Assembly: GCF_016904885.1 (NCBI RefSeq)
Contig: NZ_JADWYI010000001.1
Coordinates: 7,049,224-7,113,223, forward strand
Reading direction: 5' to 3'
DNA from: [Archangium] primigenium
Lineage (GTDB): Bacteria > Myxococcota > Myxococcia > Myxococcales > Myxococcaceae
DNA: 64,000 nt
The translations under genes were made by a program, and so were the position numbers. Of this stretch, positions 1 through 64,000 are shown piece by piece. How positions within the stretch are numbered: the stretch's first letter is position 1; each line of letters starts with the position of its first letter. The notes below the pieces were generated by a model. The model made no database searches, was not told the DNA's origin, and worked only from the letters and a program-made list of their open reading frames with translations.

Positions 1-100
1 GCCGAGGAAGATGGCTCCCACCAGCGCCACCAGGGCGCCACTCCAGATGAGACTCCAGCGGTAGACGGTCTGCCGTTCGGCGTTCACGCGGGGTTCCTGA

Positions 101-1645
<1,545 letters not shown>

Positions 1646-1723
1646 GGGGCTTCCCGTGAGGGCGCGGCACGCTAGCCAAGCCCACCTCGGGACGCAATGA
1701 ATGGACGCCGGACCGGACTTCTT

Positions 1724-2107
1724 TCAGACCCCGGCCATGATCAGGTAGGCCGCCACCGCCGCCGCGAGCAGCACCGGGACGAGGATCTCCACGGGCAGCC
1801 GGTAGTGCGCGTGCATCAGGGTGAGCCCCCTGAGCCCCGAGCGCCGCTGGCGCTTGACCCGGGTCATCACCTGGGTGGCGAGCGCGGGGGGCGCCGCGTG
1901 CCGGGGCGCCGCCTTGAGCCGCTGGACGGTGGCCGAATAGGACTGCCAGCCCCGCTGGCACTCGCCGCATCCGTCCAGGTGCGAGCGCACCTCGCCCGCC
2001 TTGTCCGCGGGCAAGTCCTCGTCGGCGAAGGCGATGAACAAGGCCCGGGTCTCGCGATGGCTGAGCTGCGCTGGCATGTCCCCAAGTCTCCGCTGAAAGC
2101 CCTTCAT
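1724..2107 (-). CDS. Anti-sigma factor (zinc-binding HxxxCxxC, C-terminal TM helix)
   Basis: 127 aa. HLDGCGECQ motif and hydrophobic C-terminus. Its ATG overlaps the upstream sigma gene's TGA (ATGA). Confidence 0.6.
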   Translation of the reverse strand: MKGFQRRLGDMPAQLSHRETRALFIAFADEDLPADKAGEVRSHLDGCGECQRGWQSYSATVQRLKAAPRHAAPPALATQVMTRVKRQRRSGLRGLTLMHAHYRLPVEILVPVLLAAAVAAYLIMAGV

Positions 2108-2703
2108 TCCTCAACCCGCTCCAACCACTCCGCCAGCTTCTCCCGGGCCCGGTGGAGCCGGCTTTTCACGGTTCCCAACGGAAGCTCGGTGATGTCGACG
2201 ATTTCTTCGTAGGCCAGGCCCTCGATGTCCCGGAGCGCCACGAGCATGCGCGCGTCCGGCTCCAGTCGGGAAATGGCCCACTGCACCCGCGCCTGCTCCC
2301 GCGCGGACTCGAGCGCCGCGTCCGGCCCCGGCGGCGAGCCCAGGGCCTCGGCCAGGGCCTCCTCGTTGCGCTCGCCGTACTCCTCCGAACGGCCCCGGCC
2401 CCGGCGGTTGAGGTACTTGAGCCGGTTGATGCAGTGGTTCTTGGCGATGCGGTAGAGCCACGTGGACAGCTTCGCGTCCTCGCGAAAGCGCGCGAGGTGC
2501 TGGTGGGCGCTCACGAAGACGTCCTGAACCAGGTCATACGCCTCCTCGCGGTCGCTCAACATCCGCACGCAGAAGTCGTAGAGCCGGTCCTGGTAGGTCC
2601 GCACCAGGGTCTCGAAGGCGTCCGGCTCGCCACGGCGCAGCCGGACCAGGAGCACCTGCTCCGGCGTCATCTCCTCGTTCACGAGCGCCTCGCTCGACGA
2701 CAC
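2104..2703 (-). CDS. ECF (sigma-24 family) RNA polymerase sigma factor
   Basis: 199 aa. Sigma-70 region 2 (DLVQDVF...) and region 4 (LYRIAKNHCINRLK) signatures. Translationally coupled to the downstream anti-sigma. Confidence 0.85.
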   Translation of the reverse strand: MSSSEALVNEEMTPEQVLLVRLRRGEPDAFETLVRTYQDRLYDFCVRMLSDREEAYDLVQDVFVSAHQHLARFREDAKLSTWLYRIAKNHCINRLKYLNRRGRGRSEEYGERNEEALAEALGSPPGPDAALESAREQARVQWAISRLEPDARMLVALRDIEGLAYEEIVDITELPLGTVKSRLHRAREKLAEWLERVEE

Positions 2704-2786
2704 CGGTCACCTTCCCCAGGGGCGGGCCCCCTTCCCCGGCCTTGGACAGCCCGGCCAGGGAAAGGTTCCCGTGATTCGCTCCCGGA

Positions 2787-3906
2787 TTATTCCGGGGCGG
2801 CGCGGTTGGGGTTCTTCACGCCCATGAGCTGCGCGGTGACGAAGTCCTCCAGCTCACCGTCCAGCACCGCGTCCACGTTGCCCGTCTCCACGCCCGTGCG
2901 CAGGTCCTTCACCATGCGGTAGGGCGCGAGCACGTAGGAGCGGATCTGCGAGCCGAAGGAGATGTCCTTCTTCTGCGCCTCGGCGGCGTCACGCTCCGCC
3001 TCGCGCCGCTTCATCTCCAGCTCGTAGAGCCGGCCGCGGAGGATCTTGAACGCCATGTCCTTGTTGGCCGACTGCGAGCGCTCCGTCTGGCAGGTGATGA
3101 TGATGCCCGTGGGCAGGTGGCGCAGCTGCGCCGTGGACGAGGTCTTGTTGACCTTCTGACCGCCCGCGCCGCCACCCCGGATGAACTTCAGCTCGATGTC
3201 CTTCTCCGGGATGTCGATCTGGATGGAGTCATCCACTTCCGGATACACGTCCACCGAGGCGAAGGCCGTCTGCCGGCGCGCGTTGGCGTCGAAGGGGCTG
3301 ATGCGCACGAGCCGATGCACGCCCACCTCCGCCTTGAGGTAGCCGTAGGCGAACTCGCCCTCGATGCGCAGCGAGACGTTCTTGAAGCCCGCCTCCTCAC
3401 CCTCCTGCGCGTCGTTGATCTCCACCTTCCAGCCGCGCTGCTCGCAGTAGCGCGTGTACATGCGCATGAGCATGGCGGCCCAGTCCATGGAGTCCGTGCC
3501 ACCCGCGCCCGCGTTGATGTCCATGAAGCAGTACGAGCGGTCCTGCTCGCCGGAGAGCATCCGCGCCAGTTCCAGCTTGGCCACCTCGCCCTCGAGCCCC
3601 CCGAGCGAATCCTCGGCCTCCTTGGCGCTCGCCGGGTCCTGCATCTCGGCGGCGAGTTCCAAGAGCGTCTGGGCGTCGTCCAGGCCGCGCAGGGTCTTCT
3701 CGTAGGCGCCCACGCTCGACTCGAGCGTGGCCTTCTCCTTGAGCATCGCCTGGGCCTTGGTGTTGTCGTCCCAGAACGTGGGCAGCGTGGATTCCCGCTC
3801 GATCAGCGCGATGCGCGACTTCTTGCGATCGACGTCAAAGATGCCCCCTGAGCGCCGTCAGACGCTCGCGAAGCCCGCCGATCTTCTCCATCGAGTCGTT
3901 CGCCAT
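2787..3906 (-). CDS. prfB: Peptide chain release factor 2, with programmed +1 ribosomal frameshift
   Basis: ORF 2787..3746 carries GGQ and SPF motifs. Upstream (minus strand) the frame reads ATG GCG AAC ... AGG GGG CAT CTT TGA C, and then continues in +1 as DVDRKKSRIALIERES... This is the canonical RF2 CUU-UGA-C shift site with an upstream SD-like AGGGGG (about 3832-3850). True start ATG at about 3906. Confidence 0.9.
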
Positions 3907-3930
3907 GTTGTGTCCTCCCTCTTGCCTTCT

Positions 3931-5256
3931 TCAGTTTCCAGAAACCTTCAAGTCCGGCGCCACCGGCGGCGTCACCTCGCGGCCCGCCACCGGCGCGCGC
4001 AGCAGCCACAACGCCCCCGCCATCCCCACGGACATGGGGAGCAGCAGCGCGATGAGGCGCCAATTGTCCTGATCGAACAGGGGCAACACCTTGAGCACGA
4101 GCCCGAAGAGCCCCAGGGCCGCCAGCGCCCGCCACAGCCACTCCAGGCGCGCGCGGGCCTTCGCGCTCCCGGCCATCAGTTGCAGCCCCAGGGGCAGCGC
4201 GAGCACGGTGAGCGGATTGGCCAGGAACAGGTTCTCGTTGCGGTACGTCACCGTGTGATCCGTGCCGAGCCACATGATGAACAGCGCCAGGCCGGGGATG
4301 CCGAACACCAGGCCCATCAGCACGTTCTGCAGCCCCAGCAGCACCCGCGGCAGCCGCGCGCCCTTCTTGCGCTGCCACGCGGCCAGGCCCATCGAGGCCC
4401 CGCCCAGCACGAGGCCCAGCATCAACATCACCGGCGCGTACCGGGGCGGCTGCTCGGGCGTGACCGGACGGCCCTTGGACTCGTAGAACTTCACGGTCCG
4501 GTCCACGAGCGCGTGCGACGGACCGTCCGTGGCCGTCACCTGGAGTTGGGCCACCTGCCGCTCCAGCTCGTCCGGGAGGAACGCCTCCTGCCACCGGGTG
4601 ATGGGCTTGTCGATCTCGTCGTTCATCAGGAAGTCGAGCAGGACGCTCATGGGCGGATTCACGGCGGTGTAGCGCCGCGTGTGCTCGCGCAGCGTCATGC
4701 GCCCGGGGACCTCGTCCGCCCGGCGGAGCTGACCGCCCACCACCGCGTCGATCATGTCGCGCAGCCGGGTGACGCAGTTGTCGTTGTAGTGGTGGTAGAG
4801 GTACTGACGGTTCTCGGGCAGCACGTTCACCGCGAGCAGCCGGCCCAGTTCCTTCTTCTGCTCGGGTGACAGGTCGAGCTGCTGCAGCCGCACGTCCCGG
4901 TTGAGCGAGCGGTAGAAGCGGAAGGTGGGGCCCGGGGCCGAGTCGTCCACCCAGAATTCGAGCCGACCCATCGCGTAGCGCGCCAGCATGCGCTCGTCGA
5001 AGGAGAACATCCCGTAGTTGTAGAGGCGCGAGGTGCGCAGCCGGGCGTCCTCCACCACGAGCGAGCCGTGGCCGAAGTACGAGGGCACGTCATCGCCCGG
5101 TCCGAAGGTGGCCAGGTAGATGGACAGGTCCTCGCCCCGGCTCTCGCCCGTTCCCCAGGGAGGCATGTCCTGGGCATGCGCCGGAGCGGCGACGAGCAGC
5201 AGGCCCAGCACGAAGAGCATCGACGAGGTCAAGCGAGGCATGGTCCGTTCCAACAC
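3931..5256 (-). CDS. DUF4105-family membrane protein (N-terminal signal peptide, C-terminal multi-TM)
   Basis: 441 aa. Signal peptide, FGHGSL motif typical of DUF4105, several C-terminal TM helices. Confidence 0.5.
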   Translation of the reverse strand: MLERTMPRLTSSMLFVLGLLLVAAPAHAQDMPPWGTGESRGEDLSIYLATFGPGDDVPSYFGHGSLVVEDARLRTSRLYNYGMFSFDERMLARYAMGRLEFWVDDSAPGPTFRFYRSLNRDVRLQQLDLSPEQKKELGRLLAVNVLPENRQYLYHHYNDNCVTRLRDMIDAVVGGQLRRADEVPGRMTLREHTRRYTAVNPPMSVLLDFLMNDEIDKPITRWQEAFLPDELERQVAQLQVTATDGPSHALVDRTVKFYESKGRPVTPEQPPRYAPVMLMLGLVLGGASMGLAAWQRKKGARLPRVLLGLQNVLMGLVFGIPGLALFIMWLGTDHTVTYRNENLFLANPLTVLALPLGLQLMAGSAKARARLEWLWRALAALGLFGLVLKVLPLFDQDNWRLIALLLPMSVGMAGALWLLRAPVAGREVTPPVAPDLKVSGN

Positions 5257-5354
5257 GCGGGGACGGGCCTACCTATCATGCGCGAGGCCCGACTCAACCC
5301 CACGGATGGCCTCCAGGGGAGCGGAATCGTCCGCCCCACCCCGGAAGGGAGCCC

Positions 5355-6212
5355 TCAGGTCATGAGCTTGCGGGCCCGGGGCGCCACCGAGTCGCCCACC
5401 ATGCCGCTCGCCCCGAGCAGTTGCTCCTCGGCGCGCGCCATGCGCTGGGCGTCCTTGGGCCGCTCGTGATCGTGACCCAGGAGGTGCAGCAGCCCATGCG
5501 CCAGGTAGCGCGCCACCTCGGACTCCAGCGTGCGCTCGTACTCCTTGGCCTGCACCTTCGCCGTGTCCAGCGAGATGACGATGTCGCCGAGCTGGCGCGG
5601 CCCCGGGGTGCCCTTGGGCGCCTCCCCCGCGGGGAAGCTCAGCACGTCCGTGGCCTTGTCCTTCTTGCGCCAGGTGCGGTTGAGCCGGCGGATGGCATGG
5701 TCCCCGACGAGCGAGATGGACAGCTCGCACCCGGTGAGCGAGAGCTTCTCCAGGAAGGCCTCGGCCAGGTCCGTCACCTGCTTGGCGAAGCGCTTGCCCT
5801 GGGGATGGGCCACCTGCACCGTCACCCGGTTCTCCTCGGGCGAGGCCTCCTCGGGCTCCTCCATGTGGGCGAGTTCCACCCGGAAGGCGGGCGCGCAGAC
5901 CGAGTAGTAGTCACACGCGCCCTGGCCGTCGTTGCGGTACACCACCCGCCGGCCCCGGGACACGAGCCCCATCTCGCCCTCCTCGATGAGCTGCCGCCGC
6001 CCGTCCACCACCAGCGTCAGCTGGCCCTTGAGGACGATGACCACCTCGTCGAACTCGGGCGTCTGCGCGGGCTCCTTCCAGCCGGGAGGCGCCAACATGC
6101 GCGCCACCGACACGCCCTCGGTGCCCGTCGTCGCCGCGCCCACGAACTCCTCGATGCGCTTCCCGTCGTCGCGGGGAATCACCTTCCCCTTGCGCAGCTT
6201 CACGTTCGCCAT
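5355..6212 (-). CDS. ybeY: Cupin-domain / YbeY (endoribonuclease, rRNA maturation) fusion protein
   Basis: C-terminal about 140 aa is YbeY-like (LSFP...HGLLHLLGHDHE zinc motif). N-terminal about 140 aa is cupin-like. There is no stop between them. An internal ATG (MEEPEE) could also initiate a stand-alone YbeY. Confidence 0.75.
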   Translation of the reverse strand: MANVKLRKGKVIPRDDGKRIEEFVGAATTGTEGVSVARMLAPPGWKEPAQTPEFDEVVIVLKGQLTLVVDGRRQLIEEGEMGLVSRGRRVVYRNDGQGACDYYSVCAPAFRVELAHMEEPEEASPEENRVTVQVAHPQGKRFAKQVTDLAEAFLEKLSLTGCELSISLVGDHAIRRLNRTWRKKDKATDVLSFPAGEAPKGTPGPRQLGDIVISLDTAKVQAKEYERTLESEVARYLAHGLLHLLGHDHERPKDAQRMARAEEQLLGASGMVGDSVAPRARKLMT

Positions 6213-6229
6213 CCACCCACCTCGCGCCC

Positions 6230-8755
6230 TCAGGTGCCCGTGCCCACGGGACGCTGCTTGCCGTCTGATTTCGTGTTCGTCGTGCTCGGGGCCGGGGCCG
6301 GCGCCACCATCAACGCGCCCTTGGGCCCCGCCTGCAGCGCCCCCGCCGGGTAGGCGGGGCGCGCATGATAGATGCCCTCGAGCGTGTGCAGGAAGGACTG
6401 CGCGATGAGGTTCAGGTCCCGCAGCGTCAGGTCACACTCGTCCAGCTGGCCCTCGGAGAAGATGAGGTTGATCATCTTCTGCACCTGGGCCTGCAGGCGG
6501 GGCGTGGTGGGCTCGGGCAGCGAGCGCGTGGAGGCCTCGACGGCATCGGCGATCATCACCAGCGCCGCCTCGCGGAACTGCGGCTTGGGGCCCGGGTAGC
6601 GGAAGATGCTCTCGTCGACGGGCGGCGCGCCTTCCTTGCCTTCCTGCTCCTTGACGGCCTTGTGGTAGAAATAGCCCACCAACCGCGTGCCGTGGTGCTG
6701 CGGAATGGCGTCCGCCACCAGCTTGGGCAGGCGGTACTGCCGCGCCATCTCCAGGCCCTCGGTGACATGGCGCTTGATGATGATGGCGCTCATGGCCGGC
6801 ACGAGCGTGTCGTGGCGGTTCTCGCCCTTCTGGTTCTCGCTGAAGTAGAGCGGATTCCGGCCCTTGCCGATGTCGTGGTAGTACGCGCACGAGCGCGCCA
6901 GCAGCGGATTGGCGCCGATGGCCTCGGCCGCGTTCTCCACGAGCGTGCCGATGATGATGGAGTGGTGGTAGGTGCCCGGCGCCTGGACGATGAGTTCCTT
7001 GAGCGCGGGGTGGTTGAGGTTGGCCAGCTCCAGCAGCTTGAGGTCCGAGGCGTAGCCGAACACGGACTCGATGAGCGGCGTGAGGGCCAGCACCAGCACC
7101 GGCACCGCCAGCGTCGTGCCCGCGAAGGCGCAGAACGCCGTGACGAGCGTGTCCACGGTGAGCCCCTTGCCCTCGGCCAGGAAGAGGCAGAGCACGGCCA
7201 CCAGGTTGGCCAGGCCCGTGACGAGCCCCGCCCGGAAGATGCCCACGCGATCCTTGGCGCGGGTGATGCGGTCGGCGGCCACCAGCGCGCCCACCAGCGC
7301 GTAGATGCCGAAGGACAGGGAGTTGCCCAGCATCACGCCGGACAGGCACGCCAGCACGATGGCGAAGAAGAGCGCCAGCGCCTCGGAGAGCACGAAGCGC
7401 ACGAGCATGGCGCCGGCCGCCACCGGGAACGCGTAGTAGAAGGCCTCCAGCGGCAGTGCCGTGTAGCGGTCCTGCACGGCGTCCGCGATGGACACCCACA
7501 CCTGGGCCATGCCGAGCATGCCCACCAGCAGCACCCCCAGCAGCAGCGCGTCCTTGCGCGTGGGGCGGAAGCGCCGGAAGGCCGCCCGGCAGAAGACGTA
7601 GGTGGCGGAGATGAGCAGCGCGACCAGCCCCGTGCCGCCCACCTGCAGCTGCACCAGATCCAGCCGGTCCGTCTGCGCGCGCATGCCCCGCACGGCCACC
7701 AGGTGCGTCTCGTTGACGAGCTCGCCGTCGCCGATGACGCGCTGGCCCTTCTTGATGGAGATGACCGCGTCCTTGACCGCGGCGGCGGCCCGCTCCCGGC
7801 GCGTGTTGGTCTCCGCCTTGTTGATGGTCAGGTTGGGCCGCACCAGCCGCTTGGCCAGCCGGAGCACCGCGCGCCGCTGGACCACGGGGGCGTCCGGCAG
7901 GAGGTTGCCGGGCACCGAGGCGAAGCGCTCGAGCTCGGTGTACGCCTCGCGCATGTCCACCACCGTGGGCGCCGTGCCCGGCAGGGTCTGCTCGCCGTTG
8001 TGCCGCAGGTCGCGCACGGTGATGCCCTGGGCCCCCTCGCGCGCCAGCTCCTCGCGCGAGTTGGCGATGTACACGGGCAGGGGCTCGGAGAAGCCATAGG
8101 CGCGCTCCACCAGCGCGAGCGTGGCCGCCTCCAGGGTCTCGGAGAACCGGCCGTTCTCCAGCGCCTGGAAGTCCTCGAGGTCGATCGGCGCGTCCCGGCG
8201 ACCGAAGAGCAACGCCTGGAAGGCGCCGCGCATGGCCTCGGACTCCTGGCGCTGCCGCTCGCGATCCTCCGGCGTCGGCGTGGGCTTGCGCACCGGCGGG
8301 GCCTTGCGCGACTCGGGGGGCGGCTCGACGGCCGCGGCCTCCTCGGCGCGCGCCTTCTCCTCCAGGCGCAGGCGCATGGCGGAGAAGGCCCCGTTGACCG
8401 CCGTGCGCAGCTCGGCCACCACCCCCGGGCTCAGGTCGAACACCGGGCGGACCGCGGCGCGCGCGTCCAGGCGCCGCTTCTCCGTCATCGCCTCATGGAG
8501 GATGTCGTAGTCGCGCCCGGCCTTGAAGCCCGTGGGGGAGCTGGTGCGAAAGGGCTTGCCGAGGTTCTCCTCGGTGAGCGCGGGGATCTGCTGGCTGTAG
8601 AGCCCCGGGGAGATGACGAAACCGGCCGCCACCGACACGCCCAGCAGCAGCAACACGCCCGCCAGCCGCCGACCCCAGTGGGGGCCGAGCCGGAAGCGCC
8701 GTGACAGCGCGTCCAACGGACTGGGTCCGGGGGGCGACGATTCCGGTTCGGCCAT
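6230..8755 (-). CDS. 7TM-receptor HD-domain phosphohydrolase (PgpH/7TMR-HD family)
   Basis: 841 aa. Long extracytoplasmic N-terminus, 7 TM, HD motif (YHDIGK). Lies between phoH and ybeY as in many bacteria. Confidence 0.8.
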
Positions 8756-8854
8756 GGGATCTGGAACCTACGGGAGGCGGGGCAAGGACTTCAAGCACAG
8801 CGGGAGGCGGTGGATCATTCCCACCGCCCCCGCTCCGCCATCGACCAGGCGGCC

Positions 8855-9928
8855 TCAATCCGCGATCGGGCTCTCCTCGGACGCCTCGGGGGGCGCGGAG
8901 GCCTCGGCCGCCTTGAGCGCCTTGGCCGCCTGCTGGGCGGCGTCGAAGCGATCGTAGGCCCGGATGACTTCCTGCACGAGCGGGTGGCGGACCACGTCCA
9001 CGTCCGAGAACTCGGAGATGGTGATGCCCTCGATGTTGCGCAGGATGGAGCGCGCGTGGTGCAGGCCGCTCGTCTTGCCGCTGGGCAGGTCCACCTGGGT
9101 CACGTCGCCGGTGATCACCGCCTTGCTGTTGTAGCCCAGGCGCGTGAGGAACATCTTCATCTGCTCGACGGTGGTGTTCTGCGCCTCGTCGAGGATGACG
9201 AAGGAGTCATTGAGGGTGCGGCCGCGCATGAACGCGAGCGGGGCCACCTCCACCACGCCCTGCTCGATGAATTGGTTGGCGCGCTCGACGGGCATCATGT
9301 CGTGGAGCGCGTCGTAGAGCGGGCGCAGGTACGGGTTGACCTTCTCGGCCAGGTCTCCGGGCAGGAAGCCGAGCTTCTCGCCCGCCTCCACCGCCGGACG
9401 CGCCAGCACGATGCGCTTGACCTTGCGGTCCTGCAGGAAGGACACCGCCATGGCCATGGCCAGGTACGTCTTGCCCGTGCCCGCCGGCCCGATGCCGAAG
9501 ACGATGTCGTTGGCGCGGATGGCGTCCACGTAGCGCTTCTGCGCGATGCTCTTGGGCGCGATCTGCTTGTTGGTGGAGCTCTTGAGCACGGGGCCGAGCA
9601 TCACGTCCTGCAGGGACTCGACTCCGCCCCGGCCCAGGACCTTGATGGCCTGCTCCACGTCCTCGCGGTAGACCGGTCGGCCGGCCCGGATGATACCCTC
9701 GAGGTTCTCCACCAGTTTCACGGTGAAGGCCACGGCATCCGCCGGTCCAGACAGGTGCAGTTCCGTCCCCCGCTGTCCCACACGGACACCGAGGCGGCGC
9801 TCCATGAGCTTGAGGTTTTCGTTCTGGTTGCCACACAGCGCCAGGGTCGTCGCGTTGTCACGGACGTCCACCTTGGCGGAGGTGGGGCTGACGGCGGCTT
9901 GTGCCTCTACTGTGGCGGGGTTTCGCAA
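8855..9928 (-). CDS. phoH: PhoH-like ATPase (YbeZ)
   Basis: 357 aa. Walker [12 protein letters not shown]. Conserved phoH-HD-ybeY synteny. Confidence 0.85.
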
Positions 9929-10024
9929 TGCGTCCCATCCCTCGGTGCGGGTGTCGCTGAATTCGACCTCACCTCTACGTAACGTCCTCCCGCTCCAGAT
10001 GTCGCGCGGCGGCGAGCAGCCCGC

Positions 10025-11218
10025 CTAGCGCAAGGGGGGCAGGAGGATGAACTGCCGGTCCGATGTCCGACGGTAATAATAATCATCCCGCCATGGGTAG
10101 CGCAGGTCCTCGTGGTGCAAGAGACCCACTTCCACCAGGGAATCCAGTCGTTCAGGCAGGTTGCCCTTTTCAAGGCGGAACACCTCGAGCGCGGCCTGGA
10201 TGCGCGCCTGTTGGGCGCGAGACACCAGGCGCTGGGCGGCCGGATCCGCGTACGAGGAGGCCGAGGTGCCCTGGAGGTCCCAGGTGCCCGGGCGCATGCG
10301 CGAGGCGAAGAAGCCCAGGGCCGCGATCACCGCGAAGGTCACGGCGGCCCGCGCCACCATGCCGCCCACCCGCAGGACCAGGCCCGCGCCACCGCCCGAC
10401 GAGGCCGACAGGGACAGGCCCGAGGGAGGGATGGCCCGGATGTATTCCAGGTTGAGCAGGTTCACGAGCGCCTTCCAGGTCTCGAACTCCCCCAGGCAGC
10501 TCAGGTCGACCAGCTTGGTCACGTCCCGCCCCGGCCCGAGCAGGCTGAACACCCGGCGCTCGGAGCTGCCGATGGACTGGAACTCGCCCTTGTTCTCGTC
10601 CTTCTTCTCCTCGGAGAAGGCGTCATCGAAGGCGGCGTCGAAGTCGTCCTCCTTCGGCTGGGCCTTGGGCGGCGGCAGCTCCTTGATCTTCTCGAAGGTG
10701 GTGGCCTCGTTGGTGAGCTTCTTTCGCAGGTGGGGCCACTCGTCCACCATCCGGAAGCCTTCCATGAGGACGCTCTCGGCGCGCAGGGGCGTGAGGTCGT
10801 CCGCGTCCACCTGGACGCTCTCCTCCTGCTTGAACTCGTAGTTGCCCGCCTTCCAGGCGAAGAGCCCATAGAGGCTCTCCGTCACCTGCAGGCGCATCAT
10901 CTGCCGCAGCTTCTCCTGCGTGATGATGTTCATGGAGATGAGCACGTCCCCCAGCCGCTTGAGGGTGCGCTTCTGGATCTCCAGCGCGCTGTCGAGCTGC
11001 TGCTGGGTGATGAGCTCGGCGCTCACCAGCATGTTGCCGAGCAGCTGTTTCTTCTGCCGCGTGATGCTCTCGGCCCGGACGATGTTGCCGTCCCGGATGA
11101 AGACCTGGACGTCGTGGTCCTTGCTCTTGAGGTAGAGCACGCCCGTCTTCTGCTGCTGCCCGATGAGCTGCAGGATGTCCGCGATGCCGAAGTCCTTGAG
11201 GGTTCCCGTCAGGGCCAT
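10025..11218 (-). CDS. DUF4388 domain protein
   Basis: N-terminal GIADILQLI DUF4388 signature. Acidic linker and C-terminal hydrophobic segment. Confidence 0.5.
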   Translation of the reverse strand: MALTGTLKDFGIADILQLIGQQQKTGVLYLKSKDHDVQVFIRDGNIVRAESITRQKKQLLGNMLVSAELITQQQLDSALEIQKRTLKRLGDVLISMNIITQEKLRQMMRLQVTESLYGLFAWKAGNYEFKQEESVQVDADDLTPLRAESVLMEGFRMVDEWPHLRKKLTNEATTFEKIKELPPPKAQPKEDDFDAAFDDAFSEEKKDENKGEFQSIGSSERRVFSLLGPGRDVTKLVDLSCLGEFETWKALVNLLNLEYIRAIPPSGLSLSASSGGGAGLVLRVGGMVARAAVTFAVIAALGFFASRMRPGTWDLQGTSASSYADPAAQRLVSRAQQARIQAALEVFRLEKGNLPERLDSLVEVGLLHHEDLRYPWRDDYYYRRTSDRQFILLPPLR

Positions 11219-11230
11219 CGTCGTGCCTGC

Positions 11231-13402
11231 CTACTCGTTCTGGCGGCGATAGAGGCCGCGCAGGGTCAGGAGGTGAAGGGGGATGAGGAAGAGCAGCACG
11301 GGGGCCAGCTTGAACAGGAGCGGTACCTCGCCGTAGGGCGCGCGGAAGACACCGGAGCGCAACAGCACCCCCGCCACCGCGAGCAGGAACAAGAAGGCGT
11401 AGAGCGCGCCACGCAGCGCGAACCCGTGGAAGACATGGCCCGCGCCGGACACCAGCGCGCCGAGCACATACGACAGCCGGCTGCCCCAGCGGCGGTTGCG
11501 CTCGATCTCGATGTGCTTGCGCGCCCGGACCCGCGCCTCCACCACCACCCGGCGCGAGAAGACGTTGACGCACTGGGCGCACGTCTTGCTGGCCACGCCC
11601 AGCTCCTTGTCGCAGCGCCGGCACACCGGACGCCCGCACTTCTCGCACTCGCGCGAGGTCTTCATGGTCTGGGCCGCGAAGCCCAGCCCGAAGGCCCCCA
11701 GGGTGCCCAAGAGCGCCAGGCCCCAGGCGACGAAGCCCGTGCGGCCCAGGAGCCGACGCGACAGTTGCTCCTCCACGCGCTGGGCCACGACCGGCTCCTC
11801 GATGGAGGGCAGATCCGCCCGCGGCAGCGGCGGCGAGAGCAGCAGGCGGTTCATCAGCAGGCGATCGTCGGGCGGACGGTTCCAGTCGCGCAGCAGCACC
11901 GGGTCCAACCGGGCCGCGGTCGCCAGCGCCTCGCTCGCCCGCTGGTTCTGCGCGCTGATCTCCGAGTCCGGCGCCACCGCGGCCCGGCGGCGGTAGACCT
12001 CGGCCAGGTTGAAGGGCGGCGCGACCAGGGACGGATCGGCCGACATGGCCTCGATGTAGAGCCGCGCCGCGGAGTCCTCGTCCCCGCTGGCCAGCAGGGC
12101 GTTGCCCAGGTTGGTCATCAGCGCGGCATGGCTGGGACGGCTGTTGGCCGCCGCCTTGTAGTGCACCAGCGCCTCCGGCAGCTGTCCGCGCCGCGCCTCG
12201 AAGCGCCCGAGCGCGAAGAGCTCGGCGAACCCGGCCTGCTTCTTCTCGTGGCGCTCGCGCACGCGCTCGGCCACGGGCTCCGCGTCGAAGCCCCCGCGCT
12301 CCAGCACGTAGATGTCCTCGGCCACCGTGCCCGCGAAGGCGGCGGACTGCGCGAGCCGACCCGCGGCCAGGGGCACCAGCGCCGTCAGCGCGATGAGCAC
12401 CGCGGCCACCGCCCGCTCCGTGCGCGTCAGATAGAAGGCCACCGAGGCCAGGGCGATGAGCAGCACGGGCACCAGACCCCAGCGCATCGCCAGGGGCGTG
12501 CCCAACAGCAGCAGGGCCGCGAGCGCCGTGGACTGCCAGCGCGCCGTCACCCGGGGAAAGAGGTGGTGGAAGTCGTGCAGCAGGTAGCGCACCCGGCGCA
12601 GGAAGAGCACGCCCACCACGACCACCGTGGTGGCCATCAGCGCCACCAGGACCGCCGTGCCCAGGTCCGCCAGGGCCGGACGCCGGTAGCGCGGGTCGCG
12701 CAGCAGCGCCGTCGCCGCGGCCTTGAGCTCCCGCGTGTAGGCTCCCACGCCCGTGGGGTCGTGCTCGGCGTAGGCCTGGGCGAGCGCCAGACGCACATAG
12801 GGCAGGTTGGGCGAGATGATCGCCGCCTCCTCCACGAGCCGCAGCGCGCCCGCTTCGTCATGCCCCTTGCGCCGACCCTCGGCCGCGCGGATGAGCGCCA
12901 TGCTGAAGGCGTCGATGTCCATGGCGCCCACTTCCTGCTTGAGCGCCACCAGCTCCGCCTGGGCCTTGGTCGCCCCGTCCTTGTCCATCGACTCCACGGC
13001 GGTACGCCAGCGCGTCCAGGCCGCGGCCAGGTCCGCGTCGGTGACGCGCGGCGAGAGGATGGGCGCGGGCGGCGGCCGGACCACGGGCGGCGGCGCGGCG
13101 GGCACCACCGCCGGCTCGGGCACGGGCTCGCCCTTGGCGTTCTTGCCGCCCTTGGCCTCGGCCGGGGACACGTCACCCTTGGCGCCCTTGGCACCCTTGG
13201 CGTTCTTGCCCTTGGCCGTGGCGGAGTCGTCCTGCTCCTCGTCCCCGGAGTCGTCGGACTCCGGATCGTCGGGCATGGCCATCTCCTCCGGGTCCAGCAT
13301 GGAGGGATCGTGGAAGTGCTGCGCATGGGCCTGGCGCGCGGGCAGTCCCGACAGCAGGCAGAGCAACAGCGGAAGGCAGCGCAAGAAGGGGGGGCGCGAC
13401 AT
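11231..13402 (-). CDS. TPR-repeat membrane protein with Ala/Pro/Lys-rich N-terminal region and C-terminal CxxC zinc ribbon
   Basis: Likely start MSRPPFLRCLPLLL (signal peptide). KGAKGAKG repeats, TPR-like helices, TM segments, CEKCGRPVCRRC. Confidence 0.5.
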   Translation of the reverse strand: MSRPPFLRCLPLLLCLLSGLPARQAHAQHFHDPSMLDPEEMAMPDDPESDDSGDEEQDDSATAKGKNAKGAKGAKGDVSPAEAKGGKNAKGEPVPEPAVVPAAPPPVVRPPPAPILSPRVTDADLAAAWTRWRTAVESMDKDGATKAQAELVALKQEVGAMDIDAFSMALIRAAEGRRKGHDEAGALRLVEEAAIISPNLPYVRLALAQAYAEHDPTGVGAYTRELKAAATALLRDPRYRRPALADLGTAVLVALMATTVVVVGVLFLRRVRYLLHDFHHLFPRVTARWQSTALAALLLLGTPLAMRWGLVPVLLIALASVAFYLTRTERAVAAVLIALTALVPLAAGRLAQSAAFAGTVAEDIYVLERGGFDAEPVAERVRERHEKKQAGFAELFALGRFEARRGQLPEALVHYKAAANSRPSHAALMTNLGNALLASGDEDSAARLYIEAMSADPSLVAPPFNLAEVYRRRAAVAPDSEISAQNQRASEALATAARLDPVLLRDWNRPPDDRLLMNRLLLSPPLPRADLPSIEEPVVAQRVEEQLSRRLLGRTGFVAWGLALLGTLGAFGLGFAAQTMKTSRECEKCGRPVCRRCDKELGVASKTCAQCVNVFSRRVVVEARVRARKHIEIERNRRWGSRLSYVLGALVSGAGHVFHGFALRGALYAFLFLLAVAGVLLRSGVFRAPYGEVPLLFKLAPVLLFLIPLHLLTLRGLYRRQNE

Positions 13403-13507
13403 TCGAGGTCCCGAGCATAGGCGACGGGTCCGTCTCACGGAAGTTGTCGTCCCCCACTCCGGAGGTTCCCGTGTTAACAGCAACCTGCTCGCCCGGAGAG
13501 GGGACAT

Positions 13508-14686
13508 ATGGGTTCAGCAGGACCGCAATTGGACAGGCTCGCGGAAATCATGGCCCGCCTGCGCGCCCAGGATGGCTGTCCGTGGGACCGGGAGCAGGAC
13601 CTGCGCTCCATCCGCCCTTATCTCACCGAGGAGGCCTTCGAGGTCCTGGAGGAGATGGACCGGGTGGCCGAGGGCGGCCCCTGGGCGCCCCTGTGCGAGG
13701 AGCTGGGGGATCTGCTCTTCCAGATCGTCTTCCACGCCCGGCTCGCCGAGGAACTGGGGGAGTTCACCCTGGCGGACGTATGTGCGTCCATCAGCGACAA
13801 ACTCACCCACCGCCACCCCCACGTGTTCGGGGAGAAGCGCGAGGACGGCACCCCCCAGCCGCTGGCCAACTGGGCGAAGCTCAAGGCCGCCGAGCGCAAG
13901 AAGAAGACGGGCCGGGAGGGCTCGGTGCTCGACGGGGTGCCCGCGGGCGCGCCGGCGCTCTTGCGCGCCGAGCGGCTGGTGGAGAAGGCGAGCCGGCTCG
14001 GCTTCGACTGGCCGGATCTGGCGCACGTGCGCGCCAAGCTCACCGAGGAGTTGGGAGAGCTCGACGAGGCCATCGCCTCGGGGGACCGCGACGCCCTGGA
14101 GCACGAGCTGGGCGATGTCCTCCTGGCCCTGGCCAACGTCGCGCGCTTCCTGAAGACCCCGGCCGAGGACGCGCTGCGCATGGCCCTGCGCCGCTTCACC
14201 ACCCGCTTCCAGCACCTCGAGTCGGCCCTGCGCGCCGAGGGCGTCGCGCTCGGCGAGGGCAGCCTGGAGCAGATGATGCGGCACTGGGGGGAGGCCAAGG
14301 CGGTGGAGAAGGCCCTCCCCCCGCCCACCCGGGTGCCCCGCGCCCCCCTCGTCGCCCTGCGACTGCCCGTGGAAGCGCTCGCCCCCCAGCGGGCCTTCTG
14401 GGATCAGGTGGCGCCCCTGCTCGGTTGGAGCGCCGGGCGGGCGTCGGCACGGGAGGCCGTCTATGGGGACGGGCTGTACCGGATCACCTTCGTGCCCGGG
14501 TCCGCCGCCCCCTCCCCCACCCGGCTGACCTTCGAGGCCCCCTCGGGAGCGGCCGTGCGCCGCCTACGGACCCTGCTAGAGGCCGCCTCCCCGGGATGTG
14601 TGCGAGAAGGCGACCTTGGCGCGGAGACGATCATGTTTCGTGATCCCGCCGGGCTGGAGTGGGAGTATGCCGTTCCCGAACCCTGA
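13508..14686 (+). CDS. mazG: MazG-family NTP pyrophosphohydrolase with about 130 aa C-terminal extension
   Basis: Two MazG repeats (EExxE motifs) in the first about 260 aa, then an unrelated extra domain. Confidence 0.7.
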   Translation: MGSAGPQLDRLAEIMARLRAQDGCPWDREQDLRSIRPYLTEEAFEVLEEMDRVAEGGPWAPLCEELGDLLFQIVFHARLAEELGEFTLADVCASISDKLTHRHPHVFGEKREDGTPQPLANWAKLKAAERKKKTGREGSVLDGVPAGAPALLRAERLVEKASRLGFDWPDLAHVRAKLTEELGELDEAIASGDRDALEHELGDVLLALANVARFLKTPAEDALRMALRRFTTRFQHLESALRAEGVALGEGSLEQMMRHWGEAKAVEKALPPPTRVPRAPLVALRLPVEALAPQRAFWDQVAPLLGWSAGRASAREAVYGDGLYRITFVPGSAAPSPTRLTFEAPSGAAVRRLRTLLEAASPGCVREGDLGAETIMFRDPAGLEWEYAVPEP

Positions 14687-14720
14687 GGAAGGGCTTCCCC
14701 GCTTCCGGATCACGCAAGTC

Positions 14721-14750
14721 TTGACGCTCCGGTAGGGGACGAAGTAGGTA
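14721..14750 (+). promoter_or_regulatory. Sigma-70-like promoter for rpsT (TTGACG-18-TAGGTA)
   Basis: Hexamers at 14721-26 and 14745-50, about 35 nt upstream of the rpsT start. SD GGAGA at 14777-81. Confidence 0.4.
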
Positions 14751-14787
14751 CGCCCCCTCTTTCCACAGAAGTACGCTGGAGATCACC

Positions 14788-15066
14788 TTGGCCAACACCA
14801 AGTCTGCAGAGAAGCGTAACCGCCAGGCGCAGAAGCGCCGCGCCCGCAACATCAACGTGCGCACCACGGTGAAGGACGCCGTGAAGACCCTGCGCGACAC
14901 CCTCACCACCGACACGGCCAAGGCGCCGGAGGCCTTCAAGGCCGCCGCCAGCCGCCTGAACAAGGCCGCCAGCAAGGGCGTGGTCCACAAGCGCGCCGCT
15001 TCCCGCCGCATCTCGCGCCTGGCCAAGGCCGTCAACCGCGCCAAGGCCGCCGCCACCGCGAAGTAG
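14788..15066 (+). CDS. rpsT: 30S ribosomal protein S20, TTG start codon
   Basis: MANTKSAEKRNRQ... ORF begins at TTG 14788 with SD 6 nt upstream. rpsT classically uses UUG. Confidence 0.9.
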   Translation: MANTKSAEKRNRQAQKRRARNINVRTTVKDAVKTLRDTLTTDTAKAPEAFKAAASRLNKAASKGVVHKRAASRRISRLAKAVNRAKAAATAK

Positions 15067-15078
15067 TCCTCGCGGGCT

Positions 15079-15636
15079 TCACCAGTCGCTGGCCAACCGG
15101 TCATATCCCTCGCGCATCAACGTCTCGGCGAGACGGTGGAGCGCGGCCTGACGGTTGGCCTCGGCTTCCAGGATGTCGCCGGACACGCTCGCCGTGCCCG
15201 GCAGGAAGTCCTCGTTGCCGGTGACCACCGTCTCCGACAGCACCCCGCCGTCCTTGCGCAGGCGCAGCACCACCGTCGCCGAAGCGCGGTAGCTGGCGAG
15301 CCGAGGCTCCGCCACCCGCGTGTTTCCGTCGTACACGGGATCCGTGACGATGGTCGGCGCGCTGCCCACCCCCGCCACCACCCCCTCGATCGTCGCGTCG
15401 CACGCGCCCTCGGCGCCCAGCACGCCCGCGCGCACCAGCTCCAGGCGGAGCACGCGGGTGAAGAGCGCCTCCAGGCCCGGCTCGGGCGTGTCGTTGCGGA
15501 AGATCGGCGCACACACCGAGCGCACGCCCTCGGGCAGCCCCGCGCTCCGAGGGGTGAAGCGGTAGCCGCAGCCCATGCCCGAGAGCACCCCCAGGCACCC
15601 CACCCACAACCACCTCACCACGCGCGCGCGGAACAT
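15079..15636 (-). CDS. lptE: LPS-assembly lipoprotein LptE-like
   Basis: Lipobox LSGMGC followed by GYRFTPR (E. coli LptE begins CGWHLR). Immediately downstream of leuS as in the leuS-lptE operon. Start inferred at MFRARVV. Confidence 0.55.
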   Translation of the reverse strand: MFRARVVRWLWVGCLGVLSGMGCGYRFTPRSAGLPEGVRSVCAPIFRNDTPEPGLEALFTRVLRLELVRAGVLGAEGACDATIEGVVAGVGSAPTIVTDPVYDGNTRVAEPRLASYRASATVVLRLRKDGGVLSETVVTGNEDFLPGTASVSGDILEAEANRQAALHRLAETLMREGYDRLASDW

Positions 15637-15720
15637 GCCGAGCACACTAGCGGCGGGGTCCTCCGGGTCAAGCCCGAGCAGGAGGGCGCCCGGCGCGGGC
15701 ACGCCCTCCGCTCACGCGGC

Positions 15721-18219
15721 TCAGCCGACGACGAAGTTCACCAGGCGCTTGGGCACGAAGACGAACTTGCGCAGCGTCTTGCCCGCCAGCGCGGCCTTCA
15801 CCCGCTCGTCCGCCTCGGCCGCGGCGCGCACGTCCGCCTCGCCCGCGTCCGCCGCCACGCGCACCTCGGCGCGCAGCTTGCCGTTGACCTGCACCGCGTA
15901 GGGGATGACGTCATCCACCACCAGCGCCGGATCGAACTCCAGCCAGCCCTGGTTGACGACGAAGTCCTTGGCGCCGTAGGCCTCGGCGATCTCGTCCGCC
16001 AGGTGGGGGGTGAAGGGCGTGAGCACCACGGTGAGCACCTTCACGGCCTCGGCCATGGCGGCCTTCTCCGCGACCGACTCCGGCGTGCCCAGCGCGTAGA
16101 GCGCGTTCACGTACTCCATGCACCCGGCGATGGCGGTGTTGAAGGACAGCCGGTCGATGGCCTCCCCCACCCGCTTGAGGCACTTGTGCGCCGCGCGGCG
16201 GATCTCCAGCGCCTTGCCCTCGAAGGCGCCCTCGTGCGTCGTGCCCGCCGTGCCCTGGTGCTGCTGGGCGAGCACCCACACCCGCTTGAGGAAGCGGAAG
16301 GCGCCCTCCACCTGGTCATCCGACCAGTCGAAGTCGCGCTCGGGCGGGCCGGCGAACATCACGTAGGCGCGCGCCGTGTCCGCGCCGTACTTCTGCACGA
16401 TGGACGAGGGGGCCACCACGTTGCCCCAGCGCTTGGACATCTTGCGCCCGTCGGGCCCGTTGACGATGCCCTGGGTGACCAGGCGCGTGACGGGCTCGTC
16501 CACCGGGGACAGGCCCAGGAGCTTCATCACCCGCGTCCAGAAGCGGAAGTAGAGCAGGTGCATCACCGCGTGCTCGGGGCCGCCCACGTACACGTCCACC
16601 GGCAGCCAGCGCTGGGCCTCCTTCGGATCGAAGGGCGCCTCGGCGTAGTGCGGCGAGAGGTAGCGCGCGAAGTACCAGCAGGAGTCGACGAAGGTGTCCA
16701 TCGTCTCCGTCTCGCGGCGCGCGGGGCCGTTGCACGTGGGACACGTGGCGTTGACGAACCCGGGCACCTTGGCCAGCGGGGGCTCGCCCTTGCCCGTGAG
16801 CACCGCCTGGGTGTCGATCTCCGGCAGGCGCACCGGCAGCTGCTCGATCGGCACGGCCTGGCCCTTGCGCTCGGGGTCGCACGCCTCGCAGTAGACGATG
16901 GGGATGGGGGTGCCCCAGTAGCGCTGGCGGCTGAAGCCCCAGTCCTTCTGGCGGTACGTCACCTTGGGCTCGCCCTTGCCCTGGGCCTGGAGGAAGGCGC
17001 CCATCTTCTTGCGCGCCTCGGCGGAGGTGAGGCCCGAGTACTCGCCCGAGTCCGCCAGCACGCCGTCCTCGGTGGCCGCGGACTCCAGCGCGTCGCCCGC
17101 GGGAAGTTTGTCACCCTGGGCGGGCTGCACCACCCCGCGCACGGGCAGCGCGTACTTGCGCGCGAACTCGAAGTCGCGCGCGTCGTGCGCCGGCACGCTC
17201 ATCACCGCGCCCGTGCCGTAGTCGGACAGCACGAAGTTGGCGATCCAGATGGGCACCGGCTGGCCCGTGAAGGGGTTGAGCGCGTGGGCGCCCGTGAACA
17301 CGCCTTCCTTGGTGGCGCCCTCGTCCGTGCGCTCCGTCTTGGAGGTGGCCGCCATCTTCTTCACGAAGGCGTCCACCTCGGCGCGCTGCGCGGGCGTGGT
17401 GATGCGCGAGACGAGCTTGTGGTCCGGCGCGAGCACCACGTAGGTGCAGCCGAAGATGGTGTCCACGCGCGTGGTGAACACGCGCAGGCGCTCGTCCGAG
17501 CCCTGCACGGTGAAGTCGGCCTCCACGCCCTCGGAGCGGCCGATCCAGTTGCGCTGCATGGAGGTGATGCGCTCGGGCCACTCCTTGAGCTGGTCCAGGC
17601 CGTCGAGCAGGTCCTGCGAGTAGCGGGTGATCCGGAATGCCCACTCGGGCATTTCCTTGTCGAGCACCGGCGAATCACAGCGCTCGCACACGCCGTCCTT
17701 CACCTGCTCGTTGGCGATGACCGTGAGACAGCCCGTGCACCAGTTCACCTTGCTGAAGCGGCGATAGACGAGCCCCCGCTGGAGCATCTGGATGAAGAAC
17801 CACTGGTTCCAGCGGTAGTACTCGGGCTCGCTGGTGTTCACCTCGCGCGACCAGTCGTAGCTGTAGCCCAGCGAGTGGATCTCCTTCTTGAAGGAGTCGA
17901 TGTTCTCGCGGGTGCGCACCGCTGGGTGCACGCCGTCCTTGATGGCCGCGTTCTCCGCCGGCAGGCCGAAGGCGTCCCAGCCCATGGGGTGCAGCACGTC
18001 AAAGCCGCGCATCTTGAAGAAGCGCGCGTAGACGTCCCCGATGAGGTAGTTGCGCACGTGCCCCATGTGCATCTTCCCGCTGGGGTACGGCAGCATCTCG
18101 AGGATGTACTTCTTGGGGGCTCCGGGGCGCGTGCCGGCGCGGAACACGCCCGCCTCGCTCCACCGCTGCTGCCACTTCGACTCGATTGCCTGCGGCTCGT
18201 AACGCTCGTTCATGGCCAT
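15721..18219 (-). CDS. leuS: Leucyl-tRNA synthetase
   Basis: HMGH and KMSKR class I motifs, about 830 aa. Start at MAMNERY. Confidence 0.92.
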   Translation of the reverse strand: MAMNERYEPQAIESKWQQRWSEAGVFRAGTRPGAPKKYILEMLPYPSGKMHMGHVRNYLIGDVYARFFKMRGFDVLHPMGWDAFGLPAENAAIKDGVHPAVRTRENIDSFKKEIHSLGYSYDWSREVNTSEPEYYRWNQWFFIQMLQRGLVYRRFSKVNWCTGCLTVIANEQVKDGVCERCDSPVLDKEMPEWAFRITRYSQDLLDGLDQLKEWPERITSMQRNWIGRSEGVEADFTVQGSDERLRVFTTRVDTIFGCTYVVLAPDHKLVSRITTPAQRAEVDAFVKKMAATSKTERTDEGATKEGVFTGAHALNPFTGQPVPIWIANFVLSDYGTGAVMSVPAHDARDFEFARKYALPVRGVVQPAQGDKLPAGDALESAATEDGVLADSGEYSGLTSAEARKKMGAFLQAQGKGEPKVTYRQKDWGFSRQRYWGTPIPIVYCEACDPERKGQAVPIEQLPVRLPEIDTQAVLTGKGEPPLAKVPGFVNATCPTCNGPARRETETMDTFVDSCWYFARYLSPHYAEAPFDPKEAQRWLPVDVYVGGPEHAVMHLLYFRFWTRVMKLLGLSPVDEPVTRLVTQGIVNGPDGRKMSKRWGNVVAPSSIVQKYGADTARAYVMFAGPPERDFDWSDDQVEGAFRFLKRVWVLAQQHQGTAGTTHEGAFEGKALEIRRAAHKCLKRVGEAIDRLSFNTAIAGCMEYVNALYALGTPESVAEKAAMAEAVKVLTVVLTPFTPHLADEIAEAYGAKDFVVNQGWLEFDPALVVDDVIPYAVQVNGKLRAEVRVAADAGEADVRAAAEADERVKAALAGKTLRKFVFVPKRLVNFVVG

Positions 18220-18262
18220 GACGGCCCGCGTCTTACGTGGGGGACGGGCCCCCGGCAACCCC

Positions 18263-18646
18263 CTAATCCAGCCGCAGCAGGCCCTTCACCGTGTCCTGTA
18301 CCACCTTGGACTGTACCGGCTTGACCAGGTAGGCGCTCGCCCCCAGGGCCATGGCCCGCGCCCGATCCTCGGTGGCCGACTCGGTGGTGATGACCACGAT
18401 GGGCACCGTGCGGTACGCGTCCTGCTGGCGGATGTGGTGGATGAGCTTGAGCCCGTCCATGAGCGGCATGTTGATGTCGGTCAGGATGAGATCGTAGCGG
18501 CCCAGGGTCAGCTTCTTGAGGCCCTCGGCCCCGTCGTGGGCCTCGTCCGTGTGGAGCCACGTGCCCAAGCGCTGCAGCGCGTACATGAGGCTGCGCCGCA
18601 TGGCCTGCGAGTCATCCACCACCAGGGCCCGGATCTCCTGCGTCAT
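18263..18646 (-). CDS. Single-domain response regulator (CheY-like receiver)
   Basis: VVDDS ... DLILTDINMP ... K motif. Start inferred at MTQEIRALVVDD. Confidence 0.7.
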   Translation of the reverse strand: MTQEIRALVVDDSQAMRRSLMYALQRLGTWLHTDEAHDGAEGLKKLTLGRYDLILTDINMPLMDGLKLIHHIRQQDAYRTVPIVVITTESATEDRARAMALGASAYLVKPVQSKVVQDTVKGLLRLD

Positions 18647-18785
18647 GACGCGGGAGGATACCACCGCCGGGCGCCGAAGCAGGCAGGGGACTGAGCGCCT
18701 TCGCTCCTCCCGAGGGTCCACGCCGGAGGGCGCGGGGCTCCCGCGTCGACGCGACAGGTCGCCCGCCGGACGTTACCTGCCAGGG

Positions 18786-19631
18786 ATGCCCGAGGGAAAC
18801 ATCATCCACCGCCTCGCCCGCGTCCACCGCCGCTGGCTCGTCGGCCGTCGCTTCACCGCGGACTCCCCCCAGGGGCGCTTCGCCGCCGAGGCCCCCCACC
18901 TCTCGGGGCGGGTGCTCGAGGACGTGCGGGCCCATGGCAAGCACCTCTTCCACCACTTCGAGGGCGGGGTCCGGCTCCACGTGCACCTGGGCCTGTTCGG
19001 CACCATCCGCCACTTCCGCGCCCAGGCCACCCCCCCGTCCCCGGCCTGTCGGCTGAGGCTCGCCTCCCCCCACGCGACGCTCCAGCTGTCCGGCCCCCAG
19101 ACCTGTGAGCTGCTCACCCCGGACGCCGAGGCCGCGCTCCGGGCCCGCCTGGGCGAGGACCCCCTCCACGCCGACGCGTCCCGCGAGCGGGCCTTCGCGG
19201 CCCTGCGTCAGGTCCGCGCGCCGATCGCCACCGCCCTGCTCGACCAGTCCCGCATCTCGGGGGTGGGCAACATCCTGCGCGCCGAGGCCCTCTTCCTCGC
19301 GCGCCTGTCGCCCCACCTGCCCGCGAGCGACTTGCGCGCCCCCGACTTCGAGCGCTTGTGGACGGCCCTGCGCCAGTTGCTCGAGGACGCCGCCCGGGAT
19401 GGCCGCATCGTCCCACCCCATGCGCCCCCCACCGCCCTCACCCTCCCCGGCCGGCGCCGGGAGGACCGCTTCTGCGTCTACGACCGCGAGGACCTCCCCT
19501 GCCCTCACTGCGCCACCCCCGTCGCCCGGGTGCCGCTCGCCGGGCGGAGCCTGTTCTTCTGCCCCCGCTGCCAGGCGCCTCGCCGACGCGCCGCCCGCGC
19601 CCGTCCAGCCCCGGGGAGGGCCCGCCCGTAA
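18786..19631 (+). CDS. fpg: Formamidopyrimidine-DNA glycosylase / endonuclease VIII family
   Basis: MPEGNIIHRL N-terminus (catalytic P2/E3), H2TH, C-terminal CxxC-x-CxxC zinc finger. Confidence 0.8.
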   Translation: MPEGNIIHRLARVHRRWLVGRRFTADSPQGRFAAEAPHLSGRVLEDVRAHGKHLFHHFEGGVRLHVHLGLFGTIRHFRAQATPPSPACRLRLASPHATLQLSGPQTCELLTPDAEAALRARLGEDPLHADASRERAFAALRQVRAPIATALLDQSRISGVGNILRAEALFLARLSPHLPASDLRAPDFERLWTALRQLLEDAARDGRIVPPHAPPTALTLPGRRREDRFCVYDREDLPCPHCATPVARVPLAGRSLFFCPRCQAPRRRAARARPAPGRARP

Positions 19632-19843
19632 GTCTTACCGGATGGGAAATCCCTCCCGCGCCCAACGCTCCGCCAACCCCCTGGAATCATGGGAGTTTCG
19701 CCCTCCGCCGACCCTGGCACGCGGACTGCTATGTCCCTCCTCGGGTAGCACGGGGCGGGACGGGCGGGTCGGGGCAGGACGGGCGGGTCGGGGGAAGTCT
19801 TTCGAGGGGGCAGTTCGGGGGAAGTGACGGGGAAGAGTTCGTC

Positions 19844-19887
19844 GGGGAGGAGCCGCTCGGGGGATCGGCTCCTCCCCGATTCTTTTT
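19844..19887 (+). terminator. Rho-independent terminator (GGGGAGGAGCCG-loop-CGGCTCCTCCCC + GATTCTTTTT)
   Basis: 12-bp perfect stem followed by a T-run on the plus strand. Confidence 0.6.
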
Positions 19888-20694
19888 CTAGCGCCTGGCG
19901 AGCAGGACCGAGGCGGCGGACACCGGCGGCGGCTCGATGGCGGTGTTGCGTCGGCGCTGCTCGGGGGCATCCAGGAAGGTGCCGAGCAGCACCCAGCGCC
20001 GCGCGTCGGCCTCCGCGCCGGGCCGGGCCATGAGCGGCGTGGTGTAGTGCCAGAAGGGCAGCCGGTACACGGTGATGCCGCCCAGCGTGTTGACGCTGCT
20101 CATCTGCGAGAAGTGGCCCTGCTTGGAGTAGATGAGCCACTGGTGCGCCACGGCGCGCGTGGCGAACGTGAGGTGCATGTCCACGTAGCCGTTGGCGGCC
20201 TCTTCGTCCTCGGGGTGGTGATCGTTGTGGGGCCCGGCGTAGTCCCCCGGGCCGTAACACAGCGCCTGAATCCCCCACTTGCGCCGCAGGGGCCGGCCGC
20301 TCACCGCCGCCGCGAAGGCCGCGAAGCTCTCCGAGCGCATCATCTCCACGAGCCCCACCCGCTCGGCCGCGGCCCACGAGCGCGAGCGCCGGCTCTCCAG
20401 CATCGCCGTGCGCACGCGCACCGTCTTGGGCAGCAGCTCCTCGTAGTTCTCCGTCATCCCGAAGATGCTCTCCGGGGGGATGGGCTCCTCCATGGCCGTG
20501 AGGGTGCCCTCCAGGGAGGACTCCAGCGCGGCGAGGCACGCGGCGGCCTTGCGCGCGTCCACCACGCCGCCGAGCGCCACGAAGCGGTGGCCCGGCTTGA
20601 GCAGGATGCCGCACGCCTCGCGGTCGCGGCCCTCGAGGATGCGCCGCCCCTTGGGGGTGAGCAGGTCCGCGAAATCGGAAGGAAAGCTCTTCAT
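19888..20694 (-). CDS. Hypothetical protein, possible Fe(II)/2OG-oxygenase-like (HxD...H)
   Basis: Start MKSF lies 1 nt after the cheB stop (TGAcATG). HND and distal His residues. Last gene of the che operon. Confidence 0.35.
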   Translation of the reverse strand: MKSFPSDFADLLTPKGRRILEGRDREACGILLKPGHRFVALGGVVDARKAAACLAALESSLEGTLTAMEEPIPPESIFGMTENYEELLPKTVRVRTAMLESRRSRSWAAAERVGLVEMMRSESFAAFAAAVSGRPLRRKWGIQALCYGPGDYAGPHNDHHPEDEEAANGYVDMHLTFATRAVAHQWLIYSKQGHFSQMSSVNTLGGITVYRLPFWHYTTPLMARPGAEADARRWVLLGTFLDAPEQRRRNTAIEPPPVSAASVLLARR

Positions 20695-20695
20695 G

Positions 20696-21736
20696 TCACC
20701 GCCTCTTGCGCGCCAGTTCCACCAGCGCGGGGCCAATCTCGCCCAGGGGCAGCACGCGGCTCACCGCGCCCGTGGCCACCGCTTCCTGGGGCATTCCGTA
20801 GACGACCGCCGTGCGCTCCGACTCCGCCCACACCTCGCCGCCCGCTTTGTGGATGCTCCGGGTGCCCTGGGCTCCGTCCGAGCCCATGCCCGTCAGTACC
20901 ACACCGAGGGCCCGCGCACCGAACACCTCGGCGAGGCTCTGGAAGAGCCGGTCCACCGAGGGCGCGTGCTTGTCCTGGAGCGTGGGCGGCGGGGTGCCCA
21001 GCGTGTAGCGCCCGCCCTGCCGGTACACCACGAGCTGCCGGCCTCCCGGCGCGATGAAGACATGGCCGGGCTGCAGCAAGTCGCCATCCTGGGCCTCGCG
21101 CACGGTGAAGGGGCCGAGGCGATCCAAGCGCTCGGCGAACGCCCGGGTGAACTGCTTGGGCATGTGCTGGCACACCAACAGGCTCACCGTGGGCTCGACG
21201 GCGATCGCCTCCAGCAGCCGCTGCACGGCGGGCGGCCCGCCGGTGGAGGCGCCCACGCCCACCACGAACGAGGGATCCATGACGAGCCCCCGGGGACGGC
21301 GCGGGAGCACGTGGCGCTCGGGACGCAGCTGACGCGCGGCGCGCACCTTGTCCTGCAGCTCCCGGCGCAGCTTCTCCAGGGCCTCGGGCGTGGGCCGGGC
21401 GGGCTTGGCGATGAAGTCCGCGGCGCCCAGCTCCAGCGCCTTGAAGACGTCCGCCTGGTGCGCGTAGCTGGAGATGACGATGACGGGCGTGGGCGCGGAG
21501 TTCTTGAGCAGGCGCAGGAAGGAGTAGCCCCCCAGCCGCGGCATCTCCAGGTCCAGGGTCACCACGTCCGGGTGCAGGGCCATCACCTGGCGCAGGCCCT
21601 CGTTGCCGTCCGCCGCGGTGCTCACGACCTTGAGATCCGGCGCGGACTCGATGAGCTCCGTCAGCAGCTTGCGGTTGGACTCCGAGTCGTCCACCACCAG
21701 GACCTTCACGGGAGGCAGGACGCTCACGGGTTCCAT
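20696..21736 (-). CDS. cheB: Chemotaxis response regulator protein-glutamate methylesterase
   Basis: Receiver domain plus methylesterase domain (GASTGGP, catalytic S/H/D). Confidence 0.9.
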   Translation of the reverse strand: MEPVSVLPPVKVLVVDDSESNRKLLTELIESAPDLKVVSTAADGNEGLRQVMALHPDVVTLDLEMPRLGGYSFLRLLKNSAPTPVIVISSYAHQADVFKALELGAADFIAKPARPTPEALEKLRRELQDKVRAARQLRPERHVLPRRPRGLVMDPSFVVGVGASTGGPPAVQRLLEAIAVEPTVSLLVCQHMPKQFTRAFAERLDRLGPFTVREAQDGDLLQPGHVFIAPGGRQLVVYRQGGRYTLGTPPPTLQDKHAPSVDRLFQSLAEVFGARALGVVLTGMGSDGAQGTRSIHKAGGEVWAESERTAVVYGMPQEAVATGAVSRVLPLGEIGPALVELARKRR

Positions 21737-22593
21737 CCCCCCAGCTCCGGACGGCGGTAGACGAGGTCGCCGCGCAGGTGCACCAGCTCGAAGTCGGCGC
21801 TCAGGTTGATGAGGTTCTCCGAGTGCCCGAGCATGAGGTAGCCCCCCGGCACCAGCCGGTCATAGAGGAGCTTGAGCACGCGCTGGCGGGCGGGCGTGTC
21901 GAAGTAGATGAGCACGTTGCGGCAGAAGACGGCGTCCACGCGCGGCGAGGACGTGCCGTGCTCGGTGTCCTGCAGGTTGTGGTGGCCGAACGTCACCCAG
22001 GCGCGGATGTCCTCGCGCACCCGCACCCGGTTGGGGCCAATCTGGGTGAAGTACCGGGCGAGCTGCTCGGCGGACGTGGCGCGCAGCGCGCTCGGCCCGT
22101 ACTCGCCCTGGCGCGCCGCCGCCAGCACGCGGCGGGAGATGTCCGAGCCGTGCACCTCGACGTCCCACCCCTCGAAGCGGCCGCTCTCCTTGAGGAGCAT
22201 GGCGAGCGTGTAGGCCTCCTCGCCGGAGGAGCAGCCCGCGGACCACAGCCGCAGCCGACGCAGGCGCGCGTTGCGCCGCTCGAGCACGGGGAGGACTTCC
22301 TGGGAGAAGGCCTTGAGCTGGCGCGGCTCGCGAAAGAAGTACGTCTCGTGCGTGGTGAGGGCCTCGATGGCCGTGTCCAGCTCGGCGCGGCGCTGCGCAT
22401 CGAAGCGCAGGTAGCGGTAGTAGGAGGCGAAGTCATTGAGGCCCAGGGCCTCCAGACGCGGCCAGAGCCGCCGCTGCATGACGTACTTCATGTCGTCGCG
22501 GACCAGGATGCCGCAGTAGGCGTACACGAAGTCCCGCAGCAGGCGGAACTCCTCCGCGTTCATCTCCGGCCGGCCTGAATCGAAAGGCATCAA
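21724..22593 (-). CDS. cheR: Chemotaxis protein methyltransferase
   Basis: CheR N-terminal and SAM-dependent methyltransferase domains (WSAGCSSGEE). Confidence 0.9.
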   Translation of the reverse strand: MMPFDSGRPEMNAEEFRLLRDFVYAYCGILVRDDMKYVMQRRLWPRLEALGLNDFASYYRYLRFDAQRRAELDTAIEALTTHETYFFREPRQLKAFSQEVLPVLERRNARLRRLRLWSAGCSSGEEAYTLAMLLKESGRFEGWDVEVHGSDISRRVLAAARQGEYGPSALRATSAEQLARYFTQIGPNRVRVREDIRAWVTFGHHNLQDTEHGTSSPRVDAVFCRNVLIYFDTPARQRVLKLLYDRLVPGGYLMLGHSENLINLSADFELVHLRGDLVYRRPELGGWNP

Positions 22594-22612
22594 CCCCGCG
22601 TCCCTCCCCGCC

Positions 22613-24589
22613 TCAGCGTCCCGTCAGCCGTTCCACCGCGTCCACCAGGGCCCGGCGCGCCAGCGTGTCCGTTTCCACGGACAGCGCCGAGAGCATCGCC
22701 GGCAGGCAGTCCGTGCCGCCGGCATCCGCCAGGACCCGGGCCGCCGCGGCGCGCACGTCCCAGCGCCCGTGGCCGAGCAGCTTGAGCGCCAGGGCCTCAC
22801 CACCGCCATGGTCCGCGTCCGCCTGGAGCGCCGCCTTCACCACCTCGTGATCCTCATGCTCCACCGCGCGGGCGAGCACCTCGTCGCGCAGCACGCCCAG
22901 CCGGGCCAGCGAGCGCACCGCGCGAAAGGCGATGGCCCCGTCCGGGTGGCGCACCAGGGCCTCCAGGTCGCCCGCCCGATCCACGGCCCCGCACTCGCCC
23001 ACGGCCTCCAGGGCGGAGAGCTGCACGTCCAGGGATCTGTCGGCGAGGGCCCGGGCGAGCAGCTCCGACATGGAGGCGTCCCCCACCTGGCCGAGCACCC
23101 GCACCGCCGCGGCGCGCACCGGCGAGGCCTCGTCCACCAGCGCGGCCCGCGCCAGCTCCAGTCCGCCGGAGGGGTCCACCGCGGCCACCACCTCCACGGC
23201 GGTGGCGCGCAGGGGCACCGCCGCCTGCCGCGCGATGCGGCGCACCAGGGGCAGCTTGGCGGTGCCGCCCACCCGCACCAGGGCGCTGAGCACCGCGGGA
23301 TCCGCGTCCTGCTCCAGGGCGGACTCCAGCACCTGGAGCACCGGCGCGCGGTGGCTCGACGCCAGGGACACCAGGGCGCGGGCCGCCAGGGGCGCCATGT
23401 CGGGATCCGCCAGCAGTCCGGCGAGCGGCTCCACGGCCTCGCGCGCGCCCGTGCGTCCGAGCGCCCGCACCGCCACGCCCTTCACGTCCAGCTCGCTCCA
23501 ATCGAGCATCTGCACGAGCTCGGGGACGAAGGAGGCGTCCACCATCTCCACGAGCACCTGCCCCGCGGCCTCGCGCGCCGCGAAGGACAACCGGCCCATG
23601 CTCGCCAGGAGCTCGCGCCCCGTCTCCGGACCGAAGCACGCGAGCGTGCGCATCACCTCGGGCATCAGGCGCTCTTCCTGGGCCACCTCGGCCACCAGGG
23701 GCGCGAGCCTCGGGGCACGCAGGGCCGCGGCCACCACGAGCCCGCCGGCGCGCAGCTCCAGGTCCTCCGACTCCAGGGCGTTGGCCACCCAGCCGGACGC
23801 CTCGGGCAGTTGCTGGAGCACCTGGGCCACGGCCTGATCCATGCCCGGTCGCAGCGCGGGCGCCGTGAGGGCGGCCTGCTGACCCAGGGCCACGAGCGCC
23901 GCCTCACGGGTGGAGCGCACCTCCGAGCACAGGCCGCGGCACACGAGCTCCGTGGCCTCCAGGCGGGGAATGAGCCCCAGCACGCGGTAGGCGCTGCGCT
24001 TGAGCAGGGGGTTGTTGAGCAGGGGCAGCACGTCGGCCAGGGGCGGGGGCTGCCGCAGCGCCGCGAGCGACTCCAGGGCGCTCAGCCGCAAGAGGGGCTC
24101 GCTGTCGTTGAGCGTGCGCTCCAGGGCCCGCACCCCGCCGCGCCCGCCCAGCCGACCGAGCGCCTCGGCCGCGGCCACCCGCACGTTGAGGTCCGCGTCC
24201 TCCAACAGGGCGAAGACGAGGGCGTCCTCGGCCTCGGGCCGGGCGAGCTGACCGAGGATGTCCGCGGCGAACTTGCGCTGGTCCGGATCCGCGTGCCCGA
24301 GCAGCTTCACCAGGGGATTGACGGACGCGGCGCCCAGGCTCACCAGGGCCTCGGCCGAGGCGTTGCGGGCGCCCGTCTCGTCGCGCTCGCCGAGCACGGC
24401 GATGAGCCGCTCCACCGAGACCGTGCGTCCCGGCAGCCGGGCGAAGCCCCCCGCCGCGGCGCGCCGGACCCGCCAGCTCTCGTCGTGCAGTCCCTCCACG
24501 AGGCGCTCGCGCGCATCGGGCCGGAAGACGTCCAACGCCAGCAGCGCCCGATAGCGCAGCTCCTCGGCGTTCCGCCCTTCCTCGCTCAT
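22613..24589 (-). CDS. HEAT / PBS-lyase repeat protein (Cpc7-like)
   Basis: 658 aa of tandem about 30-aa HEAT-like repeats (VRxxAAxALGxxG). Confidence 0.7.
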   Translation of the reverse strand: MSEEGRNAEELRYRALLALDVFRPDARERLVEGLHDESWRVRRAAAGGFARLPGRTVSVERLIAVLGERDETGARNASAEALVSLGAASVNPLVKLLGHADPDQRKFAADILGQLARPEAEDALVFALLEDADLNVRVAAAEALGRLGGRGGVRALERTLNDSEPLLRLSALESLAALRQPPPLADVLPLLNNPLLKRSAYRVLGLIPRLEATELVCRGLCSEVRSTREAALVALGQQAALTAPALRPGMDQAVAQVLQQLPEASGWVANALESEDLELRAGGLVVAAALRAPRLAPLVAEVAQEERLMPEVMRTLACFGPETGRELLASMGRLSFAAREAAGQVLVEMVDASFVPELVQMLDWSELDVKGVAVRALGRTGAREAVEPLAGLLADPDMAPLAARALVSLASSHRAPVLQVLESALEQDADPAVLSALVRVGGTAKLPLVRRIARQAAVPLRATAVEVVAAVDPSGGLELARAALVDEASPVRAAAVRVLGQVGDASMSELLARALADRSLDVQLSALEAVGECGAVDRAGDLEALVRHPDGAIAFRAVRSLARLGVLRDEVLARAVEHEDHEVVKAALQADADHGGGEALALKLLGHGRWDVRAAAARVLADAGGTDCLPAMLSALSVETDTLARRALVDAVERLTGR

Positions 24590-25149
24590 CCGTTCCCCCT
24601 CCGACTGGAGTCGCGCAGCAGCTCCGCCAGCAGCAGCGCCTTCACGTCCAACAACAGCTTGAGCCGCTCGCCGCCCGGCACCGGCGCCTCACGCGACTCC
24701 GGCTCACCATACACGCCCACCACGAAGGGCCCCGCGCCCACGGCCCCGAGCGCCGGCGCGGGCTTGATCTCCCCGCGCCGCAGCCGCACCACCTCGGAGA
24801 CCCGGTCCACGGTGAAGGCCACGCGCCGACGGCCCACCCAGCACACCAGGAGCCGCGTCTTGGGCGTGTCCACGGGCGCCGCCACGCCGAGCAGCCGCTT
24901 GCGCAGGTCCACCACGGGAAGGATGGCGCCGCGCAGCCGGATGACGCCCTCCAGGAAGGCCGGCGCGCCCCGCACGGGGGTCAGCCGCTGGGGCTGGAGG
25001 ATCTCCTCCACGCGCATGATGTCCACGGCGTACTCCTCGGCGCCCACGAAGAAGGCACACAGCTGCACCGGGGGATCGCGCTGGGCTTCGGCCTGCTCGT
25101 CCGCGCGAGAAGGCGTCAATCGGCTGAGGGTGAGCGCGCGTTGTCTCAT
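24586..25149 (-). CDS. cheW: CheW-like coupling protein
   Basis: CheW domain. Start inferred at MRQRALTL. Confidence 0.75.
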   Translation of the reverse strand: MRQRALTLSRLTPSRADEQAEAQRDPPVQLCAFFVGAEEYAVDIMRVEEILQPQRLTPVRGAPAFLEGVIRLRGAILPVVDLRKRLLGVAAPVDTPKTRLLVCWVGRRRVAFTVDRVSEVVRLRRGEIKPAPALGAVGAGPFVVGVYGEPESREAPVPGGERLKLLLDVKALLLAELLRDSSRRGNG

Positions 25150-25709
25150 GAGAGGGCCTGCCAGATGTCGAGCAGGATGAAGAGCTCCTGTTTGCGCCGA
25201 CCGAGCCCCACGACGCAATCGCGTTCTCCGCCCCCCACGCCCGGCGGCGCCAGCTCCAGCATGGAGGGCCGCAGCCGCACCACCTCGGACACGGCGTCCA
25301 CCCAGATGCCCGCGAGCCCGTCCGCCGTCTGCACGACGATGATGCGCGCCCCCCGGGGAGGCGGGGGGGCCTCGGGGCCGGCCACCAGGGCGGACGTGTC
25401 GGCCAGGCGCAGCTTCACCTTGATGTCGTAGACGGGCAGCACCTCGCCGCGCAGGTACATGACCCCCAGCAGGTTGGCGGCCGCCCGGGGCACCTCGGTG
25501 AGCGGGGGCACCTTCACGATCTCCCGCACGCCGTGGATGGGCACCGCGTAGATCTCCCCCTCCAGCCGGAAGGCCAGGTATTCCTCGGGGACCTCCTCCG
25601 CGGCGGTCTCGATGAACTCATCGGTGCCGGCCACCACTTCCTCGATGGGACCGACGTCCTCGTCCGGGCGGTAGAAGAAGTTGTCGAGCAGCGATGACAG
25701 GGAAGGCAC
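25146..25709 (-). CDS. cheW: CheW-like coupling protein (second copy)
   Basis: CheW domain, 187 aa. Confidence 0.75.
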   Translation of the reverse strand: MPSLSSLLDNFFYRPDEDVGPIEEVVAGTDEFIETAAEEVPEEYLAFRLEGEIYAVPIHGVREIVKVPPLTEVPRAAANLLGVMYLRGEVLPVYDIKVKLRLADTSALVAGPEAPPPPRGARIIVVQTADGLAGIWVDAVSEVVRLRPSMLELAPPGVGGGERDCVVGLGRRKQELFILLDIWQALS

Positions 25710-25742
25710 GTCCCGGAAGATAGCAGGCCCGCGCTCGGCGGA

Positions 25743-28004
25743 TCACGCCCGGCGCCGCTCGGTGCTCATCCCTTCTTCCAACAGGGCGCCCACGTCGAGC
25801 ACCAGCACGGTGCGCCGGTTGGCCAGGTCCGCCGCCCCCGAGATCCCTCGCACGCCCTGCAATCGGCCGCCCAGGGATTTGACGACGATGTCCTGCTGGC
25901 CCTGGAGCTCGTCCACGGCGATGCCCAGGCGCTCCTGGGCCAGCCCCGCCACCACCACGAAGTAGCGGTCCGGGTGGTGCTCCGGGTGGCCGAACACGCG
26001 CGCCAGCCGCATGAGGGGCAGCGTGCTGCCGCGCACGTCCAGCACCTCGCGCCGCTCCACGGTGCGGATCTCCGCCGGCTTGACGGAGAGGATTTCCAGC
26101 ACGCTGTTGAGCGGCACCGCGTAGGTGCGACCACTCACGCCCACCACCAGGGCCCGGATGATGGCCAGGGTGACGGGCAGCGTGAGGTGGAAGGCGGTGC
26201 CCTGCCCCCGCTCGCTCCACACGTCGATGATGCCGGACAGGTTGCCGATGTTGTTCTTCACCACGTCCAGGCCCACGCCCCGGCCGGACAGCTCGCTCAC
26301 GCTGCGCGCGGTGGAGAAGCCCGGCAGGAAGATGAGGTTGAGCAGCTCGCGCCGGCTCATCTCGCGCGCCTGGGCCTCGGTGATGAGGCCCTTGCGCAGC
26401 GCCAGCTCGCGCACGCCCAGCTCGTCGATGCCCGCCCCGTCGTCACTCACCTCGATGACGACGTGGTTGCCCTTCTGCTCGGCGTGCAGCGAGATGCGTG
26501 CCCGTCGGGGCTTGCCCACCGCCAGCCGCGCCTCGGGGGACTCGGCCCCATGGTCGATGGCGTTGCGGATGATGTGCATGAGCGGATCGCTCAGCTCCTC
26601 GACGATGAGCTTGTCCAGCTCCACGTCGCCGCCGCCGATGATGAAGTCGATCTCCTTGCCCACCTCGCGCGCGATGCGGCGCACCAGGCGCGCGAGCCGG
26701 TCGAACACCTGGCCCACGGGCACCATGCGCGCCTCCAGGAGGCCCTCCTGCAGCGCGTCCAGTTTGCGCTCCAACTGCCGCGTCTCGCGCGACAGCTCCT
26801 GGCCCCACGCCTTGGACAGCGAGGTGCCCGGGTCCTGCCGCACGCTCTCCACCATGCGCTGGAGGTTGGCCTTGATGAGCAGCAACTCGCCCACGGTGTT
26901 CATCAGCGCGTCCAGCCGGCTGATGTCCACGCGCACCGTCTGGGTGAGGCTGCGCGCGGACTCCCCCTCGCCCCGGCCGCTCCGGGACGTGGGCGGATCC
27001 TGCACCAGCGTGCGCACCGGGACGTGGGCCTCGGTCGTCTCCGCCGCGGGCTCGCTCTCCAGCGCGCGCAGGACGGTCGTCTTCGCCGTGGGCGTCGCGA
27101 CGACCTCTTCCGCGACGACCTCGGGGGTGGGCGCCTTGGGCGCCCGGGGCTTGCGTTTGGCCGTCTTGCGCGCCGGGACGCTCGCCGCCGCCAGGGTCGG
27201 GGCCACGGCCTCCGGCTCGGACTCGGACTCGGACGGGCGCGGGGAGGGGGTGGCCGGGCGGATCCCGATCGAGAAGAGCTGGGCGGGCGTGCCCTCGAGC
27301 TTCTGCGTCAGCTCCTCGCTGGACACCTTGGCGCCGAAGATGAGGTCGAACGCGATGCCCGACAGCCCCCCGGGCTCCGACGACGGCAGGGTGCTGACGA
27401 CCTCGCCCAGGGGCTTGAGCCGCGCGTTGAGCTCGGTGAGGCCCGTGTCGAAGTCGGACAGGTCGAACGCGGCCCGCACGCGGTAGAGCGCCACGCCCCG
27501 GCGCACGTTCTCGCGCAGGCGGTGCTCCTCGTACTCGGTGAAGACGGCGCGCACCTGCGCGGGCAGGTCCAGGCGGTCCAGCGGATCCTCGTCGGACGCG
27601 GACGCCACCGTGCCCAGGTCCGCCAGCCGCTGCCCGAGCGTCGTCACCCGCTCGCCCAACGAGTCCGTGGCCTCTTCCCGCGACGCCTCGGACAGCAGGG
27701 ACTGGAGCACGTCCAGGGACTCGATGAGCCCGTCGAGCACCTGATCGTCCAGCGATAGCTTGCCCAGCCGCAGCCGATCCAGCAGGTCCTCCGTCTGGTG
27801 GGCCAGCTTCGCGATGCGCTCCTGGCCGAAGAGCGCCGCCAGGCCCTTGAGCGAGTGCGCCGCCCGGAAGATGCCGTTGATGACCTCGGGATCCGGCTCC
27901 GTGCCGCGCTGCTGATCCAACAGGAGCAGGTCCCGGCTCAGCGACTCGAGGATCTCCGTGCCCTCGGCGATGAACTCCGCCAGGGCCTTGCCCGCGGTGC
28001 TCAC
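25743..28004 (-). CDS. cheA: Chemotaxis histidine kinase CheA
   Basis: Hpt domain (HSLKG), Pro-rich linker, dimerisation domain, HATPase and C-terminal CheW-like domain. Confidence 0.9.
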   Translation of the reverse strand: MSTAGKALAEFIAEGTEILESLSRDLLLLDQQRGTEPDPEVINGIFRAAHSLKGLAALFGQERIAKLAHQTEDLLDRLRLGKLSLDDQVLDGLIESLDVLQSLLSEASREEATDSLGERVTTLGQRLADLGTVASASDEDPLDRLDLPAQVRAVFTEYEEHRLRENVRRGVALYRVRAAFDLSDFDTGLTELNARLKPLGEVVSTLPSSEPGGLSGIAFDLIFGAKVSSEELTQKLEGTPAQLFSIGIRPATPSPRPSESESEPEAVAPTLAAASVPARKTAKRKPRAPKAPTPEVVAEEVVATPTAKTTVLRALESEPAAETTEAHVPVRTLVQDPPTSRSGRGEGESARSLTQTVRVDISRLDALMNTVGELLLIKANLQRMVESVRQDPGTSLSKAWGQELSRETRQLERKLDALQEGLLEARMVPVGQVFDRLARLVRRIAREVGKEIDFIIGGGDVELDKLIVEELSDPLMHIIRNAIDHGAESPEARLAVGKPRRARISLHAEQKGNHVVIEVSDDGAGIDELGVRELALRKGLITEAQAREMSRRELLNLIFLPGFSTARSVSELSGRGVGLDVVKNNIGNLSGIIDVWSERGQGTAFHLTLPVTLAIIRALVVGVSGRTYAVPLNSVLEILSVKPAEIRTVERREVLDVRGSTLPLMRLARVFGHPEHHPDRYFVVVAGLAQERLGIAVDELQGQQDIVVKSLGGRLQGVRGISGAADLANRRTVLVLDVGALLEEGMSTERRRA

Positions 28005-28375
28005 GCGAGCTGGAGGTAGCGCCGCACGAGCTCTTCCAGGCTCCGCGGGGAGAAGGGCTTCACCAGGTACTCCACCGCGCCCAGCGCCAGTCCGCGATCG
28101 CGATCCGTCTCCCGACCCTCGGTGGTGATGATGAACAGGGGGGTGTCACGCAGGGCGGGGTTGCTCTTGACGAAGCGGATGAGCTCCAGCCCGTTGATGT
28201 CGGGCATGTTGATGTCGGTGATGATGAGCGCGAAGTCGTGCTGGGGCAGCAGCTTGAGCGCCTCGAGGCCACTGCTGGAGGGGATGGCCTCGAGACCCGG
28301 GATGGACTCCACCGTCGCGGCGATGAGCTCCCGCGAGGCCCTCGAATCCTCCACGATCAGAATCTTGGACGTCAT
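28001..28375 (-). CDS. cheY: CheY-like response regulator
   Basis: 124 aa receiver. 4-nt overlap with cheA. Confidence 0.85.
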   Translation of the reverse strand: MTSKILIVEDSRASRELIAATVESIPGLEAIPSSSGLEALKLLPQHDFALIITDINMPDINGLELIRFVKSNPALRDTPLFIITTEGRETDRDRGLALGAVEYLVKPFSPRSLEELVRRYLQLA

Positions 28376-28427
28376 GAGTCAGGAACCGGTCCGGACATCC
28401 TACCAGAAGGATGAGAAGCGGCGAGCT

Positions 28428-28916
28428 TCAGGCCTTGCGGGAAGGCAGTCGGCGGGCGAATTCCTTGTCCGCCAGCACCGAGACCTTCTTTCCCTTGAAG
28501 GCGGGAAGGAAGCGTTCCTGGAAGGCGGACAGACGTGCGGAGTCATCCAGCGCGCCGTGACCTGGGATCTCCAGGGCCACGGAGTCCACCCGGGCCCGGG
28601 CGAGCACCTGGCCGGCGGAGGCGAGCGCGGCGCCCAGGGCGGCGGCGTCCATGCCCTGGCGTCGGCCCAGGCCCAGGACGAAGACCCGGGGGACCGTGAA
28701 CCCCCCGTCCGTGGGCAGCAGCAGGGAGTCGTCCCGGGCGCCCGCGAAGAAGCCGGACAGGAGCACGCGCGACAGGGTGCCGCACAGGCGCCAGTCCACA
28801 TACCCCGCGATGCCCGGCAGGGGCCGGTCGTCCTCGGCCACGAAGAGGCAGAGGGCGTCCACCTCCTGCAGCGAGTCCAGACCCGCCAGACCGAGCTCGT
28901 GGGTGGAGACGTTCAC
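28428..28916 (-). CDS. Hypothetical protein (GTG start overlapping nusB stop)
   Basis: The C-terminal 160 aa of ORF 28428..29237 reads as a real protein (VNVSTHELGLAGL...). The N-terminal portion overlaps nusB and is not credited. Confidence 0.4.
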   Translation of the reverse strand: MNVSTHELGLAGLDSLQEVDALCLFVAEDDRPLPGIAGYVDWRLCGTLSRVLLSGFFAGARDDSLLLPTDGGFTVPRVFVLGLGRRQGMDAAALGAALASAGQVLARARVDSVALEIPGHGALDDSARLSAFQERFLPAFKGKKVSVLADKEFARRLPSRKA

Positions 28917-29335
28917 TGCTTCCCCAGGGCCACGGCCACGCGATCCAGCAGGCCGTTGACGAAGGCGCTGGACTCCTCGGTGCCGAAGTTCTTGCCCAGC
29001 TCCACCGCCTCGTTGATGGACACCTTCTTGGGGATGTCCGGGCGGTACTTGAGCTCGAAGACGCCCAGGCGCAGCACGTTGCGGTCGATGCGCGACATGC
29101 GGTCCAGGCGCCAGTTGTGGCTGTGCTTCTCGATGAGCTGGTCGATCTCCTCGCGGTGGGACTGCACGCCCTCGGCGAGCTCGCGGGCGAACTTCACCGC
29201 CTCGGCCTCGGTGTTGGCCACCTCGGCGGCGGCCCACGCGGCCTCCAGGGCCTCGCCGATGCGGGAGCCCGGCGCCATGTCCACCTGGTAGAGCGCCTGG
29301 AGCGCCCGCTCACGAGCCGTTCTGCGCGCGCCCAT
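28913..29335 (-). CDS. nusB: Transcription antitermination factor NusB
   Basis: 140 aa NusB fold sequence. Follows ribH as in many bacteria. Confidence 0.85.
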   Translation of the reverse strand: MGARRTARERALQALYQVDMAPGSRIGEALEAAWAAAEVANTEAEAVKFARELAEGVQSHREEIDQLIEKHSHNWRLDRMSRIDRNVLRLGVFELKYRPDIPKKVSINEAVELGKNFGTEESSAFVNGLLDRVAVALGKQ

Positions 29336-29337
29336 GG

Positions 29338-29826
29338 TCAGCTCTTTCCTTGCGGCAGGGAGGCGAGCCGCGTGTGCAGGTTGACCATCTCGATGCAGGC
29401 CATCGCCGCCTCGGAGCCCTTGTTGCCGGCCTTCACGCCGGCGCGGTCGATGGCCTGCTCCACGGTGTCACACGTGAGCACGCCGAAGGTGACGGCCGCC
29501 TGGGAGGTGAAGGCCACCTGGCCGATGCCCTTGGTGCACTCGCCCGACACGTAGTCGAAGTGGGGCGTGCCCCCGCGGATGACGGCGCCCAGGGTGACGA
29601 TGCCCACGTAGGACCGGGTCTCCGACACGCGCCGCGTGAGCGCCGGCAGCTCGTAGGTGCCGGGGCAGCGGAACACGTCGATGTCCCCATCGGCCACACC
29701 GTGGCGCACCAGGGTGTCCACCGCGCCCTTCACCAGTTCCTCGGTGATGAACGCGTTGAAACGGGCCACGCAGATGGCGAAGCGGCCCTTGGGGGGGAGG
29801 AAGTCACCTTCGATGTAACGGGGCAT
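29338..29826 (-). CDS. ribH: 6,7-dimethyl-8-ribityllumazine synthase
   Basis: 162 aa, lumazine synthase signature. Confidence 0.9.
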   Translation of the reverse strand: MPRYIEGDFLPPKGRFAICVARFNAFITEELVKGAVDTLVRHGVADGDIDVFRCPGTYELPALTRRVSETRSYVGIVTLGAVIRGGTPHFDYVSGECTKGIGQVAFTSQAAVTFGVLTCDTVEQAIDRAGVKAGNKGSEAAMACIEMVNLHTRLASLPQGKS

Positions 29827-29892
29827 GTGCGGCCCTCTCTACACCAGGCACCCGGGTGGCGTCCCCCCCAGTTTTCCCCCCGGGCGAGCCGC

Positions 29893-31092
29893 TCAGGAGG
29901 CCCGGCGGGGGGGAGCGAGGCGACGAGCGGCGACCCGCCGGGCGGGCTCCGCCGGCTCCGCCAGGGGCAGCTGCTCCACCACCTCCAGGGCGTAGCTCTC
30001 CAACCCCACGATCTTCTTGGGGTTGTTGGTGAGCAGGCGCAGCCGGGTCAGCTTGAGATCCTTGAGGATCTGCGCCCCCACGCCGAACTCGCGCAGCCGG
30101 GTCTGATCCTTGTGCCCGGGGACCAGCTCCTCGTTGGGCACGTGGGTGCAGCGCAGCTGATCCTTCGCGGACGCATCGCGCTGCAGGAGGATGACCACCC
30201 CCCGCCCCGCCTCGTGGATTTTCTGGAAGGCCCGCTCCAGCTGAGGGCCGCACTCGCACCCGGCGCTGCCCAGCACGTCCCCCATGAGGCAGGAGCGATG
30301 CACGCGGGTGAGCACGGGCTCCCGGCCGGAGATGTCGCCCTTGACCAGGGCCACGTGCACGGCCGTGTCCACCGCGCTGCCATAGGTGTAGGCCCGGAAG
30401 GAGCCCTGGCCCCGGCGCTCCAGCGTCGCCTCGCCCAGCCGCTTCACGAGCCGCTCGCGCTCCAGCCGGTAGCGGATGATGTCCGCCACGGACAGGAGCA
30501 CCATCTGGTGCTTGCGGGCGAAGCGCACGAGGTCCGGCCGACGCGCCATGGTGCCGTCGGGGTTCATGATCTCGCAGATGACGCCCGAGGGGCGCAGGCC
30601 CGCCATGCGCGACAGGTCCACGCTGCCCTCCGTCTGGCCGGTGCGCACGAGCACCCCACCCTCGCGCGCGCGCAGGGGGAAGATGTGGCCGGGGCGCGAC
30701 AGGTCCGAGGGCTTGGCGTTGGGCGCCACCGCCACCTGGATGGTGTGGGCGCGGTCCTTGGCGGAGATGCCGGTGGACACGCCCTGGGCGGCCTCGATGG
30801 AGACGGTGAAGGCCGTCTGGAAGGAGGAGGTGTTGTCCTGCACCATCAGGGGCAGGTTGAGCCGGCGGATGCGCTCCTCGTCGAGCGACAGGCAGATGAG
30901 CCCGCGGCCATGGGTGGCCATGAAGTTGATGTCCTGGGGGGTCACCTTCTCCGCCGCCATGACGAGGTCGCCCTCGTTCTCGCGGTCCTCGTCATCCGTG
31001 AGGATGACCATCCGCCCCTTGCGGATGTCCGCGAGCGCCCGCTCCACCAGGGCGATGCTGTCCGTGTCCTGCTGCTGCTTGCCGCGCGCCAT
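29893..31092 (-). CDS. ribBA: Bifunctional DHBP synthase / GTP cyclohydrolase II
   Basis: RibB N-terminal domain and RibA C-terminal domain (CxxGxC zinc site). Start inferred at MARGKQQ. Confidence 0.9.
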
Positions 31093-31131
31093 GCGAACTC
31101 CCGGTCCTTGCGGACGAATCAACCCCGATGC

Positions 31132-31776
31132 TCAGCCCCCGAAGCCCGCGGCCTTGAGCGCGGCCTCGGTGAGCCCGGCCCCCGGGCCCTGGCGCAGCGA
31201 GATGAGCCGCGCCACGTACTTGCCAATCATGTCCGCCTCCAGGTTCACCCGCTCCCCCACCGCGCGCGAGCGCAGCGTGGTGCGCTCCTGGGTCTCGGGG
31301 ATGAGCTGCACGCCGAAGTGGTCCACGCCCACCGAGTTGACGGTGAGGCTGATGCCGTCGATGGCCACCGAGCCCTTCTCGATGAAGAAGGGGGCGATGT
31401 CCGGGGTGAGCCGGAAGAGCATCACCCACGAGCCGCCCTCGGTGCGCGTCTCCAGCACCTCGCTCACCGCGTCCACGTGGCCGCTGACCATGTGGCCGCC
31501 GAGCCGGTCGCCCAGCGCGAGCGCCCGCTCGAGGTTGACCCGCGAGCCGGGCGTCCGGGCCCCGAGCGTCGTGCGCCGCAGGGTCTCCGGCGCCGCCTGG
31601 ACGCGGAAGGAGTCGCCCGCGCGCTCCACCACGGTGAGGCAGGCGCCATCCACCGCGATCGACTCGCCGAGTGTGAAGTCCCGCGCCCCGAGCGAGGTGC
31701 GGATCCACAGGTCCGTCATCCCGCCGGGGATGACCCGCTCCACCACGCCAATGTCCTGGATGAGTCCGGTGAACAT
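31132..31776 (-). CDS. ribE: Riboflavin synthase alpha chain
   Basis: [10 protein letters not shown] start. Two lumazine-binding repeats. The upstream extension of the ORF is antisense to the PilZ gene and is not credited. Confidence 0.85.
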
Positions 31777-31932
31777 GTCGCGCTGGCTTATAACGGATTC
31801 GCGCGTCCGCGACCGCTGCTTCTCCCGCGCCCCCGCCTCCTCCCCGGGCGGGCCCGGACGGCGAGCGACCTCCCAGGTCGTCCCCCTCACGGCACGCTCG
31901 GTCGCCCGGCCGGGGCCGGGTAGACTGGGCGT

Positions 31933-32427
31933 ATGGATTTGACCGCGTGGTTGACGAACTTCCGGGAATTGCACGAGCGGGCGCGCCGCGGGCTGCACAC
32001 GAGCGAGGAGCGGGCGCGCTATCTGGAGGCCCGGGAGCACTTCGCGCGCTCGCTGCTCGAGTCCCAGGGGCAGAACCCGGTGACGGGCACGAGCGCGCGC
32101 CGCACCTTCCGGGTGCCCAAGGGCCTCGTGGTGGACGTGTGCTTCCGGGAAGGCGCCTGGCGGGGCCGCACCCTGGATGTCTCCTCGGGGGGCTTCTCCT
32201 GCCGGCTGACCCATCCCCCGGTGGCGGGCGAGGTGGGCGGCTTCGTGCTGTGGCTGCCCGAGGCCCACGAGCGGCCGGTGACGGGGCTCGTGCGGCTCGT
32301 GGCGCGGGACACGGGGGAGCAGGAGCCGCGGCGCGTCTCGCTCACCTTCGAGGAGATGGACGAAGAGGCCCGCGAGCGCCTGGAGCTGATGATCTTCGAT
32401 CTGGCGCTGGGCTACGTCCGGGCCTGA
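31933..32427 (+). CDS. PilZ-domain protein
   Basis: RRTFRV...DVSSGGFS (RxxxR / DxSxxG c-di-GMP binding motifs). Opposite strand, between ribE and ribD. Confidence 0.6.
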
Positions 32428-32432
32428 GCGGC

Positions 32433-33608
32433 TCAGCGGCGCGGCTGGAGCTGGGTGCGCAGCAGGAGATCCTCGCCCACCTGCTCGAAGGCGAGCGGGC
32501 TCACCGTGAGCGCGCGCGCCATCTGCTTGACGCCCAGCGAGCCCGACCAGGACAGGCCCTCGCCGCCGATGAGCTTGGGCGCGATGAAGAGCAGGAGCTC
32601 GTCGGCCAGCTCCTCGCGCAGGAACGAGCCGTACATCTCCGCCCCACCCTCCACGAGGACATGGTTGAGGCCCTCCTGGGCGAGTCGGCGCATGAGGGCT
32701 TCCAGATCCACCTGCCCGTCCTTCTCGGGCAGCTGCCAGACGTCGGCGCCGGTCGAGAGGAAGCGTTTGGCCTTGCGGCCGGTGGGCTCCTCGAGCGTGG
32801 CCACCACGGTGCGCGCGGGCGAGCGCTGGGTGAAGACGGTGAGCGTCGCCGGCAGCCGCAGGCGCGAATCCACCACGACCCGCACGGGATCCTTCCCACT
32901 GCCCTCGGGCAGCCGGGTGGTGAGCTGGGGGTTGTCACGGCGGGCGGTGTTCGCGCCCACGAGGATGACGTCCACCTGGTCGCGCAGCCGGTGCACCCAC
33001 GCGCGGGCCTGCTCGCCCGTCACCCAGCGCGAGTCCCCGGTGGCGGTGGCGAGCTTGCCGTCCAGGGTGACCGCCGCCTTGAGCGAGACGAAGGGCAGGC
33101 CGGTGGTCATCGCCTTGAAGAAGGGGCGGTTGAGCCGATCGGCCTCCTCGGCGAGCACGCCGGTGAGCACCTGCACCCCGGCGCGCCGCAGCCGGGCCAC
33201 GCCCTTGCCGTTCACCTTGGGGTTGGGATCCGACGAGGCGGTGATGACCCGGCGCACGCCCGCGTCCAGGATGGCCTGACTGCACGGCGGCGTGCGCCCG
33301 TAGTGATCGCACGGCTCGAGCGTGGTGTAGAGGTCGGCGCCCCGCGCCTTGGTGCCCGCGGCCTCGAGCGCCACCACCTCGGCGTGCGCGGTGCCCGCGC
33401 GGCGGTGGTAGCCGCGGGAGATGACCCGGCCGCCCTTCACCAGCACGACGCCCACCACCGGATTGGGGCTGGTGCGGCCCAGGCCCTTGGCGGCCTCCTC
33501 CAGCGCCATGCGCATGAAGAACTCGGCCACGGCGCGGTCGAAATCCGCCGTGCGCTTGGCCCGGGGCGCGCGCCCCGCCTGCAATCGCGCTCGCGTCAAG
33601 AGCCGCAT
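32433..33608 (-). CDS. ribD: Riboflavin biosynthesis deaminase/reductase RibD
   Basis: Cytidine-deaminase-like HAE...PCxxC motif plus reductase domain. Confidence 0.85.
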   Translation of the reverse strand: MRLLTRARLQAGRAPRAKRTADFDRAVAEFFMRMALEEAAKGLGRTSPNPVVGVVLVKGGRVISRGYHRRAGTAHAEVVALEAAGTKARGADLYTTLEPCDHYGRTPPCSQAILDAGVRRVITASSDPNPKVNGKGVARLRRAGVQVLTGVLAEEADRLNRPFFKAMTTGLPFVSLKAAVTLDGKLATATGDSRWVTGEQARAWVHRLRDQVDVILVGANTARRDNPQLTTRLPEGSGKDPVRVVVDSRLRLPATLTVFTQRSPARTVVATLEEPTGRKAKRFLSTGADVWQLPEKDGQVDLEALMRRLAQEGLNHVLVEGGAEMYGSFLREELADELLLFIAPKLIGGEGLSWSGSLGVKQMARALTVSPLAFEQVGEDLLLRTQLQPRR

Positions 33609-33614
33609 CCCCCG

Positions 33615-34112
33615 TCAACCTTCCTTGTCCGGAGAACGGGGCGGCTTGCGCTCACGCGCCCGTTCCGACAGCAGGTCCTTGAGCTCCTCCATGAACTCGG
33701 TGATGTCGTGGAAGCTGCGGTACACCGAGGCGAAGCGCACGTAGGCCACCTCGTCCAGCACCTGCAGCCGCCGCATCACCTCCTCGCCGATGACCGACGA
33801 GGGCACTTCCTTCTCGCCCAGGCCCTGGAGCAGGCGCTCCACGGCCGTCACCGTCTCCTCCAGCCGATCCGAGGACACCGGGCGCTTCTCGCAGGCCTTC
33901 TGCAGCCCCGCGAGCAGCTTGTCCCGATCGAACGTCTCGCGCCGCCCGTCCTTCTTCACGATGAGCGGGGCGAGTTCCTCCACGCGCTCGTAGGTGGTGA
34001 AGCGCCGCTTGCACTGGAGGCACTCGCGGCGCCGGCGGATGACGGACCCCTCCTGAGACTCGCGCGAGTCGATGACCTTGTTCTCGGCGTCCTGGCAGAA
34101 GGGGCAGCGCAT
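33615..34112 (-). CDS. nrdR: Transcriptional repressor NrdR
   Basis: MRCPFCQ...zinc ribbon plus ATP-cone. Confidence 0.9.
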
Positions 34113-34131
34113 GGGGCGGCGGTGGGGCCCG

Positions 34132-35388
34132 CTACTTCAGGCGCGAGGCGTAGAGCGGGAAGCTCTGGGTGAACTCCTGGATGCGGCCACGGATGCTGGC
34201 GAGGCGCGCCTCGTCCGAGGCGTGGTCCAGCGCCTCGACCACCAGGGCGCCCACGGTGGCCATCTCCGCCTCCTTCATGCCGCGCGAGGTGAGCGCCGGG
34301 GTGCCGATGCGCACACCGGACGTCACCGTGGGCTTCTCCGGATCGAAGGGGATCATGTTCTTGTTCACCGTGATGCCGGCCTTGCCCAGCACCTCCTCGG
34401 CCACCTTGCCCACGAGCTTCTTGGGGCGCAGGTCCACGAGCATCAGGTGGTTGTCGGTGCCGCCAGAGCACAGGCGCAGGCCGCCCTTCTGCAGCGCCTC
34501 GGCGAGCGCCTGGGCGTTGGCGACGATCTGCTTCTGGTAGGCCTTGAACTCGGGGGACAGCGCCTCGCGGAAGGCCACGGCCTTGGCGGCGATGACGTGC
34601 ATGAGGGGGCCGCCCTGGATGCCCGGGAAGATCTGGCTGTTGAGCGTCTTGCCGTAGGACTCCTTGGCCAGCACGAGGCCACCGCGCGGGCCGCGCAGCG
34701 TCTTGTGCGTGGTGCTGGTGACGATGTCGGCCAGGGGCACGGGCGAGGGGTGGATCCCCGCGGCCACGAGGCCGGCGATGTGCGCCATGTCCACCATGAG
34801 CGCGGCGCCCACGCTGTCGGCGATCTCGCGGAACTTCGCGAAGTCGATGATGCGGGGGTAGGCCGAGGCGCCCACCACCACCACGCGCGGCTTGTGCTCC
34901 TGGGCGAGCGCGGCGGCCTGCGCGTAGTCGATGGTCTCCGTGTCCCGGGTGAGCCCGTAGTGCACGGCCTTGTAGAGCTTGCCGGAGAAGTTGAACGCGG
35001 AGCCGTGGGTGAGGTGGCCGCCGGAGTTCAGGTCCAGCGCGAGCAGCGTCTCTCCCGGCTTCATCAGCGCCATGTAGGCGCCCATGTTGGCCTGGCTGCC
35101 CGAGTGGGCCTGCACGTTGGCGTACTCGGCGCCGAAGAGCTCCTTGGCGCGGGAGATGGCGAGCGACTCGGCCACGTCCACCACCTCGCACCCGCCGTAG
35201 TAGCGCTTGCCGGGGTAGCCCTCCGCGTACTTGTTGGTGAGGACCGAGCCAGCGGCCTCCATCACCGCGGGACTGACGAAGTTCTCCGAGGCGATGAGCT
35301 CCAGGCCGTCTTCCTGGCGGCGCGTCTCCTCGAGGAGGACCTTGGCGATCTCCGGATCGACCTGGGACAGCGTGCGGGTGTTCTCCAT
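34132..35388 (-). CDS. glyA: Serine hydroxymethyltransferase
   Basis: 418 aa, PLP-lysine region [12 protein letters not shown]. Confidence 0.95.
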
Positions 35389-35421
35389 GGCGTGTCTCTC
35401 CTCAGCGGGGAATGGCGGCCG

Positions 35422-35871
35422 TCAGCGCCCGTTGCCGGACTCGGCCTCGCGAATCTTGTCCAGGCGCCGCTGGTGGCGGCCGCCCTCGAACGGGGTGGTC
35501 AGGAACGCCTCGAGGATGCTCCGGGCGAGCCCCGCCCCCACCACGCGCTGACCCAGGCAGAGCACGTTGGCGTCGTTGTGGGCCCGGGCCATGCGGGCCA
35601 CGAACTCGTCCGTGCAGAGCGCGGCGCGGATGCCCGGGAACTTGTTGGCGGTGATGGCCATGCCCATGCCCGTGCCGCACACGAGGACGCCAAAGGTCGC
35701 CCGGCCCTCCGCTACCCCGAGCGCCACCTGGCGGGCGAAGTCGGGGTAGTCCACGGAGTCCGCCGTGGCCGGCCCCCGGTCATCCACCTCGGTGCGCGCC
35801 TCCTGGAGCGCCTTCACGAGTTCGCGGCGCAACTCCAGGCCCGCATGGTCCGACGCGATGATGACCTTCAT
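35422..35871 (-). CDS. rpiB: Ribose-5-phosphate isomerase B
   Basis: 149 aa RpiB/LacA/LacB family. Confidence 0.85.
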   Translation of the reverse strand: MKVIIASDHAGLELRRELVKALQEARTEVDDRGPATADSVDYPDFARQVALGVAEGRATFGVLVCGTGMGMAITANKFPGIRAALCTDEFVARMARAHNDANVLCLGQRVVGAGLARSILEAFLTTPFEGGRHQRRLDKIREAESGNGR

Positions 35872-35931
35872 GGGCGCCCTCTTCTTCCCTGCGCCGGGCC
35901 CCCGCGCGAGCGGCGGCCCGGGGGGGACGTG

Positions 35932-37200
35932 CTACTGGAACTTCTTGAACACCAGCACCGCGTTGGTGCCGCCGAAACCGAACGAGTTGCTCATCACCGC
36001 GTCCACCCGCTGCTCACGCGCCTGGTTGGGCACGTAGTCCAGATCGCAGTCCGGATCCGGGTTGGTCAGGTTGATGGTCGGCGGGACGATGTCGTGGAGG
36101 AGCGTCATCACGCTCACCACGGCCTCGGCGCCACCGGCGGCGCCCAGCATGTGGCCCGTCATGGACTTGGTGGACGACACGGCGACCTTGCGCGCGTGCG
36201 CGCCGAACACGGCCTTGATGGCCTTGGTCTCGTTGGCGTCGTTGAAGGGCGTGGAGGTGCCGTGCGCGTTGATGTAGCTCACGTCCTCGGGGTTCATGCC
36301 CGCGGACGCGAGCGCCAGGCGCATGCACCGCGCCGCGCCCTCGCCTTCCGGGGCGGGCTGCGTCACGTGGTGCGCGTCCGAGTTGGCGCCATAACCCACG
36401 ACCTCCGCGAGGATGCGCGCGCCGCGCTTCTTGGCGTGCTCCAGCTCCTCGAGCACGACGATGCCCGCGCCCTCGCCCATCACGAAGCCATCGCGCTCCT
36501 TGTCGAAGGGACGGCTGGCGCTCGCCGGGCTGTCGTTGCGGTTGGACAGGGCCTTCATCACCGAGAAGCCGCCCATGCCCAGCGGGGTGATGGCCGCCTC
36601 GGCACCGCCGGCGATGACCGCGTCACACTCGCCCAGGCGGATGGACTTCCAGGCCTCGCCGATGGCGTGCGCGCTGGTGGCGCAGGCCGACACGGGCGAC
36701 CAGTTGGGGCCCTTGCAGCCATAGCGCATGGAGATGAGTCCAGGCGCCATGTTGATGATCATCTGGATGATGAAGAACGGAGAGAGCCGGTCAAAGCCCT
36801 TCTCCATCCCCTTGTGGTGCTGCTCCTCGAGCGAGGAGATGCCACCAATGCCCGAGCCCACGATGACGCCGACCTTCTCGGGCGTGTAGCCATGGGGAGC
36901 GTCCGGCCCGATGGGCAGGCCACTCTCCTTGACGGCCATGTCGGCCGCCGCGAGCGCGAACTGGGCGAACAGGTCCATCCGGCGCACTTCGCGCTTCTCG
37001 ATGAACTGCTCGGGCTGGAAGTCCTTCACCTCCCCGGCGAAGCGGGTGTCGATCTTCCCCACATCGAAGCGGGTGATGTTCGCGATACCGGACTGGCCGG
37101 CGAGCATCGCCTTCCAGTTCTTCTCGGTACCGGTGCCCAGTGCCGTGAGGATGCCGGTACCGGTGATGACGACTCGACGGTTTGACACGTGACTCTCCAC
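35932..37200 (-). CDS. fabF: 3-oxoacyl-ACP synthase II
   Basis: 422 aa. Cys-His-His catalytic triad context. Confidence 0.9.
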
Positions 37201-37266
37201 TCCCTACCGCGCTGCTGCCATGGAACACCGGGCGCTACCCACGCGCCCCGGTCCTACCGGTGAGGC

Positions 37267-37509
37267 CTACTTCTTGTGGGTGTTGACGTAGTTGATGGCG
37301 TCACCGACGGTCTTGATGTTCTCGGCCTCCTCGTCGGGGATCTCGACCTCGAACTCCTCCTCCATCGCCATCACCAGCTCGACGATGTCGAGGCTGTCGG
37401 CGCCGAGGTCCTCGATGAAGGAGGACTCGGGCTTGATCTCCTCCTCGCCCACCCCCAGCTGGTCGGCGATGATGCCCTTGATCTTGCTCTCGATGGTAGA
37501 CGTCGTCAT
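37267..37509 (-). CDS. acpP: Acyl carrier protein
   Basis: 80 aa, DSL phosphopantetheine site (LGADSLD). It is the terminal portion of the longer listed ORF. Confidence 0.9.
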
Positions 37510-37613
37510 GGGTATTGAATCCTCCGGAAACCGCGTGACGGCCCAGCATACTCCCCGGACCCTGTAAAGGCGGGCGCGGTATACTCCAGGCCCCGCGCCG
37601 ATCCAACCCTTGG

Positions 37614-38360
37614 CTACATGTACATGCCGCCGTTCACCTTGAGGACCTCTCCGGTGATGTAGGCGGCGGCGTCTCCGGCCAGGAACAACACGGCGTTGGC
37701 CACGTCCTCGCCCGAGCCCAGGCGGGACAGGGGGATGGCGGCCACCATCTTCTCGCGCGTGGCGCCCTCCAGGGAGGCCGTCATGTCGGTGTCGATGAAG
37801 CCCGGCGACACGGCGTTGACACGGATGTTGCGGCTGGCGAGCTCCCGGGCCACGGACTTGGTGAGGCCGATGAGACCCGCTTTGGAGGCCGAGTAGGCCG
37901 CCTGCCCGCCGTTGCCCATCTCCCCCACCACGGAGGTCAGGTTGATGATGGCCCCGCCCCGCTGCTTCATCATGGGGCGGCTGGCGGCGCGGATGAGCGC
38001 GAAGGCGCCCCGGAGGTTGGTGTCCAACTGTTTGTCCCAGTCCTCGTCCTTCACGCGCATGACGAGGCCGTCCACGGCGATGCCCGCGTTGTTCACGAGC
38101 ACGTCCAGCCGGCCGTGCGTCTTGACGCACGCCTCCACGGCGCTGGCGCACGCGGCGGTGTCCGCCACGTCGAAGCGGACGATCTCGCCCCGGGCGCCCG
38201 CGGCCTGCACGAGCCCCAGCGTCTCCTGGGCGGCCGCCTCGTTGCCCGCGTAGCTGATGACGACCGTGGCGCCCTGCTTCGCGAACGCCACGCAGATGGC
38301 CCGGCCAATCCCGCGCGAGCCACCCGTCACCAACACCACCTTGTCCTTGAATGCGCTCAT
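37614..38360 (-). CDS. fabG: 3-oxoacyl-ACP reductase
   Basis: [14 protein letters not shown](P) motif, YxxxK. Confidence 0.9.
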
Positions 38361-38361
38361 C

Positions 38362-39296
38362 TCAGGCTCCCAGCGCCGCGAGGACCTTCTCCAGGCTCGC
38401 GGAATCTTCCACGTTGAACGACTCGATGTCCTTGCTGATGCGCTTGGTGAGCCCGCTGAGCACCTTGCCCGGGCCCAGCTCGACGAGGCGCGTGACGCCC
38501 TCGGCCTTGAGCGTCTCCACGCACTCGAGCCAGCGCACCACGGAGCTGACCTGCTCGAGCAGCAGGGGCACCACGCGCGCCGCGTCGGTGTTGGGGCGCG
38601 CCTCCACGTTGGTCACCACCGGTACCGCCGGTGCACCCACCTTCACCCGCGCGAGCACCTCGGCCAGGCGCGGCTTGACGGGGTCCATCAGCGCGCAGTG
38701 GAAGGGGGCGGACACCGGCAGGGGCATGACGCGCTTGGCGCCCAGCTCCTTGCTCCGCGCCCCGGCGCGCTCCACCGCCTGGGCATGGCCGGCGATGACC
38801 GTCTGCTCGGGCGAGTTGTAGTTGGCGGGGGACACCACCTGATCCTGGGCCGCCTCGTCACACGCCTGCTTCACCTTGTCCGGGGTGAGGCCGAGGATGG
38901 CGGCCATGGCGCCCACGCCCTCGGGCACGGCTTCCTGCATGAAGGTGCCCCGCGCGCGCACGGCCCGCACGGCGTCCTCCAGGGACAGCGCCCCCGCGGC
39001 CACCAGGGCCGAGTACTCCCCGAGCGAATGGCCCGCCACGAACACCGGCGCCGGCCCCCGCCGGGAGAACACGGCGTGCGCGGCCACCGACACGGTGAGG
39101 ATGGCCGGCTGGGTGTTGGCCGTCAGCTTGAGCGCGGCCTCGGGCCCCTCGAACATCGTCTGGGTGAACTTCTCGCCCAGTGCCTCGTCGGCCGCCTCGA
39201 ACACGACCCGGGCCTCGGGAAACTTCTCGAACAGGTCCTTCCCCATGCCAACGGCCTGACTGCCCTGGCCGGGGAAAATGAAAGCGATCTTCGACA
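38362..39296 (-). CDS. fabD: Malonyl-CoA:ACP transacylase
   Basis: FPGQGSQ and GHSLGE motifs. Start inferred at MSKIAFIF. Confidence 0.85.
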
Positions 39297-39409
39297 TGCC
39301 GCGAACTCCCTCCCTCAAGGACTCCACTACCCGAGCGCCATGGGCAGGGAGGCGGAGGACGTATTGCCGTATTCGCCCAGGTTGAGCCAGCACTTCTCAC
39401 CACCCCGAG

Positions 39410-40465
39410 TCACCCCCCCGAGGGTGCGCTCTTTCCCCGGTGGCGGACGGGAAGCCAGGCGGCGGCCTGGGCGATGCAACGCGTCAACTCGGCGTGGCCC
39501 CCCGCCTCGGCCGAGCGCGCGGCCGCCTCCAGGGCCTGCTGCAGGGCGCGCGGCGAGCTGCGACCATGGGCCACGATGGCCACGCCCTGGATGCCGAGCA
39601 GCGGCGCGCCGCCGTGCTCCGCGTAGTCCACCATCTTGCGCAGCCCCGCGAAGGTGGGCCGCAGGAGCAGCGCCCCCAGCTTCTCCGCCAGGCCGCCCCG
39701 CGCCTCGATGGCCGAGCGCAGCACCCCCGTCACTCCCGCCGCCACGCCCTCGGAGGTCTTGAGCACCACATTGCCCGTGAAACCGTCGGTGACGACCACC
39801 TCCACGTCGCCGGAGAACAGCGCGCGCCCCTCGGCGTAGCCCACGAAGTTCAGGTCCGAGCCCCGCAGCAGCGCCGCCGCCGCGCGCGTGAGCGCCGTGC
39901 CCTTGGAGGACTCCTCGCCATTGGAGAGCACGGCCACCCGGGGACGCGCCAGCCCCAGCCGGGCCCGCACGTAGGCGCTGCCCAGCACGGCCCACTGGGC
40001 GAGGTGCTCGGGCCTGCACTCCACGTTGGCCCCCGAGTCCAGGAGCAGGCAGCGCCCGCTGCCCTTGAGGGCGGGCAGGAGCGTGGCGATGGCGGGGCGG
40101 TCCACCCCGGGCAGGCGGCCGAGCACGAGCAGCCCCCCGGCCATCACCGCCCCCGAGTGCCCGGCCGACACGAACGCCTCGGCCTCGCCCCGGCGCACGA
40201 GCTCGAAGCCCACCCGGAGGGAGGAGTCGCGCTTGCGGCGGATGGCGGAGAAGGCCTGATCGCCCATCTCCACGACCTGGGAGGCGGGATGCACGCGCAC
40301 ATTGAGGGGAGCGCCCCCCGCCCGCGCGAGGCAGTCGCGCACCCGGTCCGCGGGCCCCACCAGCACCACCTCGTGCTCCGCGCGCTCCCGGGCGAACAGG
40401 AGCGCGCCTCGCACGGGGGTCTCCGGGGCGTGATCCCCCCCCATCGCATCCAGAACGAGCCTCAT
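39410..40465 (-). CDS. plsX: Phosphate acyltransferase PlsX
   Basis: 351 aa PlsX family. No fabH between plsX and fabD. Confidence 0.85.
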   Translation of the reverse strand: MRLVLDAMGGDHAPETPVRGALLFARERAEHEVVLVGPADRVRDCLARAGGAPLNVRVHPASQVVEMGDQAFSAIRRKRDSSLRVGFELVRRGEAEAFVSAGHSGAVMAGGLLVLGRLPGVDRPAIATLLPALKGSGRCLLLDSGANVECRPEHLAQWAVLGSAYVRARLGLARPRVAVLSNGEESSKGTALTRAAAALLRGSDLNFVGYAEGRALFSGDVEVVVTDGFTGNVVLKTSEGVAAGVTGVLRSAIEARGGLAEKLGALLLRPTFAGLRKMVDYAEHGGAPLLGIQGVAIVAHGRSSPRALQQALEAAARSAEAGGHAELTRCIAQAAAWLPVRHRGKSAPSGG

Positions 40466-40566
40466 CGCGGCGGCATCCTTCCATGGACCCGGCCCGGCCC
40501 GGGGGTAGAATAGGGGGCGGACCTGGGGCGTTGCCGCCCCCGGGGGATTTGATCCCCATTGGCGCG

Positions 40567-40595
40567 TTGACTCACACGTCCCGAGCGGCTAGGGT
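40567..40595 (+). promoter_or_regulatory. Sigma-70-like promoter for rpmF (TTGACT-17-TAGGGT)
   Basis: Hexamers at 40567-72 and 40590-95, upstream of the plus-strand rpmF. Confidence 0.4.
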
Positions 40596-40677
40596 CCGCC
40601 GCCTTCCAAGCTTTTACCGGTCGGATCTGGTGAGAACATCTCCGGAAGCCCGGACCGTGACGATATAGAGGTGAGCC

Positions 40678-40866
40678 GTGGGTGTTCCCAAGAAGCGTAC
40701 GTCCAAGATGCGTCGTGACCGCCGCCGGGCGGCCAACAACAACCTGCGGAGCGCCGTGCAGGTGATCAAGTGCAGCAACTGCAACGAGCCGGCGCTTCCG
40801 CACCGCGCCTGCAGCGCCTGCGGCTTCTACAAGGGCCGCGAGACGGTCCCCGCCGCCCAGGGCTAG
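40678..40866 (+). CDS. rpmF: 50S ribosomal protein L32
   Basis: MGVPKKRTSKMRRDRRRA... with C-terminal Cys cluster. Plus strand, opposite to the flanking yceD and plsX. Confidence 0.85.
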   Translation: MGVPKKRTSKMRRDRRRAANNNLRSAVQVIKCSNCNEPALPHRACSACGFYKGRETVPAAQG

Positions 40867-40896
40867 TCCCCGGGCTCCAGCGCTCGCTGGAAGGTC

Positions 40897-40935
40897 AAAA
40901 GGCCGCTCCCTCGATGAAGAGGGGCGGCCTTTTCG
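40897..40935. terminator. Bidirectional intrinsic terminator between convergent rpmF and yceD
   Basis: AAAAGGCCGCTCCCTC-loop-GAGGGGCGGCCTTTT. A-run and T-run flank a GC-rich stem. Confidence 0.55.
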
Positions 40936-40996
40936 TTCGTGGCGTGGGCCCCGCGGCGCCTCCCCCTATAAAAGGAGGAGGCGGCGATGGGGGGCC

Positions 40997-41584
40997 TCAG
41001 CTCTGGATCTTGAGCTTCTTGAGCTGCCGGGCCAGGGGTGAATCCTCGCTCTTCGCCTCGCAGGCACACGCCTTCTCGTTGAGGTTCTGGCCGCACTGGG
41101 CGCACAGGCCCTTGCAGTCCTCGCGACACAGGGCGTTCATGGGCAGCGCCAGGATCGCCTGCTCGCGCACGATGGGCTCCAGGTCGATGACCTTGCCGTC
41201 GAAGACCTCCTCGTCCGTGTCATTGATGGAGAAGGAGCCACCCGACTCTCCATGGCCCCGGTCCTTCTCCTCCACCTCGTCCTCGTCCAGCACGTCCTCG
41301 CCTCGGGCGAGCGACTGGGGCACCAGGTTGAGCGTGAAGGACACGGGCAGCGTCAGCGTCGCGTCGGTGAGACAGCGCTTGCACTGCGTGTCCACGCGCT
41401 CGGTGAACTGGGCCTTGAGCAGCACGCCCCCGCTCACCTTGCGCAGGTCGGCGGAGACCGCCAGGGGCTCGGTGGCCTGGAAGCCCGAGCCCTCGAGCGC
41501 GGCGCGGAGCTGCTCCAGGCTCAGCGACTCCTTGAGCTGAAGCCCCTGGTCCTTAATCTCTTCAATCTTTACGCGCATCGCCAC
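40997..41584 (-). CDS. yceD: YceD/DUF177 family protein (large ribosomal RNA/L32 operon protein)
   Basis: 195 aa, C-terminal CxxC...CxxC. Confidence 0.75.
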   Translation of the reverse strand: MAMRVKIEEIKDQGLQLKESLSLEQLRAALEGSGFQATEPLAVSADLRKVSGGVLLKAQFTERVDTQCKRCLTDATLTLPVSFTLNLVPQSLARGEDVLDEDEVEEKDRGHGESGGSFSINDTDEEVFDGKVIDLEPIVREQAILALPMNALCREDCKGLCAQCGQNLNEKACACEAKSEDSPLARQLKKLKIQS

Positions 41585-41752
41585 GACATCTCATCCTGTC
41601 CAAAAGGGGCGCGCATCATGGGGAGGCCTCCCCCCGGAGTCAACGCGCCAGAACACCCAAGGATGTCCAAGACACGCGGATGTTGCACGAGGAGTGCGCC
41701 TCGAAGTGGAGCGAGGCCTGTCCGTCTGCTAGGGTGCCGGCCAATGGACGTG

Positions 41753-42646
41753 CAGCGGTATCGCGTGGTGGCGTGCATCCTGACGGCGAGCCTGCTGATG
41801 CCGGGCGCCTCGCTGGCCAGACCCCTTTTCCCTCGGCCGCTCTTGTATCAGACGGCCCCGGCGCGTCCGGAGATCGCACGCGCCCAGGAACAGATCGAGG
41901 ACGGCGAGTTCGAGGAGGCGGTACGGACCGTGGAGGCCGGGCTGGATGCCCCGGACGTCACGGACGACCAACTCGTGGAGCTCTACCGCCTGCTCGGCAT
42001 CACGTCCCTGTACCTCGGGGACGAGGCCCGGGCGCGCGAGGCCTACGAGATGCTCCTGCAGGCCCGGCCGGACTACGAGCTGCCGCGCACGGCGCCGCCG
42101 AAGATCCGCGCCCTGTACGCGCGCATCAAGGAGGACATCAAGAACCGGCGCGTGCGGCCCGTCACGCTGCAGGTGGACCCGATTCCGGACACCAACGGCA
42201 AGGAGCCCGTGGTGGCCGAGGCGCGCATCACCGACATGGCGCTCGGGGCCCGGGCGCGGCTCTTCTACCGGCGCGCGGGCGCGCAGGCCTACAGCTCGGT
42301 GGACTTCGCGCGCGACCGGACCAACAAGGAGCACTTCGTCGCCACCCTGCCCGCCTACGAGCTGCCCCCCACGTCCTCGGCCTATGAAGTGGAGTACTAC
42401 TTCGAGGTGGCGGACGCGGCCCAGCGGCGCCTGGCGGGCCGGGGCGATGCGTTCAACCCGCTCATCTTCCAGGTGACGCCCGAGGCGGGCGCGGTCGCCG
42501 TGGTGAGCGAGCGCCCCTGGTACAAGAGCCCCTGGCTGTGGGTCGCCGTGGGCGCGGTCGCCGTGGCGGGCACCGCGGGCGCCGTCGTGTACGCCACCTC
42601 CGACAACCGGGCCCTCGTGCCCATCACCGTCCAGGTCCGTCCATGA
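41753..42646 (+). CDS. Hypothetical secreted protein with C-terminal TM anchor (TPR-like helices)
   Basis: Start MDVQRYRVV, signal peptide. ATGA overlap with the next gene. Confidence 0.4.
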   Translation, partial: QRYRVVACILTASLLMPGASLARPLFPRPLLYQTAPARPEIARAQEQIEDGEFEEAVRTVEAGLDAPDVTDDQLVELYRLLGITSLYLGDEARAREAYEMLLQARPDYELPRTAPPKIRALYARIKEDIKNRRVRPVTLQVDPIPDTNGKEPVVAEARITDMALGARARLFYRRAGAQAYSSVDFARDRTNKEHFVATLPAYELPPTSSAYEVEYYFEVADAAQRRLAGRGDAFNPLIFQVTPEAGAVAVVSERPWYKSPWLWVAVGAVAVAGTAGAVVYATSDNRALVPITVQVRP

Positions 42647-43146
42647 GCGCGCGCGCCTCGTCTCTCGCCCTGCTGGGCGCCACCCTCCTGCTGGGCTGCG
42701 GCGGCATGGACGAGCCGGACAGCCAGCCGCTGGGCATGCGGCTGGTGCTCTCGCAAGCCGTCGCCGACGAGCTGGGGGCCTTCCAGGTGGTGGTGCTGCC
42801 CAATGGCGCCGCGCGCAGCTGCGCGGATCTCCAGCGCTCGTGCCTCAACCAGCAGGTGAAGGCCACCGAGCCGCTCGTCATCGCGGACTCCGCGGGCAAG
42901 ACGGGCCGGGCGCTCGTCTTCCCGGTCCAGCTCGGCGAGGGCGGCACCCAGAAGCTCGACGTGAACATCCCCGTCGGTCGCGACTACGCCATCGTCATCG
43001 AGGCGGTCTCGCGCAGCAGCCCGCCGCGCTTCCTCGGCAGCTCCTGCAACTACCTGAACGCCGTGAGCTCCCGCAACGAGCCCTTCATCGCCGCGTCCAT
43101 CCAGCTCGCCGCCGTCGGCTGCAACCCCACCTTCCCCTCGCCTTGA
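42642..43146 (+). CDS. Lipoprotein (lipobox LLGCGG)
   Basis: 167 aa, signal peptide plus Cys. Confidence 0.45.
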
Positions 43147-43186
43147 GCCCGGGGGACGCGCGAGGCGGCGCACCCGCCCCGCCGCG

Positions 43187-43204
43187 TTGTCACGAAGGCG
43201 TCAC
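43187..43204 (+). promoter_or_regulatory. Pho-box-like direct repeat (TTGTCAC-4-GCGTCAC)
   Basis: Two 7-bp repeats with 11-bp periodicity, 70 bp upstream of the first OmpR-type regulator. Confidence 0.45.
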
Positions 43205-43276
43205 ATCCTCTTCATTCAGCCGACACGGGGGCTCTGTTAGTGCAATCGGCGTGAGCACGGCAAGCCGGGAGGAGAC

Positions 43277-43957
43277 ATGGCACGCATCCTGATCATCGAG
43301 GACGAGCAGGATCTGGCCGGACTGGTGGAGTACAACCTGCGCGCCGCGGGCTTCGAGGCGGAGGCGGTGGGCTCGGGCGCGAGCGGTCTGGCCCGCGCCC
43401 GCGCGAATCCGCCGGACCTGTTGCTGCTGGACCTGATGTTGCCGGACCTGGCGGGCAGCGAGGTGCTGCGCCTGTTCAAGGGCGACGCGGACTTGCGCAA
43501 GGTGCCGGTCATCATCGTGAGCGCCAAGGGCCAGGAGTCCGATCGCATCCAGGGCCTGGAGCTGGGCGCGGACGACTACGTGGTGAAGCCCTTCTCGGTG
43601 CGCGAGCTGCTGCTCCGGGTCAAGGCCGTGCTGCGGCGCGCGGACGCCGAGGAGGGTGAGAGCGCCCAGCTGTCCGCCGGGGACATCCAACTGGACACCA
43701 CGCGCCACCAGGTCCGGGCCCGGGGCCAGGAGGTGGCCCTCACGGCGCTCGAGTTCCGGCTGCTGCGCACGTTGATGGAGCGCACCGAGCGGGTGCAGAC
43801 CCGCGAGGTCCTGCTCTCGGACGTGTGGGGCATCCAGGCGGAGATCCACACCCGCACGGTGGACACGCACATCAAGCGCCTGCGCGAGAAGCTCGGCCCC
43901 GCGGGCGACATCATCGAGACGGTGCGCGGCGTGGGCTACAAGCTCACCCCGCCCTGA
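43277..43957 (+). CDS. OmpR/PhoB-family response regulator
   Basis: Receiver plus winged-helix domains. Confidence 0.85.
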   Translation: MARILIIEDEQDLAGLVEYNLRAAGFEAEAVGSGASGLARARANPPDLLLLDLMLPDLAGSEVLRLFKGDADLRKVPVIIVSAKGQESDRIQGLELGADDYVVKPFSVRELLLRVKAVLRRADAEEGESAQLSAGDIQLDTTRHQVRARGQEVALTALEFRLLRTLMERTERVQTREVLLSDVWGIQAEIHTRTVDTHIKRLREKLGPAGDIIETVRGVGYKLTPP

Positions 43958-43960
43958 TCC

Positions 43961-45322
43961 ATGCCCCCTCGCCCCCTGCTGCTCGCGCTGCTGGCTCCCG
44001 CTGGCGTGGCGCTCGTGGTCTTCCTGCTGCTGGGCTGGAACATGGACGCCGTCTATGTCTCGCTCTCCACCCTGCTCGGCTCCGGGCTGACGTTGATGGC
44101 GGCGCGGGGTCTCATCCAGCGCCGCCTGACCGGGCTCACGCGCACGGCGCTCACCCGCCCCGAGAGCACCTCCCCGTCTCCCCCGGCCGCCGATGACGAG
44201 GAGCTCGAGGAGCTGACACTGGTGCGGCGCACCCTCGACGCGCTGCACCAGCGGCACTTCACCCGCGACGTGGGCCTGCTGCAGGAGGCGCGCACGCTCA
44301 CCGCCGTCCTCGACGGCATGGCCGAGGGCATCTGGGTGACGGACGTGGAGGGCAACGTGCTGCGCCACAACGACGCGCTGCGCGGCATGCTGATGCCCGC
44401 GGGGGACATCGTCGGCCAGCGCCCGCTCACGCTGCTGCGCCACGACTCGCTCAACGAGGCCGTGAGCCGGGCCTGCCAGGAAGGCGTGTCCACCCGACTG
44501 GAGCTGACACTGGACGACGTGCTGTCGCGCACGCTCGCCATCCGGGTGACGCCCCTGGGCGGGGACCTGCCCGGCAGCGCCGCCGTCTTCCACGACGTCA
44601 CCGAGCTGCGCCACCTGGAGAAGGTGCGCAAGGACTTCGTCGCCAACGTCTCGCACGAGCTGCGCACCCCCATCACCGCCATCCGCGGCTACGCGGAGAC
44701 GCTCCAGTCCGGCGCCCTCGCCGACCCCCAGGTCGCCGCCAAGATGGTCGACATCATCCACCGCCAGTCCGAGCGGCTCTCGGAGCTCGTCGAGGATCTG
44801 CTCGAACTGTCACGCCTGGAGTCACGCGAAGTGAAGCTCCAGGTGCGGGACGTGCCGCTCGCGCAAGCGGCCGCCCGCGCGGCCGAGACCGTCCGGCACA
44901 AGGCCCAGGGCAAACGCATTTCCCTGGAATTGGACGTTCCCCCGGAGCTCGTGGCCCAGGGAGACGAGCGAGGCCTGGAACAGGTGCTGCTCAACCTGTT
45001 GGACAACGCGGTGAAGTACACGCCCGAGGGCGGACGGGTGCGGGTGACGGGGGGCCTGGAAGAGGGTCGGTGCGTGGTGCACGTGCGGGACAGCGGCGTG
45101 GGCATCGAGCCGCGGCACCTCACGCGCATCTTCGAGCGCTTCTACCGGGTGGACAAAGGCCGCAGCCGGGACATGGGGGGCACGGGGCTGGGACTGTCCA
45201 TCGTCAAGCACCTGCTGGGCGCCATGGGCGGCGAGGTCCGGGTGGAGAGCCAACCGAACGAGGGCTCCACCTTCACGATTTTACTGCGGGTGGCGGTGCC
45301 CTCTGCTGCATCCGCGGGTTAG
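43961..45322 (+). CDS. PhoR-like sensor histidine kinase
   Basis: TM helices, PAS, HisKA (SHELRTP), HATPase_c. Confidence 0.85.
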   Translation: MPPRPLLLALLAPAGVALVVFLLLGWNMDAVYVSLSTLLGSGLTLMAARGLIQRRLTGLTRTALTRPESTSPSPPAADDEELEELTLVRRTLDALHQRHFTRDVGLLQEARTLTAVLDGMAEGIWVTDVEGNVLRHNDALRGMLMPAGDIVGQRPLTLLRHDSLNEAVSRACQEGVSTRLELTLDDVLSRTLAIRVTPLGGDLPGSAAVFHDVTELRHLEKVRKDFVANVSHELRTPITAIRGYAETLQSGALADPQVAAKMVDIIHRQSERLSELVEDLLELSRLESREVKLQVRDVPLAQAAARAAETVRHKAQGKRISLELDVPPELVAQGDERGLEQVLLNLLDNAVKYTPEGGRVRVTGGLEEGRCVVHVRDSGVGIEPRHLTRIFERFYRVDKGRSRDMGGTGLGLSIVKHLLGAMGGEVRVESQPNEGSTFTILLRVAVPSAASAG

Positions 45323-45334
45323 GATGCGCCATCC

Positions 45335-46279
45335 ATGCGGGTCGCAATCCTCGCCGACATTCACGGCAACCTCCCGGCCTGCGAGGCCGTCCTGGAGGAC
45401 ATCGCCCGGGTAGCGCCCGATTACATCGTCGCCGCGGGCGACCTCGCGCTGCGGGGCGCGCATCCTCGCGAGACGGTGGAGCTGCTCTTCGATCGCTGTC
45501 ACGCCCTCATCATGGGCAACACCGACTGCTACCTCGCCGGCAACTACCTGGGGGGCGCCTACCGGGAGCGCGACCACTGGAAGACGGAGCTGCTCCAGTG
45601 GTCGAGGGATCAGCTCGGGGAGGCCTGGCTCAAGCGCCTGGGCTCCATGCCCTTCTCGGTGCGCTACAGCCCGCGCCGGGGGCAGGACCTGTTCGTCTGC
45701 CACGCCAACCCGCGCAACCTCGAGGACTCGCTCGATCCCACGCTGGATGAGAACACCGTGCGCCGCTACTTCCAGAACCTGGATGCGGCGGCGGTGGCGT
45801 TCGGCCACCTGCACTTCCCCTACCGCCGCCGCGTGGGCCGCCTGCTCATCGCCGACGTGGCGAGCGCCGGCATTCCGCGGGATGGCGATCTGCGTCCGGC
45901 CTACGGCGTCTTCACCTTCACGCCCCGGGGCTGGCGCGTGCAGATCCGCCGGGTGCGCTACCCGGTGCGCAAGGCCACCCAGGCCCTCACCGCGCGCCGC
46001 GTCCCCGGTGGACCGCTGCTCATCCACAAGCTCGTCGAGGCGCGCTATCGCCACCACAAGGCGCTAATGGAGGCCGCGCGTCGGCACTCGGGGCTGCCGC
46101 CGCCCGGGCCCGTGCTGCGCCCGCCGCCCGGCTCCAACATCCCCCACCGGCCCACGCCGCTGGAACTGCCCGCGCTGGACCCCGCGGCCCTGCGCTCGGC
46201 CGATGCCGAGGAGGGCGCGCCCCTGCCCATCGACGAGGAGCCGCTGCCGCTCGCCGGGGCACACGACCTGGACGGCTGA
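45335..46279 (+). CDS. Calcineurin-like metallophosphoesterase with Pro-rich C-terminus
   Basis: DIHGN...GD...GNTD motifs. Confidence 0.7.
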   Translation: MRVAILADIHGNLPACEAVLEDIARVAPDYIVAAGDLALRGAHPRETVELLFDRCHALIMGNTDCYLAGNYLGGAYRERDHWKTELLQWSRDQLGEAWLKRLGSMPFSVRYSPRRGQDLFVCHANPRNLEDSLDPTLDENTVRRYFQNLDAAAVAFGHLHFPYRRRVGRLLIADVASAGIPRDGDLRPAYGVFTFTPRGWRVQIRRVRYPVRKATQALTARRVPGGPLLIHKLVEARYRHHKALMEAARRHSGLPPPGPVLRPPPGSNIPHRPTPLELPALDPAALRSADAEEGAPLPIDEEPLPLAGAHDLDG

Positions 46280-46290
46280 GGTCCGGTCGA

Positions 46291-46307
46291 TGTCACGCAG
46301 TTGTCGC
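46291..46307 (+). promoter_or_regulatory. Pho-box-like direct repeat (TGTCAC-5-TGTCGC)
   Basis: Upstream of the second OmpR-type regulator. Confidence 0.45.
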
Positions 46308-46354
46308 CTGGGTGCCACGGGTCCGCGAACGTCGCGGCACACAGTGCGCGCGCC

Positions 46355-47044
46355 ATGCCCCACATTCTCATTGTCGACGATGAGCGGGATCTCGCCGAGC
46401 TCATCGACTTCAACCTGCGCGCCGTCGGCTTCTCCACGCGCATCGCCGCCACCGGGGATGCCGCGCTGGTGGCCGCCCGCGAGCAGCGCGCCGACATCAT
46501 CCTGCTGGACGTGATGCTGCCGGACATGTCCGGCGTGGAGGTCTGCCGCCAGCTGCGCGCCACGCCCTCCACGCGGGACGTGCCCATCGTCATGCTCACG
46601 GCCAAGAGCGAGGAAGGCGACCGGGTGCGGGGCTTCGAGGTGGGGGCCGACGACTACGTCACCAAGCCCTTCAGCGTCCGGGAGCTCGTGCTGCGGCTCA
46701 AGGCCATCCTGCGGCGCGGCAGCACCCCCCAGGAGGCCGGGAGCACCCTCACGCTCGGCCCCCTGTCACTCGACACCACGGCCCACCGCTTCCTGGTGGA
46801 GGGCCGCGAGGTGGTGCTCACCGCGCTGGAGTTCCGGCTGCTCGAGCACCTGCTGTCGCGGGTGGGCCGGGTGCAGTCCCGGGAGCTGCTCCTCGAACAG
46901 GTGTGGGGCCTGTCCAGCCACCTGGAGACGCGCACCATCGACACGCACATCATGCGCCTGCGCGAGAAGCTCGGCCCGGCGCGCGCCTACCTGGAGACGG
47001 TCCGGGGCGTGGGCTACCGCATCGTCGAGCCCGGAGCGGCGTGA
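46355..47044 (+). CDS. phoB: PhoB/PhoP-like OmpR-family response regulator (orphan, adjacent to pst)
   Basis: Start MPHILIVDDERDL, winged-helix C-terminus. Confidence 0.8.
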   Translation: MPHILIVDDERDLAELIDFNLRAVGFSTRIAATGDAALVAAREQRADIILLDVMLPDMSGVEVCRQLRATPSTRDVPIVMLTAKSEEGDRVRGFEVGADDYVTKPFSVRELVLRLKAILRRGSTPQEAGSTLTLGPLSLDTTAHRFLVEGREVVLTALEFRLLEHLLSRVGRVQSRELLLEQVWGLSSHLETRTIDTHIMRLREKLGPARAYLETVRGVGYRIVEPGAA

Positions 47045-47108
47045 GGCGCGTGACGCATTTGTCACGGCGAGTCCCCGCAACGGCCACGCGAGTCACGTAA
47101 AGCCCCCC

Positions 47109-47960
47109 GTGGATTCCCACTCCAAGGAAACACCTCCCATGAAGACGCTCATCGCCTCGCTCGCCACGGTGCTGCTGCTCCTCCTGCCGGGCGCCGCGCG
47201 CGCGGGTACGGTCACCGTGAAGGGCTCGGACACGCTGGTCATCCTCGGGCAGCGCTGGGCCGAGGAGTTCATGAAGAAGAACGCCACCGTCAAGCTGCAG
47301 GTGACGGGGGGCGGCTCGGGCGTGGGCCTGGCGGCGCTCGTCAACGGCACCACGGAGATCGCCATGTCCAGCCGGCCCATCAAGGACGCGGAGAACGCCC
47401 AGCTGCGCGCGCGCCACAAGGCCAACGCCACGCAGCTCGCCGTGGCCAAGGACGGCGTCACCTTCTACGTGAGCGAGTCCAACCCGCTCGGCGCGCTCAC
47501 CGAGCAGCAGCTGCGCGACATCTACCTGGGCGACGTGACGAACTGGAAGCAGGTGGGCGGCCCGGACGCGCCCATCGTCGTCTACTCGCGCGAGAACTCC
47601 TCGGGCACCTACGTGTTCGTGAAGGACCACGTGCTCAAGGGCGAGGACTACACCGCGAGCGCCCAGACGCTGCCGGGCACCGCCGCGGTGGTCAACGCGG
47701 TGGCCAAGGAGAAGAACGGCATCGGCTATGGCGGCGCCGCCTACGCCAAGGGCGTCAAGGAGCTCAAGGTGCTCCAGGGCAAGGAGGCCATCGCCCCGAG
47801 CGCGGAGAACATCAAGAGCGGCAAGTACCCGCTCTCGCGCGAGCTGTACTTCTACCTGCGCGCCGCGCCCACGGGTGATGCCAAGGCCTTCCTCGACTAC
47901 GTCCTGTCGCCCGAGGGCCAGGCGCTCGCCACCCAGGTGGGCTACTTCCCGGTGAAGTAA
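47109..47960 (+). CDS. pstS: Phosphate ABC transporter substrate-binding protein
   Basis: Signal peptide and PBP fold sequence. Confidence 0.9.
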   Translation: MDSHSKETPPMKTLIASLATVLLLLLPGAARAGTVTVKGSDTLVILGQRWAEEFMKKNATVKLQVTGGGSGVGLAALVNGTTEIAMSSRPIKDAENAQLRARHKANATQLAVAKDGVTFYVSESNPLGALTEQQLRDIYLGDVTNWKQVGGPDAPIVVYSRENSSGTYVFVKDHVLKGEDYTASAQTLPGTAAVVNAVAKEKNGIGYGGAAYAKGVKELKVLQGKEAIAPSAENIKSGKYPLSRELYFYLRAAPTGDAKAFLDYVLSPEGQALATQVGYFPVK

Positions 47961-47970
47961 GGCGTCCAGG

Positions 47971-47987
47971 CGTCACGCGATTGTCAC
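47971..47987 (+). promoter_or_regulatory. Pho-box-like direct repeat (CGTCAC-5-TGTCAC) between pstS and pstC
   Basis: 11-bp periodicity. Confidence 0.45.
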
Positions 47988-48005
47988 ACGGGTCCCGAGG
48001 CGAAG

Positions 48006-49022
48006 ATGGATAGACAGGTCAGCATGCAGGGTCAGGGATTCGTGGGACCGGCGGCGGTGGCGCCGAGACTCTCCTCGGCGGCCCGGCGCAGGCAGCTGCG
48101 CGAGAAGGCCATCGCCGGGGTGATCACGGCCATGGCCTTCACGGGCATCGCGGCGCTGGTGCTCATCCTCGTCTTCGTGGCCCGGGAGGCGCTCACGCTC
48201 TTCCTGGACGCCGAGGCCCGCCACGAGGCGAGCCCGTCGAAGATGTTCCTGCCGCAGGTGGTGCGCGCGGGCAAGCCCACCGCCTTCGTGTGGCAGCCGG
48301 TGTCCTCCGTGCCCAAGGTGAGCATGATTCCGCTCTTCATCGGCACGCTCAAGACGACGATGGTGTCCATGCTGGTGGCGGTGCCGCTGGGCGTGGCGGG
48401 GGCGCTGTTCGCGGCCGAGTTCGCGCCCCGGCGCCTGCGCGAGGTGCTCAAGCCCACCATCGAGATGCTCGCCGGCATCCCCTCGGTGGTGCTCGGCTTC
48501 GTGGCGCTCATGGTGTTCGCCAGCTTCCTGCAGGACACGCTCGGGCTGGGCTCGCGGCTCAACGCCCTGGTGGCGGGGCTGGGCCTGTCGCTCGCCATCG
48601 TGCCCGTCATCTTCACCGTGTCCGAGGACGCGCTCACGGCGGTGCCGCGCAGCTACCGCGAGGCGTCGCTGGCGCTCGGCGCCACGCCCTGGGAGACGGC
48701 CTGGAAGGTGGTGCTGCCCGCGGCCGCCCCGGGCATCCTCGCCGCGTGCGTGCTGGGCTTCGGCCGGGCCATCGGCGAGACGATGATCGTCCTGATGGCC
48801 TCGGGCAACGCGGCCATCGTGTCCGCGTCCCTCACGGACTCGGTGCGCACGCTGTCGGCCACCATCGCCGCGGAGATGGGCGAGGTGGTGTCGGGCAGCC
48901 CCCACTACGCCCTGCTCTTCTTCATCGGCGTGGAGCTCTTCTTCTTCACCTTCCTCATCAACATGGTGGCCAGTACGTGGACCCGGCGGGTCCTCAAGCG
49001 GCTGTCGGGAGCGGGCGCATGA
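48006..49022 (+). CDS. pstC: Phosphate ABC transporter permease PstC
   Basis: 6-TM permease, EAA-like loop. Confidence 0.9.
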   Translation: MDRQVSMQGQGFVGPAAVAPRLSSAARRRQLREKAIAGVITAMAFTGIAALVLILVFVAREALTLFLDAEARHEASPSKMFLPQVVRAGKPTAFVWQPVSSVPKVSMIPLFIGTLKTTMVSMLVAVPLGVAGALFAAEFAPRRLREVLKPTIEMLAGIPSVVLGFVALMVFASFLQDTLGLGSRLNALVAGLGLSLAIVPVIFTVSEDALTAVPRSYREASLALGATPWETAWKVVLPAAAPGILAACVLGFGRAIGETMIVLMASGNAAIVSASLTDSVRTLSATIAAEMGEVVSGSPHYALLFFIGVELFFFTFLINMVASTWTRRVLKRLSGAGA

Positions 49023-49930
49023 GCCCCGCCTGGCGCCGGGGCGTGGGTGGAGCGCTCACGTCCCTCACCGGCCTCGCCGCGCTGCTCATCGTGGCGCTGC
49101 TGGCCGTCATCATCCTGGACATCGTGCGCGGCGGCCTCGGGATGATCTCCTGGCGCTTCCTCACCGAGCCGCCCTCGGACGGCATGATGGCCGGCGGCAT
49201 CTTCCCCGCCCTCTACGGCACGGCGGCGCTCACGCTGCTCATGACGCTCGCGGTGATGCCGGTGGGCGTGCTCACGGCGGTGTACCTGCACGAGTACGCA
49301 CCGCCGGGCTCGCTGCTGGCGCGCGCGGTGCGCGTGGCCATCATCAACCTGGCGGGCGTGCCCTCCATCGTCTTCGGCCTGTTCGGCGTGGGCTTCTTCA
49401 TCCACTTCGTGGGCGGCAACCTCGATCGGCTGCTCGGCTACCAGGAGCTGCACTGGGCCCAGCCCGGCATCCTCTGGGCGGCGCTCACGCTGGCGGTGCT
49501 CACCCTGCCCGTGGTCATCGTGTCCACGGAGGAGGCGCTGCGCGCGGTGCCCCTGGAGCAGCGCACGGCGAGCCTCGCCCTCGGGGCCACGCAGAGCCAG
49601 ACGCTCGCGCGGGTCGTGCTGCCGGGCGCGCTGCCGGGCATCCTCACGGGGGCGGTGCTGGCGGTGTCGCGCGGCGCGGGCGAGGTGGCCCCCATCCTCT
49701 TCACCGGCGCGGCCTACTTCCTGCCGGAACTGCCCCAGGCGCTCAACTCGCAGTTCATGCACCTGGGCTACCACTCCTACGTGCTGGCCACCCAGTCGCC
49801 CGACGTGGAGGCCACCCGGCCCCTGCTCTACGGCACCGTGCTGGTGCTGCTCGTGCTGACCTTCGCCCTCAACCTCGTCGCGGTGCTCATCCGCGCCCGC
49901 ACCCGCCGGCGCGCCGCCGCGGCCCACTGA
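49019..49930 (+). CDS. pstA: Phosphate ABC transporter permease PstA
   Basis: Start MSPAWRRGV. ATGA overlap with pstC. Confidence 0.9.
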   Translation: MSPAWRRGVGGALTSLTGLAALLIVALLAVIILDIVRGGLGMISWRFLTEPPSDGMMAGGIFPALYGTAALTLLMTLAVMPVGVLTAVYLHEYAPPGSLLARAVRVAIINLAGVPSIVFGLFGVGFFIHFVGGNLDRLLGYQELHWAQPGILWAALTLAVLTLPVVIVSTEEALRAVPLEQRTASLALGATQSQTLARVVLPGALPGILTGAVLAVSRGAGEVAPILFTGAAYFLPELPQALNSQFMHLGYHSYVLATQSPDVEATRPLLYGTVLVLLVLTFALNLVAVLIRARTRRRAAAAH

Positions 49931-49942
49931 GTCCCGTCCGCC

Positions 49943-50722
49943 ATGCCCTCGTCCCCGTCGTCTCCCGCGCGCATCAAGATGGAGTCCCGCGCGCTCACCC
50001 TGCGCTATGGCAACAAGGTGGCCGTCAAGTCGGTGAACCTCACCCTGCCCGAGCACCAGGTGACGGCGCTCATCGGCCCCTCGGGCTGCGGCAAGTCCAC
50101 CTTCCTGCGCTCGCTCAACCGGATGAACGATCTCATCCCCGGCACCAGCCACGAGGGCACCGTGCTCCTGGAGGGCACGAGCATCCATGACCGCAACGTG
50201 GACGTGGTGGACCTGCGCCGCCGCGTGGGCATGGTCTTCCAGAAGTCCAACCCGTTCCCCAAGAGCATCTTCGAGAACGTGGCCTATGGCCTGCGCGTGG
50301 GCGGGATGAAGGACAAGGCGGAGCTGGCCGCGCGGGTGGAGAAGTCCCTCCGGGGCGCGGCGCTCTGGGACGAGGTGAAGGATCGCCTCGGGGACAGCGC
50401 CCTGGGCCTGTCCGGCGGCCAGCAGCAGCGCCTGTGCATCGCGCGCGCCCTGGCCATCGAGCCCGAGGTGCTGCTCATGGACGAGCCCGCGAGCGCGCTG
50501 GATCCCATCGCCACCGCGAAGATCGAGGAGCTCATCTACGAGCTCAAGGCGCGCTACACCATCGCCATCGTCACCCACAACATGCAGCAGGCGGCGCGGG
50601 TGAGCGAGCGCACCGCTTTCTTCTACATGGGAGAGCTGGTGGAATGCGGGCCCACGGAGAGCATCTTCACCAACCCGCGTGAGAAGCGCACCGAGGACTA
50701 CGTCACCGGGAAGTTCGGCTGA
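49943..50722 (+). CDS. pstB: Phosphate ABC transporter ATP-binding protein
   Basis: Walker [18 protein letters not shown] signature. Confidence 0.92.
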
Positions 50723-50742
50723 GCGGGAAAAGAGGCGGGCAC

Positions 50743-51435
50743 ATGCCGTCAGTGCATACGGACAAGGCGTTCGAGGCGGATCTGCGCGACTTGCGCGAGA
50801 AGCTCCTGGCCATGGGCGCCAAGGTGGAGGCGCTCATCGCCGACAGCATGCGCGCGCTCACCGAGCGGGACACGTCGCTGGCCGAGGAGGTCGCCCAGGG
50901 GGACAAGGAGGTCAACCGCCTGGAGGTGGACATCGACGAGGCATGTCGCCGCATCCTCGCGCTGCGCCAGCCGGCCGCGAGCGACCTGCGCCTCATCACC
51001 ACGGCCCTGAAGATCGTCACCGACCTGGAGCGCATCGGGGACCTGGCGGTGAACATCGCCGAGCGGGCCAAGGATCTCAACGCCGCCCCGCCGCTCAAGC
51101 CCTACGTGGACACGCCCCGGCTCGCCGAGCTCGCCCTGCAGCAGGTGAAGAAGGCCCTGGACGCCTTCGTCTCGGCGAACACGACCAAGGCCGAGGAGGT
51201 GCTCAAGGCGGACGATCACCTGGATGCCCTCTACCTGAAGATCTTCAACGAGCTGCTCAGCTACATGATGGAGGACTCGAAGAACATCCGCCGCGCCACG
51301 GCGTTGATGTTCATCGCCAAGCACCTCGAGCGCATCGGGGATCACGCCACCAACGTGGCGGAGATGGTCATCTACATGGTGCGCGGCACGGACATCCGCC
51401 ACCCGCGCAGCCGCAACCTGCCCTCGGGCACGTGA
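50743..51435 (+). CDS. phoU: Phosphate-specific transport system accessory protein PhoU
   Basis: Two PhoU repeats. Confidence 0.9.
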   Translation: MPSVHTDKAFEADLRDLREKLLAMGAKVEALIADSMRALTERDTSLAEEVAQGDKEVNRLEVDIDEACRRILALRQPAASDLRLITTALKIVTDLERIGDLAVNIAERAKDLNAAPPLKPYVDTPRLAELALQQVKKALDAFVSANTTKAEEVLKADDHLDALYLKIFNELLSYMMEDSKNIRRATALMFIAKHLERIGDHATNVAEMVIYMVRGTDIRHPRSRNLPSGT

Positions 51436-51471
51436 GCGCGGGGCGGGTGGCCCCCGCATGTATTTCCCCGT

Positions 51472-51500
51472 CGTCACGGAGGCTTCACGAAGCCTTCATC
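51472..51500 (+). promoter_or_regulatory. Triple Pho-box-like repeat (CGTCACG-4-CTTCACG-4-CTTCATC)
   Basis: Three 7-mers in 11-bp register, about 70 bp upstream of the glycosyltransferase. Confidence 0.5.
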
Positions 51501-51567
51501 TGGGCCCCGTAGCGTCCCTGGACAGGTCGCGCCTCTCCCGCGATCTCCTCCGTCCAGGAGAACGTCC

Positions 51568-52806
51568 GTGCTCACGCTCCACACGCTCAGCCTCGCCCTC
51601 CTCGCCGCGGCCACCTTCGGCACCCTCGCCCTCTGCGTGCAGCTCGTCTGCGTGCTGCGCCACGCCTGGGACGACGCCCCTCCCCTGCCCTCCCCTCCCG
51701 AGCCGCGCCGCTCGGGCATCTCCATCCTCAAGCCCCTGTGCGGCGTGGACGATGACCTGGAGGCCAACCTCGAGTGCTTCGCCACGCTCGGCTACCCCGT
51801 CTACGAGGTCATCCTCGGCGTGAAGGACACGCGGGATCCCGCCTATCCCGTGGCGCTGGCCGCGGTGGCACGCTGGCCGGACGTGATGCGACTGGAGATG
51901 CAGCACGGCGAGCCGGGCCTCAACCCCAAGGTGAACCAGCTCATCACCCTGGCGGCCGCGGCGCGCTACGACGTGCTGCTCATCAGCGACTCCAACACGC
52001 GCGTGGGACCGGGCTACCTGGAGGAGCTCTCCCGCGCTTTCGAGGATCCCTCGGTGGGCTGCGTGTCGCACCCGGTGAGCGGCGTGGGCGAGGCGTCGCT
52101 CGGCTCGTTGATGGACAACCTGTACCTGTGCACCACGGCGGCCGCGGGGCAGATCGCCGCCAAGCGCATCGCGGGCCAGGATCTCGTGGTGGGCAAGTCC
52201 ATGGCGCTGCGCCGCGAGGTGGTGGAGGGCCTGGACGGCTTCTACGCCGTGCGCAACGTGCTCGCGGAGGACTTCGTCATCGGCCAGTGGGTGACGCGGC
52301 GCATGGGCCTGAGGGCCGTGGTGGCGCGCGCCCCCGTCTACAACGTGTCCCAGAAGAAGAGCGTCCAGACGTTCTTCCAGCGCTACGTGCGCTGGAGCAT
52401 CATCCATCACACCTGCATCCCCACGCCGCTCTACCTGGCCCAGTCCACGCTCAACCCCCTGCCCTGGGCGCTGCTGGGCGCGGTGCTCTCCCCCTCGGCC
52501 TGGACGCTCGGGCTGGCGGGCACCGTGGCGGGGGTGAAGGTCCTGCATGACGTGCTCGTCTTTCGCGCCATGCGGCCGGGCCTGAAGACGCCCTGGATGA
52601 CGCTGCCCGCGGTGCTGCTCAAGGACGCGCTGCTCTTCGTGGCGTGGGCCCATGGACTCGGGGCCCGCTCGGTCAACTGGCGGGGCCGCTCGCTGCGGGT
52701 GCGCGCCGGCTCGAGGCTCGTGGCGCCCGCGGCCCCGGTGCACGTCCTGCCCCGGCCCGCGGTCCACGTCGAGACCTCGCGCGCCGAGCAGCTGCTGGCG
52801 GGCTGA
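51568..52806 (+). CDS. GT2/GT21-like (ceramide glucosyltransferase / Pgt-like) membrane glycosyltransferase
   Basis: ISILKPLCGVD and D..D/QxxRW-like (QRYVRWS) motifs. N-terminal and C-terminal TM helices. Confidence 0.6.
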   Translation: MLTLHTLSLALLAAATFGTLALCVQLVCVLRHAWDDAPPLPSPPEPRRSGISILKPLCGVDDDLEANLECFATLGYPVYEVILGVKDTRDPAYPVALAAVARWPDVMRLEMQHGEPGLNPKVNQLITLAAAARYDVLLISDSNTRVGPGYLEELSRAFEDPSVGCVSHPVSGVGEASLGSLMDNLYLCTTAAAGQIAAKRIAGQDLVVGKSMALRREVVEGLDGFYAVRNVLAEDFVIGQWVTRRMGLRAVVARAPVYNVSQKKSVQTFFQRYVRWSIIHHTCIPTPLYLAQSTLNPLPWALLGAVLSPSAWTLGLAGTVAGVKVLHDVLVFRAMRPGLKTPWMTLPAVLLKDALLFVAWAHGLGARSVNWRGRSLRVRAGSRLVAPAAPVHVLPRPAVHVETSRAEQLLAG

Positions 52807-52809
52807 GCG

Positions 52810-52826
52810 CTTCACCGCGAAGTCAC
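52810..52826 (+). promoter_or_regulatory. Pho-box-like direct repeat (CTTCAC-5-AGTCAC)
   Basis: Upstream of the metallophosphoesterase. Confidence 0.4.
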
Positions 52827-52892
52827 GGGGCGATCCCGGAAGCTTCACCCACGGGACATGAGGGTGTTTCAGGCCCGGGGTACTTCCCTCCC

Positions 52893-53726
52893 ATGCACCT
52901 GCGAACCCTGGCGCACCTGTCGGATCTGCACCTGGACCTGTCCCCCAGCAGCGACGCCACCGCCCAGGCGCTGGTGGAGAGCCTGCTCACCGGCCGCGTG
53001 GACCATGTGGTGGTGACGGGAGACCTGACCCACCAGGGCGGCCGACGCGAATACCAGCGCTTCCGCGAGCTCTTCGCGCCCCTGCTCGACGCGGGACGGC
53101 TCACCTTCGTCCCCGGCAACCACGACCGCACGGGCGAGGACGCGGGCCGCGCATGGATGAACGGCCAGAAGGTCCGGGTGGAGGCGCATGAAGGGCTGTA
53201 CCTGGTGTGCGTGGACTCCACGGGACCGCACAACCGCGACTACTTCGCCTGCCATGGGGTGCTGACCCCCGGCGTGCTGGACGCCGTGGACAGCGCCCTG
53301 AGCGCCGCGCCCCTGGGCGCGCTGACGGCCGTGCTGCTGCACCACCACGTCCTGCCCCTGCCCGAGGAGAGCTTCCCGGAGCGTCTGGCGACGCGCCTGG
53401 GCTGGCCCCACGCCGCGGAGCTCGCCCTGGGCGCGGAGCTCGTCCAGCGCATCCAGGGCCGGTGCGATCTCATCCTCCACGGCCACCGGCACGTGCCGCG
53501 CGAGATCGACCTGGGGCGGCCCCGGGGCCGCGCCCTGCGCATCTACAATTCGGGCAGCTCCGTCGAGCTGGGCCGCTTCCGCGTCTTCTCCCATGCCGGG
53601 GGTCGGCTCATGGGCGAGCCCCTCTGGCGCCAGGCCCGCGTGCAGCCCCGGCCCCACAGCGCCGGGGCCAATGTCCTGCCCGCGTTGCAGTACCTCGCCG
53701 CGCAGCTGTCGGGCGCCCTGCTCTAG
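52893..53726 (+). CDS. Metallophosphoesterase (PlcP-like candidate phospholipase C)
   Basis: SDLHLD...GDLTHQG...GNHD...HHH...GHRH motifs. Start MHLRTL. Confidence 0.6.
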   Translation: MHLRTLAHLSDLHLDLSPSSDATAQALVESLLTGRVDHVVVTGDLTHQGGRREYQRFRELFAPLLDAGRLTFVPGNHDRTGEDAGRAWMNGQKVRVEAHEGLYLVCVDSTGPHNRDYFACHGVLTPGVLDAVDSALSAAPLGALTAVLLHHHVLPLPEESFPERLATRLGWPHAAELALGAELVQRIQGRCDLILHGHRHVPREIDLGRPRGRALRIYNSGSSVELGRFRVFSHAGGRLMGEPLWRQARVQPRPHSAGANVLPALQYLAAQLSGALL

Positions 53727-53834
53727 AAGCGACTGCTTGCTCCCCTGCTGTCCGGCCCCACGAGCGGGCACGGGAGAATGCCCCGCGGTGTCCGCGGGGT
53801 TTTCCCACTGGCACTGGGAGGACATTTGGAACCG

Positions 53835-54203
53835 ATGGTTTCCGCCGGGGACGCACGCAAGGTACTGGTCGTCGATGACGACGCGGATTGGCGCGAGTTC
53901 CTCCGGCTGTGCCTGGAGGAGCTGGGCTACGAGGCCATCGAGGCGGCCAATGGCCAGGAGGCCCTCGATTCGCTGGCGCGACAGCGCTACGGCGTGATGC
54001 TCCTGGACCTGAACATGCCGGGAATGAATGGCCTCGAGGTCTTGGAGCGGATGCCGCGCGGGGATCCTCCCCGCGTGGTCCTGCTGACGGGCGCGGCGGT
54101 GCAGGACGTGGGCGGGGCCCTCCGCTCGGGACCGCACTACTACCTGCCCAAGGGCGCGAGCCGGGACCAGTTGTCGCTGCTGCTCCAGTCCCTGGACACC
54201 TGA
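53835..54203 (+). CDS. Single-domain response regulator
   Basis: VLVVDDD...DLNMPGMNG... Confidence 0.7.
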   Translation: MVSAGDARKVLVVDDDADWREFLRLCLEELGYEAIEAANGQEALDSLARQRYGVMLLDLNMPGMNGLEVLERMPRGDPPRVVLLTGAAVQDVGGALRSGPHYYLPKGASRDQLSLLLQSLDT

Positions 54204-54413
54204 GTCGCCCCCGAGCGGGTCGCGAGTCGCCCCCGAGCGGGTCGCATGACCCACGGACCGTTCCGAGGGCCCGAGCCCGGACATGTATCTCCGGGTGGAC
54301 AGTTGGCCCGCCGCGCGCCGAGTCGTCGCCGCTCCGCGCGCCCGTGCCCGAATGCGTGCTTGCGTCGGTCGAGGAAGTCGGCTACTTACCCGCCCACGTC
54401 GGAGGAGTGGTTC

Positions 54414-54487
54414 GCGCGATTAGCTCAGCTGGATAGAGCGTTGGCCTCCGAAGCCAAAGGCCGCTGGTTCGACTCCAGCATCGCGCA
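54414..54487 (+). tRNA. tRNA-Arg (anticodon CCG)
   Basis: Cloverleaf. Acceptor GCGCGAT/ATCGCGC, D-arm GCTC-AGCTGGATA-GAGC, anticodon loop CTCCGAA, T-arm GCTGG-TTCGACT-CCAGC. No encoded CCA. Confidence 0.85.
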
Positions 54488-54539
54488 CACAGTCAACCCG
54501 GCGGAATCTCTCGGGAAATCACGAGGGATTCCGCCGGGG

Positions 54540-55006
54540 ATGACATTCCGGCACTCCCCCATCAGTCAGTTGCAAGTCCGCGTCGTGCGACCGCTCCAGG
54601 CCTGACGAGGGCTGCGGGTTGCTCCACCACCCCGCCTGCGCCCGCCCGGGCGTACTGGTACGGCGGTCCGGCGGGTCTGAACGTCGGCGGTGACGTCCTC
54701 CCGCCGTCTGTCACTGGCGCACCGCCCCTGCTCGACCCCGACTCCGGCCAGGTCGGGCTGCTCCCCGGCGGCCCGCGGCAGGACAGGGTCTACGTCACCG
54801 ACCGGTACGAGATGGCGGAGGTGGTCGCCGCCCTGCACCCGGACAAGGGCTGCGTCTACCGCGTCCTGCCCGAAGCGCCCCTGGAGGACGCCGACAACCC
54901 GGGCGTCTTCTGGCTCTGCACGCGGGCGCGGGTTGTGTCCGTGCACCCGCTCGATGACGCCACCGAACTGCGCATCCTCAAGGGGCTCGCGGGGGAGGCG
55001 TCATGA
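54540..55006 (+). pseudogene. Arr-like (rifampin ADP-ribosyltransferase family) gene, frameshifted
   Basis: Frame from ATG 54540 gives MTFRHSPISQ (compare Arr MVKDWIPISH) and stops at 54605. Homology (YWYGG...LNVGGDVL...VYRVLPEAPLEDADNP...RVVSV) continues in another frame through to 55006. The Arr comparison is from memory. Confidence 0.35.
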
Positions 55007-55713
55007 GCTGCCCCCTGCCGAAGAAGCCGGTGGTGGACGTGCGCACGTACACCGTCTACCCGGACGCGCACCTCCATGGAGCCCACGGGCTGGAGCTCAA
55101 GCAGCTCCGCGCGGACGCCGAGCGCCTGGGGGACCAAGTGGACGCCACGGCCCGCGAGCTCGCGGACGCGCGCGAGGCCCTGCGGGAGGCCGAGCAGAAG
55201 CTGGTGCGGGTGGAGCAGGAGCGGGACACCGCCCGGGCGCAGCTGGACGCCATCCGCAAGGAGTTCCTCCTGCGCGACATGCCCGCGGAGGACGGGCCCG
55301 ACGCCCTGTCCTCCTTGAGGGAGTTGCTCTCGGCGTACCGCCGCCAGTTGCTCAACCTCCAGCAGGTGGGCGTGGAGCGGGACACCGCCCGGGCGGACAG
55401 CGCGCTGCTGCTCGCGCGCGTCCAGCGCGAGCGGGGCATGCTGGAGCTGCTCTTCCACTGCGGCCGCGCGGGCCACTCGGGCACGCGCTTGAAGGACGCC
55501 CTGGAGACGGTGGCGCGCTTCCTGGCCTCGGCGCCGGAGGTGTCCACGTCCAGCGGTGCCGAGCTGCTCGCCGCCGTGCGCCAGGTGATGGAGGTGGTGG
55601 ACCGGCCCACCACGCCCGAGTTGCAGGACGGACAGTTGAGCGAGCTGCACGGCGCCGTCGAGGGCCTTCGTGGCGCGCTGGCTCCGCGCGAGCAGGAGGT
55701 GGCCCGTGGCTAA
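55003..55713 (+). CDS. Hypothetical coiled-coil protein
   Basis: 236 aa, heptad-rich. ATGA overlap with the Arr-like ORF end. Confidence 0.5.
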   Translation: MSCPLPKKPVVDVRTYTVYPDAHLHGAHGLELKQLRADAERLGDQVDATARELADAREALREAEQKLVRVEQERDTARAQLDAIRKEFLLRDMPAEDGPDALSSLRELLSAYRRQLLNLQQVGVERDTARADSALLLARVQRERGMLELLFHCGRAGHSGTRLKDALETVARFLASAPEVSTSSGAELLAAVRQVMEVVDRPTTPELQDGQLSELHGAVEGLRGALAPREQEVARG

Positions 55714-56110
55714 GGCCGCCCCGAAGAAGCAGCCAGGGCCCGAGCGGGTCCCTTCCCTTCATGAATTCCAGCAGGAGGCACGCGCCAACATCGCCGAGCG
55801 CACGCCCAAGGACTTGAGCGTCGAGGAGGTGCAGTCCATTCGCGCCTTCAAGGCATCGGGCTCCACCGCCGTTGGGATTGCCCAGCAATTCCGCATCGAC
55901 CGGCGACAGGTGTCGGCGATCGTCAAGTTCCGCGTCCGCGCGGATGTGCCTCGTCCGTTCGAGACGAGCGAGCAGCGCTCCTGGCGAGAGTCAAAGCACC
56001 GGGAGAACGAGCACGACGCGAAGAAGCGGCTGGAAGCGCTCTCCGCCAAGAAGGCCGGCTCGAAGAGGAAGACGAAGCCCGGGGATGACACGTCGGAAGG
56101 TGCGTCATGA
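55706..56110 (+). CDS. Small basic protein with HTH-like segment
   Basis: GTG start. SVEEVQSIRAFKASGSTAVGIAQQFRIDRRQVSAIVK resembles an HTH. Lys-rich tail. Confidence 0.35.
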   Translation: MAKAAPKKQPGPERVPSLHEFQQEARANIAERTPKDLSVEEVQSIRAFKASGSTAVGIAQQFRIDRRQVSAIVKFRVRADVPRPFETSEQRSWRESKHRENEHDAKKRLEALSAKKAGSKRKTKPGDDTSEGAS

Positions 56111-58125
56111 GCACCCTCCGGCGCATCGCGCTCGTGGGGTGCGGCAAGGCCAAGGCATCCCAGGCCACCAAGGCGCGCCAGCTCTACACGGGCCCGCTCT
56201 TCCGCGCCTCCCTGGCCGCCGCCGAAGCCGAGTTCGGCGGTGACGTCTGGATCCTCAGTGCCAAGCACGGCCTCGTGGACCTGGACGAGGTGCTCGAGCC
56301 CTACGAGGCCACCCTGGACGGTGCCTCGCCGAAGTGCAGCTCCAACTGGGGGCTCGACGTCATCCGCAACCTCCGGGACGACGAGCACAACACCCCGGCC
56401 CACCTCACCGTGTACGCGGGTCAGGCGTACGCGCAGGCGCTCCGGCACCACCTCCCCGAGGGGTGGGTGCTCGACGAGCCCCTGGCGGGCCTCGGCCAGG
56501 GCGAGCGCCTCGGCTGGCTCAAGCAGCGCCTCGCGCGGCTCACCGCCCCCACCACCCACTCCACCTCCTCCTTTCCGGCGGGCCCCCAGGGCGCCGCCAC
56601 CGAGCCCTCCATGTCCACGGCCACCCCGCGTCTCACCGCCGAGCAGCGCCAGCAGCACTTCACGAAGGCCCTGGAGGCCGAGCGCGAGCTCGCGGATGTC
56701 CCTCTGCTGCGCGAGCGCTTCCTCCAGGCCCTCGCGCAGCAGGAAGAGCGCCTGCGCCTGTTGCTCACCCGCTCCATGGCCGCGGCCACCACGGGGGAGA
56801 ATCCCGACGCGCCCCAGCAGCAGAGCCTGGCGCTGGAGGCGAGCGCGCCCAAGAAGCGCGGTCGCCCGCGGAAGGCCCCCGCCGCCCCGGTGGTCCAGGA
56901 GCAGCAGCCGGCCGCCGCGCCGAAGAAGCGGGGCCGCCCGCGCAAGGCGCCCGTCACCCCGGCGGAGACGGGAGAGAAGCGCCTGCCCCCGGCGGAATCC
57001 GCGCGCACGGTGAAGGTGGAGGCGCCTCCCGTGGAGCCCCCGGCGCCCGTGGCTGTCATGGAGGAGGACGCGGTGCCCGCCCCGGCGGTGCCGTGCTGCA
57101 CCTGCGGCGACTCGCTGGCGGACCACCCGAAGAAGCGCTGCACGGCCAGGCGCGAGGGCAAGCCCTGCCGGTGCAAGGCCTTCCAGCTCCACCGCGTGTG
57201 GGACTGGGAATTGTGCTGGGGAGAGCACTGCGGTGTCCGCGTCTTCTGGCTCTTCCACGCAAAGGACCCCTACAACGTTCGCCACGGTCCTCTCCGCGCG
57301 CAGAGCGGCACCCTCCTGCGCCACCACCTGCAGATGGATGTGGTGGTGGAGGCGCGCAAGACGGGTGTCTGGCCCGCGGACGATGAGCACGGCGTGCCGC
57401 AGCGCGTGCTGGAGACGGTGGCGCGCGTGCTCGCCGATCATCCCCATCAGGCGCCGAGCGCGGCGTCCACAGCCACGTCCGCGCCGAGCTCCGGCGCCCC
57501 GTTGCCCGCGCAGGCCGAGGTGGCGACCGCGACTGCCCCCGAGCGCACGGACCTGGGAGCGTGGCGGGTGGAGCTGCCCGAGCGCACTGGGAACGTGCGT
57601 GTCATCCGCCTCTGGCTGGTGAATGACACCACGGGCGAGCGCGTGTCGGCGATGTGGTGGAGCACCACGGGCGACCTCGAGCCCGGACACCGAATCTCCG
57701 GCCGTGCGGAGGGCGCGGAGTTGAGCGAGGAGCTCCGGTTGAGGGCATGGTGGGCAGAGCACCAGCCGTCCGTGGTGGAGCCGCTCGTCCAGTCCTGCCG
57801 GGCCGGCCAGGTCCCCGGGCTGTGCCTGTACCTCTCGGAGTACCCGGAAGAAGGCCCCAGCCGCTACGCCCTGTCCGAGGGATGGCAACTGGAGGCCAAG
57901 GTGGACGACAGCAAGGAGCGGCCGTGGTTCCGCTTCACCCTGCCCACCGAGCGCACGGAGATGCGCGAGACAACGGGCTACTTCCACCTGCAGGACGGGA
58001 AATTCGTGGTGGCAACGCCGGCCAAGGTGGACCCGGACGCCCACCTGTACCCCGAGCTCACGTACCGGATTGCCCAGGCCGAGGCGCTCATCCACTGCGG
58101 CTTCGTCGACGAGGCGAAGCCATGA
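56107..58125 (+). CDS. Large hypothetical protein: conserved N-terminal domain, 2x AT-hook (KKRGRPRKAP), Cys-rich segment
   Basis: 672 aa. ATGA overlaps at both ends. Confidence 0.5.
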   Translation: MSTLRRIALVGCGKAKASQATKARQLYTGPLFRASLAAAEAEFGGDVWILSAKHGLVDLDEVLEPYEATLDGASPKCSSNWGLDVIRNLRDDEHNTPAHLTVYAGQAYAQALRHHLPEGWVLDEPLAGLGQGERLGWLKQRLARLTAPTTHSTSSFPAGPQGAATEPSMSTATPRLTAEQRQQHFTKALEAERELADVPLLRERFLQALAQQEERLRLLLTRSMAAATTGENPDAPQQQSLALEASAPKKRGRPRKAPAAPVVQEQQPAAAPKKRGRPRKAPVTPAETGEKRLPPAESARTVKVEAPPVEPPAPVAVMEEDAVPAPAVPCCTCGDSLADHPKKRCTARREGKPCRCKAFQLHRVWDWELCWGEHCGVRVFWLFHAKDPYNVRHGPLRAQSGTLLRHHLQMDVVVEARKTGVWPADDEHGVPQRVLETVARVLADHPHQAPSAASTATSAPSSGAPLPAQAEVATATAPERTDLGAWRVELPERTGNVRVIRLWLVNDTTGERVSAMWWSTTGDLEPGHRISGRAEGAELSEELRLRAWWAEHQPSVVEPLVQSCRAGQVPGLCLYLSEYPEEGPSRYALSEGWQLEAKVDDSKERPWFRFTLPTERTEMRETTGYFHLQDGKFVVATPAKVDPDAHLYPELTYRIAQAEALIHCGFVDEAKP

Positions 58126-59093
58126 GCTGCGCGCGGCTCCCTCAAGAAGACGGCGCGGTGGCCGTGGTGTGCCAGCGGCCACGCAAGAAGCGCCCGCCGA
58201 AGCCGCTCCGGCCCGCGCCTCCCCGCGTGGACGTGCGCCGGTTGGTGGTGGTGAGTGTCCCCGCCCCCTGGCACGTGCTGCTCGCGCTGGGGCTGTGTCC
58301 GGCGCTCTGCCTGCCCCAGAGCGAGCGCTACCTCTGGGCGGAGTACGTGGCGCTCCACGTCACCGACGCCCCGGAGGACGCCCGGGCCTTCGCGCTCGCG
58401 CGGCAGGCGGGTGTGGATGTGCCCGAGCACCCCCTGCGCGCGGTGCGCCAGGCCGTCGTCTCCGTGGTGCGCGTGGCGCGGCCGTGCTTCCCCTCCGCGG
58501 GACAGGGCGGGGCCATGACGCCGTGGTTCCACGGCGCCGCCCTGCTGCGGGTGGAGGACGCCCTCGTCCTCCACCCCATTCCCTGGGCCCAGGCGAGCGC
58601 CCCCTGCTGGGAGCCCGGAGCGGAGCTGCGCCACGAGGTGGGGCGTGCCTTCAAGGTGGCCCGGACGGCGCGCGCGCACCTCGAGGCCGAAGCCCGGCAA
58701 GAGGCGCTGCACGAGGAGCGCGCGGGGCACATGGCGGCGGAATTGGACGAGCTGCTTGGCGCGCGTCTGGCTGCGGAGGCGCGCGAGCACCCTCCAGCCC
58801 CTCGAAAGGTGCTGGGCCCTGTCGTGGTGACGCGCGTCGAGCCCGCCTCCGGGACATTCTGGGTGGCACCCGCTCCGCCGACCGAGCCCGATCCGCTGGC
58901 CGAGCTGCAGCGCCGCTACCAGGAGAGCCAGCAGCGTCTCTTCAAGCTCGCGGAGAAGTACAAGCGCTACCCGCGCAGCCCCGAGGCCATGTGCCCGGTG
59001 ACGGGCCTCAAGGGCTACCTCTGCCCGGACTGCCAGGACTACTTCACCTGGTGCCCGGGCGTCGTCCCTCACGAATGCGCGAGGCCCACATGA
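58122..59093 (+). CDS. Hypothetical protein, possible ASCH-like domain
   Basis: SVPAPWHVLLALG...RYLWAEYVALHV resembles the ASCH N-terminal pattern. C-terminal CxxC. Confidence 0.35.
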   Translation: MSCARLPQEDGAVAVVCQRPRKKRPPKPLRPAPPRVDVRRLVVVSVPAPWHVLLALGLCPALCLPQSERYLWAEYVALHVTDAPEDARAFALARQAGVDVPEHPLRAVRQAVVSVVRVARPCFPSAGQGGAMTPWFHGAALLRVEDALVLHPIPWAQASAPCWEPGAELRHEVGRAFKVARTARAHLEAEARQEALHEERAGHMAAELDELLGARLAAEAREHPPAPRKVLGPVVVTRVEPASGTFWVAPAPPTEPDPLAELQRRYQESQQRLFKLAEKYKRYPRSPEAMCPVTGLKGYLCPDCQDYFTWCPGVVPHECARPT

Positions 59094-60331
59094 GCTGCGT
59101 CGCCGACTCCACCATGGGCGACGCCCTCTCCCGGCTCCGCGCGAGCCTGGAGGCCGAGCGCCTGCGCGCGGAGCGGGCCGAGGGGAAGGTGGAGGGCTTC
59201 CGGGAGGCCTTCGCCCTGCTGGCGGGCCGCTTCGCCGCGCCCGCCGCCGAGCCCCTCCCGGAGACTGCACCTAGTCCGGCGCCCACCTCCGCCCCCGTGC
59301 TGCGCCTCGCCCAGGCCCCGAGCGAGCGTGACGGGGCGCGTGACGCCCAGCGTGACGGCGTCACGCTGGGCGTGACGGGCAGCGTGACGGGCCCCACCCC
59401 GGAGCAGCGCCGGAAGGCACAAAACCGAGAGAGAGCAAGGGCTTACCGGCTTCGCCAGGCCAGCGTGACGGCCAGCGTGACGGGCCCCACCCCGGAGCAA
59501 CACCGGAAGGCACAAAACCGAGAGAGAGCAAGGGCTTACCGGCTTCGCCAGGCCAGCGTGACGGCCAGCGTGACGCAGGAGGAGGAGGAAGAAGTAATAA
59601 CTACTCCTCCTCCTTCCTCGTCACGCGTGACGGCGAGCGTGACGGACGAGAAGCCCGTCCGGGGCACGCTCGCGCTCGTCGCCACCGCGGCGCGCGAGTC
59701 CCGCGAGGCGAAGCCACCCCCCAAGCTGCCGCCCGAGGTGCAGGCCCTGCGCGAGGCCTGGGACAGCCTGTGCGGCACGAAGAGCTTCATCCCCTGGCCC
59801 GCGCGCACCTCGGCGCGCCTGCTGGAGGACGCCCAGGCCGCCCTGGCGCGGCGGCCGCTCGAGGAGTGGCGCCGCGTCTTCGCCCTCGTGCCCCGCTCGC
59901 CGGTGTGCCGCGGAGAGCTGTCCAGCGGCCGCCGCGCGAGCCTGCTGTGGCTGCTCGCTGGCAAGACGCGGGACAACTACGAGCCCGCCGAGAAGCTCCT
60001 CGCGGGGGACTGGTCGGTGGACCCCGAGGACGCGGGAGCACCACCCGCCGTCGAGGCGCCCCCACCGGCCGCGGGCTCCGACACCCCGGCGGGCCAGGCC
60101 TGGAGCGAGGTGCTCGCCGCCCTACGTGCGGAGGGGAAGCACTACGCGCTGCAGTGGCTGGAGCAGCTGCGCGCCCGGAGCGTGGACGAGGGCCACCTGG
60201 TGCTGGAGGCCCGGGACAGCTTCGCGCGTGGGTGGATGGCCGAGCACTACGGCGAGCTGCTCGCTCGCTGCGTGGGGGTGCTGGGCCTCGCGGGCGTGCG
60301 GTACGTGCTGCCGGGGGAGGTGGGGCCATGA
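59090..60331 (+). CDS. Hypothetical protein with 2x 31-aa tandem basic repeat and DnaA-N-terminal-like C-terminal domain
   Basis: Repeat SVTGPTPEQ(R/H)RKAQNRERARAYRLRQASVTA. C-terminus W..VL..L......Y..WL..L.....D..LVLEA...F...W....Y..LL. Confidence 0.45.
   Translation: MSCVADSTMGDALSRLRASLEAERLRAERAEGKVEGFREAFALLAGRFAAPAAEPLPETAPSPAPTSAPVLRLAQAPSERDGARDAQRDGVTLGVTGSVTGPTPEQRRKAQNRERARAYRLRQASVTASVTGPTPEQHRKAQNRERARAYRLRQASVTASVTQEEEEEVITTPPPSSSRVTASVTDEKPVRGTLALVATAARESREAKPPPKLPPEVQALREAWDSLCGTKSFIPWPARTSARLLEDAQAALARRPLEEWRRVFALVPRSPVCRGELSSGRRASLLWLLAGKTRDNYEPAEKLLAGDWSVDPEDAGAPPAVEAPPPAAGSDTPAGQAWSEVLAALRAEGKHYALQWLEQLRARSVDEGHLVLEARDSFARGWMAEHYGELLARCVGVLGLAGVRYVLPGEVGP
59381..59566 (+). 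repeat. 93-bp tandem direct repeat x2 inside a CDS
   Basis: Units 59381-59473 and 59474-59566 differ at about 3 positions. Locally lower GC. Multiple AGCGTGACGG decamers. Confidence 0.8.
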
Positions 60332-60495
60332 CGCCGGGCCAGCAGTGCCTCTTTCTCCTCGCCCACGTGCTCTTCGGCTTCGCCACGCTCGGCGCGCCGC
60401 GGAAGCTGGGTGCCACGGCCGCTGCCGGGGGCGTGCTCGCCAGCCTCGTGGGCCTCGCGCGGGCCGTGGGTACTGCCCGCCGGAGGGCGCCATGA
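60328..60495 (+). CDS. Small hydrophobic peptide (55 aa)
   Basis: ATGA-coupled on both sides. Two predicted TM helices. Confidence 0.3.
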   Translation: MTPGQQCLFLLAHVLFGFATLGAPRKLGATAAAGGVLASLVGLARAVGTARRRAP

Positions 60496-60869
60496 GGTGG
60501 GCCGCCCAACGCGACAAGGCCGAGCCCGCCGTGGTGCAGGCCCTGCAACTCGCCGGGTGGACGGTGGAGAAGGTGTCCGCCCCGGGCTTCCCCGACTTGC
60601 TGTGCGTGCGCCGCGGGCAAGTGGTGCTGCTCGAGGTGAAGTCCGAGCGCGGCCGCATGCAGCGCGCCCAGGTGGAGTTGCACGCCCGCGTGCGCGCGGC
60701 CGGCCTCGTCGTGGCGGTGGTGACGACGCCCGAGGAGGCCCTCGCTGCGGTGCGCGGGGAAGTCCGCCGCTCCGCCCTCACCGAGCGCGCCGAGAAGCCC
60801 CGCGGCGCGGCTCGCTCGCTGTTGTCCCGTGCCGTCCCCAACACCTACCCGAAGGGAGAGAAGCCATGA
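60492..60869 (+). CDS. VRR-NUC domain nuclease
   Basis: GFPDLLCVRRGQVVLLEVKSERGRMQRAQ (PD-(D/E)xK core). Confidence 0.6.
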   Translation: MRWAAQRDKAEPAVVQALQLAGWTVEKVSAPGFPDLLCVRRGQVVLLEVKSERGRMQRAQVELHARVRAAGLVVAVVTTPEEALAAVRGEVRRSALTERAEKPRGAARSLLSRAVPNTYPKGEKP

Positions 60870-61309
60870 GCTGCAACAGGCCCCCACGTCCTACGCAGGC
60901 GAAGTGCGCCGACTGTCCCACCCTGGTGTCGGTGAAGAAGGTCGGCAAGGTGCCCAAGCGCTGCCCCAAGTGCGAGAGGACGTACTGGAAGGCCTACCGG
61001 CGCGAGGCCAACAAGCAGAAGCGCGAATGGAAGAAGCAGCACGGAGACGTGCCCATGCGACAAAAGCACACGGGCCCCTTCGCCCTGGGCCCGGAGCGGC
61101 CGGAGCTTGGGATGACGTCGAAAGAGTTCTCCGCATGGAAGGCGCGACGCGCGGTGGAGTTGTACGTGCGCGAGCCTGACCTGAACATGGAGTTGATTGC
61201 CGAGCGAGTGGGTCTCAGTGACAGCGAGGTGCAGCGTCTCGTGACGGAGGCCGATATTGAGCGGCACTCCCGAGTGCAGCAGTTCCTCCCGTTTGGGTTG
61301 CCGGCCTGA
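60866..61309 (+). CDS. Zinc-ribbon (CxxC...CxxC) protein with C-terminal HTH-like region
   Basis: CADCPTLVSVKKVGKVPKRCPKCE. C-terminus LIAERVGLSDSEVQRLV. Confidence 0.4.
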   Translation: MSCNRPPRPTQAKCADCPTLVSVKKVGKVPKRCPKCERTYWKAYRREANKQKREWKKQHGDVPMRQKHTGPFALGPERPELGMTSKEFSAWKARRAVELYVREPDLNMELIAERVGLSDSEVQRLVTEADIERHSRVQQFLPFGLPA

Positions 61310-62300
61310 TCAACGCGCCGCGCCACCGACATCGTGGCGCGGCTGTTCCATCAGGGGAACGGCACGCAGCAGTGTGCCGTTCCTCGTTAAATCAGGCCGC
61401 TCGAGGTAGATGCAGCAGAGCAGGCGGCGGCGTGCCATAGGTCAGTCGCCAAGTGATTTCTGCTTGGAGAATGAGTGGCATCTTCCGAAAATTGGGATTC
61501 CGCCGGTATTGAGCGAGAGCATTTTCGAACGACCCAGCGACCCAGTTTCCCGTTCGGTCAGCAGAGATAGGGCCGTGGATCAAGGGAATGCCTAGCTTTA
61601 CGTAGCACTGCTTCCAGGGTCGTTCGACTCGGACGAATCCGTCGCGTTCCATGGACGCGACAAACACTAGGGCATCGCACCGACGACCACTAAGGTGTGA
61701 GGGTGTAGTCGTGCAGAATCCGCAGCGAACGCAGAGAGTAAACGGGCGGCTCATTCGTTCGCCCCCCTTCGCTTCTCGTACCGTACACGGTACAGATCAG
61801 TCTCCCTTGCGCAGCACAAGAAACTGGTGCACCATGCGCGGTACAGATTCGTGATGTCGACCCTTCCTGGTCGCATCTTGGATGTGGCAGTCATGTGCAG
61901 TCCTTTCGTCGATTCGAGCGACGGAACCAGGAGACTTCGGCGCGCTAACGCCGAAGTCTCCGTGTTTGCGCGTGGCACCATTCACGCGAACTCACAACCT
62001 CGCCTGAGAACCAGAATTCGTCAACGTGCTCCGCCAATATTACGCGTGTGGGCGGATGTGGCTCGCTGTGTTTCATGGGTAACCGAGGTTTGATCGCCTT
62101 GCGTTCCGCCCTGGCGTGCGCGACCTGAACGACAAATTAGCGCAATCTCGCTGTTCTGTCTGAGTACCCCCGCAGAATTGCTTAGGGCACTTGCGCCGCC
62201 AGCGTCTGCTTGCCTCAGTCCATAGGTAGACAACCCTCCTGAGTCGCGACGGCACTCCTCTCGGAGACACCCGCGTCTGAGGAGACAAGAGCACGTTCCA
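61310..62300. other. Low-GC (about 55%) non-coding tract with inverted and direct repeats
   Basis: No credible ORF. GTTCGACTC (61622-30) is identical to the tRNA-Arg T-arm. 21-bp near-palindrome at 61641-61. GTACCGT-AC-ACGGTAC. CGGTACAGAT x2. 13-bp hairpin at 61930-61. Confidence 0.6.
61317..61389 (+). terminator. Two tandem perfect 10-bp hairpins ending the island operon
   Basis: GCCGCGCCAC-7-GTGGCGCGGC and GGAACGGCAC-8-GTGCCGTTCC followed by TCGTTAAAT. Confidence 0.5.
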
Positions 62301-62544
62301 GGCCACGAGCGCCCGCGCCGCTTCTCCCTGGGCATGACCACCTTCTTCACGAAGCGCCAGCGCGCGCTCGCGGGACTGCCGGCCGAGGACGAGCCCTCCA
62401 CCTCCGTGCCCAGCCTGCCCCCGCGGTGCTGTGACCAGGCCACGTCCGATCGCTGCGGCTGCGAAGTCGTCCGGTGGAAGTGCCCCGCCCACGGGGCCAC
62501 CGGCCCGGACTGCAACCCGCGCTTCACCCACGACTAGCGCGCCC

Positions 62545-63006
62545 ATGCCCTGCCCATGCCCACCTCCCCTGCCCCCGCTGCGCGAGCTGCTACAGGCTCT
62601 CGGCCACCTCGCCCCGCCCGAGGCCGAGCACCACATGGAGACGCTCGAATCCCTGGAGGAGCGCCAGGCCAATACCCGGGCCCGCCTCGCCCACGAGGAG
62701 GCCAGCCTCGCCCGCGTGGTGCCGGACGGGACGCGCTCCGCCAGCGAGGCGTGGTGCCTGTACGCCTCCGCCGTCTCCGCCGCGCGCCGCGCCTCACGCC
62801 AGCTCGCCGTGGACGAGGCGGTGCTGCGCGAGAGCCTGGAGGACGCGCTCTTCTGGGCCCGCCAGCGCCAGGCCCAGGGTGTCGTCCACTGCGCGGCCTG
62901 CCGGGGCACGGGGGAAGACTCCCGCCCCGCGCCGGGCAGCGCCCTGGAGGGAGCCGCCTGCCCCGCGTGCGAGGGCCGGGGCCGCGTGCGCCTGCACGGC
63001 CGGTGA
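62545..63006 (+). CDS. Hypothetical protein with C-terminal CxxC-x-CxxC
   Basis: 153 aa. Weak call in a GC-rich region. Confidence 0.3.
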   Translation: MPCPCPPPLPPLRELLQALGHLAPPEAEHHMETLESLEERQANTRARLAHEEASLARVVPDGTRSASEAWCLYASAVSAARRASRQLAVDEAVLRESLEDALFWARQRQAQGVVHCAACRGTGEDSRPAPGSALEGAACPACEGRGRVRLHGR

Positions 63007-63072
63007 GGGGCACCCCTTCTGCCTCCTGGGCCCGGCAAGCACTCCCGCGAGCCGCCGCCCAGGAGCCTCACC

Positions 63073-64000
63073 ATGACGAAGCGCTTCGCCTTCTCCGCCG
63101 TCCTGCCCTTCCTCCTGCTGTCCCAGGCCTGCACCCCCGAGCCCCAGCCCCCGGCGCCCGCGGTGGCGCCCAAGCTCATCCTCCACCACGCCCGGGTGTT
63201 CACCGCCACGGGCGGCGCGGACGCCGAGGCGGTGGCCGTGGGCGCGGACGGGAAGTACGCGGCCGTTGGCACCAACGCCGAGGTGCTGGCGCTCGCGGGC
63301 CCGGACACCCAGGTGGTGGACATGAGCGCCACCTGCCCCACCCCGGGCGTGGCCTGCAAGGTGCTGCTCCCCACCTGGGACGACGCGCACACGCACATGG
63401 TGGGCTTCAACCCCAGCGACGGCATCCTCAACGATCCCGCCGCCTTCCTCCCGGGTGACGGGCCCACGCTGGAGCAGGTGCAGGCCCTCTTCCGCCAGGC
63501 GCTCGCCGCCCAGAAGCCGGACGGCTCCGGCCCGCTCCTCCCGAAGGGCAGTCGCCTCGTGGCCTACGTGGGCACCTCCTTCCTCACGGACGCGGCGGCC
63601 ACCCGGGACGCGCTCGACTCCGTGTGCGGCGAGGACTACCTGTGCCTCGCCCGCGGCTGGTCCGGCCATGGCACCGTGGCGGCCAGCCCGACGCTCACGC
63701 ACTGCGGCCTCTCCGACACCCAGCCGGACATCCCCGGCGGCTACTACGAGCGGGACGCCTCGGGCCGCATCACCGGCAAGCTGCATGAGGCGGCCGAAAT
63801 CCGCTTCCTGCGCTGCTGGATTGGCGAGGCCTCGGACGAGCAACTCGCGGGCCTCATGAAGGCCTACGCCACCACGGCGGTGAAGTACGGCGTGGGCCGG
63901 GTGCAGGACATGAGCCTGGGCATGGAGCACGCCCGGGCCGTGCGCGTCACCCAGCTGGCGCAGCTGCCGCTCCGCGCGCGTGTCATGTGCCTGCCGGGCA
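63073..64000 (+). CDS. Amidohydrolase-family lipoprotein (partial, continues beyond the window)
   Basis: Signal/lipobox LLLSQAC, metal-binding DAHTH. No stop before the window end. Confidence 0.6.
   Translation, partial: MTKRFAFSAVLPFLLLSQACTPEPQPPAPAVAPKLILHHARVFTATGGADAEAVAVGADGKYAAVGTNAEVLALAGPDTQVVDMSATCPTPGVACKVLLPTWDDAHTHMVGFNPSDGILNDPAAFLPGDGPTLEQVQALFRQALAAQKPDGSGPLLPKGSRLVAYVGTSFLTDAAATRDALDSVCGEDYLCLARGWSGHGTVAASPTLTHCGLSDTQPDIPGGYYERDASGRITGKLHEAAEIRFLRCWIGEASDEQLAGLMKAYATTAVKYGVGRVQDMSLGMEHARAVRVTQLAQLPLRARVMCLPG

Follow-up and report, generated by a model that had tools for sequence, protein, structure and literature searches.

In the window, by which we mean the whole 64,000-nucleotide stretch analyzed here, a pst-phoU phosphate transport cluster is followed by genes for a GT21-family lipid glycosyltransferase (GT) and a metallophosphodiesterase (MPE2), and both genes are preceded by direct repeats of the kind that precede the regulator and transporter genes. 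An earlier note on this DNA had proposed that Pho-box-like repeats link a glycosyltransferase and a metallophosphoesterase to pst-phoU, and we found this link to be conserved across Myxococcota. From the sequence, we lean toward the view that the Pho regulon of Myxococcota is extended, in a conserved manner, by two transcription units, GT21 and MPE2. Since the repeats of the Pho genes also stand 5' of GT and MPE2, beside the phosphate transporter, these bacteria probably make phosphorus-free glycolipids at low phosphate, and the locus is a probable new branch of the Pho regulon for glycolipid synthesis. That genes cluster with Pho genes is no proof that they share a pathway. In Proteobacteria, the replacement of phospholipids in response to phosphate is established; the literature that we searched contained no myxobacterial account of it and nothing relevant on a myxobacterial PHO box, glycolipids, or lipid remodelling.

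All genes of the cluster lie on the + strand. The first is RR1 (43277 to 43957), a PhoB-type response regulator with the Pfam domains Response_reg and Trans_reg_C, whose best NCBIfam model is PhoB at 245 bits, under the cut-off of 296. A PhoR/PnpS-like histidine kinase follows (43961 to 45322; PnpS, 378 bits, and PhoR, 308 bits, both just under their cut-offs). Starting 12 nucleotides past the kinase gene is a second metallophosphoesterase gene, MPE1 (45335 to 46279), whose product is YfcE/Ap4A-hydrolase-like and which is syntenic in Archangiaceae-type loci. The second PhoB-type regulator, RR2 (46355 to 47044), is 53% identical to RR1 and adjoins pst, as it does in all related loci reaching that far upstream. 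The transporter genes are pstS (47109 to 47960; PstS family, 236 bits, over the cut-off), pstC (48006 to 49022), pstA (49019 to 49930), and pstB (49943 to 50722), followed by phoU (50743 to 51435) and, immediately 3' of it, a terminator-like hairpin (51438 to 51457, + strand). GT (51568 to 52806; 412 amino acids) and MPE2 (52893 to 53726; 277 amino acids) come next. Direct reading of the sequence 3' of MPE2 revealed a hairpin on the + strand, CCCCGCGG-TGT-CCGCGGGG and then TTTT (53781 to 53803), beyond which lies a gene for a single-domain CheY-like response regulator (53835 to 54203) that is conserved at the cluster end. The gene order RR2-pstSCAB-phoU-GT is syntenic in all loci extending far enough.

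To quantify the repeats, both strands of the 64 kb were scanned for the strict pair pattern [GT]TCAC-N6-[GT]TCAC. Four strict pairs were observed against 0.385 expected from 200 second-order Markov simulations, none of which reached four, and this bore out the 11-nucleotide periodicity claimed earlier for the (G/T)TCAC repeats. Triples were observed twice and were absent from each of the 200 simulations. All four strict pairs are intergenic, lie on the + strand (here the coding strand), and fall inside 43 to 53 kb in one Pho gene cluster. When centre-to-centre spacings of 5 to 24 nucleotides were compared, enrichment appeared at 11 and 12 only, and 6 of the 10 spacing-12 matches came from an unrelated repeat region at 59.3 to 59.6 kb with a 93-bp tandem repeat. 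A GTGAC-tolerant motif was not used because its extra matches were mostly in coding sequence and palindromes.

Individual arrays, all on the + strand, were found where the earlier note had placed them. Upstream of RR1, the first of the two OmpR-type regulators, four units stand in 11-nucleotide phase (GTCAC/GTCAC/TTCAT/GACAC, 43189 to 43226), with TAGTGC found 11 nucleotides past the array end; RR2 is preceded only by a degenerate array of three units (GTCAC/GTCGC/GCCAC, 46292 to 46318; score, 13/15). GTCAC-like repeats upstream of pstS (47061 to 47096) are irregularly spaced and do not reach the strict pattern, and GTCAC-N6-GTCAC lies between pstS and pstC at 47972 to 47987. The GT array is a triple, GTCAC-N6-TTCAC-N6-TTCAT, at 51473 to 51499 (51472 to 51500 in the earlier note), and a -10-like hexamer, TAGCGT (51510 to 51515), is found 10 nucleotides past its last unit. 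Reading the GT-MPE2 gap directly, we identified six units in 11-nucleotide phase (TTCAC/GTCAC/ATCCC/TTCAC/GACAT/GTTTC, 52811 to 52870). This array starts with TTCAC-N6-GTCAC at 52811 to 52826, previously given as 52810 to 52826. The hexamer TACTTC (52881 to 52886), 10 nucleotides past the last unit and 6 nucleotides before the MPE2 ATG, may function as its -10 element.

We extended the scan, using relaxed pairs, to 18 related Myxococcota loci (638 kb over the two strands). Of the 50 relaxed pairs, 44 lie in coding-strand orientation at a small set of intergenic positions that recur from locus to locus. The most widely conserved site is the pstS-pstC gap, with 14 pairs and 3 more that were labelled differently. 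Pairs occur between phoU and GT in 11 loci and between GT and MPE2 in 10; 6 lie 5' of RR1, and the homologous RR1-upstream position has pairs in L001, L012, and L017. The layout of the phoU-GT gap (terminator-like hairpin, array, 10 nucleotides, TA(G/A)CGT) is kept in 18 sequences, in which the GT array forms a footprint and TA(G/A)CGT or a close variant occupies the column of the putative -10. A stem in the GT leader RNA is invariant, with little covariation. In the GT-MPE2 gap, TTCACCGnnAnGTCACC and GTGTTTC blocks are kept in 13 loci, and GTAC(A/T)T is conserved at the MPE2 -10-like position. A sigma-54 interpretation was tried for GCCATGGCCGTGTTTCAG, a conserved block 5' of MPE2, and was dropped because the TGGC part of the block is not kept in the window itself; the block fits better as two more degenerate 11-nucleotide units in phase. 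A near match to this layout stands 5' of the GT gene of Polyangium jinanense (L028), which neighbours other genes of phosphate scavenging (another metallophosphoesterase, a GDPD glycerophosphodiesterase, and PhoX): GTCAC-like units, three in number with spacings of 12 and 11 nucleotides, are followed after 10 nucleotides by TAGCGT. Two more remote GT homologues (L026 and L027, 53% and 39% identical) lack pst genes nearby and show no clear array of repeats.

With their 11-nucleotide direct units, variable in number, these repeats look like the PHO boxes recognized by E. coli PhoB and Streptomyces PhoP. In E. coli Pho promoters, the box takes the place of the -35 element, with the -10 about 10 bp downstream of it. 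Here the core is (G/T)TCAC, which differs from but is close to CTGTCAT of E. coli and GTTCACC of Streptomyces (PMC4415409). The locus yields (G/T)TCAC, repeated every 11 nucleotides and standing 10 nucleotides before a putative -10, as a candidate consensus for the myxobacterial PHO box. The repeats could instead be chance matches or sites of another OmpR-family regulator, and the degenerate RR2 array and the irregular pstS array fit this. However, enrichment is strong and strand bias complete, with the repeats kept at homologous positions before pst genes and PhoB/PhoR homologues, and we consider this explanation very improbable.

In the model that we favor, phosphate limitation would lead a phosphorylated PhoB-type regulator (RR1 and/or RR2) to bind the head-to-tail 11-nucleotide (G/T)TCAC arrays, which would occupy the -35 position, with a -10-like hexamer following about 10 nucleotides later. 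Its own operon, pst-phoU, the GT unit, and the MPE2 unit would then be activated by this regulator. The predicted transcription starts are about 7 nucleotides past 51515 for GT and at or near 52893 for MPE2, whose transcript would be leaderless. With a UDP-sugar as donor, GT would glycosylate a membrane lipid (diacylglycerol or ceramide), and the product, a phosphorus-free glycolipid, would substitute for phospholipid. A precedent in a ceramide-making bacterium is Caulobacter, whose PhoB-dependent glycosyltransferases Sgt1 and Sgt2 make a glycosphingolipid under phosphate starvation only (PMC6445935); the likeness to our locus is one of description. MPE2, as a binuclear enzyme of the cytoplasm, would cleave phosphodiesters and recover phosphorus, its substrate perhaps being a phospholipid head group or soluble phospholipid breakdown products. 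Regulator binding, low-phosphate induction, the glycolipid product, and the link of MPE2 to lipids are the parts of the model that we infer.

GT has an N-terminal transmembrane segment (residues 4 to 31) and matches Pfam PF13506 (GT21) at 138.5 bits against a curated cut-off of 21.7, in agreement with its earlier description as GT21-like. It also matches the solved ceramide glucosyltransferase structure (E = 1e-29), and its catalytic motifs are intact, with ISDSN, LAEDF, and RYVRW aligning with DSN, AED, and RxxRW of UGCG. GT shares the catalytic domain, the D/D/D/RxxRW motifs, and the N-terminal membrane anchor with UGCG and HpnI, but is about 30% identical to them (30% and 29%, respectively). 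Identity to alphaproteobacterial GT21 (Pgt-like) proteins is 23 to 28%; these stand in for Pgt as products of genes that follow presumed plcP genes and are not authentic Pgt. In an unrooted tree, GT belongs to a separate myxobacterial clade that falls on the HpnI side, and the alphaproteobacterial clade (100% bootstrap) leaves GT out. Because HpnI, UGCG, and the Pgt-like proteins are all about equally far from GT (23 to 30% identity), its acceptor, like the phosphorus-sparing role itself, is an extrapolation. The locus offers a GT21 subfamily that had not been characterised before and that adjoins pst-phoU across Myxococcaceae and Archangiaceae.

The earlier note had likened GT to Pgt. Rhizobial Pgt is a processive GT21 enzyme with a predicted Pho box that produces glycosyl-diacylglycerols under phosphate deprivation and accepts diacylglycerol or ceramide (PMC8231724, PMC3972451). 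GT resembles Pgt of Mesorhizobium loti and Agrobacterium tumefaciens in family and in its predicted box, but it falls outside the Pgt-like clade formed by the stand-in sequences, and the closer comparison did not hold.

HpnI was also tried as an identity for GT and rejected. It is the sole NCBIfam match, yet TIGR03472 scores 222.6 bits, under its cut-off of 310, and no hpnJ or hpnK lies nearby, unlike in a true hpnI locus (L024). A broader explanation is that GT has nothing to do with phosphorus sparing, serving a hopanoid, a sterol, another envelope lipid, or development, and merely lies beside pst, with MPE2 being a Pho-regulated scavenging or cyclic-nucleotide phosphodiesterase. The HpnI match, the place of the myxobacterial clade in the tree, and the cyclic-nucleotide and glycerophosphodiester diesterases nearest to MPE2 in structure are consistent with this. 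We judge it quite improbable, as the HpnI score and the missing neighbours speak against it, and GT has its own conserved array and promoter-like layout, even in Polyangium away from pst.

In the Pho-regulated glycolipid branch that we favor, MPE2 is the second added unit. Its metal-binding motifs (DxH, GD, GNHD, HHH, and GHRH) are invariant in 41 homologues, and its C terminus is a conserved amphipathic helix. A hydrophobic N-terminus was sought in MPE2 and none was found; the protein is predicted to be cytoplasmic. The nearest folds to the structure model (mean pLDDT, 85) are cyclic-nucleotide and glycerophosphodiester (soluble) diesterases, with weak sequence similarity, and sphingomyelinases rank under GpdQ and Rv0805. 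By modelled fold and weak sequence similarity, MPE2 is a class III phosphodiesterase, or GpdQ-type metallophosphoesterase (GpdQ/Rv0805/Lmo2642 type).

This assignment departs from the previous description of the protein as PlcP-like. PlcP is a tight family whose closest relative is LpxH and whose characterised members are 46 to 51% identical to each other; a BLASTP E value of <1e-40 has been used in the literature as the threshold for membership. As stand-ins, we used LpxH-like genes 5' of GT21 genes on Gemmobacter, Pannonibacter, and Fuscovulum plasmids, which are presumed, not proven, PlcP genes. Their products fall in a large family of Rhodobacterales proteins that is annotated LpxH-like and has no member named PlcP. 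MPE2 matched the Gemmobacter LpxH-like protein with an E value of 0.098, profile-profile comparison with presumed PlcP reached the superfamily level only, and LpxH was not the nearest characterised family. MPE2 therefore lies outside the PlcP/LpxH family, and the locus offers a candidate non-PlcP phosphodiesterase.

The PlcP-Agt and PlcP-Pgt systems of Sinorhizobium, Phaeobacter, SAR11, Pseudomonas aeruginosa, and Methylosinus resemble the arrangement proposed here: a metallophosphoesterase gene and a lipid glycosyltransferase gene are neighbours under Pho-box control, and a glycolipid replaces phospholipid at low phosphate (PMC4796936, PMC8528852, PMC9239053). The claim that our gene pair has the same architecture is only loosely right. 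The order is reversed. In Alphaproteobacteria, the LpxH-like metallophosphoesterase gene precedes the GT21 gene and overlaps or abuts it, whereas here GT precedes MPE2 across an 86-bp gap. The locus further differs in the GpdQ/Rv0805 type of MPE2, the separate repeat arrays, the attachment of the pair to pst-phoU, and the fact that MPE2 is not always there: it adjoins GT in Archangiaceae-type loci, Myxococcus stipitatus, and other genomes but is missing beside GT in five Myxococcus-type loci.

MPE2 could be an intracellular phospholipase C that takes the head group off phosphatidylethanolamine or phosphatidylglycerol, with GT glycosylating the freed diacylglycerol, which would amount to a PlcP-Pgt pathway with a non-orthologous phosphoesterase. 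Its recurrent adjacency to GT, the arrays at both genes, and its cytoplasmic prediction, intact active site, and amphipathic helix fit this proposal, as does the known arrangement of plcP followed by a glycosyltransferase gene (PMC4796936). On the other hand, MPE2 is outside the PlcP/LpxH family, the structures closest to it are diesterases of soluble substrates, and several Myxococcus genomes do without it at this position. Moreover, the Polyangium jinanense GT (38% identical), which is not next to pst, is flanked by a different metallophosphoesterase and a GDPD. We regard the proposal as tentative and somewhat unlikely.

A sphingolipid version would have MPE2 act like a sphingomyelinase on ceramide phospho-inositol or phospho-ethanolamine, while the UGCG-like GT glycosylates ceramide to yield a starvation glycosphingolipid. 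The version is improbable in our estimation, given that GT is no closer to UGCG (30%) than to HpnI (29%) and that sphingomyelinases ranked below GpdQ and Rv0805 for MPE2. We give the same low credence to its corollary that myxobacteria remodel sphingolipids besides glycerolipids, with MPE2 a new bacterial sphingophospholipid phosphodiesterase and GT21 making glycosylceramide. Were it true, a PhoB-controlled pathway would have been built from a eukaryote-type ceramide glucosyltransferase family.

If confirmed, the Pho-regulon branch that we favor would show that lipid remodelling can draw its phosphoesterase from another, unrelated part of the superfamily, and predatory soil bacteria could prove to contain glycolipids or glycosphingolipids not seen before. 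Outside the loci discussed so far, the MPE2 orthologue of Polyangium sp. y55x31 speaks against this branch, having no phosphate-related genes in its neighbourhood. In its favor, ppk1, ppx, ppk2, PAP2, and PhoU_div-PHO4 surround the orthologue of a Polyangia metagenome-assembled genome, with a GT21 gene 7 kb off.

Genes were called from third-codon-position G+C, with Pfam and NCBIfam scans, across a window of ~70% G+C. A single + strand cluster runs from RR1, a PhoB-type response regulator (43277-43957), through a PhoR/PnpS-like histidine kinase (43961-45322), the metallophosphoesterase MPE1 (45335-46279), a second PhoB-type regulator, RR2 (46355-47044; 53% identity to RR1), pstS, pstC, pstA, pstB, and phoU (47109-51435), the GT21 glycosyltransferase GT (51568-52806), and a second metallophosphoesterase, MPE2 (52893-53726; ATG 249 nt within the longest ORF), to a CheY-like single-domain regulator (53835-54203). 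GT and MPE2 had their nearest relatives in Melittangium boletus (identities of 83% and 87%, respectively) and in other Archangiaceae and Myxococcaceae, which identifies the window as myxobacterial DNA. The MPE1 gene, which begins 12 nt 3' of that for the PhoR-like kinase, shows synteny in Archangiaceae-type loci and probably belongs to the autoregulated Pho operon. Its product is YfcE/Ap4A-hydrolase-like (PDB 3rqz, 3e-12; 3qfm, 8e-9).

PHO boxes are built of 11-nt direct repeat units, whose core reads CTGTCAT in E. coli boxes and GTTCACC in those of Streptomyces (PMC4415409). When both strands of the 64 kb were scanned for the strict pattern [GT]TCAC-N6-[GT]TCAC, we found four sites (43189, 47972, 51473, and 52811), all on the + strand and all in intergenic gaps of the cluster, compared to a mean of 0.385 in second-order Markov simulations. 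Two of these sites formed triples (43189-43215 and 51473-51499). None of the 200 simulations contained either four pairs or a triple. Thus, the GTCAC-like 11-nt direct repeats claimed in an earlier note are real. The same note placed repeats before both OmpR-type regulators; this held for RR1, with the triple at 43189-43215, but the array upstream of RR2 is degenerate. Repeat spacing upstream of pstS is irregular. With a looser three-unit score, seven of the eight top-scoring window sites fell in Pho-cluster gaps, on the cluster's coding strand. The motif scan also had a peak at spacing 12, due to a 93-bp tandem repeat at 59370-59575 (2.2 copies, 97% identical) that holds GTCAC motifs 12 nt apart.

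We compared 18 related loci, 17 from a scan of species-representative genomes and one from Myxococcus stipitatus. The order RR2-pstSCAB-phoU-GT-(MPE2)-CheY was kept in each locus of sufficient length, with five Myxococcus-type loci (L010, L011, and L013-L015) having no MPE2 between GT and the CheY-like gene. Relaxed pairs numbered 50 in 638 kb, both strands counted, and 44 lay on the coding strand at recurring gaps: pstS-pstC (14, plus 3 under a different script label), phoU-GT (11), GT-MPE2 (10), and upstream of RR1 (6). Taken together, the repeats are conserved and PHO-box-like, and Pho control of GT and MPE2 is predicted with high confidence.

In E. coli Pho promoters, the box lies 10 bp upstream of the -10. 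The phoU-GT gap holds, in order, a terminator-like hairpin (51438-51457, + strand), the triple repeat, 10 nt, TAGCGT (51510-51515), the leader, AGGAG, and a GTG start codon. In an alignment of 18 sequences, TA(G/A)CGT or a near variant occupied one column, with one or two repeat arrays 5' of it. Upstream of GT, a distal TTCAC-N6-GTCAC is perfectly conserved within the Myxococcus clade, and L007 and L017 carry six consecutive phased units. The GT leader (51516-51567) is itself conserved. Between the -10-like hexamer and the ribosome-binding site it carries a CGCG...CGCG stem that is invariant, with weak covariation (term -0.65), and that may be an RNA structure or a protein-binding site. Direct reading of the GT-MPE2 gap gave units in 11-nt phase at 52811, 52822, 52833, 52844, 52855, and 52866, with TACTTC 10 nt past the last. 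As the MPE2 ATG is just 6 nt further, we infer that the MPE2 mRNA may be leaderless or nearly so. Among 13 loci compared, TTCACCGnnAnGTCACC immediately followed the GT stop codon in 11, and a block around GTGTTTC and GTAC(A/T)T was conserved too. A hairpin with a TTTT tail lies 3' of MPE2.

GT matched PF13506 in the Pfam scan (138.5 bits), and residues 37-288 matched a solved ceramide glucosyltransferase (E = 1e-29). Its ISDSN, LAEDF, and RYVRW align with the UGCG catalytic motifs, and residues 4-31 form a hydrophobic anchor. The sole NCBIfam match, HpnI, was rejected at 222.6 bits (cutoff, 310); true hpnI genes adjoin hpnJ and hpnK. In a neighbor-joining tree built from the catalytic region, the GT21 proteins of myxobacteria formed a separate clade, outside the alphaproteobacterial one (100% bootstrap) and with 23-30% identity to it, to HpnI, and to UGCG. 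GT had 502 relatives at E <= 1e-30 among 1.8 billion representative proteins, many of them 35-50% identical and mostly unnamed. From its family, GT is expected to use a UDP-sugar donor and a lipid acceptor, with no indication of which lipid; Pgt takes diacylglycerol and ceramide alike (PMC3972451). The lipids of Myxococcus xanthus include ceramide phospho-inositol (PMC9246714). From family precedent and predicted regulation, a phosphorus-sparing glycolipid role is the best reading of GT, and one that we moderately favor. No earlier account for myxobacteria was found in the literature searched, coverage of which was incomplete.

Alphaproteobacterial plasmids carry GT21 genes, annotated as ceramide glucosyltransferase, directly 3' of an LpxH-like metallophosphoesterase gene, as in the plcP-glycosyltransferase arrangement known from marine bacteria (PMC4796936). 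Gemmobacter (L021:4078-7255) and Fuscovulum (L025:3006-6232) plasmids share a four-gene cluster encoding the LpxH-like metallophosphoesterase, GT21, a VTT/DedA-domain protein, and a GT2 glycosyltransferase, which is probably a plcP-pgt lipid-remodeling module; Pannonibacter (L022) has the first two genes.

The earlier note had called MPE2 PlcP-like and made no mention of MPE1. PlcP is a tight family: its characterized members are 46-51% identical, BLASTP E < 1e-40 is used to gather homologues, and the outgroup is LpxH (PMC8528852, PMC4796936, PMC9239053). MPE2 and MPE1 gave E = 0.098 and E = 1.1, respectively, against the presumed Gemmobacter PlcP, and profile-profile comparison with it aligned MPE2 at the superfamily level only (probability 95.8%, E = 7e-9). 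No LpxH model matched MPE2 in the NCBIfam scan. Fold comparison of MPE2 ranked Lmo2642 (24.0), the glycerophosphodiesterase GpdQ (22.3), Rv0805 (21.8), SMPDL3B (17.6), and acid sphingomyelinase (16.2) above LpxH (11.9; rank 42). Because of the weak PlcP matches and this ranking, we class MPE2 as a putative GpdQ/Rv0805-type phosphodiesterase and not PlcP. Neither the PlcP label nor the claim that this gene pair has the same architecture as known remodeling pairs is supported. The metallophosphoesterase motifs of MPE2 were all invariant across 41 homologues, and a search of MPE2 for a signal sequence or transmembrane segment found neither. Its C-terminal helix is amphipathic and conserved, which is compatible with membrane association. 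Lipid head groups could be the substrate; a role in which MPE2 recovers phosphorus from soluble diesters is no less likely.

More distant genomes gave further contexts, and we count those of Polyangium jinanense and a Polyangia metagenome-assembled genome, from a different class, as support. The P. jinanense GT21 (38% identity to the window GT) does not adjoin pst; its divergent neighbors are a metallophosphoesterase and a GDPD glycerophosphodiesterase, with phoX 5 kb away. Upstream of it are GTCAC, GACAC, and GTGAC (12- and 11-nt spacing), 10 nt, and TAGCGT. More GTCAC-type pairs occur around this cluster (L028: 6970, 9292, and 14159), including a palindrome, GTCAC-N6-GTGAC, 5' of phoX; not all of these pairs are oriented with the adjacent genes. 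For the GT homologues in L026 and L027, we saw no phosphate context and no clear array. The MPE2 orthologue of the Polyangia metagenome-assembled genome lies amid ppk1, ppx, ppk2, PAP2, OmpR-type regulator, and PhoU_div-PHO4 genes, and a GT21 gene is found 7 kb from it. Just upstream of this orthologue (L020:6964-7900), ~5 copies of a GC-rich repeat (...CCGGCTTGAGCCGA...) come after an IS200-like Y1 transposase gene, an arrangement resembling REP elements and their associated transposase (RAYT).

Within the window, a housekeeping lipid-synthesis cluster (yceD, plsX, fabD, fabG, and fabF) lies on the opposite strand at 35932-41584, and we saw no link between it and the Pho cluster. Synteny of the Pho cluster stops at the CheY-like gene. 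Beyond it is tRNA-Arg(CCG) (54414-54488), with ORFs without Pfam matches and a 672-amino-acid DUF6884 protein 3' of it; this region (54414-58125) may be an integrated element.

Follow-up and report, generated by a model that had tools for sequence, protein, structure and literature searches.

A probable degenerate gene for a phage-type, Arr-like ADP-ribosyltransferase downstream of tRNA-Arg(CCG) in [Archangium] primigenium

Directly downstream of a tRNA-Arg gene in the myxobacterium [Archangium] primigenium, one reading frame opens with an ATG and soon stops, while another frame, which lacks an obvious start, reads like an Arr-family (rifampin) ADP-ribosyltransferase. Is this an enzyme gene hidden by an assembly error, an antibiotic-resistance gene, a protein made in spite of its damage, or the remnant of a gene? 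We analysed the locus within a window of 64,000 nucleotides, and all coordinates below are positions in that window. The features that bear on the question are as follows.

54414–54488, + strand: tRNA-Arg, anticodon CCG (ARAGORN; Rfam RF00005, 71.7 bits)
54497–54538, + strand: strong 17-bp hairpin without a T-tract, directly after the tRNA (MFE −42 kcal/mol, z −8.3)
54540–54605, + strand: 21-codon ORF in frame 0, MTFRHSPISQLQVRVVRPLQA and stop, the "N-terminus" of the earlier note (ORF list, translation)
54585–54650, + strand: interval with a net 1-nt frame break (alignment and frame distances relative to the related loci L002 and L004)
54650–55006, + strand: Arr-like ADP-ribosyltransferase domain, 118 codons plus stop, frame 2 (translation, third-position GC, PHROG, profile, AF2, Foldseek)
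54659–54661, + strand: Tyr codon TAC at the catalytic His position, equivalent to His19 of Arr-ms (family alignment)
54812–55006, + strand: 64-aa ORF, the sole ORF of the domain frame with a canonical start (ORF list; WP_204492329.1)
54908–54910, + strand: Phe codon TTC at a conserved Ser position (family alignment)
55003–55713, + strand: coiled-coil protein of 236 aa, its ATG overlapping the Arr-like stop as ATGA (ORF list)

An earlier note on this DNA, written from the letters and their open reading frames, had described a short ATG ORF after the tRNA, Arr-like peptides in another frame up to 55006 and a stop that overlaps the ATG of the next gene, and all three observations hold. The ATG at 54540, 52 nt past the last base of the tRNA, opens MTFRHSPISQLQVRVVRPLQA, which ends after 21 codons at TGA 54603–54605. 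The domain frame, with codons starting at positions where mod 3 = 2, encodes all four of the strings quoted in that note (AYWYGG, GLNVGGDVL, VYRVLPEAPLEDADNP and RVVSVHPLDD) and ends with TGA 55004–55006, overlapping ATG 55003. Third-position GC in this frame is 0.9–1.0 from about 54680 to 54980, which marks it as the genuine coding frame. Public annotation covers only the last 64 codons of the Arr-like gene; the "hypothetical protein" WP_204492329.1 from [Archangium] primigenium is identical to the 64-aa ORF and lacks the His and Tyr motifs.

The post-tRNA hairpin, at the foot of which ATG 54540 sits, is kept in the relatives, with 21 pairs in a consensus fold of three loci, 3 of them changed on both sides. 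A search of 54250–55100 for sigma-70-like promoters and intrinsic terminators found neither, and the tRNA was the sole Rfam match. A sigma-54 promoter with the conserved TTGCA (54570) as its −12 element was considered and rejected; the sole GGCAC (54550) lies about 10 nt too far upstream and, by inspection, is also not kept in L002.

The assignment to the Arr family failed in direct searches and stood through indirect ones. The window protein matched neither Pfam Arr-ms nor NCBIfam, even at E ≤ 10, and a phmmer search of PDB sequences returned no Arr match; the link therefore needed a family profile and a structural model. A profile search recovered 1030 cluster representatives at E ≤ 1e-3, proteins of about 120 aa, and the best homolog of the window protein scored E 7e-44. 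The window core matches PHROG 17296 (E 2.6e-11, 44.7 bits, residues 2–98), as do all 137 of the 137 aligned members, the window protein included (best 3e-38), and a family HMM built without the window gives it 104 bits compared to 151 for the intact relative P0001. The family profile in turn reaches the Arr-ms structures 2hw2 and 9iaf at E of about 8e-8 and the ARR-2 structure 9iba at E 2.5e-4. Consistent with this, an AF2 model of the window domain (pLDDT 91.2, pTM 0.84) has Arr-ms 2hw2 as its top Foldseek match (E 3.5e-5, probability 1.00, TM 0.55), together with 9iaf (E 1.7e-4, probability 1.00); further matches, to Tpt1/KptA and cholera toxin, are weak. Profile and model together thus place an Arr-family gene directly downstream of the tRNA, as had been claimed. 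The lack of direct Pfam, NCBIfam and PDB sequence matches would suit a chance resemblance in a GC-rich open frame with no gene behind it, but that reading is already refuted by the homolog, PHROG and HMM scores, the third-position GC of about 0.95 and the confident model with the Arr fold.

How close this family stands to Arr proper can be gauged from the Pfam model. Arr-ms (PF12120) is matched by 126 of the 137 members at E ≤ 1 (best 7.6e-10). Its curated gathering score is 25 bits; P0001 (16.3 bits) and P0003 (13.3 bits) fall under it and some more distant family members reach 25.2–29.4 bits, and by these scores the PHROG 17296 family straddles the boundary of the model. Matches by tblastn include gp70 of Streptomyces phage TurkishDelight, annotated "ADP-ribosyltransferase", and an ORF of Sinorhizobium phage PBC5 (44% and 32% identity); PBC5 is listed among phages with Arr-family ADP-ribosyltransferases (Iyer et al. 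2022, PMC9503650). On profile and model evidence the window gene is Arr-like and belongs to a divergent phage subfamily, its relation to Arr being transitive only, and PHROG 17296, which carries the label "unknown function", appears as a divergent branch of Arr (PF12120) with the same fold.

The placement bears on the antibiotic-modifying role that the earlier note had offered. If the locus were a true rifamycin-resistance arr gene, or a pseudogene of one, brought in as antibiotic-resistance cargo, this would agree with the fold and family profile that tie it to Arr-ms and ARR-2, and antibiotic modification has been offered as the simplest reading for phage Arr-family ADP-ribosyltransferases (PMC9503650). 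We nevertheless consider it very improbable here. The window protein has no Pfam Arr-ms match and its close relatives reach 13–16 bits relative to the 25-bit cut-off; the structural alignment gives 20% identity to Arr-ms; the stretch that separates the His and Tyr motifs (LPPSVTG...) is unlike that of Arr; family members are short, with no counterpart of the Arr N-terminal segment; its context is one of phage early and recombination genes, not resistance cassettes; and the catalytic His is gone. The gene falls in the divergent subfamily PHROG 17296 and not in rifampin-resistance Arr proper.

The domain frame is open from 54437, but it offers no ATG, GTG or TTG until 54812, where the His and Tyr motifs have already been passed, and the in-frame canonical start that an intact gene would have upstream of its catalytic motifs is absent. 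MTFRHSPISQ had been compared to the Arr N-terminus; this homology is not supported, since neither L002 nor L004 keeps ATG 54540, the MTFRHSPISQLQVRVVRPLQA peptide matches nothing in PDB sequences and family members start mostly just 2–10 residues ahead of the YxHGG motif. Only the 3' part of the 21-codon ORF (about 54557–54595, with TTG 54570 and GTG 54585) is kept in the relatives, as a leader reading LQVRVVRP in the window, LQVGATRP in L002 and LQAAAMRP in L004. This leader shares the frame of the enzyme domain in L002 and L004 and is off by a net 1 nt in the window: the TTG lies 138 nt in L002 and 162 nt in L004 (mod 3 = 0) from the Tyr codon of the Y-W-H/Y-G-G motif, compared to 83 nt in the window (mod 3 = 2). 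Low complexity and frequent indels in this region leave the exact site of the indel ambiguous, and its placement relies on an alignment with just two relatives, whose start codons are predicted rather than experimental. In addition, the DNA alignment sets the ATG of P0003 opposite GTG 54585, out of frame in the window, and shows no window ATG where P0001 has its start codon.

The frameshift proposed by the earlier note is thus borne out, as a net 1-nt break between leader and domain relative to two in-frame relatives and with no canonical start; the accompanying idea that the indel had added about 15 residues is not. The in-frame relatives have longer low-complexity extensions, 36 and 49 residues before the motif, and the extension is a feature of the clade that is shorter in the window. 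A programmed −1 frameshift was also considered and rejected; by inspection there is no slippery heptamer in 54540–54605, and L002 and L004 are in frame without a shift.

A 1-nt deletion in the assembly could in principle hide an intact protein of about 141–156 aa starting at GTG 54585, TTG 54570 or ATG 54540. One base inserted after about 54593 restores a continuous ORF, (M)RPxPGLTRAAGCSTTPPAPARAYWYGG...EAS, and the domain retains a strong coding signature. Against this, the assembly record is a single 9.47-Mb contig, and the residues encoded by the domain argue that the frame is not the only thing lost. According to a passage of PMC13246000 that cites Baysarowich 2008, His19, Tyr49 and Asp84 are needed in Arr-ms, and their equivalents are conserved in intact family members. 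The His19-equivalent column, aligned with YLHGT of Arr-ms, holds His in 133 of the 134 other family members and Tyr in the window; L002 and L004 have CAC where the window has TAC 54659–54661. The window copy keeps the other two catalytic equivalents, Tyr within RVYV and the leading Asp in D-A-D. At columns that are 83–90% conserved it carries Ser to Phe, Gly to Ala and Pro to Ala, the Ser at 54908–54910 being present in 90% of the family. In all, it deviates at 4 of 24 conserved columns, which is not extreme, at least 4 being found in 14% of the family. With the catalytic His replaced by Tyr, the frame-corrected product is predicted to be inactive, and the alternative that a sequencing error conceals an intact gene is weakened accordingly: correcting the frame leaves TAC in place of CAC and would require a second, independent substitution error. 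The Ser to Phe change is real, since it is common to the independently sequenced Melittangium boletus genome, and the nearest relatives from isolate genomes are decayed as well. We therefore regard an intact gene hidden by the assembly as quite unlikely.

The relatives show how the locus is built elsewhere and how it fails. The tRNA-Arg(CCG) is also present in L002, L003, L004, L005 and L007, and its junction with the Arr-like gene in L002, L004 and L007, although the genes that precede the tRNA differ. The order tRNA, Arr-like gene, coiled-coil gene recurs in two other metagenomic lineages; the 4-nt overlap between Arr-like stop and next ATG is found in L002 and L004, and the coiled-coil partner is kept (246 aa in L002, 222 aa in L004). 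A search of metagenome contigs added only L007, a copy of the L002 type; a search of genome contigs for related loci found none, and viral contigs searched with the Arr-like alignment and the DUF6884 N-terminus gave nothing. Exact-protein look-ups with three ORFs of the window matched no contig, and so yielded no independent assembly of this locus. Other copies have lost catalytic residues, Tyr to Ser in P0003 and both His to Gln and Tyr to Ser in P0007. The M. boletus remnant shares the Ser to Phe change of the window copy and is clearly dead: a TGG codon has become a TGA stop, an Asp has changed to Gly, the 5' end is truncated and a deletion runs into the next gene.

Some observations count against decay of the window copy: its 118-codon domain has no internal stop, third-position GC is about 0.95 and the 4-nt overlap is retained. 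The genome, however, is about 71% GC, where long open frames are expected by chance, and the absence of stops is therefore weak evidence either way. The dN/dS ratio of the window copy relative to its relatives is 0.37–0.48; any decay is thus recent, or some constraint persists.

Some of these observations would also fit a locus that is expressed as it stands, from a non-canonical start, as a catalytically dead Arr-like protein with a non-enzymatic role, or with its frame kept just to bring ribosomes to the overlapping downstream gene. The frame without a stop, the high third-position GC and the conserved ATGA coupling to the next gene all agree with this. The candidate start, CTG 54602, shares a CTGA overlap with the stop of the 21-codon ORF, an arrangement suited to termination-reinitiation, and it aligns with the second codon of P0001, also CTG. 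Moreover, full-length called relatives lack catalytic residues too (P0003, P0007), and a catalysis-independent function is documented for the Arr of M. smegmatis (PMC3138739). On the other side, no Shine-Dalgarno-like sequence precedes CTG 54602 by inspection, and the upstream ORF begins at an ATG (54540) that the relatives do not keep and that lies at the foot of the −42 kcal/mol hairpin. CTG starts are very rare in bacteria, which also speaks against this reading, and different catalytic losses in different copies are predicted by neutral decay as well. Expression of a dead protein seems unlikely to us on balance, although it keeps a small share of the probability. Bolder still would be a whole clade of myxobacterial, tRNA-Arg-linked genes of the ADP-ribosyltransferase fold that has lost catalysis and is still expressed, which we think doubtful. 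The losses in the window (His to Tyr), P0007 (His to Gln, Tyr to Ser) and P0003 (Tyr to Ser) may belong to such a clade, the window copy may be expressed by reinitiation at CTG 54602, and by analogy with mycobacterial Arr its members may serve a non-enzymatic purpose, such as binding or regulation alongside the translationally coupled coiled-coil protein.

The genes that follow place the locus in a phage-like setting.

55670–61309, + strand: remaining co-oriented prophage-like block (GC-phase plot, Pfam, PHROGs)
within 55670–61309, + strand: 146-aa ORF with weak endonuclease matches
56107–58125, + strand: 672-aa DUF6884 protein
within 55670–61309, + strand: protein of about 323 aa with no family match
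within 55670–61309, + strand: protein of about 413 aa with a DnaA_N domain
within 55670–61309, + strand: VRR-NUC / Holliday-junction-resolvase-like protein
within 55670–61309, + strand: 147-aa ORF

The neighbours match phrog_5935, phrog_93 and phrog_5702 as well as Pfam DUF6884, DnaA_N and VRR-NUC, and other family members sit among RecT, YqaJ, DnaB, RusA, HNH and Lar genes. The Arr-like gene is the first of a co-oriented phage-like block of about 7 kb after tRNA-Arg(CCG), in keeping with the earlier description of it as island cargo. A block of phage-like genes directly 3' of a tRNA is what a tRNA-integrated island or prophage presents; the integrase and far-boundary direct repeat of such an element are missing from what was searched. 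No integrase domain was found in the ORFs scanned from 55.0 to 63.9 kb, and the 23-nt 3' end of the tRNA has no second copy with up to 3 mismatches, the sole repeat being 13 nt of the post-tRNA hairpin arm at 61494–61506. With its DUF6884, DnaA_N and VRR-NUC genes and no integrase, the block is probably a prophage or island remnant, and the element may be a remnant or extend past the window.

Intact members of the family, of about 110–150 aa and encoded in phage or prophage early regions, would by homology to Arr use a His-Tyr-Asp triad to bind NAD+ and pass its ADP-ribose on to an acceptor. More speculatively, PHROG 17296, with its more than 1000 clusters, could serve phages in host takeover or counter-defence by ADP-ribosylating a macromolecular target rather than modifying antibiotics. 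We infer that the ancestral intact copies were active ADP-ribosyltransferases, that the lesions in the window are genuine mutations and not assembly errors, and that no full-length active enzyme is made from this copy. Taken together, our data suggest that 54650–55006 is probably a degenerate copy of a small ADP-ribosyltransferase gene of the phage type. It most likely no longer functions, and most likely represents a prophage gene in the ordinary course of decay. The locus is not a live rifamycin-resistance determinant and by itself is of little importance. It corrects a public annotation, the 64-aa "hypothetical protein" being the tail of a degenerate Arr-family ADP-ribosyltransferase gene, and it ties PHROG 17296, mostly from phage early regions, to the Arr fold by profile and structure. 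Myxobacterial metagenomes contain further instances of the tRNA-Arg(CCG), Arr-like and coiled-coil module, in which P0001 is an example of an intact Arr-like member.

Among known systems, Arr-ms and ARR-2 (PF12120; 2HW2, 9IAF, 9IBA) share with the window gene a small single-domain ADP-ribosyltransferase fold and the motif order x-H-G, (I/V)-Y-(I/V)-T, V-E-P-x-G-x-x-E-x-D-P-(N/D) and S-(F/Y)-x-x-C. They differ in that identity is about 20% and the window protein fails the Pfam model, lacks the Arr N-terminal segment, has another loop between the His and Tyr motifs (LPPSVTG), carries Tyr for His19 and has no in-frame start; moreover, Arr-ms and ARR-2 are chromosomal or integron resistance genes, whereas the window gene has a phage or prophage context. 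The phage members of PHROG 17296, TurkishDelight gp70 and the PBC5 ORF, belong to the direct sequence family of the window protein, share its size and likewise lie among early, replication and recombination genes. Unlike them, the window copy and its myxobacterial relatives P0001 and P0003 carry a low-complexity N-terminal extension, and the window copy follows tRNA-Arg(CCG) directly, is translationally coupled to a coiled-coil protein and is degenerate.

Two further proteins of related fold offer more distant parallels. Tpt1/KptA RNA 2'-phosphotransferases are two-domain proteins with an H-H-R-R motif set; they resemble the window domain in weak Foldseek matches (1wfx, 8tfi, 8tg6; TM about 0.4), but with a probability of just 0.2–0.4 and no match at the sequence level. 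PARP13/ZAP is an inactive protein of the ADP-ribosyltransferase fold in which the H-Y-E triad is substituted as Y-Y-V, and it is a conserved, expressed pseudoenzyme. It shares with the window copy the replacement of the NAD+-binding His by Tyr, whereas in the window this Tyr is unique among 134 family members and the start codon is lost.

The earlier note had described a tRNA gene followed by a short ORF, Arr-like similarity in a second frame and a stop overlapping the next gene's ATG, and our translations and ORF coordinates bear out that description. The elements around the tRNA are:

54414..54488, + strand: tRNA-Arg(CCG), called by ARAGORN in agreement with Rfam
54497-54538, directly 3' of tRNA-Arg: 17-bp hairpin without a T-tract (-42 kcal/mol, z = -8.3)
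ATG 54540 to TGA 54603-54605: 21-codon ORF, MTFRHSPISQLQVRVVRPLQA
open from 54437 to TGA 55004-55006: Arr-like domain frame (codon starts at position mod 3 = 2)
54812..55006: 64-aa ORF, identical to public annotation WP_204492329.1 ('hypothetical protein', [Archangium] primigenium)
ATG 55003: 236-aa coiled-coil protein, its start overlapping the Arr-like stop as ATGA

ARAGORN found this single tRNA in the window. The hairpin, with ATG 54540 at its foot, is kept in all three lineages (the window and two metagenomic loci, L002 at 3097-3138 and L004 at about 4887-4927) with three pairs changed on both sides, and might act in tRNA 3' processing or in termination, or belong to an attachment site. 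The Arr-like frame reads ...AYWYGGPAGLNVGGDVLPPSVTG...RQDRVYVTDRYEMAEVVAALHPDKGCVYRVLPEAPLEDADNPGVFWLCTRARVVSVHPLDD...EAS, and from about 54680 to 54980 its third-position GC is 0.9-1.0, the usual coding signature in this 71%-GC genome. Just past the stop of a response-regulator gene (TGA 54201-54203), some 170 nt before the tRNA gene, a 22-nt unit, GAGTCGCCCCCGAGCGGGTCGC, is perfectly duplicated in tandem (54202-54245).

With the cut-off relaxed to E ≤ 10, the 171-residue window translation still matched neither Pfam Arr-ms nor NCBIfam, and it found no Arr among PDB sequences. A word-seeded search found six homologs (E 7e-44 to 2e-9), and a profile from these, run by HMMER against the full set of 1.84 billion cluster representatives, retrieved 1030 proteins at E ≤ 1e-3, 454 of them at E ≤ 1e-10. 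Family members are mostly 110-150 aa in length. When 137 of the profile matches were aligned with the window protein, all 137 matched PHROG 17296, which PHROGs lists as 'unknown function' (window protein, E 2.6e-11), and 126 had a Pfam Arr-ms match at E ≤ 1, the best of them at 7.6e-10. A few members exceed the curated Arr-ms score of 25 bits, while the relatives nearest the window protein reach 13-16 bits. Among sequences with crystal structures, the profile of this alignment matched two entries for Arr-ms, 2hw2 and 9iaf (E about 8e-8), and one for ARR-2, 9iba (E 2.5e-4). For a confident AlphaFold2 model of the 118-residue window domain (pLDDT 91.2, pTM 0.84), Foldseek gave just two significant PDB matches, 2hw2 (E 3.5e-5, probability 1.00, TM 0.55) and 9iaf, with weak echoes of the ADP-ribosyltransferase fold in Tpt1/KptA and cholera toxin after them. 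We regard Arr-family homology and fold of the window domain as close to certain. Given these profile and structural links to Arr-ms, the family assignment in the earlier note holds if taken to mean a divergent subfamily; direct searches of Pfam, NCBIfam and PDB sequences did not show it.

The Arr-like frame contains no ATG, GTG or TTG from its upstream stop (before 54437) until 54812, and this first canonical in-frame start lies past the His and Tyr motifs. A short leader, CCCCC-R-TCAGTC-M-GTTGCAAG...CG-R-CC, is kept in three lineages, with the peptides LQVRVVRP (window), LQVGATRP (L002) and LQAAAMRP (L004). Counted from the leader TTG, the Tyr codon of Y-W-H-G-G lies 138 nt away in L002 and 162 nt away in L004 (each divisible by 3); in the window the spacing is 83 nt, or 2 mod 3. 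The ATG of the L004 protein, P0003, aligns with window GTG 54585, out of frame with the domain; at the aligned position of the start codon of P0001, another myxobacterial in-frame relative, the window has no ATG. One extra base near 54593 would yield a continuous ORF. Judged from these alignments, a net 1-nt frame break in the window relative to its relatives is secure; its position is not, because the intervening region is low-complexity and indel-rich. The short ORF's peptide MTFRHSPISQ, previously likened to the Arr N-terminus, is not homologous to it: neither L002 nor L004 has the ATG at 54540, the peptide has no match in PDB sequences, and most family members start 2-10 residues before YxHGG. 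The 15 extra residues once ascribed to an indel are instead a shortened form of a clade-specific N-terminal extension, which in the relatives that stay in frame runs to 36 and 49 residues. It is conceivable that the Arr-like frame would be expressed by termination-reinitiation at CTG 54602. This codon lies in that frame, forms CTGA with the overlapping stop of the 21-codon ORF (54602-54605) and has codon 2 of P0001 as its aligned counterpart.

PMC13246000, citing Baysarowich 2008, gives His19, Tyr49 and Asp84 as required for Arr-ms activity, and in our alignment to Arr-ms these residues map to the family motifs YxHGG, RVYVT and DPD. Of 134 other members, 133 have His in the catalytic His column; the window has Tyr there, its codon 54659-61 being TAC as against CAC in L002 and L004. 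Three further conserved columns are altered in the window protein, from Ser to Phe (90% Ser), from Gly to Ala (86% Gly) and from Pro to Ala (83% Pro), and one residue is deleted ahead of DPD. With a family HMM built without the window sequence, it scored 104 bits compared with 151 bits for the intact P0001, which has none of these deviations. Deviation at 4 of 24 conserved columns is not extreme, as 14% of members have at least four. Two proteins called as full-length ORFs have also lost residues, P0003 (L004 4976-5476; Tyr to Ser, RVSV for RVYV) and P0007 of the same clade (His to Gln and Tyr to Ser, YWQGG and RVSV), which fits either clade-wide decay or a catalysis-independent role, of a kind documented for mycobacterial Arr (PMC3138739).

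The closest isolate-genome copy, from Melittangium boletus (85% nt identity), has a truncated 5' end, a TGG to TGA change and Asp to Gly at the Asp84-equivalent position, and a deletion has fused it with the coiled-coil gene and, beyond that, with the DnaA_N gene; this copy is plainly dead. It belongs to a collapsed remnant of the same element (CP185340.1, 9994-10688), adjoining a tRNA-Arg(CCT) on the opposite strand, whose juxtaposed pieces match window 54673-54939, 55096-55179 and 59750-60100 at 85-94% identity. Ser to Phe is common to both copies; this substitution is therefore real and older than the window/M. boletus split.

As assembled, the window gene is probably non-functional as an enzyme, and we lean modestly towards a true pseudogene over an assembly error or unusual expression. 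Counting against decay, the Arr-like domain is free of internal stops. Its dN/dS is 0.37-0.48 versus two metagenomic relatives and 0.63 versus M. boletus, values that mostly mirror ancestral constraint.

The gene heads a co-oriented block reaching about 61.3 kb, which further contains:

the coiled-coil protein
a 146-aa ORF
56107-58125: 672-aa DUF6884 protein (N-terminal DUF6884 E 1.6e-35; phrog_5935)
a protein without a family match
a protein with a DnaA_N domain
a VRR-NUC/resolvase-like protein (phrog_93 and phrog_5702)
a 147-aa ORF

In the DUF6884 protein an AT-hook-like motif, PKKRGRPRKAP, occurs twice within a Pro/Ala-rich linker, and its large C-terminal part has no family match. After the block, about 61350-62250 (~0.9 kb) is ~60% GC compared with ~72% in the surroundings; neither a codon-position GC signature nor a Pfam match to any of its ORFs was seen, and the stretch looks non-coding. 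An exact 13-nt direct repeat, GGGATTCCGCCGG (blastn-short E 0.025), lies at 54525-54537, in the 3' arm of the hairpin, and at 61494-61506, in this low-GC stretch just past the last phage-like gene; the copies are candidate boundaries of a ~7-kb island, though they could be chance. No integrase was found among the ORFs scanned between 55.0 and 63.9 kb, and no second copy of the tRNA 3' end (23 nt, up to 3 mismatches) within the window; the block has the look of a remnant, or may continue past the end of the window. The order tRNA-Arg(CCG), Arr-like gene and coiled-coil gene with a 4-nt overlap is repeated in two metagenomic lineages (L002/L003/L007 and L004/L005), between which the genes upstream of the tRNA differ. 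We propose that the window gene is a degenerate copy of a phage-type Arr-family ADP-ribosyltransferase gene, placed at the end of a prophage-like remnant nearest the tRNA.

Other family members sit in phage early regions, among RecT, YqaJ, DnaB, RusA, HNH, Lar and M78-repressor genes, and no neighbour gene is constant across those examined. Two aligned members also match the SEC-C motif and one Lar restriction-alleviation, and at locus L011 (834-1561) a Lar gene lies directly upstream of the ADP-ribosyltransferase gene. Such associations hint that the family acts in phage-host conflict and not in antibiotic resistance. In outline the family is not new: Iyer et al. [quoted passage not shown] To this known family the window gene adds a broken member.

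Follow-up and report, generated by a model that had tools for sequence, protein, structure and literature searches.

A low-GC tract beside a phage-like replication module of Archangium primigenium encodes a member of a rare, unnamed family of small proteins

An unannotated small gene was located on the minus strand of a tract of approximately 1 kb (61310-62300) within 64 kb of Archangium primigenium DNA (the window); its product belongs to a rare protein family that has no name, and the cis elements around it follow a partly conserved layout. This tract had been described in the initial annotation as the non-coding tail of an island. The likely explanation, in our assessment, is a compositionally foreign small-gene cassette (61356-61961) joined to the broken right end of a phage-like replication module, rather than a non-coding att/ori tail.

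GC content was 0.53-0.60 over approximately 61380-62280 and 0.70-0.79 on either side, which bears out the drop from about 70% to about 55% that was first described. The tract was the lowest-GC 900 nt in the 64-kb window (0.574; the runner-up had 0.629 and the window mean was 0.707). Given that the other intergenic gaps in the window had GC contents of 0.67-0.73, this drop is more than an intergenic effect. No similarity was detected when the DNA of the tract was compared to phages and plasmids.

The longest ORF of the tract, a 120-aa frame at 61392-61754 on the minus strand (ATG 61752-61754, TGA 61392-61394), was assessed by homology, HMM, and predicted fold. A phmmer search against 1.84e9 representative proteins gave 12 matches at E ≤ 1e-3, the best of them at E = 1.3e-17 and 1.8e-16 over residues 6-112; the homologs were 99-117 aa long and aligned nearly end to end. 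An HMM built from ten homologs without the window copy scored the protein at 89.7 bits (E = 5e-27, profile positions 4-104 of 115), and this ORF was the sole match when the six-frame translation of the window was searched. The view that no plausible ORF exists here was therefore wrong, and the non-coding premise fails for 363 of the roughly 1000 bp. As estimated from base composition, an intact 120-codon ORF arises by chance in 57% GC sequence at approximately 1% per frame. A Shine-Dalgarno-like AAGGGGGG was read from the sequence at 61762-61769 on the minus strand, 7 nt upstream of the ATG. Judged by these sequence comparisons, 61392-61754 is a real, full-length, and unannotated gene. The proteins encoded at 60492-60869, 62334-62537, and 62545-63006 matched A. 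primigenium entries at 100% identity. The flanking A. primigenium proteins bear consecutive GenBank accessions (MBM7117614, 615, 616, 617), so the tract holds no annotated protein; the gene was missed because of its atypical composition. An annotation gap is thus corrected, in that a real and conserved small gene had been overlooked in the A. primigenium genome. Seven further short ORFs that lie within the tract or overlap it had no Pfam match.

The family is approximately 115 aa long, unnamed (P0124/P0125-like), and rare, with 12 representative clusters in 1.84 billion; the 120-aa protein belongs to it by full-length similarity. In the family alignment, a conserved N-terminus (MSxxxC-x2-CG) and a C-x2-C-x8-H-x5-C motif were found together with the core ME.xGY..IP.RRWTRAFRK.G.PV.HGP.S..RTGNW.PK. 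Ligands C8, C11, H20, and C26 are all present in the window protein, as are H60, G61, G69, N70, and W71, and all four invariant family residues are retained; two nearly invariant prolines (P44, P73) are replaced. The product is predicted to be a small zinc-knuckle protein, and its AF2 model was confident (pLDDT 86). No match was found for it in Pfam, NCBIfam, PHROG, or PADLOC or among phage proteins, nor was a fold relative, and the exact sequence was missing from a collection of 15 billion proteins. Searches of metagenomes using the family alignment and the hairpin pattern, and of viruses using the family and the 147-aa protein encoded next to it, were all empty. Retron, CRISPR, or defence-system readings found no support.

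Stem lengths were evaluated against dinucleotide shuffles of the region. Stems of 7 bp occurred in 58% of the shuffles, and therefore the two 7-bp palindromes of the tract are not significant alone; stems of at least 10 bp and at least 13 bp occurred in 1% and 0.1%, respectively, and three hairpins are significant by this measure. All of the motifs first listed for the tract were recovered at the same positions or within a few bases of them. Among these is the first of the three hairpins, a perfect 13-bp stem with a 6-nt loop (GGAGACTTCGGCG-CGCTAA-CGCCGAAGTCTCC, 61930-61961, P = 0.001), which the hairpin scan placed 176-207 nt ahead of the small gene's ATG. The other two had been overlooked in the initial annotation. 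One is a GC-rich hairpin with a 10-bp stem and a 7-nt loop (GCCGCGCCAC-CGACATC-GTGGCGCGGC, 61317-61343), located 8 nt past the stop (61307-61309) of the last plus-strand gene of the island. The second, also GC-rich, has a 10-bp stem and an 8-nt loop (GGAACGGCAC-GCAGCAGT-GTGCCGTTCC, 61356-61383) and follows the stop of the small gene at a distance of 9 nt. Together they occupy the 82-bp gap separating the convergent stops at 61309 and 61392, and the fold of 61305-61395 reached -55.4 kcal/mol (z = -9.0 on the plus strand and -6.4 on the minus strand). The hairpin at 61317-61343 is likely the terminator of the last plus-strand gene and that at 61356-61383 likely the terminator of the small gene, the two forming a convergent terminator pair. 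Two stable GC-rich hairpins between convergent stops resemble the bidirectional intrinsic terminators of high-GC bacteria; unlike these, neither strand carries a clear U-tract here, so we infer termination from position only. None of the three hairpins is accompanied by a clear U-tract, and a consensus terminator scan did not call them because they lack a T-run.

Between the 13-bp hairpin and the gene lies the perfect 7+7 palindrome GTACCGT-AC-ACGGTAC (GTACCGTACACGGTAC, 61778-61793), 24-39 nt upstream of the ATG and a candidate operator. It is unique in the window, where 0.06 matches were expected at ≤ 2 mismatches. The direct repeat CGGTACAGAT was found at 61788 and 61839, a spacing of 51 bp (about 50 had been given). 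An 18-nt unit ACCGTACACGGTACAGAT (61780-61797) has a degenerate second copy ACCATGCGCGGTACAGAT at 61831-61848 (15/18 identical, 51 bp apart); a 15/18 direct repeat within 100 nt had a P of approximately 0.02. Counted from the ATG, palindrome and half-degenerate repeat lie 24-94 nt upstream. In RNA from the minus strand, pairing of the two copies would yield a single long imperfect stem-loop (approximately 61772-61851), and the minus-strand fold of 61770-61860 had -42.2 kcal/mol (z = -5.1). Autoregulated small regulators (Cro/CI-like, Xis-like, and partners of HTH_36/DnaD_N Rep-like genes) have palindromic operators over their own promoters. The arrangement here is similar in that a gene of approximately 120 aa is preceded by a perfect palindrome and a degenerate copy about five helical turns apart, sits amid mobile-element remnants, and has family members that adjoin HTH_36/DnaD_N genes. 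A search for sigma-70-like promoters found none in the tract. A sigma-54 promoter-like word at 61973 was discarded, as such words were not enriched (46 matches vs 71 expected).

Parts of this layout recur at locus L017, in a different genome, where the homolog has 32% identity. A perfect hairpin with a 13-bp stem and a 6-nt loop is present 147-178 nt upstream of that homolog (176-207 nt in the window); its stem is identical to that of the window at 8 of 13 positions, and the five differences are all compensated. A GTACCGT..ACGGTA inverted repeat, with the half-sites of the window, lies 45-68 nt upstream (24-39 nt in the window). The chance of a TACCGT/ACGGTA inverted repeat in one of four 300-nt upstream regions was roughly estimated at 1e-3. 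A GC-rich hairpin (11-bp or 14-bp stem) follows the stop at 7 nt, compared to 9 nt in the window, and at locus L016 a hairpin with an 11-bp or 14-bp stem likewise stands 5 nt past the stop of the homolog. Of five independent homolog contexts, L017 alone shares palindrome and hairpin with the window, and the other three of the four upstream regions lack these elements; the hairpin/palindrome/gene/hairpin layout is thus shared but not universal. No credible match emerged when 61755-62400 was compared by tblastx to the regions upstream in L016 and L017. Of the functions first proposed for the tract (att, origin, or packaging site, or a regulatory region or sRNA locus), a regulatory one is plausible, since 61755-61961 lies upstream of a real gene and its hairpin and palindrome are shared with L017, while the att, origin, and packaging functions were not supported.

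These same folds raise the alternative that 61770-61961 encodes a regulatory RNA of small size, or else a structured leader/attenuator, with the 13-bp hairpin as its 3' end or a regulatory stem. We regard this as quite unlikely, even though the folds are strong and non-random (z = -4.4 and -5.4 for 61920-61975, which contains the 13-bp hairpin, besides the value for 61770-61860 given above, and -4.3/-3.3 for the whole region 61755-62333). A GUGUUUG follows the 13-bp hairpin on the plus strand, there is no upstream gene on either strand that would need a terminator at this position, and the L017 hairpin has the same size with compensated stem differences. However, the compensated changes come from two sequences only (the window and L017), no promoter was predicted, and the orientation of the better U-tract differs, being away from the gene in the window but towards it in L017. 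No RNA family was found in the tract either: a cmscan search (Rfam 15) of 53000-64000 at E ≤ 1 returned the tRNA and two chance miRNA matches elsewhere.

Family members were found beside replication-type genes in variable, mobile-element-rich regions of myxobacterial genomes. At L016 the family gene begins 4 nt after a DnaD_N/HTH_36 gene, and at L017 an HTH_36 gene homologous to it lies 1.7 kb upstream of the family gene. The two Rep-like genes (L016 380-829 and L017 5654-6283) share 25% identity (E ~1e-6). This hints that the family gene and a DnaD_N/HTH_36 gene form a two-gene module, of which the window holds the small gene alone. At L009-L011 the family member lies 4.2 kb from a tRNA-Arg(CCG) and a tRNA-Leu, beside IS transposases, in a neighbourhood with the same PhoU/GT21/metallophosphoesterase/response-regulator set as the window.

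In the window, the gene adjoins a phage-like replication module located to the right of a tRNA-Arg(CCG) gene (54414-54488, plus strand). Core chromosome lies left of the tRNA (two-component systems, pst/phoU, a GT21 glycosyltransferase, a metallophosphoesterase, and a response regulator). The module (55003-61309) is entirely on the plus strand and comprises ORFs at 55003-55713, 55670-56110 (146 aa, weak HNH-endonuclease PHROG matches), 56107-58125 (DUF6884), approximately 58260-59090, 59090-60331 (DnaA_N), 60328-60470 (small), 60492-60869 (VRR-NUC), and 60866-61309 (the last ORF, 147 aa with a Cys-rich N-terminus). Two module proteins had distant matches in Myxococcus phage Mx4. Structural genes and a detectable integrase are lacking from 54489-61309, which looks like a prophage or integrative-element remnant. 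The 146-aa ORF replaces a 229-aa gene present in the metagenomic element L002.

Four metagenomic elements (L002-L005) were collinear with the window gene by gene, over 55102-61306 only. In these elements, further genes (330 aa, 95 aa, and large minus-strand genes) begin 30 nt after the 145-aa gene. As collinearity stops at 61306 and synteny ends with the stop codon at 61309, the tract starts exactly at a synteny break. No trace of the genes that follow in L002 was found in the tract using tblastn and tblastx, and Pfam searches of the L002 genes past the module and of the L009 neighbours were uninformative.

On the right, a spacer of 372 bp (61962-62333, GC 0.605) ends at the ATG of a 67-aa plus-strand gene (62334-62537). 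No ORF with a family match, no repeat, and no RNA family was found in this spacer, which presumably holds the promoter of the 67-aa gene and/or decayed DNA; the extended upstream frame of that gene (62226-62534) had no Pfam match. The 67-aa protein is Cys-rich and is followed by a 153-aa protein (62545-63006) ending in two CxxCxG(x)G motifs like those of the DnaJ zinc finger, both genes being on the plus strand in high-GC DNA. Both proteins are singletons known only in A. primigenium, and the island may therefore run past the tract; in that case the tract would be a junction within it rather than its tail. A contig search with the amidohydrolase returned one unrelated Pseudomonas locus only.

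The synteny break could also mark decay. Under this alternative, the right arm of a former prophage was deleted or degraded, AT-biased mutation lowered the GC content, and the 120-aa ORF is an undisrupted pseudogene without function. GC3 periodicity was absent throughout 61380-62280; GC1/2/3 of the CDS was 0.60/0.54/0.58, compared to a GC3 of 0.76-0.90 in the homologs; and two nearly invariant family positions are substituted. From the missing GC3 bias and the P44/P73 departures it follows that the gene could be a recently inactivated relic. The element genes found 30 nt after the 145-aa gene of the relatives are missing here, and no integrase was found among the ORFs scanned. On the other hand, the ORF is intact, running without frameshift or premature stop from a conserved N-terminus through to where the family profile ends; the Shine-Dalgarno sequence, upstream palindrome, and downstream hairpin are kept and have parallels in L017; and no remnant of the following L002 genes persists in the tract. 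The absence of GC3 bias is compatible both with a gene gained recently from a donor of lower GC and with a pseudogene of very recent origin, and the intact frame and kept signals favour the donor. We consider a relic unlikely.

The foreign cassette preferred here would be read on the minus strand, with the 13-bp hairpin (61961-61930) as the upstream boundary of the conserved layout. This would be followed by approximately 130 nt of promoter/leader and the two 18-nt units, the proximal one forming the perfect palindrome GTACCGTGTACGGTAC, and then by the Shine-Dalgarno sequence, the 120-codon gene (61754-61392), and a GC-rich hairpin; a second GC-rich hairpin would terminate the convergent island gene. 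From their positions, the flanking hairpins may terminate or insulate transcription. The GTACCGT palindromes may be operator sites of a dimeric regulator, possibly the small protein itself. Because the gene adjoins the replication module here and DnaD_N/HTH_36 genes in two other loci, the protein may act in the control or replication of integrative elements. The block would have come from a lower-GC source. A broader reading is that hairpin, GTACCGT palindrome, gene, and hairpin form a discrete, horizontally moving myxobacterial cassette for a new zinc-knuckle DNA-binding protein that binds its own operators and controls, or helps replicate, HTH_36/DnaD_N or phage-type elements; this is speculative and rather unlikely. 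Should the conserved upstream palindrome turn out to be its own operator, the family would represent a new small regulator for the integrative elements of myxobacteria; failing that, the site is an ordinary junction in a prophage remnant.

A different role had been proposed for the tract, namely that of a non-coding island end with a degenerate tRNA-Arg-derived attR and/or an iteron-type origin or packaging site, which we regard as very improbable. Its position is suggestive, 6.8 kb downstream of the tRNA-Arg gene and ending a module of replication genes, as are its low GC content, two direct repeats, several palindromes, and a 9-mer identical to the tRNA T-arm. This 9-mer (GTTCGACTC, 61622-61630) does match tRNA-Arg 54467-54475, as first noted. 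When the tRNA and its flanks were compared to the whole window, it was the longest downstream match to the tRNA, and the 3' end of the tRNA was not repeated. However, a shared 9-mer arose in shuffles with P = 0.42 on both strands, 0.25 on the plus strand, and 0.15 for the 3' half of the tRNA, and the 180-nt tRNA region has more than 100 9-mers in common with the window. The match is at chance level and inside a conserved CDS, where it encodes R-V-E-R (aa 42-45), so it does not stand as a degenerate attR. The 21-bp near-palindrome GTCGCGTTCCATGGACGCGAC, located at 61641-61661, similarly forms the codons V-A-S-M-E-R-D (aa 32-38) and covers the conserved SMER/MER motif. Thus, where a tract is low in GC, its palindromes and words resembling a tRNA can be coding sequence rather than att or ori signals.

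As criteria, attR was defined as a direct repeat of the 3' part of the tRNA, typically at least 15 nt, at the distal end, and an integrative element by an integrase inside it, usually next to the tRNA. No such repeat was found, and no integrase was detected in Pfam and PHROG scans of the ORFs in 55003-63006; a tblastx search of the GC-rich gap 54489-55100 returned compositional noise only. Prophages and islands integrated at tRNA genes with attL and attR include P4-type islands and Mx8-type integration in Myxococcus. The window is like these in having a phage-like gene block directly 3' of a tRNA gene, but here the 3' end of the tRNA is not repeated directly, the scans detected no integrase, and the relatives are rearranged at this locus. 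The island end may in any case lie elsewhere, given the species-specific singletons right of the tract.

In M. boletus, C. fuscus, and the metagenomic L007, the left flank is kept, no tRNA is present at this site, and unrelated genes follow the response regulator. At L009-L011 the tRNA-Arg is inverted, with a tRNA-Leu alongside. Judged from these arrangements, the response regulator is followed on its right by a hypervariable hot-spot of rearrangement and insertion, and none of these relatives offers an empty site. At L009 the tRNA-Arg is inverted relative to the response-regulator gene and paired with tRNA-Leu(TAA), with a CNNM gene between tRNA and regulator; the tRNA-Arg(CCG) of the window (54414-54488) plus 65 nt upstream is 86% identical to L009 5506-5641. 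Directly 3' of the window tRNA, a long GC-rich inverted repeat (CCCGGCGGAATC ... GATTCCGCCGGGG, 54496-54541) probably serves as terminator of the tRNA. Further copies of its 12-14-nt arms occur in the DUF6884 gene (56987-57000) and of a 13-mer at 61494, with E-values at chance level throughout. This 13-mer (GGGATTCCGCCGG, 54525 and 61494) was rejected as an att repeat (BLAST E ~1, chance level).

The origin part of the same alternative was evaluated against iterons, defined as at least three direct repeats of approximately 17-22 bp. Tandem Repeats Finder gave no relevant tandem repeats or iterons in the tract, and a repeat search returned a single two-copy 18-nt family (83% identity). The DnaA box TTATCCACA was absent from the tract at ≤ 1 mismatch. 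No AT-rich unwinding element is present, as GC does not fall below 0.53 in any 120 nt. The tract resembles iteron-type plasmid and phage origins in adjoining replication genes and in having two direct repeats and palindromes; it differs in that the two copies (15/18) are not tandem, unwinding element and DnaA boxes are lacking, and much of it is CDS. A point in favour of an origin is that real tandem repeats stand upstream of the family gene at locus L014. There, a 1.1-kb low-GC gap (0.54) upstream of the family member holds approximately 27 tandem copies of a 12-nt CTCCTCTCCCTA-like unit and two 46-nt direct repeats (7549-7886 and 7452-7543); this array is truly iteron-like, and nothing comparable was seen in the window. 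Downstream of the L009 homolog (10480-10720), two copies of a unit of approximately 125 nt (each with ...GCGGCGTCTTCGGAAGCC...GCTGGACAG...) appear by eye to be present; they would lie in 1 kb of gene-free DNA, after which come IS (DDE) transposase genes.
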